This document shows, in pieces, positions 1 through 20,000 of a DNA stretch of 20,000 bases (positions within the stretch are counted from its first letter, which is position 1; each line of letters begins with the position of its first letter). The notes under the pieces were generated by a model. It saw nothing but the letters and a program-made list of their open reading frames with translations, had not been told where the DNA came from and ran no database searches. The stretch lies in IMG/VR virus record IMGVR_UViG_3300035637_000045. One strand, 5' to 3'. Source of the stretch: an uncultured virus (IMG/VR IMGVR_UViG_3300035637_000045). Taxonomy: Duplodnaviria > Heunggongvirae > Uroviricota > Caudoviricetes. Both the position numbers and the translations under genes were made by a program.

Positions 1-2510
1 CCCGAGTGATAGGACGGCAGGCGCCGGTAGAGCACGGAGCCGTCCTTCCAGGTGATGCCCAGCGTGTACTCGGTCGTGCTCAGCGAAGACGGAGTGGTGT
101 AGTTCTCGACGCTCTGGGTGTGGAGTGAGAACGTCGGCAAAACCTGTTGGATAAGGAGCGGGTCGAACTGTTTGGGCGTGTTGGTTTCCTCGGCCACGGC
201 GGCGTGCTCCGTCTGGGCCTGGTTGTACAGCTCGACGAAGGTCGTCTCGACTTTCTTCTTGCCGCGCTTGATGCACACGACGTCCACAGCGAACCACTTG
301 AACTGAGAGGCGCTGAGCAGCGTGCCGGTGTTGCACCAGCGCCCTACAGTGGAGTCGGGTTTGGGCACGCCCAGCGTGTTGTAGAAGGTGTTCGTGTCGA
401 AGACCGCCCAGCTCCCGTTGGGGTGGACGTAGAAGGTCGAGTCGACCATCGGCAGGCGCAGGTAGTTCAGGCTCTCGCGCACAGCCATCAACCAGCCGGC
501 GGGGTACCCGTCCAGTCCGTTGGGCGCGGCGGCCCAGACTAGGGCGAAGTTGACGCCTTCGCCGAACCACATGGTGGCTTTGGTGCGCAGCGGGTTGGTC
601 GTGCTGCTGGGCGCCCACTCGGCGCGCATGGCGGCGGGGGTCCATCGCGTGCTGGTGGTGATCTTCACGGCGGTGTCCGGCACGCTGTAGGGCACGTTGA
701 CCATGTCGTCGGTCGTGCGCGCCTGGATGGCGGCGGCCAGCGCCGCCAGTTCTGCAGGGATGTCAGGGGGCACGAGTACCTTTTCGAGCTTGCCCTTCAC
801 GACGACGTAGTTGTATGGGCGGGCCGTGATGAACGTGTCGGTGTACTCGCCCTCGTACCAGGCCGGAACGGTCTCCCCGGGGAAGTAGCTGCCCCGTGCG
901 ACGGTGCGGCTCGGCCCGTTGGTCGTCGTCATCAGCCCCTGCATGTGGAACGACAGGGTGCGGAAGTCCAGCCCGCGCACCCAGCCGCGCATGTTGGAGA
1001 ACACGGCGCCGGTAGTGGATGCGTTGCGCACGCGCAGGGCCTTGGAGAGGAAGTGTTCCTCGCCCTCCCCCCCGACGTCGGAATGCACCTCGACCTCCAG
1101 GACCAGCATGTCGCCGGGGGCGGCGTTCGCGCCCTCGACCTTGTGCCACAGGTAGCCCGCCGCCAGGGGCAGGTTGGCGACGTCGGAGGTCGGGTTGACG
1201 ATAGACCCGATGACGACGGTGAAGTCGAAGTCTTCAGGGTCCGCCCCCTCCAGCTTCGTGATCGTGAGCGTGGCCTCGATCACGCCAGGGCCAGCGAAGT
1301 GCCGCGCCAGGCCGAGGCCCTCGTAGGCGTTGCCGAAACCACCCGCGAAGGGGGCCATGCCGGTCGGGACCGGCCAGGGGTTGTTGTACTGGCAGTAGCT
1401 CTCGTACTCGCCCAGGGTCATCGGGGCGGGACCGCTCGGGTAAAGGGCGGTGTACCAGCCGGTCTCGAACGCACCGAAGTCGGCGCGGGCGTAAGCGACG
1501 GTGCACGCACGGGTGCCCAGATGGTTGAACTCCCAGCGGAACTCTGGGTTCTTGGCACCGATGGCGATGTGGTCGGCGCCCTGATCCTTGAGCTTGGTGG
1601 TCGCGCTGTCGCCGCGCCACACCCACGCCGGGTAGGTCGGTGTGACCTTCTTGTGGTTCGTGGCGAGCAGATTCGGGACCGGCGCAGAGCCGACGTCGAG
1701 GCTCACTTCGCCCATGGCGCCGAGCGGGAATGCGTACCAGCTCCCGGAGGCGTCCACATAGACGCCGTATTGGAAGGCCGTACCGTCCTTCTTGACCTCC
1801 TGGATGCCCCAGAAGCGCGGCCAGTCGGAGCTGGGGGCGAGCGCCTTGTCGATCTTCTCCGGGGAGTCGCCAGGCATGCGCCAGTTGAGCACGTCGTAGC
1901 CCACGTCCCGCGTGGCGAAGCTCCAGGGCAGCGGTGCCGGGGCGGTGGTGCTGGTCCAGTCCATGGCGTGCCCTTCGTACCCGCTCCAGAACGGCGTCAG
2001 GACGTGCGCAAAGGTGTGGCCGGTGGTCGGCAGGTTGACGTGGGAGATCGTGTACTCGAACCGGCGCTTGCCCTTGCCGACCTCGACCACATCGACGTGT
2101 GGCGTCTGGCCGAGCTGGACCTGCCAGCCGTGGCGGTCGTAGGTCTCGGCGCCGGGCTTGTTGGGGGCCAGGCTCAGCTTGGTGTTGCCGACGAAGCGCG
2201 CCTTGGGCCTCTCGCCCTGCACCTTGGCAGAGACGACGCCGACGTCGTAGCTCTTGAAGGTGAAGGCGCCCTGCGTGACGTCATATGTCGTGACGGGCAC
2301 GCCGCTGGTGTAGAACTCGAACACCTGGGGGGCGTCGAGGATCGTGATGAACTCCTCGCCGCCTGAGCGGCGGATGGAGATGGTGTACCCGTCAACCTTG
2401 AGCACCCGAGCGAAGTCTGCCCCGCCGAGAACCCGGCGGAGCGTGCTGAGCTGGGACTCGGCGAAGGGAAGAAACTTCCCCCCGCCCGGGTCGACGAGGC
2501 GGTGGGCCAT
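1..2510 (-). CDS. Large hypothetical protein, probably virion/tail-associated (>836 aa, 3' end outside the window)
   Basis: ATG at 2510, 3 nt after the stop of the 2514..2969 gene. Translated by hand: MAHRLVDPGGGKFLPFAESQLSTLRRVLGG...TLGITWKDGSVLYRRLPSYHS. No stop seen, and the frame was consistent at about 1200 and at the edge. G/C-ending codons. Probably absent from the ORF track because it has no stop in the window. Confidence 0.85.
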   Translation of the reverse strand, partial: MAHRLVDPGGGKFLPFAESQLSTLRRVLGGADFARVLKVDGYTISIRRSGGEEFITILDAPQVFEFYTSGVPVTTYDVTQGAFTFKSYDVGVVSAKVQGERPKARFVGNTKLSLAPNKPGAETYDRHGWQVQLGQTPHVDVVEVGKGKRRFEYTISHVNLPTTGHTFAHVLTPFWSGYEGHAMDWTSTTAPAPLPWSFATRDVGYDVLNWRMPGDSPEKIDKALAPSSDWPRFWGIQEVKKDGTAFQYGVYVDASGSWYAFPLGAMGEVSLDVGSAPVPNLLATNHKKVTPTYPAWVWRGDSATTKLKDQGADHIAIGAKNPEFRWEFNHLGTRACTVAYARADFGAFETGWYTALYPSGPAPMTLGEYESYCQYNNPWPVPTGMAPFAGGFGNAYEGLGLARHFAGPGVIEATLTITKLEGADPEDFDFTVVIGSIVNPTSDVANLPLAAGYLWHKVEGANAAPGDMLVLEVEVHSDVGGEGEEHFLSKALRVRNASTTGAVFSNMRGWVRGLDFRTLSFHMQGLMTTTNGPSRTVARGSYFPGETVPAWYEGEYTDTFITARPYNYVVVKGKLEKVLVPPDIPAELAALAAAIQARTTDDMVNVPYSVPDTAVKITTSTRWTPAAMRAEWAPSSTTNPLRTKATMWFGEGVNFALVWAAAPNGLDGYPAGWLMAVRESLNYLRLPMVDSTFYVHPNGSWAVFDTNTFYNTLGVPKPDSTVGRWCNTGTLLSASQFKWFAVDVVCIKRGKKKVETTFVELYNQAQTEHAAVAEETNTPKQFDPLLIQQVLPTFSLHTQSVENYTTPSSLSTTEYTLGITWKDGSVLYRRLPSYHS

Positions 2511-2513
2511 GGA

Positions 2514-2969
2514 TCACTGCGCAGGCGTGGTGTAGCGGAACACATCGACAGTGTTCTCGACACCCAGCTCGATGGACAGGTTGGCGATCTGCATGTCGCC
2601 GCCCGAGCTGGCGATGGCGCCGTCCAGACGGGGCAGCGTAGTGCTCACCATGTCGTTGTCTAGCGCGTTGCCCTTGAAGCGGAACCAGCCGGGGACGCCG
2701 TTCGCAAGGCCGGTGAACTTCCACGTACCGGCCCGCTCGACGGTGCCGTTGGCGGGGGCGCCGAGGGTCAGTCCGTTGGTGGCCACGCCCGGCGTGAACG
2801 CGCCGCCGTTCAGGGTGACGGTGCCGAGCAGCGTGCCGGTGGCAGCAGAGTCCGCCGTGGCGGGCTGAGGGCCGCTGCGGATCTCGATGATGCCGTTGGC
2901 GAAGGTGGCAGCGAAGCCGGTGCTGCCCGACAGATTGTTGCGCAGGCCAGTGGATTGCTTGATGGTCAT
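2514..2969 (-). CDS. Small G/T/A-rich virion protein, 151 aa, putative fibre/tail subunit
   Basis: Start re-set to ATG 2969 (MTIKQSTGLRNNL...), preceded by SD-like GAAAGGG. Beta-rich composition and size resemble the 11032..11472 product. Confidence 0.75.
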   Translation of the reverse strand: MTIKQSTGLRNNLSGSTGFAATFANGIIEIRSGPQPATADSAATGTLLGTVTLNGGAFTPGVATNGLTLGAPANGTVERAGTWKFTGLANGVPGWFRFKGNALDNDMVSTTLPRLDGAIASSGGDMQIANLSIELGVENTVDVFRYTTPAQ

Positions 2970-2980
2970 GGTATTCCCTT

Positions 2981-4153
2981 TCAGGTAGATGGATTGAAGG
3001 CGGTGCCGCCCTTCTGGATTGCCACGACGACTCGCTTCTGCCCCTCGTCGTGGATCAAAGCGGCTCCGGCTTGAGTGCCAGGGGCCACGCTCACGCGGGC
3101 ATGCGTGAGGTTCTCGAACTCTGGGAACGCGCACAGACCGCGCTGTGTCCAGAAGTAGGTGCGCTCCTCGTCTGCCGTCCAGGACCAGCCGGGGACCGCG
3201 CCGTAGTCGGTCAGCGGGGTCAGCTTCTCGCCGTCATAGGCGCTGATCTCCTTGCCTGTACCGATGAGCAGCCCGCCTTTGGACGGAGCTAGGAGGGTCA
3301 CGCGCCGGGGCACGAGGAAGAAACTGTCATCCAGCGGCCAGAGGTGCGGGGCGAGCGCCTCGCTCCACCAGACCACCGTCTGGTCCTGCTCGGCGAGGTA
3401 CTGGGCGGCGTAGAAGCGCCCGCCCCAGACGGCCAGCAGGTAGACGCCGAGGGGCAGCGGGTCGACGAACCCGGTCATCAGGTCGGTACCCAGTGTGTCC
3501 GGGTTGGAGCCCCAGGTCATGGCTGTGGCGGTGGTCGTTCCGGCATGCTGGAACACCGTACTGTTGGCGGGAGAAACATAGACCTGGGTGCGCAGGCCGT
3601 CGAGCTGGGGGATGCCGCTGATCTGCAGGGCCTCGCCCTCGGCGAGGTCGGTTGATGCGAAGGTCCCGGCCCCGGTCTCGCGCCCGTCGGGCAGCAGGAA
3701 CGTGAAGCACGCCCGGTACTGCCCCTCGGGCAGGCTGCCGGAGATGCGTGACAGGGTCGGTTCGGGCGGCGTCGGCCAGCGCCAGGGCAGGACGCTGCCG
3801 TCCTGGGCGATGACGCCAGAGTCGGTCGAGTTGGCGTAGTAGATGAGATCATTCGTCTCAACCCACTGCACCGGCTCAGCGCCAAGGCCTGCGACCAGCG
3901 GGACGGCGGTCGTGTCCGGCAGCACGGCCTTGATGGCGTCGCCGTCATGCACGAACATGCGGCGGAAGTCCTGGGTGGCGAACGCACTGCGCATGACCCC
4001 GGCCAACGCTAGGCTGAAGCCCTTGCGGCGCACCACCCCACCCGTCTCCGTGATGTTCACGTTGTCGGCGCGAGTGAGCCACTCCGCCCCGAGTCGGGCA
4101 GGGTCCGTGACGTTGTTGAGCCCGCGGAACTGGGTCAGGGTGGAGGATGCCAT
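2981..4153 (-). CDS. Putative tail nozzle / DNA stabilisation protein (P22 gp10 / tail tubular B-like), 390 aa
   Basis: N-terminus FRGLNNVTDPARL...ADNVNITETGGVVRRKG resembles podovirus nozzle N-termini. Body is beta-rich. Located in the tail module. Confidence 0.6.
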   Translation of the reverse strand: MASSTLTQFRGLNNVTDPARLGAEWLTRADNVNITETGGVVRRKGFSLALAGVMRSAFATQDFRRMFVHDGDAIKAVLPDTTAVPLVAGLGAEPVQWVETNDLIYYANSTDSGVIAQDGSVLPWRWPTPPEPTLSRISGSLPEGQYRACFTFLLPDGRETGAGTFASTDLAEGEALQISGIPQLDGLRTQVYVSPANSTVFQHAGTTTATAMTWGSNPDTLGTDLMTGFVDPLPLGVYLLAVWGGRFYAAQYLAEQDQTVVWWSEALAPHLWPLDDSFFLVPRRVTLLAPSKGGLLIGTGKEISAYDGEKLTPLTDYGAVPGWSWTADEERTYFWTQRGLCAFPEFENLTHARVSVAPGTQAGAALIHDEGQKRVVVAIQKGGTAFNPST

Positions 4154-4220
4154 GCGGTCGCTTGTTATGCACCGAGGGCTTCATACGTCCGCCAACGATC
4201 TTTGAAAGATGAACGAGAGT

Positions 4221-4256
4221 GTACCGCAAAGCCCCGGAGTTAAGGCTTTGCGGTAC
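4221..4256. terminator. Perfect 13-bp inverted repeat, probable terminator after the lysis cassette
   Basis: GTACCGCAAAGCC (4221-4233), 10-nt loop, GGCTTTGCGGTAC (4244-4256). The minus-strand tail ACTCTCGTTCATCTTT is only a weak U-tract. Confidence 0.5.
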
Positions 4257-4335
4257 TGCAGGGGGTTGGGTAGCGAGGAATGAGCGGCCCCGCAAATGGC
4301 TCCCACCCCCTGCTGGGGCAGCCGCCATTGTTCGG

Positions 4336-4785
4336 TTACTGCGCGGGCGTCACCGGCCAGGCGTCGCGGTGCTTTCGGACATCATTCGCGTGGCCGTCAG
4401 CTTGACCCGCCAGTTCTTGATAGCTTCGGCTGCAGTCAGCGAATAGTCCACTGACGGTAGTGGCGTACTCAGCGACGGCGGCGGGGGGAGCTGCAGCGAT
4501 GCGGCGGGCGGTGTCGCTGAGTTGCTCGCGCAGCCCGTCAGACTCACGAGCAGCAGCGGCCAGATGACGGCGAGAGATAGTTTCGCGTTCGGTAGCGGCA
4601 TTGAGGGCTCCTTGGTATTTCGTAGTGATTGCGTGCTGCTCGGCGCGCAGCGTAGACGTGGCCTCGATGACGGCGTTTGCATGTCCCAGCCGCAGTTCGG
4701 CCAGCTCGGCGGTGTAGCGGTTGTCCTGGAAGAACCAGGCGGCCAGTGCCGCGATGACGGCTGCGGCGAGGTGGGTGTAGATCAT
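4336..4785 (-). CDS. Inner-membrane spanin (Rz-like), 149 aa
   Basis: ATG 4785 overlaps the endolysin stop (ATGA). N-terminal TM segment HLAAAVIAALAAWFF followed by an Ala-rich coiled coil. Confidence 0.85.
   Translation of the reverse strand: MIYTHLAAAVIAALAAWFFQDNRYTAELAELRLGHANAVIEATSTLRAEQHAITTKYQGALNAATERETISRRHLAAAARESDGLREQLSDTARRIAAAPPAAVAEYATTVSGLFADCSRSYQELAGQADGHANDVRKHRDAWPVTPAQ
4350..4601 (-). CDS. Outer-membrane lipoprotein spanin (Rz1-like), 83 aa, fully embedded in the i-spanin in another frame
   Basis: GGAG SD then ATG 4601. MPLPNAKLSLAVIWPLLLVSLTG-C with lipobox LTGC, followed by a Pro-rich segment (LPPPPSLSTPLP). Confidence 0.85.
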   Translation of the reverse strand: MPLPNAKLSLAVIWPLLLVSLTGCASNSATPPAASLQLPPPPSLSTPLPSVDYSLTAAEAIKNWRVKLTATRMMSESTATPGR

Positions 4786-5288
4786 TGGGCCTCCATGCAC
4801 TTTTTGTGGCGCTCTTGGGCACGCAGCCACACGCCCCGGCACCCGCTGCCGGGGAGGCTGCAGTCTTTGCCGGTCGCCCGGCGCGAGTCGAGGTTCAGGT
4901 AGGCGTTGCAGGATGCCACGTAGTCGCCACGGTTGATGGCCTTGACGACCTCAGACCGGCATGCCCCGCCAGAACCGCGCCAGTAGGCAAAGTCCACCAG
5001 GATGTCGTATTCCTGCTGGCTCAGGGGTCCAGTCACGCAGCGCTTGAGCTGCAGCTCGTCCTTGCCGATGTGGGCGAGGCTCATGCGCAGCGCTTTTTGT
5101 GGCGTGGTGGTGTCGCCCAGCTTCACCGGTGAGCCGTCTTCCTTGAACGTGGACCCAAAGCCCACCGTGGGACGGTCGCCAGGGATGGGGATGTATGCGC
5201 TGTCCCGGTAGCCTTCATGCGATACCAGGGCGATCAGCCCGGCAGCCGAGAGCACCAGCCCGGCCACTGCGGTGCGGCGCTGGCTCAT
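4782..5288 (-). CDS. SAR endolysin, GH24 phage lysozyme, 168 aa
   Basis: ATG 5288 overlaps the holin stop. Gly/Ala-rich SAR segment TAVAGLVLSAAGLIALV, then HEGYRDSAYIPIPGDRPTVGFGST. C-terminal GVWLRAQERHKKC. Confidence 0.9.
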   Translation of the reverse strand: MSQRRTAVAGLVLSAAGLIALVSHEGYRDSAYIPIPGDRPTVGFGSTFKEDGSPVKLGDTTTPQKALRMSLAHIGKDELQLKRCVTGPLSQQEYDILVDFAYWRGSGGACRSEVVKAINRGDYVASCNAYLNLDSRRATGKDCSLPGSGCRGVWLRAQERHKKCMEAQ

Positions 5289-5554
5289 TCGTCGGCCCCT
5301 AGTTCGCCAAGGTCGGTGTCCGCCCGCTGCCCGCGCCGTAGGCGCTCCATGCGCAACGCGTGCTCCGCTATGTGGCGGCGGTTCGCTTCGCGCTTGTAGT
5401 GCCAGCTGATAAGTACGCCGATCAGCGCGACGACAAGGCCCGCGAGCCCGATAAACTGGCTCGACAGGAGCCACCCGAATACGCCCAGGCCGGCGCCAGC
5501 GCCTGCGGTGCGGTCGCCCAGCGTGGCGAGGTGGTTGATAGCTTCGTCGTTCAT
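5285..5554 (-). CDS. Holin (possibly a pinholin), 89 aa
   Basis: One or two hydrophobic segments (GAGLGVFGWLLSSQFIGLAGLVVALIGVLISW) and a charged C-terminal tail. Directly upstream of the endolysin. Confidence 0.8.
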   Translation of the reverse strand: MNDEAINHLATLGDRTAGAGAGLGVFGWLLSSQFIGLAGLVVALIGVLISWHYKREANRRHIAEHALRMERLRRGQRADTDLGELGADE

Positions 5555-5570
5555 CTTGTGTTTCCTCTGG

Positions 5571-8500
5571 TCAAAGTTCTTCTTGGTCGTCTGTGGCGGT
5601 CATCGCCGGTCGAAGGGTGGTGTGCCGTGCCTGAGTGGCCGAGTCCCGGAAGCGCAGCACGGTCGCCTCGTCGGAGCGGATCGCGGGGGTAGCCTGTTGC
5701 CGGACCAGCAGGTCTTCTGTGCGCAGCGCGCTGAACAGCGGGTTCGCCCGGGCGCCCGTGGGGACCGAGCGACGTATCACGCCGAAGGCCTGTACCGTGG
5801 CCTGTATCAGGGCACGCAGGTCAATGGACGTGTCCAGGCCGGCCTCGGAAATGCTCTCGACGGTGAGGGCGCTTTCGAGGCTGATCTGGGTGAGCAGGGC
5901 GGCAGTCGCGGCGGCTGCGCTGGTGACGGACGAGGTCAGCAGGATCTCAGTGCCCAGGCCTGCGACCAGAGAAGCCTCGGCAACACCCGAACCGCGGAAG
6001 TTCGATCCGACGGTCAGGTCGGCTCCTGCCGAGGCGCTGGCGGTGAGGGCGGCGGCCAGCAGCACGGTGGTGGCGATGGAGCCGCTCGCACTGGCCCGGG
6101 CCTGGGCGGCGCCTGTCAGGAAGATCGGGACCGTCAGTGCTCCGTTCGCGGTGGCGGCGCCCTGCCCCGTACCCACCAGTGGCTTGGGTACTTGGAGCGA
6201 GAGGGCCTGCCCAGTGCTGGTGGCGGACACAGAAGCAGCCAGGCGGATGCCTGTCGTGGCCGCTGCCGTGCTGGTGCTGGCGGACACCGCCGCTGCCACC
6301 ATGCGGATAGCCGTTGTCAGGCTGGCGCTGGCCGTGGCCTGGCCGGCGGCTGCCGCATCGAACTTCTGCGGCACCTGCAGGAATGCCGAGGCGCTCGCCT
6401 GCGCGCTCGCGGTACCGGCGATGGGCTGGCGCACTGTGAGCGCACCAGAGGCCGTGGCCGCCGACACCGTGGAGCCTGCCAGGGCATGCAGGTTCACGAA
6501 CCGTGCGGTTGCAGAAGCCTGCCCCTGGGCGGTGGCCGCCATGTTGACGGCCGACGAGTACAGGCGCGGGCCGGTGTCGGCATAGATGCCCACCACGGCG
6601 CTGTCGGCGTTGCGCGCGGCCTTGCCGAACAGGGAGCCGTCGAAGACCGAAAAGTCGCCAGTGAGCGCGAGGGCTGCGGGCTTGACCCAGTGGTCGATCT
6701 CGTAGGTGTGGGCGAGCCCCGGGGCCACCGGGTCGGTCAGGACATCGAACCCCGAAGTGCGGGCGCTGTAGAAGGTGGGCGCCGAGCTGTAGGCGTCGCC
6801 GAACCAATAGCTCGCGGGCACGTTCGCGTCCTTGGCCGAGAACTGCACGGACTCCACGCCGCCGCCCCGGATCAGACGCAGGGCGTTCACGAAGTTGGTG
6901 GCCGCGCCGCCCGCGATGGTCATGGCGAGCACGCCGCCCGAGTAGCTGTGGGGGCCGGTCGTGCTGGTGGTCGGGAGCCCGCCCCAGTAGGTCCAGGCCG
7001 AGCCGTCGGTGGAGTGCAGCACCCAGCCCGTCGTGTCGGACACGAAGAGCACGAGGAAGCCGTCCGGCGTGCCGAACAGGAACATGGTGGCGGTCGAGGA
7101 CGGCAGGGCCTGGGCGGCGGACCAAGTGGTGCCGTCCGTGGAGTACCACGCATACCACGTCGAGCCGCTGCGGGCGCACAGGACGAAGCGCCCGTTGGCG
7201 CCGGCCATCTTCAGGGAGTCGATGCTCGCCCAGCCGCCCGCAGGCGCCGGGATGGTGGTGCCCACGGTCCAGGCCAAGCCGTCCGTGGTAACGGCGGTCT
7301 TGGGGCCGACCGACAGGAACGCACACACCCGGCTGGCGCCGTCCGAGGCCAGCAGGGTCGGCGTCTGGGCGTCAGGCATGGCGATGTCGGTCCAGGCCCC
7401 CAGGATCGGGTCGCGGCGCTTGGAGGGCGACATCACGAGGCCGGTGGACGGGGCGAACACCGTGTTCCCAGGCTCGTAGAACGCCGGGGCCTCGGTGACG
7501 CCGCCGCCCAGGGTCTTGGAGCGCACGCGCAGGGTGCCCGAGAGCTTGATCTGGGTGAGCAGGGCCGGCGTCGACAGGGTGGCCTCGCTGCGCAAGGTCA
7601 CGAGGTAGGGGTCGGTGTCGATCAGGGTCGTCGCGGTCGCGGCGCTGGCCGCCGAGGCGCTGCCGTCGAGGGCGTGGCTGACCCGGTTGCCCAGGTAGGC
7701 ACTGCTCGTGGTCGAGATCGTCGGCGCCGCGCCGAGCAGGCGGGCCGACTGCTTGCCCGTGGCGGTGAGCACCGGGCGGGTCGTGGCGAGGATGGGGTCC
7801 CCATCCGTGTTGATGCGGATGCCGGTCTCGGCGAAGTCCTGCGCGTCGGCGATGGAGTAGGTAGGGCCGTAGAACGCGGAGGCCCCAGCGATGGGGTGGG
7901 AGTCCCAGTCAATGCCGTTCGTCGTCGAGTAGGCCTTGGTCGCTTGGGTGCCCATGACCATGATCGCCGCGCCTGGAACGCTTGCCAGCTTGGCGCTGGA
8001 CCCGCCAGCGCCAAGTGGCGCATTGCTCGCGGTCCAGGTGACGCCCGCGTCCAGCGAGTGGTACGTGCCGATGGTCAGTACCCCGGCGACCATGGCCGCG
8101 AGGTTGTCGCCCACCGCGTAGGCCAGCGGGGGCGAGGTGACATCGGTGCGGACAGTCCAGGTGATGCCGTCCACCGAGTTGAGGGTGGCGACCTTCGAGG
8201 GGTAGCTGATGTAGCTGACCGTGCCGAGGGCCACGAACTTGCCGAGGGTCGCGTCGTACCAGAGACGGTCGCCCGCATCGACGCTCATGCCCGAGCGCAG
8301 GGACGGGACGACCCCGTCGGTGAAGGTGGGGCCGAGGCTCCAGCTCTGGCCGTCCGTCGAATACTGTGCCCGCCCTTCGTTCTGGGCGCTCAGGTTGGCG
8401 GACGTGTCGACGAGGCGCACGAACTTCCCGTTGCCGAAGACGATGCGGCTGGTCGGCAGGCCGTTCGCACCGGACCCCAGCGTCCAGGTCTTGCCGCCGT

Positions 8501-10772
8501 CGTCGGAGTAGTAGGGGCGCGAGTTGAACCCGAAGTCGCTGACGATGCGCGTGCCCGCCGCGTTCGAGGCGAAGTAAGGCGCGGACGGGCCATAGATCGC
8601 CTGCCCGGTGTCCACCCATCGCTGGCCCTCGTCGTCCGAGTAGAAGAGCCGGTAGGTCGATGCCCCGACGGGGTGGGAGGCCAGCCAGCGCCCGGACGCG
8701 AGCACGTAGTGGGGCGTGCCCACGCCTGGGTCGGTGCGGTCGAAGTACAGCCCTGCCCCCTTGACCGACGACCGCGTGCGCAGCGTGCCGATCCACTGGG
8801 TAGGCCCGTCGATCAGGGTCGCCGTCGCCGTGGAGGCCACCAGCAGCGGGCCGTCCGTGTAGAGCTTGGTGCCCTTGGCCGTCGTGAGGTCCGCGCTCGC
8901 CGACGCGGCGCTCAGCATCGGGTTCGCCAGGAAGATGGGCGAGTAGGCCCCAGCGCCACCGAGGGCTCCGGTCGCCGTCGAGCGCACGTACAGGTCGCCC
9001 AGCATGGGCGGCGTGGCGAACGACAGGGTCTCGAAGGTCAGGCGGGCGTAGCTGGTGCCGGTCAGGGCCATCAGCCCGTTGGTGACCGGCAGCATCGTCG
9101 CGTCGCCGTTGTAGCGGGCGGCCCACGAGGCGCCGCCGTCGCGGCTGACGTGGTAGGTGGCTCCCGCAGTCACGGCAATGAGGTACTGCGTGCCCACGGC
9201 GCGCAGCGACACCGTGCCCGAGGGCGCGTAGCCTGCCAGGGTCCAGGTCGTGCCGTTGGTCGTGGTGAGCACGGCCCCGTTGTTCGTCGCCACGGCGTAG
9301 GCCGCGCCGTTGAGCGTGACTGGCGCGCTCAGGGAGGTGATGCCGAGCCCGGTGGGCAGGGTGGCGAGGGTCCAGGCCGTGTCACCCACGCGCCAGCCGA
9401 CGATCTGGGCGTTCAGGGCCACCAGATAGTAGAGGCCGAGCTTGGCCGTGCCCCGGGCGGTCGTGAAGCCGATGCCCAGCGAGTCGGTGGTCGGCGAGTC
9501 GGTCCAGGTGATGCCGTCCGAGCTGCGCTGCAGGTACACCGCCGACGCCGTGCGCAGCGACAGGAACTCCCCCGCCGTGTTCACCAGGGCGCCCAGCGCG
9601 TAGCCGTTGCCTGTGGGGTTGGTGTACGCCGGGGTGGCCGTGTAGGGCGAGGCGAGGCGGTAGCGCGTGCTGCTCGACTCGTACACCAGATTGCCGGAGC
9701 CGTCGGCGGCAGCCCGCAGGATTTCGTCGGGGCCGTAGGAGAAAGCCGTGTCCGCAAACGACACTCCGCCGTCGGTGGACACGGCGAGAATATCCTGAAC
9801 GCCAGCCGGCGCGGGCCGGAACCCAAACACCAGTTCCTGGCCGTCGCTGCCCTTCGGGGTGAATGGCAGGCTGGCGTTCGCTACCGTGGAGGTGACCTTG
9901 AGGGCCGCGAACGTGGTCAGGCCTGCCGTCAGCACGGACGACTGGGCAGACACGAACCCGAACAGGCCGTCCGAATCGGTCAGGGTGCCGAGCGTGGCGG
10001 ACTCCGCCGCAGCGCTGCCGCTGATGGGGGTGCTGCGGTCGGTCAGCGTGCCCGTGCCGGACGCGGAGCTGGCGAGCGAGCCGCTGATGGCCTGCGTCGT
10101 GGGTGCGCCGCCGAAGGCGATGTTGCGCGAGAACTCGATGTACGAAGCGTGGTCCGACACCACTGCGTTTTCGGTCGTGTTGACCGTCGTACCGTCGAAG
10201 TAGAAGCTCACCGAGTAGGCAGTCCCCATCCCCTGCGTGAACTGGGCGCCGATCTGCACGACCAGCACGTCGCCAGCCTGGGCATCCACCACGTCGGTGT
10301 CCGCGCCATCGACAGGACGCATCGTGCGCGACACATACGAGACTTGCTCGGAAGACGCCGAGGTCGGCTCCAGCACGCTAGTGAGGGCGTCGTTGAAGTG
10401 CAGTCGCCCGATGATCGCGCCCGTCGATGGGCGGAACACAAACACTGCTGCGCCGTTGACGCAGTGGTTGACGTTGAGGTTCGTTTCCGAGTCGGCCACA
10501 CTCAGCGACATCGTGCCGGTGTTCGAGTAGGTGAACTGCTCGGCGTAGGACAGAGGTTCCGACACGAAGGTGGCCCAGACGCATCCCTGCTGCGCTGTGG
10601 TCGGCGAAGTGCCGAGCGTGACCTGCTTCTGCGCGGAGCCCGCAGTACCGAGCATCTGGCGCGGCGTGAGCGAGCCAGGGGCCTCCGCCAGCGCGGGGCC
10701 GATACTCAGGGTCTTGGGCGGGTTGTTCGCGCCTGTCCAGGCGAGGTCACGAAAATAGAGGCGGGTCGCCAT
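5571..10772 (-). CDS. Large tail fibre / receptor-binding protein with Asp-box (BNR) repeats and ~20-aa repeats, 1733 aa
   Basis: About 13 S/T-x-D/N-G-x-x-(x)-W/F Asp boxes (e.g. YSDDGGKTW, VSRDGGASW, HSLDAGVTW, YSTDGTTW) in three clusters, separated by A/S/T-rich repeats. Confidence 0.8.
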   Translation of the reverse strand: MATRLYFRDLAWTGANNPPKTLSIGPALAEAPGSLTPRQMLGTAGSAQKQVTLGTSPTTAQQGCVWATFVSEPLSYAEQFTYSNTGTMSLSVADSETNLNVNHCVNGAAVFVFRPSTGAIIGRLHFNDALTSVLEPTSASSEQVSYVSRTMRPVDGADTDVVDAQAGDVLVVQIGAQFTQGMGTAYSVSFYFDGTTVNTTENAVVSDHASYIEFSRNIAFGGAPTTQAISGSLASSASGTGTLTDRSTPISGSAAAESATLGTLTDSDGLFGFVSAQSSVLTAGLTTFAALKVTSTVANASLPFTPKGSDGQELVFGFRPAPAGVQDILAVSTDGGVSFADTAFSYGPDEILRAAADGSGNLVYESSSTRYRLASPYTATPAYTNPTGNGYALGALVNTAGEFLSLRTASAVYLQRSSDGITWTDSPTTDSLGIGFTTARGTAKLGLYYLVALNAQIVGWRVGDTAWTLATLPTGLGITSLSAPVTLNGAAYAVATNNGAVLTTTNGTTWTLAGYAPSGTVSLRAVGTQYLIAVTAGATYHVSRDGGASWAARYNGDATMLPVTNGLMALTGTSYARLTFETLSFATPPMLGDLYVRSTATGALGGAGAYSPIFLANPMLSAASASADLTTAKGTKLYTDGPLLVASTATATLIDGPTQWIGTLRTRSSVKGAGLYFDRTDPGVGTPHYVLASGRWLASHPVGASTYRLFYSDDEGQRWVDTGQAIYGPSAPYFASNAAGTRIVSDFGFNSRPYYSDDGGKTWTLGSGANGLPTSRIVFGNGKFVRLVDTSANLSAQNEGRAQYSTDGQSWSLGPTFTDGVVPSLRSGMSVDAGDRLWYDATLGKFVALGTVSYISYPSKVATLNSVDGITWTVRTDVTSPPLAYAVGDNLAAMVAGVLTIGTYHSLDAGVTWTASNAPLGAGGSSAKLASVPGAAIMVMGTQATKAYSTTNGIDWDSHPIAGASAFYGPTYSIADAQDFAETGIRINTDGDPILATTRPVLTATGKQSARLLGAAPTISTTSSAYLGNRVSHALDGSASAASAATATTLIDTDPYLVTLRSEATLSTPALLTQIKLSGTLRVRSKTLGGGVTEAPAFYEPGNTVFAPSTGLVMSPSKRRDPILGAWTDIAMPDAQTPTLLASDGASRVCAFLSVGPKTAVTTDGLAWTVGTTIPAPAGGWASIDSLKMAGANGRFVLCARSGSTWYAWYSTDGTTWSAAQALPSSTATMFLFGTPDGFLVLFVSDTTGWVLHSTDGSAWTYWGGLPTTSTTGPHSYSGGVLAMTIAGGAATNFVNALRLIRGGGVESVQFSAKDANVPASYWFGDAYSSAPTFYSARTSGFDVLTDPVAPGLAHTYEIDHWVKPAALALTGDFSVFDGSLFGKAARNADSAVVGIYADTGPRLYSSAVNMAATAQGQASATARFVNLHALAGSTVSAATASGALTVRQPIAGTASAQASASAFLQVPQKFDAAAAGQATASASLTTAIRMVAAAVSASTSTAAATTGIRLAASVSATSTGQALSLQVPKPLVGTGQGAATANGALTVPIFLTGAAQARASASGSIATTVLLAAALTASASAGADLTVGSNFRGSGVAEASLVAGLGTEILLTSSVTSAAAATAALLTQISLESALTVESISEAGLDTSIDLRALIQATVQAFGVIRRSVPTGARANPLFSALRTEDLLVRQQATPAIRSDEATVLRFRDSATQARHTTLRPAMTATDDQEEL
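5775..6552 (-). repeat. About 13 tandem ~20-aa protein-level repeats in the fibre C-terminus
   Basis: LHALAGSTVSAATASGALTV / RQPIAGTASAQASASAFLQV / PQKFDAAAAGQATASASLTT / PKPLVGTGQGAATANGALTV / TVLLAAALTASASAGADLTV and others. Diverged at the DNA level; boundaries approximate. Confidence 0.85.
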
Positions 10773-11020
10773 CAGGCACCGCCTTTCGCCGGCTCCAACT
10801 CAACATACGTGAAAGGGCAGCAGCCCCGGAACTCAGGGGTCACAGGGCAGTCCAGCTCAGGAGCCGGGCCGACGGCGCCCTCCCAGCAGTCGCCGCGCCG
10901 GTCACACACGCCGTGCACCTCCCAGCGCCGCCCGTCCGTGGTGCGGACGTAGCGGACGTACCCCTCGCGCTGTTCTTCAATCAGGACGAAGGGGTCGCAG
11001 GTAGGCGACAGGGCGGACAC
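10772..11020 (-). CDS. Small Cys-rich hypothetical protein, 82 aa
   Basis: Fills the gap between flanking genes. Its TGA overlaps the fibre ATG (TGATG). Six Cys: TC, GVCDRRGDC, LDC, GCC. GTG start with a weak SD. Confidence 0.65.
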   Translation of the reverse strand: MSALSPTCDPFVLIEEQREGYVRYVRTTDGRRWEVHGVCDRRGDCWEGAVGPAPELDCPVTPEFRGCCPFTYVELEPAKGGA

Positions 11021-11031
11021 GGCGCCGGAGA

Positions 11032-11472
11032 TTAGTTGTCGATCTGCAGCGACAGGGCACCAGCGGCGAACTGGGGCGCGGCGTCACCGCTGTTCACGGT
11101 CTTGCTGGTGTTCAGCGAGCCATAGAACAGGACGTTGCCCGCTGTGGATGCGTCCATCAGCGCGAAGTGCGTGATCGTCCCCCAGTTGGCCGTGGGTGCC
11201 GGGAAGGTCACCGCGCCGTTGTTGCTGGTGGTGCCGGTGTTGCCGCTGGAGGCCGTGGTCGAGCCTGCCGCCTGCGTGCCCGCCCAGTTTGCCAGCGAGC
11301 TGGCCACGGCCACGCGGGCGTACGAGCCGCCCGTCACTTCGGTGCCGCCGGTCGATTCCGTGGGCGCAGCGGTGTGCAGCGCGACGTGGATGGTGGCAGG
11401 CATCGTGAATGCTTGCCCGCGGAACATCGCGTCAATGATTTTGTTTTCGAGGTAGTCAGACATCGCGGCCAT
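11032..11472 (-). CDS. Small virion fibre subunit, 146 aa
   Basis: MSDYLENKIIDAMFRG...IHVALHTAAP...GGTEVTGGSYARVAV...FPAPTANWGTITHFALMDA is a widespread phage tail/fibre structural family. AAGGAG SD. Confidence 0.75.
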   Translation of the reverse strand: MAAMSDYLENKIIDAMFRGQAFTMPATIHVALHTAAPTESTGGTEVTGGSYARVAVASSLANWAGTQAAGSTTASSGNTGTTSNNGAVTFPAPTANWGTITHFALMDASTAGNVLFYGSLNTSKTVNSGDAAPQFAAGALSLQIDN

Positions 11473-11483
11473 GGCGCGCTCCT

Positions 11484-12095
11484 TCAGGTGGTGATTTCTT
11501 TGGTCACCGACACAGGGCCGGTGAAGAGGCAGGTCACGTCCCCGGAGGGCGCGACCACTTCGAGGTCATAGACCGCGTCGGCCCAGGCGACGAGGGCCGT
11601 TTCGTCGTCGCTGATGAACAGCTCGATGAGCTTCTCGGCGTCGTCGACGGTGATGCCGCCGTTCTCGGTCGTGAGGGTCAGCAGTACGGTGCCGCCCACG
11701 CGATCCTTGATCGCCATGCGGGCCGTGTAGCCGGTGAGGTCGTGCGGGGCGTACCACTTGAGGTAGCCGCTGCTGCTGTAGGGGCGGAACGAGGCCGAGC
11801 TGATCTCGTTCAGCTCGATGGCCGACGGACCGACGACCACAGCCTCGTGGAAGTCTCTGCCCTTTGGCGGGTTGTTCTTCGCGTTCAGTTCGGTCATGCC
11901 CTTGGCATCGACCACGGCCACGCGCCAGCCGTCAGGGATGCCGTGCGGCGCCTGGGTGGTGATCTGTACGATGCCTGCCTGGGTCATCGCCTGGATCGCG
12001 GCAGTCATGAAGCGCTGGGACTCCCAGCGGGCGATCTTGCGGAAGGTCCGGCCCTGCTGGATGACCAGCGGCGCGATGGTAGGTTGACCGCTCAT
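11484..12095 (-). CDS. Putative fibre-tail adaptor (BppU/LtfC-like beta-sandwich with an inserted domain), ~203 aa
   Basis: IQQGRTF...DLTGYTARMAIK...AVYDLEV...LFTGPVSV pattern, with an ~90-aa insert (ITTQAPHGIPDGWRVAVVDAKGMTELN). ATG 12095 overlaps the upstream TGA; alternative GTG at 12098. Confidence 0.65.
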   Translation of the reverse strand: MSGQPTIAPLVIQQGRTFRKIARWESQRFMTAAIQAMTQAGIVQITTQAPHGIPDGWRVAVVDAKGMTELNAKNNPPKGRDFHEAVVVGPSAIELNEISSASFRPYSSSGYLKWYAPHDLTGYTARMAIKDRVGGTVLLTLTTENGGITVDDAEKLIELFISDDETALVAWADAVYDLEVVAPSGDVTCLFTGPVSVTKEITT

Positions 12096-12733
12096 CACAG
12101 ACCCCCGTACTGAACAGACCCGACCTGGCGGCGCGCACGAACCTGCTCGGCGCGGGCGCGGGCGCAGTAGTCGCGGAACTTCAGTTCGTAGTCTTCGGAT
12201 TTGCGACGGTCGAAGGTCTCGGCGTCATGCACGTCGTACGCCAGCCGCTTGGCCCAGTACAGCAGCGCCATGTGGTGCTGCTCGTCGATCTCGAAAGAGC
12301 CCCCCTCGCCCACCGGCTCTGGCAGGCGGAACACGTCCAGCGCGACCTCGGCTGCCTCGTTGGGCAGGGGCCAGGCGCGGAGCATGCCCTTCTCGATACC
12401 GGCCACCAGAGCCTTCAAAGGCCCGGGGCGACCGTCAAAACGAATACCGCCCTGCTCGGCGCGCTCCTGGTTGACGATGTCGACCGGGCGCCCCGTGCTG
12501 GTGAGGTAGGCCTTGCGCAGCTTCAGGATGCGCTTGCTGAGCGGGTACCACTCGACGCCGGGAACGATGCCGAGCTTGATCGACCGCCCGTCCTCGATGC
12601 CTTCTGTGAGGCGGCAGAACTCCACCTGCGCTGCGTTGATGTAGGCGTAGACCGTCTCATCCGCAAACAGGTACGGCTGCTCCTGGTCGCGCATCTCTAC
12701 GCGGAACAGGTCGAGGAGTTCTGTCGCGTCCAT
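12095..12733 (-). CDS. Head-tail adaptor / head completion protein, 212 aa
   Basis: Helical N-terminus (ELLDLFRVEMRD...VYAYINAAQVEFCR), beta-rich middle (LRAWPLP), helical C-terminus (HMALLYWAKRLAY), typical of podovirus adaptors. Confidence 0.7.
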   Translation of the reverse strand: MDATELLDLFRVEMRDQEQPYLFADETVYAYINAAQVEFCRLTEGIEDGRSIKLGIVPGVEWYPLSKRILKLRKAYLTSTGRPVDIVNQERAEQGGIRFDGRPGPLKALVAGIEKGMLRAWPLPNEAAEVALDVFRLPEPVGEGGSFEIDEQHHMALLYWAKRLAYDVHDAETFDRRKSEDYELKFRDYCARARAEQVRARRQVGSVQYGGL

Positions 12734-12738
12734 GGCGC

Positions 12739-13110
12739 TCAGTCGTCCTTGCCGACCTTGAACTCAGTCCACAGGATGTCGCGCTCTTTGGCGCCGAGCT
12801 TCCAGCCCAGGATCGACTCGAGAGCACCGCCGTGCGGGGCACCGCCGGCAGTGAAGTCTTCGCGGGAGTTGCGCAGGGCCAGCATCTCAAACGCGGCGAA
12901 GACGTCGTCCTTGCGCTTGTTCGGGTCTTGGGGCTCGTTGGTCTTGACGGCGCTGGGCGCGTCTTCGATCTCGTCGTCGGGCACGGCACCAATGGCCTGC
13001 ACCTCGGCGTACAGCTCGGGTGGGACGTGCGTGGGCACGCCCTTTTTGAACTCGACGGACAGGCCCAGCACGGAGGCGTGGACACGGTCGCGGTTGAGGG
13101 TGAACTTCAT
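12739..13110 (-). CDS. Hypothetical phage protein, 123 aa
   Basis: GGAG SD, codon bias matches neighbours, tightly packed in the operon. Confidence 0.75.
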   Translation of the reverse strand: MKFTLNRDRVHASVLGLSVEFKKGVPTHVPPELYAEVQAIGAVPDDEIEDAPSAVKTNEPQDPNKRKDDVFAAFEMLALRNSREDFTAGGAPHGGALESILGWKLGAKERDILWTEFKVGKDD

Positions 13111-13129
13111 AGCGATCTCCAGGTGATGG

Positions 13130-13157
13130 AAGAACGGGGCGCTAAGGCCCCGTCTTC
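13130..13157 (-). terminator. Hairpin after the capsid and decoration genes, likely a partial terminator
   Basis: mRNA: GAAG-ACGGGGC-CUUAGC-GCCCCGU-UCUUC. 7-bp GC-rich stem with a short pyrimidine tail. Confidence 0.55.
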
Positions 13158-13167
13158 ATGGTCCCGA

Positions 13168-13620
13168 TCAGTTCGGGTTGACTTCGGTGATACGGCCGTC
13201 GGTCGTGTAGTTCACGCGGAGGCGGAACTTGCCGGCCGAGGCGTTGGCCACCGTCGATGCGATGGTCACGCGCACGTTCTTGCCGTCCACAGCCGCCAGG
13301 CCCAAACCGGTCAGGGCGACCCGGGTACCGGCTGCGGACAGCAAGGTCGTTGCTGCCAGGAGGGCGGCGGCGGAGGCCGAGGTGCCGACAGCGGCGGTGT
13401 AGGCCGTAGGGCCGACGCCCGCCTCTTCGACGATCAGTTCGCCACCGACCACCACCGCGCCCTGGGGCAGGTTGATAACCTCGAAGACACCGGCATCGGT
13501 GTAGACGGAGCCGAAGGTCTTGAGGGCCCCGGCGGTGTCTTTCATGGTGTCGTTGAAGCTGAATACGAACTCAGCCGACATGACGGGCTGTGCGCCGCGG
13601 GTTGCTTGTTTCAGAGCCAT
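13168..13620 (-). CDS. Putative capsid decoration/cement protein, 150 aa
   Basis: Follows the major capsid gene with a strong SD (TAAGGAGG). Beta-sandwich-like pattern (LPQGAVVVGG...AGKFRLRVNY). Confidence 0.65.
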   Translation of the reverse strand: MALKQATRGAQPVMSAEFVFSFNDTMKDTAGALKTFGSVYTDAGVFEVINLPQGAVVVGGELIVEEAGVGPTAYTAAVGTSASAAALLAATTLLSAAGTRVALTGLGLAAVDGKNVRVTIASTVANASAGKFRLRVNYTTDGRITEVNPN

Positions 13621-13633
13621 GGTGATGCCCTCC

Positions 13634-14752
13634 TTACTGAGCCACGTAGCACGAGATCACGCCGAAGTCTTCGACGGAGCCGTTCTCGTAGATGTTGCCG
13701 AACTTGGGCTTCAGGAAGCCGAGGATCTTGCCCACCGAGATACCTTGCGAGTTCTCGTAGTCAAAGCCCTTTTCGTTCCACTCGGGTGCGCCGATGTCGG
13801 CCATGGCCAGCGCCTGGGCGCCGCAGAACAGCACCTGGCAACCGTCGACCGTGCCCACCGCGCCGTACTTCGAGCCAGATGCGGCGCCGGTGGTGTTGGG
13901 CACATGGCGGAACTCGTGCAGGTAGATGCCGTCGATCTTCACGGTCGCGCCGGTGAAGAGCGGGTTGGCCTTGTCACGCTCTTGCGCGTGGCGCAGATTG
14001 AGCATGTAGTTTTGGTCCATCTTCAGCTTGGCCATGGCCTGGGGCGTCAGGAAGGCGTGGAAGGTTTCCTCGCCGCCGTCTTCCTTCACGCCACGGATGT
14101 AGCGGTCCTTGGCGTAGGCCTTGAGCTGCACGAACATTTCCCACATCGGGGTGTCGGTGGCGGCCACACCGGAGCTGGCGGCGCCGGCCACCAGGGTCTT
14201 GGTGGCCGAGGTGCCGTCCCAGCGCAGGCGGCGGGCAGCGGTCGGGGCGGCCACGTCAGCAGCGAACTCCAGGAACTGGAGGTCGGAGCCGGTGCGGTTC
14301 GCGCCGTTGGGCTTCTTGGCGTAGCTGATGCCGGCCATGGTCTGGAATGCCAGCTGGTCCATGCGGTCGGCGAGCCAGTAGCTCAGCAGGTCGCGGCTGT
14401 TGCCACGGAACTCGATGATGGACTTCTGGTCGGCCATGCGGCCTTCGTGGCGGTTGGCTTGACGCAGCTGGTCGATGCGGATGACCTGGTCAAAGGTCTG
14501 CATCGCTTCTTCGTTGCCTTCCAGCGTGCGGTCACCGGCAATGCCGTCGCCGGTCAGGTCGGCCAGCAGCGTGATGACTGCGCGGGCGCCCTTCTCGGAC
14601 TTCTTCAGCTCGGTGATGTGCTGAATCAGGCTGTTGGGGCCCTTGCCCAGGAAGCGGTTGATGAAGGAGTGGTTGCGGGACTGTTTCCACAAGTCCATAG
14701 ACCAGACGGTCTTCTGCTCGGACGTCAGGAGTCCGAAATTGGTGAGTGCCAT
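13634..14752 (-). CDS. Major capsid protein, N4-gp56/DUF4043-like family, 372 aa
   Basis: Motifs ELKKSEKG, GDRTLEGNEE, IDQLRQA, NPLFTGA...IDGIYLHE, LFCGAQAL, DFGVI. Position after portal and scaffold. Confidence 0.9.
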   Translation of the reverse strand: MALTNFGLLTSEQKTVWSMDLWKQSRNHSFINRFLGKGPNSLIQHITELKKSEKGARAVITLLADLTGDGIAGDRTLEGNEEAMQTFDQVIRIDQLRQANRHEGRMADQKSIIEFRGNSRDLLSYWLADRMDQLAFQTMAGISYAKKPNGANRTGSDLQFLEFAADVAAPTAARRLRWDGTSATKTLVAGAASSGVAATDTPMWEMFVQLKAYAKDRYIRGVKEDGGEETFHAFLTPQAMAKLKMDQNYMLNLRHAQERDKANPLFTGATVKIDGIYLHEFRHVPNTTGAASGSKYGAVGTVDGCQVLFCGAQALAMADIGAPEWNEKGFDYENSQGISVGKILGFLKPKFGNIYENGSVEDFGVISCYVAQ

Positions 14753-14879
14753 GGTGGCGCCCTTTCGTTGGTAGACAAAAACGATCGGCCTGGAGGGCCT
14801 GCCTTTTGCCGATGTGTCGTCTCGACCAACGAGGGTGGAAAGATGCTGTCGGGATCTTTGCCTTTAACCGATGGAGCAC

Positions 14880-14907
14880 ATTCTAATCTATAAAAGATAA
14901 ACGACAA
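14880..14907 (-). promoter_or_regulatory. Candidate sigma70-type promoter for the capsid operon
   Basis: Minus strand TTGTCG-N16-TAGAAT in a strongly AT-rich patch, ~125 nt upstream of the capsid ATG. Confidence 0.45.
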
Positions 14908-14926
14908 GCGGCGCCGAAGCGCCGCT
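14907..14926 (-). terminator. Intrinsic terminator-like hairpin closing the three-gene insert
   Basis: mRNA AGCGGCGC-UUCG-GCGCCGCU (cUUCGg tetraloop, 8-bp stem) followed by UGUCGUUUAUCUUUU. T-rich on the other side too. Confidence 0.7.
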
Positions 14927-14945
14927 GTGGTTTATTTGCGTGGGG

Positions 14946-15281
14946 TCAGCTGGCGGCCAGCTTGCTGCGCAGCTCGTAGCCCATGAGGGGCCACAGCTCG
15001 TTCTTGGTGTTGCTGATGGCAACCGCTACGCCGATCTCTGCGTCGTCGTTCTCTGGGGAAACGCTGACCGAGGGGCGCCCAACGACGGCGAAGCCGTTGC
15101 GAGTCGTGATGACTGCCCAGCGCAGCACCTGGCCGTTGACACTGACGTGCTTCACGATCTCGGTGTCAATGATGTTTGCCGACATGTCTTCTGGGGTCAC
15201 CCGTGGGGCAGTCTTTCCCTTGGCCTGGATCAGGCGCTCGATGCCTGCGTCGGACGTGTCGGGTGATGGGATGTGGTTCAT
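14946..15281 (-). CDS. Phage gp49/gp66-family protein, putative Acb4-like anti-CBASS nucleotide sponge, 111 aa
   Basis: ATG 15281 overlaps the upstream TGA. Motifs APRVTP, NGFAVVG...SVSPENDDAEIG...A...LWPLMGYEL match my recollection of the N4 gp49/Sf6 gp66 family (PF13876). Confidence 0.75.
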   Translation of the reverse strand: MNHIPSPDTSDAGIERLIQAKGKTAPRVTPEDMSANIIDTEIVKHVSVNGQVLRWAVITTRNGFAVVGRPSVSVSPENDDAEIGVAVAISNTKNELWPLMGYELRSKLAAS

Positions 15282-15703
15282 GCGACACTCCAATCGTCGG
15301 CCAACACGTCGTTCACGCTGGGCACCCAGGTACTGACCGTACCATCCACGTTTTTGATCGCCATATAGGCGTTGTAGGGCACCATCGCGCCTGCGCCGAA
15401 GTGCGCCTTGGCCGCGCCAGTCTGCACTGGGTAGCTGGCCGGTGGGACCAAGTACACGAACATGCCCTTGCCGTTCCAGCCGGCGCGCGAGGCGCGCATG
15501 CCCAGCTTCATGTAATGCAGAGCATCGCCGAAGGTCAGTGCCTGCGGCAGCCCCGGTTCGCTGGTGCGGTACGCGCCCTCAAAAGCCTCTTTCGGGCTCC
15601 AACTGATATAGCCGTCGGCGTACTTAACGCCATAACCGGGCGCGCCGTCTTTCTCGGCGGGCCATGCGGTTACTTCTTTTGTACCGATGTAGCGGTGGGT
15701 CAC
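15278..15703 (-). CDS. Two-domain protein: uncharacterised N-terminal domain plus DUF2829 (Tad2-like anti-Thoeris sponge), 141 aa
   Basis: Start re-set to GTG 15703 after SD GAAAGGA. C-domain LTFGDAL..MKLG.RASRAGWNGKGMFV...WVPSVNDVLADDW has the DUF2829 signature. N-domain is YIGTKEVTAWP...GYGVKYADGYISWSPKEAFEGAY. Confidence 0.85.
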   Translation of the reverse strand: MTHRYIGTKEVTAWPAEKDGAPGYGVKYADGYISWSPKEAFEGAYRTSEPGLPQALTFGDALHYMKLGMRASRAGWNGKGMFVYLVPPASYPVQTGAAKAHFGAGAMVPYNAYMAIKNVDGTVSTWVPSVNDVLADDWSVA

Positions 15704-15713
15704 GGGGTTCCTT

Positions 15714-16151
15714 TCAGCGAGCCTGCTCGCGTGCGATAGCGTGGACGACGCCACGGAAGATGAAGTCCTTGGCCTTCTGCTCGGTCGGCAGGTCAGCGTA
15801 CGGGACGATGCACGGGTGCTCCTTCTTGGCCGGGTCCTTGATCGGGCCGTAGGTCCAGCCGGTGTCCAGCTTCTCGCGCATCCAGGCGTCGTGGCTGGCA
15901 CTCACGCCCAGGTTCGGGTTGCGCAGGTGCAGCTGTACGCCCTTGACGGCGCTGTCGCGCTGCCACTGCGGAGCGTCTTCCCAGTTGGTCTGGGTCATGT
16001 CGCCGACGGCCTCACAGTAGGCCTTGTTGACCTCGTGGGCCACGCGGGCGACGGAGAGTTCCAGCGGAGAAGCGAAGGTCTCGGCGGTGGCGCCGCTGGC
16101 CAGGGCTACGGCGGCGGATGCCTTGGCGGCGGCGGTCATGCGGGTGCTCAC
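15714..16151 (-). CDS. RyR-domain protein, 145 aa
   Basis: HDAWMREKLDTGWTYGPIKDPAKKEHPCIVPYADLPTEQKAKD matches the ryanodine-receptor repeat consensus (H..W...K...GW.YG...D...K.HP.LVPY..L.E.EK..D). GTG overlaps the scaffold stop; alternative ATG four codons later. Confidence 0.85.
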   Translation of the reverse strand: MSTRMTAAAKASAAVALASGATAETFASPLELSVARVAHEVNKAYCEAVGDMTQTNWEDAPQWQRDSAVKGVQLHLRNPNLGVSASHDAWMREKLDTGWTYGPIKDPAKKEHPCIVPYADLPTEQKAKDFIFRGVVHAIAREQAR

Positions 16152-17137
16152 AGCTCATCCCCCCGCATCCGGGCCAGCACGTCGTCCGGCAGCTTGCGGA
16201 AGTCGTCCTGGCTCAGCTTCATGACGTCCTTGGCGGTCAGGGAGCCGCCGGCCTTGTCGCTGTCCATGCCCACCTTGGTCATGCTGGGCGGCGTCTTGCC
16301 CATGGCGTCCAGGGTCTTCTTCACGGCGTCCTTCTTGCGCTCGGCGGCCACGTCCTTGTCGGCCACGCGCGGCGTGGTGTCGATGGCGGCTTCCTGCTTC
16401 TTGGTGCTCGTGCCCAGCAGCTTGTCTACGGCCTTCTGCATGGCGGCGGTGGGGGTCAGGCCCTTGCGCTCGTAGGCACCCTTGAGGTCGATCACGTCTT
16501 CCATCAGGGCCTCGTCGTAGTCGCCGTGATCCTCGTTCAGCTGGGGGTAGGCCGACTCGATGCGCTCCAGGGCCACGTTGTAGCGGGCGCGCTCGGTGGC
16601 GCGGGCTTCGGCCGCCGCGATCTTCATGTCGTTCTTGGCGTCGCCGATGCTGCGCTCGGCCTGACGGATCTTGGACATCAGGGCCGCAGCCTTGTCCAGC
16701 TCGCCTTCGCCCAGCAGGGCGTTGTACTGCTTCTCCATGGCCAGGATGCTCTCCTCGGCCTGGGTGATGTCCTGGTTCAGGGAGGCGACCTCCGTGCCGC
16801 GCTGGAACTGCGACAGCTGGCGCTCCAGGTCGGCGCGCTTGGCACGCTCCTTCTCCAGCAAATCCTTGTGGCGGGACAGCGGGATGCGCTGTTCACGCTG
16901 CTTTTTCTCGGCCTTGGTCTCTTCCTCGGCCTCCGGGTCGGCGTCTGGGTCTTCGGGGTCGATGTCGTCGTCCGAGTCCGCGGCGCTGGGGGTGGGCTTT
17001 GCGGCCGGCGCGGGCTCGTCTTCCGTGGAGACGAAGTCGTCGCCCCGGTCAATCACGCCGGAGCCGCCGGTGTCGGAGCCGTCATCGCCCGCCGGGGCCA
17101 TGTAGCGCGAGAGGAGTTTCTGCAAGAGCGGGTTCAT
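16148..17137 (-). CDS. Capsid scaffolding protein, 329 aa
   Basis: Acidic disordered N-terminus, RIPLSR motif, long coiled coil, C-terminal helix (KLSQDDFRKLPDDVLARMRGD). Lies between portal and capsid. Confidence 0.8.
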   Translation of the reverse strand: MNPLLQKLLSRYMAPAGDDGSDTGGSGVIDRGDDFVSTEDEPAPAAKPTPSAADSDDDIDPEDPDADPEAEEETKAEKKQREQRIPLSRHKDLLEKERAKRADLERQLSQFQRGTEVASLNQDITQAEESILAMEKQYNALLGEGELDKAAALMSKIRQAERSIGDAKNDMKIAAAEARATERARYNVALERIESAYPQLNEDHGDYDEALMEDVIDLKGAYERKGLTPTAAMQKAVDKLLGTSTKKQEAAIDTTPRVADKDVAAERKKDAVKKTLDAMGKTPPSMTKVGMDSDKAGGSLTAKDVMKLSQDDFRKLPDDVLARMRGDEL

Positions 17138-19281
17138 CGGAGTCCTTTGGTTGGTTGGGTGGTCTGGGGCTTCTGCGCGGCCATCGCGGCCTCGCGGGAT
17201 GCTTCTGCGCGCTTGTCCAGGCGCTCCTGGGCCTGCTGCTGGGCCTGGAGGGACAGCTTGTCGTTGTGCTGCTGGCGCTGCAGGCCGAGCTTCTGGTAGT
17301 CCAGCACGCGGCGGTGCTCGAACTCACGCTCGGCCAGGTCGGCCTCGTGCTGGGCCTTGGCCGCCTCCAGCTCAGGGTTGCCGGCGTCTGGGGCGTCGGG
17401 GGGCGTGTTCGCCAGGACCTGGGCCTTGACGATGGTCTCCTGGGTCTTGGCACCCTTGAGCTGGGCATCAGCGTGCTTCTGGGCGGCTTCGCCTTCGGCC
17501 TTGCCGACTTCAGCTTCCTGGGCGCGGCGCTGCAGCTCGGCTGCGGCCTGGGCTTCGGGGCTCTCCTGGTCGCCCTGCATCTGCTTGATGATGTCTTTCT
17601 TGTTCATCAGGCGGCTGGAGTCGATCAGCACGCTGTCGGGGATCATCACGCCCATCTCGCGCAGGGCCACGGCCTGCTCGAACTGGCTGTCTTCCAGGGT
17701 CTCGCGGCGCGGTACGGAGCTGACCACCACGTCGTACTCACCCAGGGTCAGGTCGTTAACGATCTGGCCTGCAGGGGTGACCTCGTTCACGGCGAAGGTC
17801 TCGGTCTCGCCTGTGGCCTCGTCGTGGGTGATCGTCATGATGCGCTCTTCGGTGTAGAACTGCTGCACCAGGTCGAGGATGTTGCGGGCCAGAATGTGGT
17901 CGGTGCGCGACAGGCTGTCCATCGGCTTGGCCAGGTTCGTCGCGCCGGCCTGGCGCTTGGCCTGGATGGCCTTGGCAGCCACGTCCTCGCGGTCGAAGCC
18001 CCGGGCAGAGTCCGATACGCCGGAGATCGTCTTGATGTGCTCTTCGGCCTTGTAGGTGATGCGGTCCAGGCCGGTGGGCACCTGGTTGGGCTGGATCTTT
18101 TCGATGTCGTTGACGTCGTTGACCTCGACTACCAGCCCGGTCTGGGCGCCCTTTTCTTCCAGCTCCTCCACGGTCATATTCGTGAGCGAGCCGGTCTTGA
18201 CCTTCCAGCCGCTGTTGGCCGTGGTGTTGATGACGTGCAGCTCCTGACTGGAGACCTTGTTCAGCAGCTCCTGGGGACCCAGCAGGTTCTCGACCAAGCC
18301 GATGGTCGTGCCCCGGCGGAAGTACGGGAAGAACGGCACCACCGTGAAGTGCTTGTAGGGGCTCCAGTCGTCGTGCAGGCGCACGTTGTCGGCGATCACC
18401 GTCCAACGGATGCGGCGCACGAGCTTGGTCGTGACCTGCAGCCCGTACTGGCTCGTCATCAGGGCGATCTTGTTGCGGTCGAAGTCGTCTGGGATGGGGC
18501 GCATGTCGCCCGTGGTGGGGTCGACGAAGTGTTTCTGGCGGTCCAGCAGGCGGTACTGGCGCTCGATCAGGCGGATGTTGCGCATCACCGAGCTGTTGTC
18601 ATAGTCGCCCGTGTACATCGGGTTGAACCGGTCGCCGAACCGGTCACGGAAGGCCTGGATGCTGTCGTAGCCGTAGGGGAAGAAGCTCTGCTCGCGGTTG
18701 CGCAGATATTCGGCGTCCTCCTTGTTGTAGAGCACCGCGATGTCGTCTGCGGTGACCCACTTGGTCGTGAACACCTCGCTCCAGCTGTCCGGGTCGTACT
18801 CTTCGCCGTCCGGATCGATGATGACGTTCTTGGGGTTCAGGTTGTCGACGATCACCTCGCCCTGCATGCTGTCGCCGTAGCCGATGCGCACGTCCAGGAA
18901 GCCCCGGGAGGTGATGGCACCGTCGGCGAACATGTCGCTGCGCTTCCAGTCGAGCTGGTTGTTGTCGCTGATCTGCTTGAAGACCTTGGTGAGGATGTCA
19001 GCGACTTCGCTGGGGGCACCGGAGCGCGGCCGGAAGCTCGTCTCGGCCCGGTTGAAGATCTGCTCGCCCAGCACGTTGCTGATCGTGGAGAGGATCTTGT
19101 TGATCGTCAGCGCCGGGCGGCGCACGGCCTCCAGGCGGGCCTTGTCGGCGCGGTCCCACTGGTCGCCCCGGAAGAAGGCGTCGCATTTCTCCGCCTTCTG
19201 GACGAACTGGGCATGACCGTTGTCACGACTCCACGCATACCGCGTCCAGATTTTTGTGGCGAGTGCAGTGTCAATCGGCAT
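17134..19281 (-). CDS. Portal protein, P22-like, 715 aa
   Basis: FFRGDQW, RPALTINKI, VPFFPY, GLVENLLGPQELLNK, NDLTLGEYDVVV, and a Q/A/E-rich C-terminal coiled coil. Lies downstream of the terminase. Confidence 0.9.
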   Translation of the reverse strand: MPIDTALATKIWTRYAWSRDNGHAQFVQKAEKCDAFFRGDQWDRADKARLEAVRRPALTINKILSTISNVLGEQIFNRAETSFRPRSGAPSEVADILTKVFKQISDNNQLDWKRSDMFADGAITSRGFLDVRIGYGDSMQGEVIVDNLNPKNVIIDPDGEEYDPDSWSEVFTTKWVTADDIAVLYNKEDAEYLRNREQSFFPYGYDSIQAFRDRFGDRFNPMYTGDYDNSSVMRNIRLIERQYRLLDRQKHFVDPTTGDMRPIPDDFDRNKIALMTSQYGLQVTTKLVRRIRWTVIADNVRLHDDWSPYKHFTVVPFFPYFRRGTTIGLVENLLGPQELLNKVSSQELHVINTTANSGWKVKTGSLTNMTVEELEEKGAQTGLVVEVNDVNDIEKIQPNQVPTGLDRITYKAEEHIKTISGVSDSARGFDREDVAAKAIQAKRQAGATNLAKPMDSLSRTDHILARNILDLVQQFYTEERIMTITHDEATGETETFAVNEVTPAGQIVNDLTLGEYDVVVSSVPRRETLEDSQFEQAVALREMGVMIPDSVLIDSSRLMNKKDIIKQMQGDQESPEAQAAAELQRRAQEAEVGKAEGEAAQKHADAQLKGAKTQETIVKAQVLANTPPDAPDAGNPELEAAKAQHEADLAEREFEHRRVLDYQKLGLQRQQHNDKLSLQAQQQAQERLDKRAEASREAAMAAQKPQTTQPTKGLR

Positions 19282-19356
19282 GGTGGCGGACCCGCTCGCG
19301 CGAGTGGTCCGCCGTGCCGATCAGGCCGGTTTCGTGTGTTTGTGGGGAGGGCGCGC

Positions 19357-19710
19357 TCATTTCAGGTATCTCAGCTTGTACAAGGTCTGGGCCGTCAGGG
19401 CCTGCAGCTCGTTCAGGATGTTGGCCAGGGCCTGGTTCTTGCCGTCCTCGGCCAGCTCGGCTGCGATCTTGCCGAGGTAGGCGGTCAGGCTGGAGATCAG
19501 GTTGCCCGAGGGCAGGCTGGTGGCGGGGAACGACTTGATCCGGCCCCCGGTGCCCATGTAAACCTCGGCGTACTGGTCAACCAGCGGCAGGAGGGCGCTG
19601 TAGAAGTCGCCGAGGGCGACGTGCTGGGCGTAGGACTCGGTCGAGAGGTGGGCCAGGTGGGCTGCGGTGCGCAGCGCCATGCTATCGACGATGAATTGGG
19701 GGCAGCTCAT
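19357..19710 (-). CDS. Dps/ferritin-like four-helix protein (DUF5856-like), 117 aa
   Basis: Start re-set to ATG 19710. AHLAHLSTESYAQHVALGDFY...VDQYAEVYMG...LYKLRYLK resembles the Dps H...H...D..AE ferroxidase pattern. Confidence 0.7.
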   Translation of the reverse strand: MSCPQFIVDSMALRTAAHLAHLSTESYAQHVALGDFYSALLPLVDQYAEVYMGTGGRIKSFPATSLPSGNLISSLTAYLGKIAAELAEDGKNQALANILNELQALTAQTLYKLRYLK

Positions 19711-19726
19711 GCGTATCCGTCCCACT

Positions 19727-20000
19727 CTAGGCCGCCATGTGGCCGACCGTCCCGCCGAGCACGCTGAGTTTCTTGCGCCATGATTCTGGTTCCTTCGTCT
19801 TCGGCCTGCGTGGAGGCTCCTTGTTGACCGCCATCGTCGCCATCCAAGCCAGCGCGTCGACCTGATCGTCGTGCACACCGGCCGGGAAGCGCAGCATCTC
19901 TGCCCGTGCGCCTTCATACCATTCGGCGCTGTCGGAAAAACTCACCATCCCTTGCTGCATGCGCCCTTGGAGCGGTCGCGCCCGGGCCATCTTATCGGTG
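19727..20000 (-). CDS. terL: Terminase large subunit, C-terminal nuclease end (5' part outside the window)
   Basis: DKMARARPLQGRMQQG...EMLRFPAGVHDDQVDALAW contains the characteristic FP...HDDQVDA motif. Confidence 0.9.
   Translation of the reverse strand, partial: TDKMARARPLQGRMQQGMVSFSDSAEWYEGARAEMLRFPAGVHDDQVDALAWMATMAVNKEPPRRPKTKEPESWRKKLSVLGGTVGHMAA

Follow-up and report, generated by a model that had tools for sequence, protein, structure and literature searches.

The window analysed here, a stretch of 20,000 nucleotides from an uncultured wastewater phage (Caudoviricetes; IMG/VR record IMGVR_UViG_3300035637_000045), contains three small minus-strand genes, here called A, B and C, which lie within positions 14946-16151, enclosed by a putative scaffold gene on one side and the major capsid gene on the other (Table 1). 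The original prediction, made from the letters of the sequence, had described three tightly packed genes that break the usual scaffold-capsid adjacency and end at a cUUCGg hairpin, and all of this was confirmed. The three reading frames are present, and portal, scaffold-candidate and capsid genes flank them. The start of gene A overlaps the scaffold stop as GTGA (GTG 16151..16149 on TGA 16150..16148), a gap of 10 nt (15704-15713) separates the stop of gene A from gene B, the start of gene C overlaps the stop of gene B as ATGA (ATG 15281..15279 on TGA 15280..15278), and the hairpin reads 14926..14907. The scaffold candidate found no match in Pfam or PHROG and is named by position and composition only; its homologues occur in 71 of 80 related loci. 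The portal gene is the first gene of the head unit visible in the window.

Table 1. Features of the head-gene region around the three-gene cassette
Feature	Position	Strand	Remarks
Portal gene	17134..19281	-	715 aa; PF16510 P22_portal, E 3.3e-95; phrog_156 portal
Putative scaffold gene	16148..17137	-	329 aa, acidic, helical; between portal and capsid
Gene A, RyR-domain protein (RyR Tad / RyDEP family)	15714..16151	-	145 aa; PF02026, 45.2 bits
Gene B, two-domain Tad2	15278..15703	-	141 aa; GTG start
Gene B, N-terminal extra domain (Tudor/SH3-like beta-barrel)	15548..15703	-	residues 1-52
Gene B, Tad2 domain	15284..15541	-	residues 55-140; PF11195, 82.3 bits
Gene C, Acb4-family (PF13876) protein	14946..15281	-	111 aa; PF13876, 52.5 bits
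Terminator-like hairpin	14907..14926	-	8 bp stem, UUCG loop, U-rich tail
Sigma-70-like promoter match TTGTCG-16-TAGAAT, ahead of capsid gene	14880..14907	-	consensus match only
Major capsid gene	13634..14752	-	372 aa; PF13252, E 1.1e-40; phrog_334 major head protein

Shine-Dalgarno-like motifs (GGGGA, AAGGA and GGAG) stand 5-6 nt before the three starts. The hairpin, which lies about 20 nt past the stop of gene C and thus slightly outside 14946-16151, has G-C pairs at seven of its eight stem positions and a loop closed by C-G, and the RNA fold of 14753-14960 has a z-score of -3.19. Of 55 distinct relatives, 25 have a similar hairpin at a distance of 137-189 nt upstream of the capsid ATG, among them L004 and L077, which carry no insert. 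When both strands of 13000-19900 were scanned, the match listed ahead of the capsid gene was the sole promoter-like site, and none was found ahead of the cassette. The GC content of the cassette (62-63%) falls within the range of its flanks (57-69%) and so gives no sign of a recent foreign origin. All three products score above the curated Pfam cut-offs in the profile check that had been proposed for them, with 45.2 bits against 27.4 for RyR (PF02026), 82.3 against 25 for Tad2-like (PF11195) and 52.5 against 27 for Phage_gp49_66 (PF13876), matches far beyond chance.

In the case of gene A, the match to PF02026 (E 1.1e-11) corresponds to an R12-like domain shared with two viral proteins reported to act against Thoeris, namely RyDEP of mycobacteriophage DyoEdafos (PMC13232231) and RyR Tad, the gp68 of Pectobacterium phage vB_PatP_CB1 (10.64898/2026.06.04.730250). 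The C-terminal domain of gp68 is 54% identical to gene A over 103 aa (BLASTP, E 4e-44, 130 bits), and a solved RyR-domain protein of 139 aa, 35tm_A, gives a weaker match (46.9 bits). In the BLASTP alignment, the six mutagenised ligand residues of gp68 (H129, W132, K147, H154, K170 and D171), which include a His/Asp pair and the adenine-stacking Trp, are all identical in gene A (H87, W90, K105, H112, K128 and D129). For gp68, binding of 1''-3' gcADPR with a KD of 43 nM and rescue of phage from type I Thoeris are reported (10.64898/2026.06.04.730250), and gene A, by its family membership, is most likely a gcADPR sponge too. It retains the H/D pair that serves catalysis in RyDEP, so a RyDEP-type glycosidase is a possible alternative to the sponge that we infer here; the sponge gp68 has this pair as well. 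The two proteins differ in that gp68 has an N-terminal beta domain, whereas gene A carries instead an Ala-rich extension of 27-30 aa absent from its homologues, whose matches start at residues 24-34. They also differ in location, the gene for gp68 adjoining a primase gene and gene A lying in a head operon. A small gene of 105 aa in Acidovorax phage AP1, with no Pfam match, is by BLASTP a relative of gene A that lacks the ligand segment.

Gene B belongs to the family formerly known as DUF2829, which the original prediction took to be the Tad2 family, in agreement with the present Pfam name of PF11195, 'Tad2-like'. Among solved structures, that of MoTad2 with bound His-ADPR comes closest to it (PDB 9eib; E 4.6e-24, with identity at roughly half of the aligned positions); 9eib and 8v3e are both matched at E about 5e-24, and SPO1 Tad2 at E 3.7e-14. 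The structural model (pLDDT 94.8) gave Tad2-family proteins (Tad2, HgmTad2/AcrIIA7) at Foldseek ranks 1-23, with target-normalised TM scores of 0.62-0.87, and VIA Z-scores of 10.5 to 9eib_A and 8kbi_A. MoTad2/ModTad2 (9EIB, 8V3E), SPO1 Tad2 and HgmTad2 have in common with gene B the PF11195 domain, the fold, and the GWNG and W..S..D motifs. Among the mutagenised gcADPR-pocket residues of HgmTad2 (W21, N22, S90, T92 and D93), four of five are identical in gene B (W76, N77, S129 and D132), and T92 is replaced by N131. Tad2 ligands vary widely (3'cADPR, His-ADPR, N7-cADPR, cUMP/cCMP, cGG/cGAMP), so that the ligand of gene B is unreadable from family membership. MoTad2 binds His-ADPR and cUMP, SPO1 Tad2 binds gcADPR, and HgmTad2 binds cGG with picomolar affinity; the insertion in gene B is of the short type found in the first two and not of the long, cGG-binding type of HgmTad2. 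Gene B is a Tad2 of the MoTad2-like branch; Thoeris signals derived from ADPR (gcADPR, His-ADPR or both) are most likely what it sequesters, and its ligand range may take in a cyclic mononucleotide.

The solved Tad2 proteins are single-domain, whereas gene B adds an N-terminal Tudor/SH3-like barrel. The same two-domain form is found in phage N4 gp49, which aligns with gene B over residues 4-141 with 38.6% identity, and the N-terminal domain is the same module as those of N4 gp49 and gp68 (phrog_872 and phrog_9467 are matched by residues 3-96 of gp68 as well as by gene B). This module recurs on four types of sponge: Tad2, RyR Tad, Sequestin and Acb4. For this domain, Foldseek returned no match, a search of the Atlas with this part of the protein gave just unnamed small proteins at 0.83-0.84, under the 0.9 line, and a wide VIA search gave Tudor/SH3-like barrels with Z-scores of at most 5.4. 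Several of these VIA matches are RNA-polymerase-binding domains (Mfd RID, CarD and the UvrD C-terminus); Z-scores of 5.4 or less are, however, no higher than chance resemblance between folds can give, and we ascribe no function to the N-terminal domain.

Gene C encodes a short PF13876 subtype within the scaffold-capsid slot. That PF13876 contains the Acb4 sponge, as stated in the original prediction, is borne out by the report on that family (10.1101/2024.12.30.630793). A phmmer search against solved structures found nothing, and a profile of 18 homologues gave a sole match, Acb4 (PDB 9e4w, E 5.5e-7). With the model of gene C (pLDDT 89.8), Foldseek ranks 1-10 were chains of 9e4w (probability 1.00, rmsd 2.5-5.0 A, 24-26% identity, target-normalised TM 0.59-0.69), with a weak E-value of 1.6e-2. 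SPO1 Acb4, from a Bacillus phage (9E4W), has in common with gene C the PF13876 domain, the alpha-beta-beta-beta-alpha core and the long C-terminal helix, at about 24% identity. On the other hand, when its 3'3'-cGAMP contacts were mapped through the profile alignment, only two of ten were found to be kept in gene C (F48 and I66, corresponding to F64 and I83); those that differ are K36, E49, V56, Y57, F62, N63, T70 and K81, with the substitutions K36 to V, F62 to D and K81 to P (SPO1 numbering). All of eight diverse PF13876 proteins are reported to bind 3'3'-cGAMP (10.1101/2024.12.30.630793), which means that the family is not defined by these pocket residues. A four-copy model of gene C scored 0.90, against 0.01 for the best of three controls. 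In the calibration of this mark, made with two copies, 20 of 30 proteins solved as pairs of one chain attained it, as did one of 23 solved as single chains; the score of gene C may reflect the model's memory of the solved Acb4 tetramer. The tetramer runs had at least 93% of contacts in common, with a partner pLDDT of at least 88, and place one interface sheet to sheet and another at the C-terminal helix. We take gene C to be, most likely, a tetrameric nucleotide sponge, with CBASS cyclic dinucleotides as its candidate ligands.

A survey of 80 related IMG/VR loci, of which the 71 with both flanking genes were counted, shows that the space between scaffold and capsid is variable, as had been asked of this position, and excludes that its genes form an essential head component. 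The distance between the two flanking genes is 168-3328 bp, and an insert, present in 61 of the 71 loci and absent in 10, is the commoner state in the lineage; in Pseudomonas phage KPP25 and Acidovorax phage AP1, scaffold adjoins capsid with no insert. Members of one or more of five sponge families occur in 30 of 48 distinct inserts (PF13876 in 27, PF02026 in 12, PF11195 in 5, Sequestin, PF21825, in 5, and the Acb2/Tad1 hairpin in 1). The remaining 18 carry none of the five, and lysis genes or a sigma factor are found in some of these, which makes the slot a general accessory hotspot and not a dedicated anti-signal locus. Several inserts hold single-ORF fusions (Acb4+Tad2 in L020, RyR+Acb4 in L041, the N-terminal domain with Sequestin in L029), and phrog_2293 occurs in seven distinct inserts. 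The trio described here was found in just one near-identical locus among the 71, and the nearest virus record (G001, an 18.9-kb fragment estimated as 25% complete) has no PF11195 match.

At the level of strains, wastewater contigs join position 14926 to 16148 (X11/X12, in a 1186-nt contig) or 14945 to 16148 (X2), revealing near-identical strains without the cassette, and others join 15281 to 15716 (X2, X5), revealing strains that miss gene B alone; such strains were seen in contigs of three studies. The sequencing runs X2 and X6-X8, marked 'RNA?', are probably DNA, and the RNA runs X15-X20 contained 0.06-0.09 of the sampled words. Together with the survey, these joins mark the slot as a hotspot of gene exchange, situated where the unit of portal and scaffold genes has its 3' end.

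Hotspots of this content are known elsewhere. In N4-like phages (Migulavirinae), adjacent and individually dispensable anti-CBASS/Thoeris genes, such as gp59-61 of Ab09, are reported (10.64898/2026.06.04.730250), and, as in the slot described here, their content varies and is drawn from Tad2, Acb4, Sequestin and RyR Tad. However, the N4-like hotspot lies among replication genes, between those of the primase-polymerase and the virion RNA polymerase, whereas the present one occupies the scaffold-capsid junction, where it is coupled to the stop codon of the scaffold gene and ends at a terminator; Bes1 and Bes2 were not seen in this slot. The same domains are also combined in Acb4-Tad2 of Pasteurella phage Pm86 and in fusions of Sequestin (10.1101/2025.07.12.664507), with the difference that fusions of the Pm86 type form one polypeptide and the cassette consists of three separate, translationally coupled genes. 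None of the papers returned by a literature search describes an anti-defence hotspot at a scaffold-capsid junction, and in the 12 of 37 papers listed for KPP25, Kochitakasuvirus and phiR18 neither title nor abstract deals with sponges.

PF11195, PF13876 and PF02026, the last of which the original prediction had named just as a profile to check, have all been published as anti-signal families, so that all three genes belong to experimentally characterised ones. We consider it probable, at roughly 80%, that the genes form an accessory anti-Thoeris/anti-CBASS counter-defence cassette in a gene-exchange hotspot, and the original proposal of an anti-Thoeris/anti-CBASS module is hereby supported. 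This reading is based on family membership, on the pocket residues conserved in genes A and B, on the folds modelled for genes B and C, on the variability of the slot, and on the strains with and without the genes; the ligand identities and the timing of expression we infer. Each protein, small and oligomeric, would remove a nucleotide alarm signal of abortive-infection immunity. Gene A would sequester 2'/3' cyclic ADP-ribose, the signal of type I Thoeris, gene B would take up one or both of gcADPR and His-ADPR and perhaps a cyclic mononucleotide too, and gene C, as a tetramer, would sequester CBASS cyclic dinucleotides. From its place between the scaffold stop and a positionally conserved terminator, the cassette would probably form the last part of the portal-scaffold transcript and be translated from it; the stop/start overlaps, the lack of a promoter-like site before it and the terminator after it are consistent with co-expression with head genes.

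This location raises the question of timing. For published genes of immune evasion, expression is described as early to middle (PMC13232231), and if the cassette were expressed only late, its action might come too late where the triggers are early. A bolder view would make the scaffold-capsid junction a dedicated late anti-signalling slot, in which the sponges are made together with the head proteins that trigger Thoeris or CBASS, or are loaded into the capsid, the N-terminal domain serving as an adaptor; we hold this to be unlikely. If true, it would amount to a strategy of timing or delivery of counter-defence unlike the early-gene model. A distinct version, which we judge very improbable, has the sponges made late for packaging in the capsid or for holding by the scaffold, delivered with the DNA and acting at the start of the next infection, with the common beta-barrel or the Ala-rich extension of gene A as the targeting element. 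The translational coupling to the scaffold gene, the extension itself and the recurrence of the barrel on four sponge types would agree with it. Nevertheless, the N-terminal domain of gp68 is reported to be a sheet that dimerises by domain swapping and is inactive by itself (10.64898/2026.06.04.730250), strains without the cassette show that it is dispensable for assembly, and in phage 8P the RyR-domain gene of the head module is annotated 'hypothetical' next to neighbours annotated 'structural protein', as far as annotation labels go.

Nucleotide binding could also serve phage metabolism or host manipulation, either through NAD+ salvage of the RyDEP type or by titration of messengers such as c-di-GMP. 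RyDEP activity is reported to feed NAD+ regeneration (PMC13232231), gene A retains the H/D pair, and HgmTad2 has its picomolar affinity for cGG; but every characterised member of the three families is tied to evasion of Thoeris, CBASS or Pycsar, Acb4 proteins are reported to avoid the housekeeping cGG (10.1101/2024.12.30.630793), and gene B lacks the long HgmTad2 insertion, all of which makes this use of the genes quite unlikely. By far the least probable explanation takes the three genes for components of the head in this phage lineage, serving its assembly or decoration, as their position between scaffold and capsid might suggest, and likewise the same slot of L007, which holds an ORF of 899 aa that matches head decoration weakly, since such components would hardly be absent from KPP25, AP1, 10 of 71 loci and near-identical strains, nor would the content of the slot vary from locus to locus, and all three proteins match non-structural families.

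With regard to the counter-defence cassette, the genes themselves are an annotation result, the sponge families, their fusions and the idea of a sponge hotspot, including the N4-like one, being already in print; what is unusual is the location in a head operon. The slot is a second hotspot, positionally distinct and rotating five sponge families, and its many unassigned small ORFs (for instance those of phrog_2293) offer a shortlist of candidate counter-defence genes, on the guilt-by-association reasoning through which Sequestin and RyR Tad came to light. A further question is whether a scaffold-coupled cassette is late, and whether it suffices against immunity triggered by late proteins. Finally, the gene-by-gene presence and absence among near-identical wastewater strains suggests a rapid turnover, which would fit a cost of carrying sponges, such as that imposed by sponge-sensing systems like Panoptes.

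Genes A, B and C, the three small genes between the putative scaffold and the major capsid genes, are packed as the original prediction described: the TGA of the 329-aa upstream gene shares bases with the GTG of gene A (GTGA overlap, 16148-16151), 10 nt separate genes A and B, and the ATG of gene C lies on the TGA of gene B (ATGA overlap). Shine-Dalgarno-like motifs precede all three starts by 5-6 nt, and the UUCG hairpin is indeed present about 20 nt past the stop of gene C. With a probability of roughly 0.8, this cassette would encode three oligomeric proteins that remove immune signals, A and B acting on ADPR-derived Thoeris signals and C on the cyclic dinucleotides of CBASS, and would be expressed from the end of the portal-scaffold message.

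Coordinates and description of the features in the window and in related loci (L-numbers)
Feature	Sequence	Position	Strand	Description
Gene A	window	15714-16151	-	145 aa, GTG start
Gene A extension	window	16071-16151		residues 1-27, Ala-rich
Gene B	window	15278-15703	-	141 aa, GTG start
Gene B N-domain	window	15548-15703		residues 1-52
Gene C	window	14946-15281	-	111 aa, ATG start
Terminator-like hairpin	window	14926..14907	-	8-bp stem, 7 G-C, UUCG loop, U-rich tail
Upstream flank	window			portal gene, P22-type
Upstream flank	window			329-aa acidic helical protein, no family match; named scaffold from position only
Downstream flank	window			capsid gene, PF13252
DUF5856/phrog_858 gene	window	19357-19917		186 aa, just upstream of portal gene
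Endolysin (phrog_7) and Rz-like spanin	window	4336-5474		within structural gene block, same strand
Gene B homologue	AP1, OM049504.1	47712-48110		far from head genes
Gene A relative	L002 (AP1)	5266-5583		105 aa, between portal and scaffold
RyR-domain gene	L084 (Pseudomonas phage 8P)	3967-4827		276-286 aa
RyR-domain gene	L085 (phage USP_18)	3997-4827		276-286 aa
phrog_2293 ORFs	L019; L006; L022; L034; L024; L071; L026	4940-5296; 4658-5014; 3299-3607; 5036-5368; 5452-5811; 5278-5556; 4757-5068		93-120 aa
PF13876 genes	L014; L038	2474-2857; 2211-2642		between portal and scaffold
phrog_2428 gene and 899-aa ORF	L007, L009, L010, L050	2772-5834		phrog_2428 protein of 113-115 aa

The comparison of gene A with PF02026 (RyR), proposed at the outset, gave a score of 45.2 bits (cut-off 27.4). 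Two 2026 preprints describe this family as anti-Thoeris (PMC13232231; 10.64898/2026.06.04.730250): RyDEP is reported as a glycosidase that opens 2'/3'cADPR, with sponge-type homologues that bind and remove the signal (PMC13232231), and gp68 of Pectobacterium phage CB1, named RyR Tad, as a gcADPR sponge (10.64898/2026.06.04.730250). Over 103 residues, gene A shares 54% identity with the C-domain of gp68 (E 4e-44). All six gp68 residues whose mutation weakened binding are identical in gene A (H87, W90, K105, H112, K128 and D129); gene A therefore has the His/Asp pair that serves catalysis in RyDEP. Since the sponge gp68 carries the same pair, this feature does not separate sponge from enzyme, and it is the much closer similarity to gp68 that favours a sponge over a glycosidase. 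The N-terminal extension of gene A, of 27-30 residues, is missing in homologues (matches start at residues 27-34 in phages and 24-34 in slot homologues), and it may serve as a linker or as a targeting peptide, or result from a mis-called start. The relative of gene A in Acidovorax phage AP1 (BLASTP E 5e-16) has no Pfam match and resembles a degenerate RyR-domain gene occupying a second head-operon slot: its C-terminal 11 residues are nearly identical to gene A, and a 27-residue segment with the His, Trp, Lys and His that bind the ligand is absent. The cultured phages 8P and USP_18, which have the capsid family of the window (PF13252) and an SU10-type adaptor, encode a protein with a RyR domain at its N-terminus and a long C-terminal part that weakly matches a coiled coil; its gene is flanked by a small structural gene and by that of the adaptor.

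Gene B belongs to the Tad2 family, as its DUF2829 assignment had implied: residues 57-140 match PF11195 ('Tad2-like') with 82.3 bits (cut-off 25). Among solved structures, it is closest to MoTad2 in complex with His-ADPR (9eib) and to apo MoTad2 (8v3e), at E values of about 5e-24 and with around half of the aligned residues identical, followed by SPO1 Tad2 and HgmTad2. The model built from 41 homologues (pLDDT 94.8) retrieved only Tad2-family structures (Tad2, HgmTad2/AcrIIA7) at Foldseek ranks 1-23 and a Z of 10.5 against Tad2 structures in VIA, and four of the five mutagenised gcADPR-pocket residues of HgmTad2 are identical. Because ligands differ widely among published Tad2 proteins, family membership does not fix that of gene B, for which sequence proximity to MoTad2 suggests His-ADPR and perhaps cUMP. 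The N-domain forms an extra barrel of four strands and a helix, and proteins with both domains are common: gene B has 1822 protein matches at E ≤0.001, and most of the best 120 among them cover 96-100% of the query. The N-domain of gp68 matches the same phrog_872 and phrog_9467 regions (pairwise BLASTP E 0.009), and the alignment with N4 gp49 spans residues 4-141. In gp68 this domain is described as a domain-swapped dimerisation sheet without activity of its own (10.64898/2026.06.04.730250). The structures nearest to the N-domain of gene B are Tudor-like barrels that bind RNA polymerase (Mfd RID, CarD, UvrD/PcrA C-terminus), with Z values of 4.8-5.4, which is the range of chance fold resemblance, so this likeness is a lead only. 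Close relatives of gene B carry an added Sequestin domain (PF21825; P0005 of 214 aa, P0069 and P0085, 68-83% identity) or an added Acb4 domain (PF13876; P0052 of 237 aa, from a Burkholderia vietnamiensis record, 75% identity), indicating that one Tad2 backbone is re-used in fusions. The AP1 homologue (61% identity over residues 15-140) places the same sponge gene at a different genome position in a related phage.

Gene C, predicted as a member of the gp49/66 family (PF13876), matches it with 52.5 bits against a cut-off of 27, and this family is described as founded by SPO1 Acb4 (10.1101/2024.12.30.630793). A phmmer search of gene C against solved structures found no relative, and the profile of 18 slot homologues matched only Acb4 (9e4w, E 5.5e-7). 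For the gene C model (pLDDT 89.8), the Foldseek top ten are all 9e4w chains, with probability 1.00, although E is no better than 1.6e-2; they are followed by ribosome-hibernation factors, as also seen in the Acb4 paper (10.1101/2024.12.30.630793). Prediction of four copies scored 0.90, against 0.01 for the best of three controls, a mark that 20 of 30 solved one-chain pairs and one of 23 single chains attained in a two-copy calibration; the runs had at least 93% of contacts in common and pLDDT of at least 88, and the model may have remembered the solved Acb4 tetramer. Only two of ten cGAMP-contact residues of SPO1 Acb4 are kept, so that among the three proteins gene C has the least certain ligand, despite the reported binding of 3'3'-cGAMP by all eight diverse PF13876 members assayed (10.1101/2024.12.30.630793).

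The closest cultured phages, the KPP25-like Pseudomonas phages and AP1, have no insert between scaffold and capsid genes (181 and 160 bp, respectively); KPP25 has the terminase large subunit where the window has the DUF5856 gene, whose PHROG name is 'starvation-inducible transcriptional regulator'. Both flanking genes were present in 71 of 80 IMG/VR loci collected by capsid protein, with a gap of 168 to 3328 bp. The adjacency considered usual thus holds for these cultured phages and for 10 loci (<320 bp), but not for the 61 with an insert, and the locus is a variable one, as the original prediction had asked. The 61 inserts represent 48 distinct sequences, in which Pfam searches of 143 candidate ORFs, with tblastn for duplicates, found PF13876 in 27, RyR in 12, Tad2 in 5, Sequestin (10.1101/2025.07.12.664507) in 5 and the Acb2/Tad1 hairpin domain in one. 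At least one of these five sponge families occurs in 30 inserts and none in 18, some of which hold a lysozyme, holin or sigma-70 gene. Single-ORF fusions also occur (Acb4+Tad2 in L020, RyR+Acb4 in L041), and among the compared loci the complete trio is found elsewhere only in L003, 97-100% identical to the window. Seven of 33 unassigned slot ORFs scanned encode a phrog_2293 protein, always adjoining RyR, Acb4 or Tad2 genes and without Pfam match in the two tested, a candidate further counter-defence family. PF13876 genes between portal and scaffold (also in L015 and L076, by tblastn) indicate at least two accessory slots in the head operon. In four loci, the slot holds the phrog_2428 gene and an 899-aa ORF, the latter without Pfam family and with a weak head-decoration match (E 4.4e-7).

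The alternative that these genes are essential head-assembly components is contradicted by natural strains. Fourteen sequencing runs from 9 studies, most of them labelled wastewater, contain the cassette stretch or no less than half of the words sampled from it, and one of these runs may be the source of the window DNA. When contigs of four runs were aligned to the window, a 1186-nt contig of X11/X12 (counted once, their figures being identical) linked 14926 to 16148 with 20 other nucleotides between, and a contig of X2 linked 14945 to 16148. These are near-identical strains with the hairpin region directly after the scaffold stop, and the same runs also contain contigs spanning the cassette. 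Contigs of X2 and X5 link 15281 to 15716 through 11 other nucleotides including an AGGAG motif, which removes gene B exactly at the gene borders. The genes are therefore separately gained or lost at their borders, and dispensable.

In 25 of 55 distinct relatives, including the insert-free L004 and L077, a perfect-stem terminator-like hairpin of differing sequence starts 137-189 nt ahead of the capsid ATG; in two more it lies at 47 or 60 nt, and in 28 none was detected under strict perfect-stem criteria. Inserts are thus bounded by the scaffold stop and by a terminator whose position is conserved. We infer from the coupling that the cassette would be co-expressed with portal and scaffold. A separate promoter may serve the capsid gene; the only sigma-70-like match in 13000-19900 overlaps the hairpin. 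Capsid escape mutants are known for CBASS. Synthesis of the antidote alongside late-protein triggers is plausible, and tail fibres are reported to determine type II Thoeris sensitivity (10.64898/2026.06.04.730250).

Publications already cover the three families, fusions of them and an anti-signalling hotspot of several genes. That hotspot lies between the primase and virion RNA polymerase genes of N4-like phages, whereas the slot described here is in the head operon of the KPP25-like lineage, coupled to the scaffold gene, on which our literature search found nothing in print, preprint supplements excepted. Anti-CRISPR loci among the head genes of Mu-like Pseudomonas phages offer a precedent for counter-defence genes in a structural module. 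The slot is of value mainly because, as a hotspot, it could yield new counter-defence genes and because it offers a test case for expression timing.

Follow-up and report, generated by a model that had tools for sequence, protein, structure and literature searches.

The first 47 residues of a 141-aa phage protein form a small domain (hereafter the module) that, according to homology searches, is fused to at least four unrelated families of immune-signal sponges (Tad2, Acb4, Sequestin and RyR Tad), and probably to six if Lockin and Acb2, for which the fusions were recognized by eye, are added. The protein is encoded in a 20,000-nucleotide IMG/VR record of an uncultured phage (IMGVR_UViG_3300035637_000045), the whole of which is referred to below as the window. 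The analyses establish the identity of the domain, its membership of a family, its fusion partners, its occurrence as stand-alone genes and its setting in a genomic hotspot. A strand-swapped dimer, which the module may form by analogy, is documented in a single homolog, gp68, and in a preprint. With regard to function, we tentatively favor, at somewhat less than even confidence, an autonomous, self-dimerizing binding module, for which a small-molecule signal would be the most plausible target.

The gene encoding the 141-aa protein (Table 1) is preceded by the sequence AAGGAA at 15708-15713, four bases 5' of its start codon, and its stop codon overlaps the ATG of the downstream Acb4-like gene (ATGA). 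Homologs of the protein start with MTHRYIGTKEV. Pfam assigned PF11195 to aa 57-140 (E 3.7e-23, 82.3 bits vs. a gathering cutoff of 25). An AlphaFold2 model of the whole protein (pLDDT 95.9, pTM 0.83) was obtained with a hand-picked alignment of 60 rows, which included 32 Tad2-fusion representatives, 7 close homologs and 20 short members. Foldseek searches with this model returned 24 matches at E<=1e-3, all of those listed being Tad2 or AcrIIA7 entries. The top match was ModTad2 9eib_B (E 4.2e-10, 49% identity, target TM 0.83), further matches included HgmTad2/AcrIIA7, SptTad2 and SPO1 Tad2, and the matches covered the C-terminal domain only. On the basis of both the profile and the predicted structure, aa 57-140 are identified as a Tad2-like domain. 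The first-pass annotation of this DNA had placed a compact, separate unit at residues 1-47, followed by a Pro/Gly linker (SEPGLPQA) and by DUF2829 from near residue 56. The translation reproduced the interval exactly, with the quoted peptide and linker in place, PF11195 was found to begin one residue further on, at aa 57, and the unit was predicted to fold in isolation, as described below.

Table 1. Positions in the window of the module, of the gene that carries it and of the neighboring genes.
Feature	Coordinates	Strand	Basis or remark
Whole gene, 141 aa, GTG start	15278..15703	-	ORF translation
N-terminal module, aa 1-47, short form of the family	15563..15703	-	Fold model and relatives
Linker, aa 48-56 (SEPGLPQAL), irregular secondary structure in the model	15536..15562	-	Translation and AlphaFold2
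Tad2-like (DUF2829, PF11195) sponge domain, aa 57-140	15284..15535	-	Pfam and Foldseek
Three-gene anti-signaling cassette	14946..16151	-	Between scaffold and major capsid genes
RyR-domain protein, 145 aa, without N-terminal module; RyR Tad / RyDEP homolog	15714..16151	-	PF02026, E 1.1e-11
Acb4-like protein, 111 aa (PF13876, Phage_gp49_66)	14946..15281	-	Pfam E 7.1e-14
Scaffold gene	16148-17137	-	PHROG/homolog context
Major capsid gene	13634-14752	-	PHROG/homolog context

In the model of the whole protein the module has strands at about aa 3-6, 10-18, 21-27 and 33-37 followed by a helix at aa 38-44, and when it was modeled alone with a 35-row alignment, AlphaFold2 gave a pLDDT of 95.0; the module is thus predicted with high confidence to be a small antiparallel beta-sheet with one capping helix. 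Searches of reference collections left this fold unnamed: aa 1-48 of the protein had no Pfam match at E<=1, the module had none in NCBIfam, PDB sequences, when searched with a profile of alignment A2, yielded nothing beyond a chance match of 11 residues to cytochrome c (E 1.3), and Foldseek with the module alone returned no PDB match at E<=1e-3. Comparison against 48,161 chains using VIA-align gave a best Z of 4.0 (Mfd RID, 6m6a_M) and no value of 5 or above, which falls within the range of common arrangements for this tool. The best rows corresponded to Mfd RID, chromodomains, Tudor domains, DUF1653, CarD and CdnL, and these matches reflect a common small-barrel arrangement, with Z values too low to indicate kinship or function. 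Only uncharacterized members of the same family were retrieved from BFVD, and two look-ups of the module in the ESM Atlas gave scores of 0.86 or lower and no named family.

Eight residues of the module (K9, G23, Y24, Y28, Y32, S34, W35 and P37) were invariant and six others (D30, S36, K38, F41, E42 and Y45) nearly so. The mean net charge was -0.56, the median pI 5.55 and the aromatic content 17%; DNA binding in the style of Sso7d was rejected, the module being acidic to neutral. Co-folding of two copies of aa 1-50 with alignment A2 scored 0.16 against a mark of 0.42 in a run without controls, and is neutral with respect to dimerization. An origin of the module by duplication of the C-terminal half of DUF2829, suggested by the likeness between SWSPK..FE..Y in the former and W.PS..D.LA.DW in the latter, was ruled out by hhalign against Tad2 (probability 0.7%). 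The corresponding probabilities against the Sequestin and Acb4 domain alignments were 0.3% and 0.4%, respectively.

The module proved to be widespread. A phmmer search with aa 1-50 against 1.84 billion representatives detected 918 proteins at E<=1e-3 (91 at E<=1e-10), each the representative of a cluster at 50% identity, and in nearly all module-bearing representatives the match lay at residues 1-50. Four PHROG families matched the module (phrog_32732, 9467, 872 and 11049). Among the best 150 representatives, 149 were scanned with Pfam (P0122, of 6085 aa, was omitted because of its length), and a Tad2-like domain was found in 37, Sequestin (PF21825) in 25 and Acb4 (PF13876) in 17, two proteins that carry both Sequestin and Acb4 being counted under each. 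Another was P0182, a 2313-aa giant with Ig repeats, and the remaining 71 had no Pfam family. Neither P0182 nor P0122, although the latter was the top phmmer match, gave anything significant with the module HMM, and both were discarded as compositional false positives. Our own HMMs detected weak Tad2, Acb4 or Sequestin tails in 11 of the 71 representatives lacking Pfam families; 26 others extended less than 25 aa past the module, while tails of 25-50 aa (17 proteins) and of at least 50 aa (17 proteins) matched no HMM.

Closer relatives were mostly Tad2 fusions: among the 120 listed of 157, 112 carried Tad2 only, four Sequestin only, one both Tad2 and Sequestin, one Acb4, and two none of these. 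A search for proteins longer than 247 aa returned only three, all of them Sequestin fusions. Identity between modules from different partner classes was 0.56-0.59, compared with 0.57-0.62 within classes and 0.27-0.32 for the partner domains, a comparison biased by the fact that the set was chosen by module similarity. The first-pass annotation had described the motif GY.V.Y.DGY.SWSPK..FE.AY as common in unannotated phage proteins, which the homolog searches bear out, and had expected Tad1/Acb2, Tad2 and Acb4 as partners. Tad2 and Acb4 were indeed found, together with Sequestin and RyR Tad, and with Acb2 and Lockin by eye. It had also reasoned that a domain never seen apart from DUF2829, or showing no enrichment near anti-defense genes, would speak against its proposal; these other partners and the stand-alone genes described below place the module outside DUF2829 proteins, and its gene in the window lies inside the anti-defense cassette of a hotspot.

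Several architectural variants were observed in the family. Two forms exist, a short one of ~46 aa, as in the 141-aa protein, and a long one of ~66-75 aa, in which the last hairpin and the region behind the second strand carry insertions; long or short forms and tandem copies are exemplified by P0248, P0208, L110-L113 and P0267. Two tandem copies are present in P0248, and P0208 comprises one divergent and one standard copy plus a Tad2 domain. Three-part proteins were represented by P0039 (214 aa), P0246 and P0264, with the arrangements module-Tad2-Sequestin, module-Sequestin-Acb4 and module-Acb4-Sequestin. Placements other than N-terminal were rare: in L028 (678-1205) the module is C-terminal, behind an unrelated domain of ~115 aa without Pfam match, and further cases are P0125 and P0158. 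C-terminal regions of 50-260 aa outside Pfam and our Tad2, Acb4 and Sequestin HMMs followed the module in P0178, P0187, P0199, P0132, P0138, P0157, P0230, P0239, P0257 and P0258. By the logic of fusion, such unmatched regions are candidate new sponge or anti-defense domains.

The module has one characterized relative. RyR Tad, gp68 of Pectobacterium phage vB_PatP_CB1, has at its C-terminus a sponge domain resembling RyR Repeat12 (Fedorova et al., bioRxiv 10.64898/2026.06.04.730250), and its N-terminal domain, translated from NC_048653, corresponds to the long form of the module with its two insertions. Alignment A2 and gp68 (aa 4-70) were matched by hhalign with a probability of 92% (E 6.8e-7, 48 columns), and hmmsearch with the module scored 22.8 bits against gp68; judged by these profile comparisons, the module and the N-terminal domain of gp68 belong to one family. 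According to the same preprint, the N-terminal domain is swapped in the gp68 crystal, the first strand entering the other protomer and completing a five-stranded sheet, so that the domain contributes to the dimer. The preprint further reports that in the crystal, grown with gcADPR, the ligand is described in the RyR domain only, that aa 1-86 alone had "no apparent activity" against type I Thoeris, and that domains of this type often occur as a single ORF (bioRxiv 10.64898/2026.06.04.730250). The family is thus known as a structure in that one preprint, without a name or a described distribution. No account of how the module is distributed across sponge families was found in the open-licensed PMC papers and bioRxiv preprints searched, the journal versions of which, with their supplements, may say more.

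Published homolog tables of sponges were also found to contain the module. In the work of Tal et al. 2025, PF11195, PF13876 and PF21825 correspond to Tad2, Acb4 and Sequestin, all of them experimentally verified sponges, and Sequestin was discovered by querying the Pfam portal for families of unknown function fused to Tad2 or Acb4; the module was invisible to such a query because it has no Pfam model. It fits the description used in that screen, namely short, fused to known sponges and also found alone. The Sequestin homolog table (3,244 IMG/VR and 640 INPHARED rows) contained 291 occurrences of SWSP, 255 of them as Y[IVT]SWS, and the table of 1,331 Acb4 homologs contained 52 of SWSP and 16 of SWCP, some of which may be due to chance, although every example shown is the module. 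Judged by eye, the module also precedes two homologs in the Lockin table and one in the Acb2 table. A "known homolog" of Tad2 from E. coli AIEC_UM149 carries the long form, and the four other SWSP matches in the Tad2-homolog sheet were chance occurrences. All 13 Sequestins (A to M) that Tal et al. 2025 report having tested lack the module. Among the supplements of the structure-guided sponge screen, only the Lockin and Sequestin homolog tables contained the motif, so the stand-alone family was apparently outside the 124 tested candidates, if the files include those.

Genes consisting of the module alone were frequent. Scanning IMG/VR with stand-alone members (alignment A3) resulted in 470 stretches confirmed by tblastn, and the best 80 of these were classified as 32 complete stand-alone ORFs (48-97 aa, 28 distinct sequences), 19 Tad2 fusions, 16 Acb4 fusions (one of them cut), 9 Sequestin fusions, 2 loci cut by contig ends and 2 others, counts that are not population frequencies because the query favored stand-alone forms. 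Neighborhoods were analyzed at 21 loci, with one representative for the near-identical L004-L017 group, by Pfam scanning of 145 proteins (144 plus-strand neighbor ORFs and the module protein of L028; 18 minus-strand ORFs were dropped). Stand-alone genes followed endolysin genes at four loci (L008, L024, L038 and L074) and lay 3' of the portal gene, in the head module, at three (L031, L076 and L052), with a recognized capsid gene downstream in L031 only; the others adjoined late or nucleotide-metabolism genes. Within about 2 kb, none of the 21 loci had a separate Tad2, Acb4, Sequestin or RyR gene, except L082. At that locus (2998-4760), a module-Tad2 gene is interrupted by an IS element (transposase HTH and rve integrase), which leaves 72 aa on the N-terminal side and 77 aa of Tad2 on the other, and the locus is included among the 32 stand-alone ORFs. 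The existence of stand-alone genes argues against a purely joining domain, for which separate genes would be unexpected.

In the window, the gene order on the minus strand is portal, scaffold, RyR-domain gene, module-Tad2 gene, Acb4-like gene and major capsid. The ATGA overlap between the Tad2 gene and the Acb4-like gene suggests that the three cassette genes are translationally coupled to the head operon. The RyR-domain protein shares 54% identity over 103 aa with the C-terminal domain of gp68, and retains all six of the preprint's ligand residues (H87, W90, K105, H112, K128 and D129). Proteins with this domain are reported to sequester gcADPR and cADPR (Fedorova et al., bioRxiv 10.64898/2026.06.04.730250), whereas a second 2026 preprint, which names them "RyDEP", disagrees and describes cleavage of the cADPR signal feeding NAD+ synthesis. 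Comparison by megablast of window positions 13000-19500 with GenBank phages gave no matches, and the nearest of the records compared (G001) covers only positions 1-14153 of the window. Two large ORFs of the window had no PHROG match at E<=1e-5, one of 1733 aa in the structural region (5571-10772, minus strand) and one of 836 aa at 3-2510.

The capsid protein is 63% identical to those of Pseudomonas phages KPP25 and phiR18, and the scaffold and capsid genes of KPP25 are direct neighbors, with a 181-nt gap and no inserted gene. Among 80 IMG/VR relatives (capsid identity 72-98%), both genes were found in 69, and in 35 of these 69 loci the gap between them contained recognized sponge genes in 11 arrangements: Acb4 (10 loci); Acb4 and RyR (8); Acb4 and module-Sequestin (3); Tad2 (3); RyR, an Acb4-Tad2 fusion, Sequestin, and Tad2 with Acb4 (2 each); and a RyR-Acb4 fusion, Sequestin with Acb4, and the combination found in the window, RyR, module-Tad2 and Acb4 (1 each), the last in a relative with 98% capsid identity (L084). 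Nothing was recognized in the other 34 gaps, 9 of which were effectively empty (<=252 nt). The scaffold-capsid site is a variable hotspot for anti-signaling genes, and the module is an optional cargo there, since some of the Tad2 and Sequestin genes at the site have it and others lack it. Many of the unrecognized gaps hold ORFs without a known identity, among them ORFs of 135 aa (L139-L144), 181 aa (L095 and L096) and 899 aa (L088, L090, L091 and L131), which would be candidate anti-defense genes. The module coding sequence was considered as a recombination anchor for the swapping of sponges within this phage group, a proposal that gained no support, as the only other module-bearing genes at the hotspot, those of L110-L113, have the long form and are not close in sequence.

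If the module acts autonomously in binding, a first-strand swap like the one in the gp68 crystal would hold two copies together, and the resulting dimer would present K9, Y24, Y28, D30, Y32, S34, W35, S36, K38 and E42 to a target that would be the same in very different hosts. We infer that the most plausible candidate for this target is a small-molecule signal distinct from the cyclic ADP-ribose (gcADPR) signals used by type I Thoeris, in which case the 141-aa protein would combine two activities, one of them the sequestration of Thoeris signals by its Tad2 domain. Autonomous binding is favored because the fusion pattern is the one that identified Sequestin, because stand-alone genes are frequent, and because polar and aromatic residues are conserved, equally so across partner classes in what is a selection-biased set. 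It is disfavored by the lack of any known sponge gene within about 2 kb at the 21 loci, L082 aside, and by fold matches that are uninformative. That the module constitutes a structurally new family of immune-signal sponges, in which a strand-swapped beta dimer would bind, in an aromatic-lined site, a ligand beyond the range of its partners, seems possible although rather doubtful; candidate ligands would be Pycsar, type II or IV Thoeris, type III CRISPR or decoy signals. A classical nucleotide sponge is disfavored by the inactivity of the gp68 fragment, reported for type I Thoeris only, the system that its partner already covers, by the slightly acidic character of the module compared with the pockets of known sponges, described as strongly positive and located between protomers (Tal et al. 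2025), and by the presence of the motif only in the homolog tables of the screen files. The first-pass annotation had suggested an independent nucleotide-binding module that could make the protein a dual-specificity sponge. Independence of the domain held up; nucleotide binding did not gain from the inactivity of gp68 aa 1-86 or from the net charge, and the dual-specificity sponge is a live hypothesis for the 141-aa protein.

Architectural and protein-binding roles are serious rivals, each of them unlikely when taken singly. In a purely architectural role the module would have no ligand of its own, and strand-swap dimerization would tie sponge protomers or oligomers together, raising stability, valency or higher-order assembly. 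Dimerization is indeed the only activity observed in a family member, as the preprint describes it for the gp68 crystal, the isolated fragment was reported as inactive against type I Thoeris, the charge of the module is near neutral, and the module is dispensable, given that Tad2 and Sequestin lack it at some hotspot loci and Tad2 lacks it in all solved structures. However, the partners are described as assembling by themselves (Sequestin as dimers, Tad2 and Acb4 as tetramers), genes of the module alone are frequent and lie in lysis and head modules away from any tagged sponge, and the (nearly) invariant polar residues K9, D30, S34, S36, K38 and E42 would be unusual for a simple interface. Were the module instead a small barrel of the Tudor/chromo type that binds a conserved host or phage protein or a nucleic acid, such binding might localize the sponge, or block an immune protein or a sponge-sensing guard system. 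The best fold matches, weak as they are, all belong to peptide- or protein-binding small barrels (Mfd RID, chromodomains, Tudor, CarD and CdnL), the module is rich in aromatic residues, its stand-alone genes lie in late modules (lysis or head), and guard systems of the Panoptes type, described as sensing sponges, would offer a possible use for a companion module. Yet no Z exceeds 4.0, the net charge argues against DNA binding, and a near-universal target would be needed, as the module is kept in phages of Proteobacteria, Bacteroidota and Firmicutes. The optional presence of the module at the hotspot and the reported inactivity of the isolated gp68 fragment would also suit a domain of no specific function, be it an aid to folding, solubility or expression or a remnant of shuffling, but this is very improbable in view of the 918 diverged representatives, the ~57% identity across partner classes, the invariant polar residues, and the many phages that maintain complete stand-alone genes.

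Sponge proteins are a main route by which phages get past signaling immunity (Thoeris, CBASS and Pycsar), and the fusion pattern of the module is that of Sequestin extended across more families, one to which domain-database searches are blind in the absence of a Pfam model. Should the module bind a signal, it would represent a new sponge family with hundreds of members, and many known sponges would become two-target proteins; should it be only an assembly device, it would represent a shared way of building sponge oligomers. In either case it provides a cheap marker for anti-defense genes and hotspots in phage genomes, and points to partner domains. As the module tags many sponge families, its uncharacterized C-terminal partners would, if the sponge reading is true, list undiscovered anti-defense domains, with 17 candidate tails of at least 50 aa among 148 representatives.

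Compared with the Tad2 sponges (SPO1 Tad2, ModTad2 9eib, HgmTad2/AcrIIA7 and SptTad2), the 141-aa protein resembles them at aa 57-140, which match PF11195 and the solved structures, and differs by its N-terminal module, an addition with respect to the solved Tad2 chains listed, which are 73-104 residues long and align to the C-terminal domain only. The N-terminal domain of gp68 is like the module in preceding a sponge domain and in occurring as single ORFs; unlike it, the gp68 domain has the long form (about 66 aa vs. 46) and a RyR Repeat12-like partner instead of Tad2, and only for gp68 have strand-swapped dimers and a lack of activity against type I Thoeris been reported. Tudor/chromo-like barrels (Mfd RID 6m6a_M, HP1 chromodomains and CarD) and DUF1653 (3be3) share with the module three to four antiparallel strands followed by a helix (Z 3.3-4.0, rmsd 1.8-3.2 over 41-49 residues), whereas these barrels have no sequence similarity to it and no Foldseek match at E<=1e-3. 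Sequestin (PF21825, crAss001_48) is described as small, mostly stand-alone, dimeric and fused to Tad2 and Acb4, a pattern that the module shares, although it is all-helical, with verified 3'cADPR binding and anti-Thoeris activity, and the module is beta-rich. Proteins with two sponge domains are reported in Pasteurella phage Pm86 (Acb4-Tad2) and in phage Ab09 (gp59, Acb4-Sequestin); both halves of these fusions are proven sponges, while in the 141-aa protein the Tad2 half belongs to a proven family, and they provide the precedent for one protein that blocks two systems. Finally, the scaffold-capsid hotspot has an analog, in a different genomic place, in the hotspot described for N4-like phages (bioRxiv 10.64898/2026.06.04.730250).
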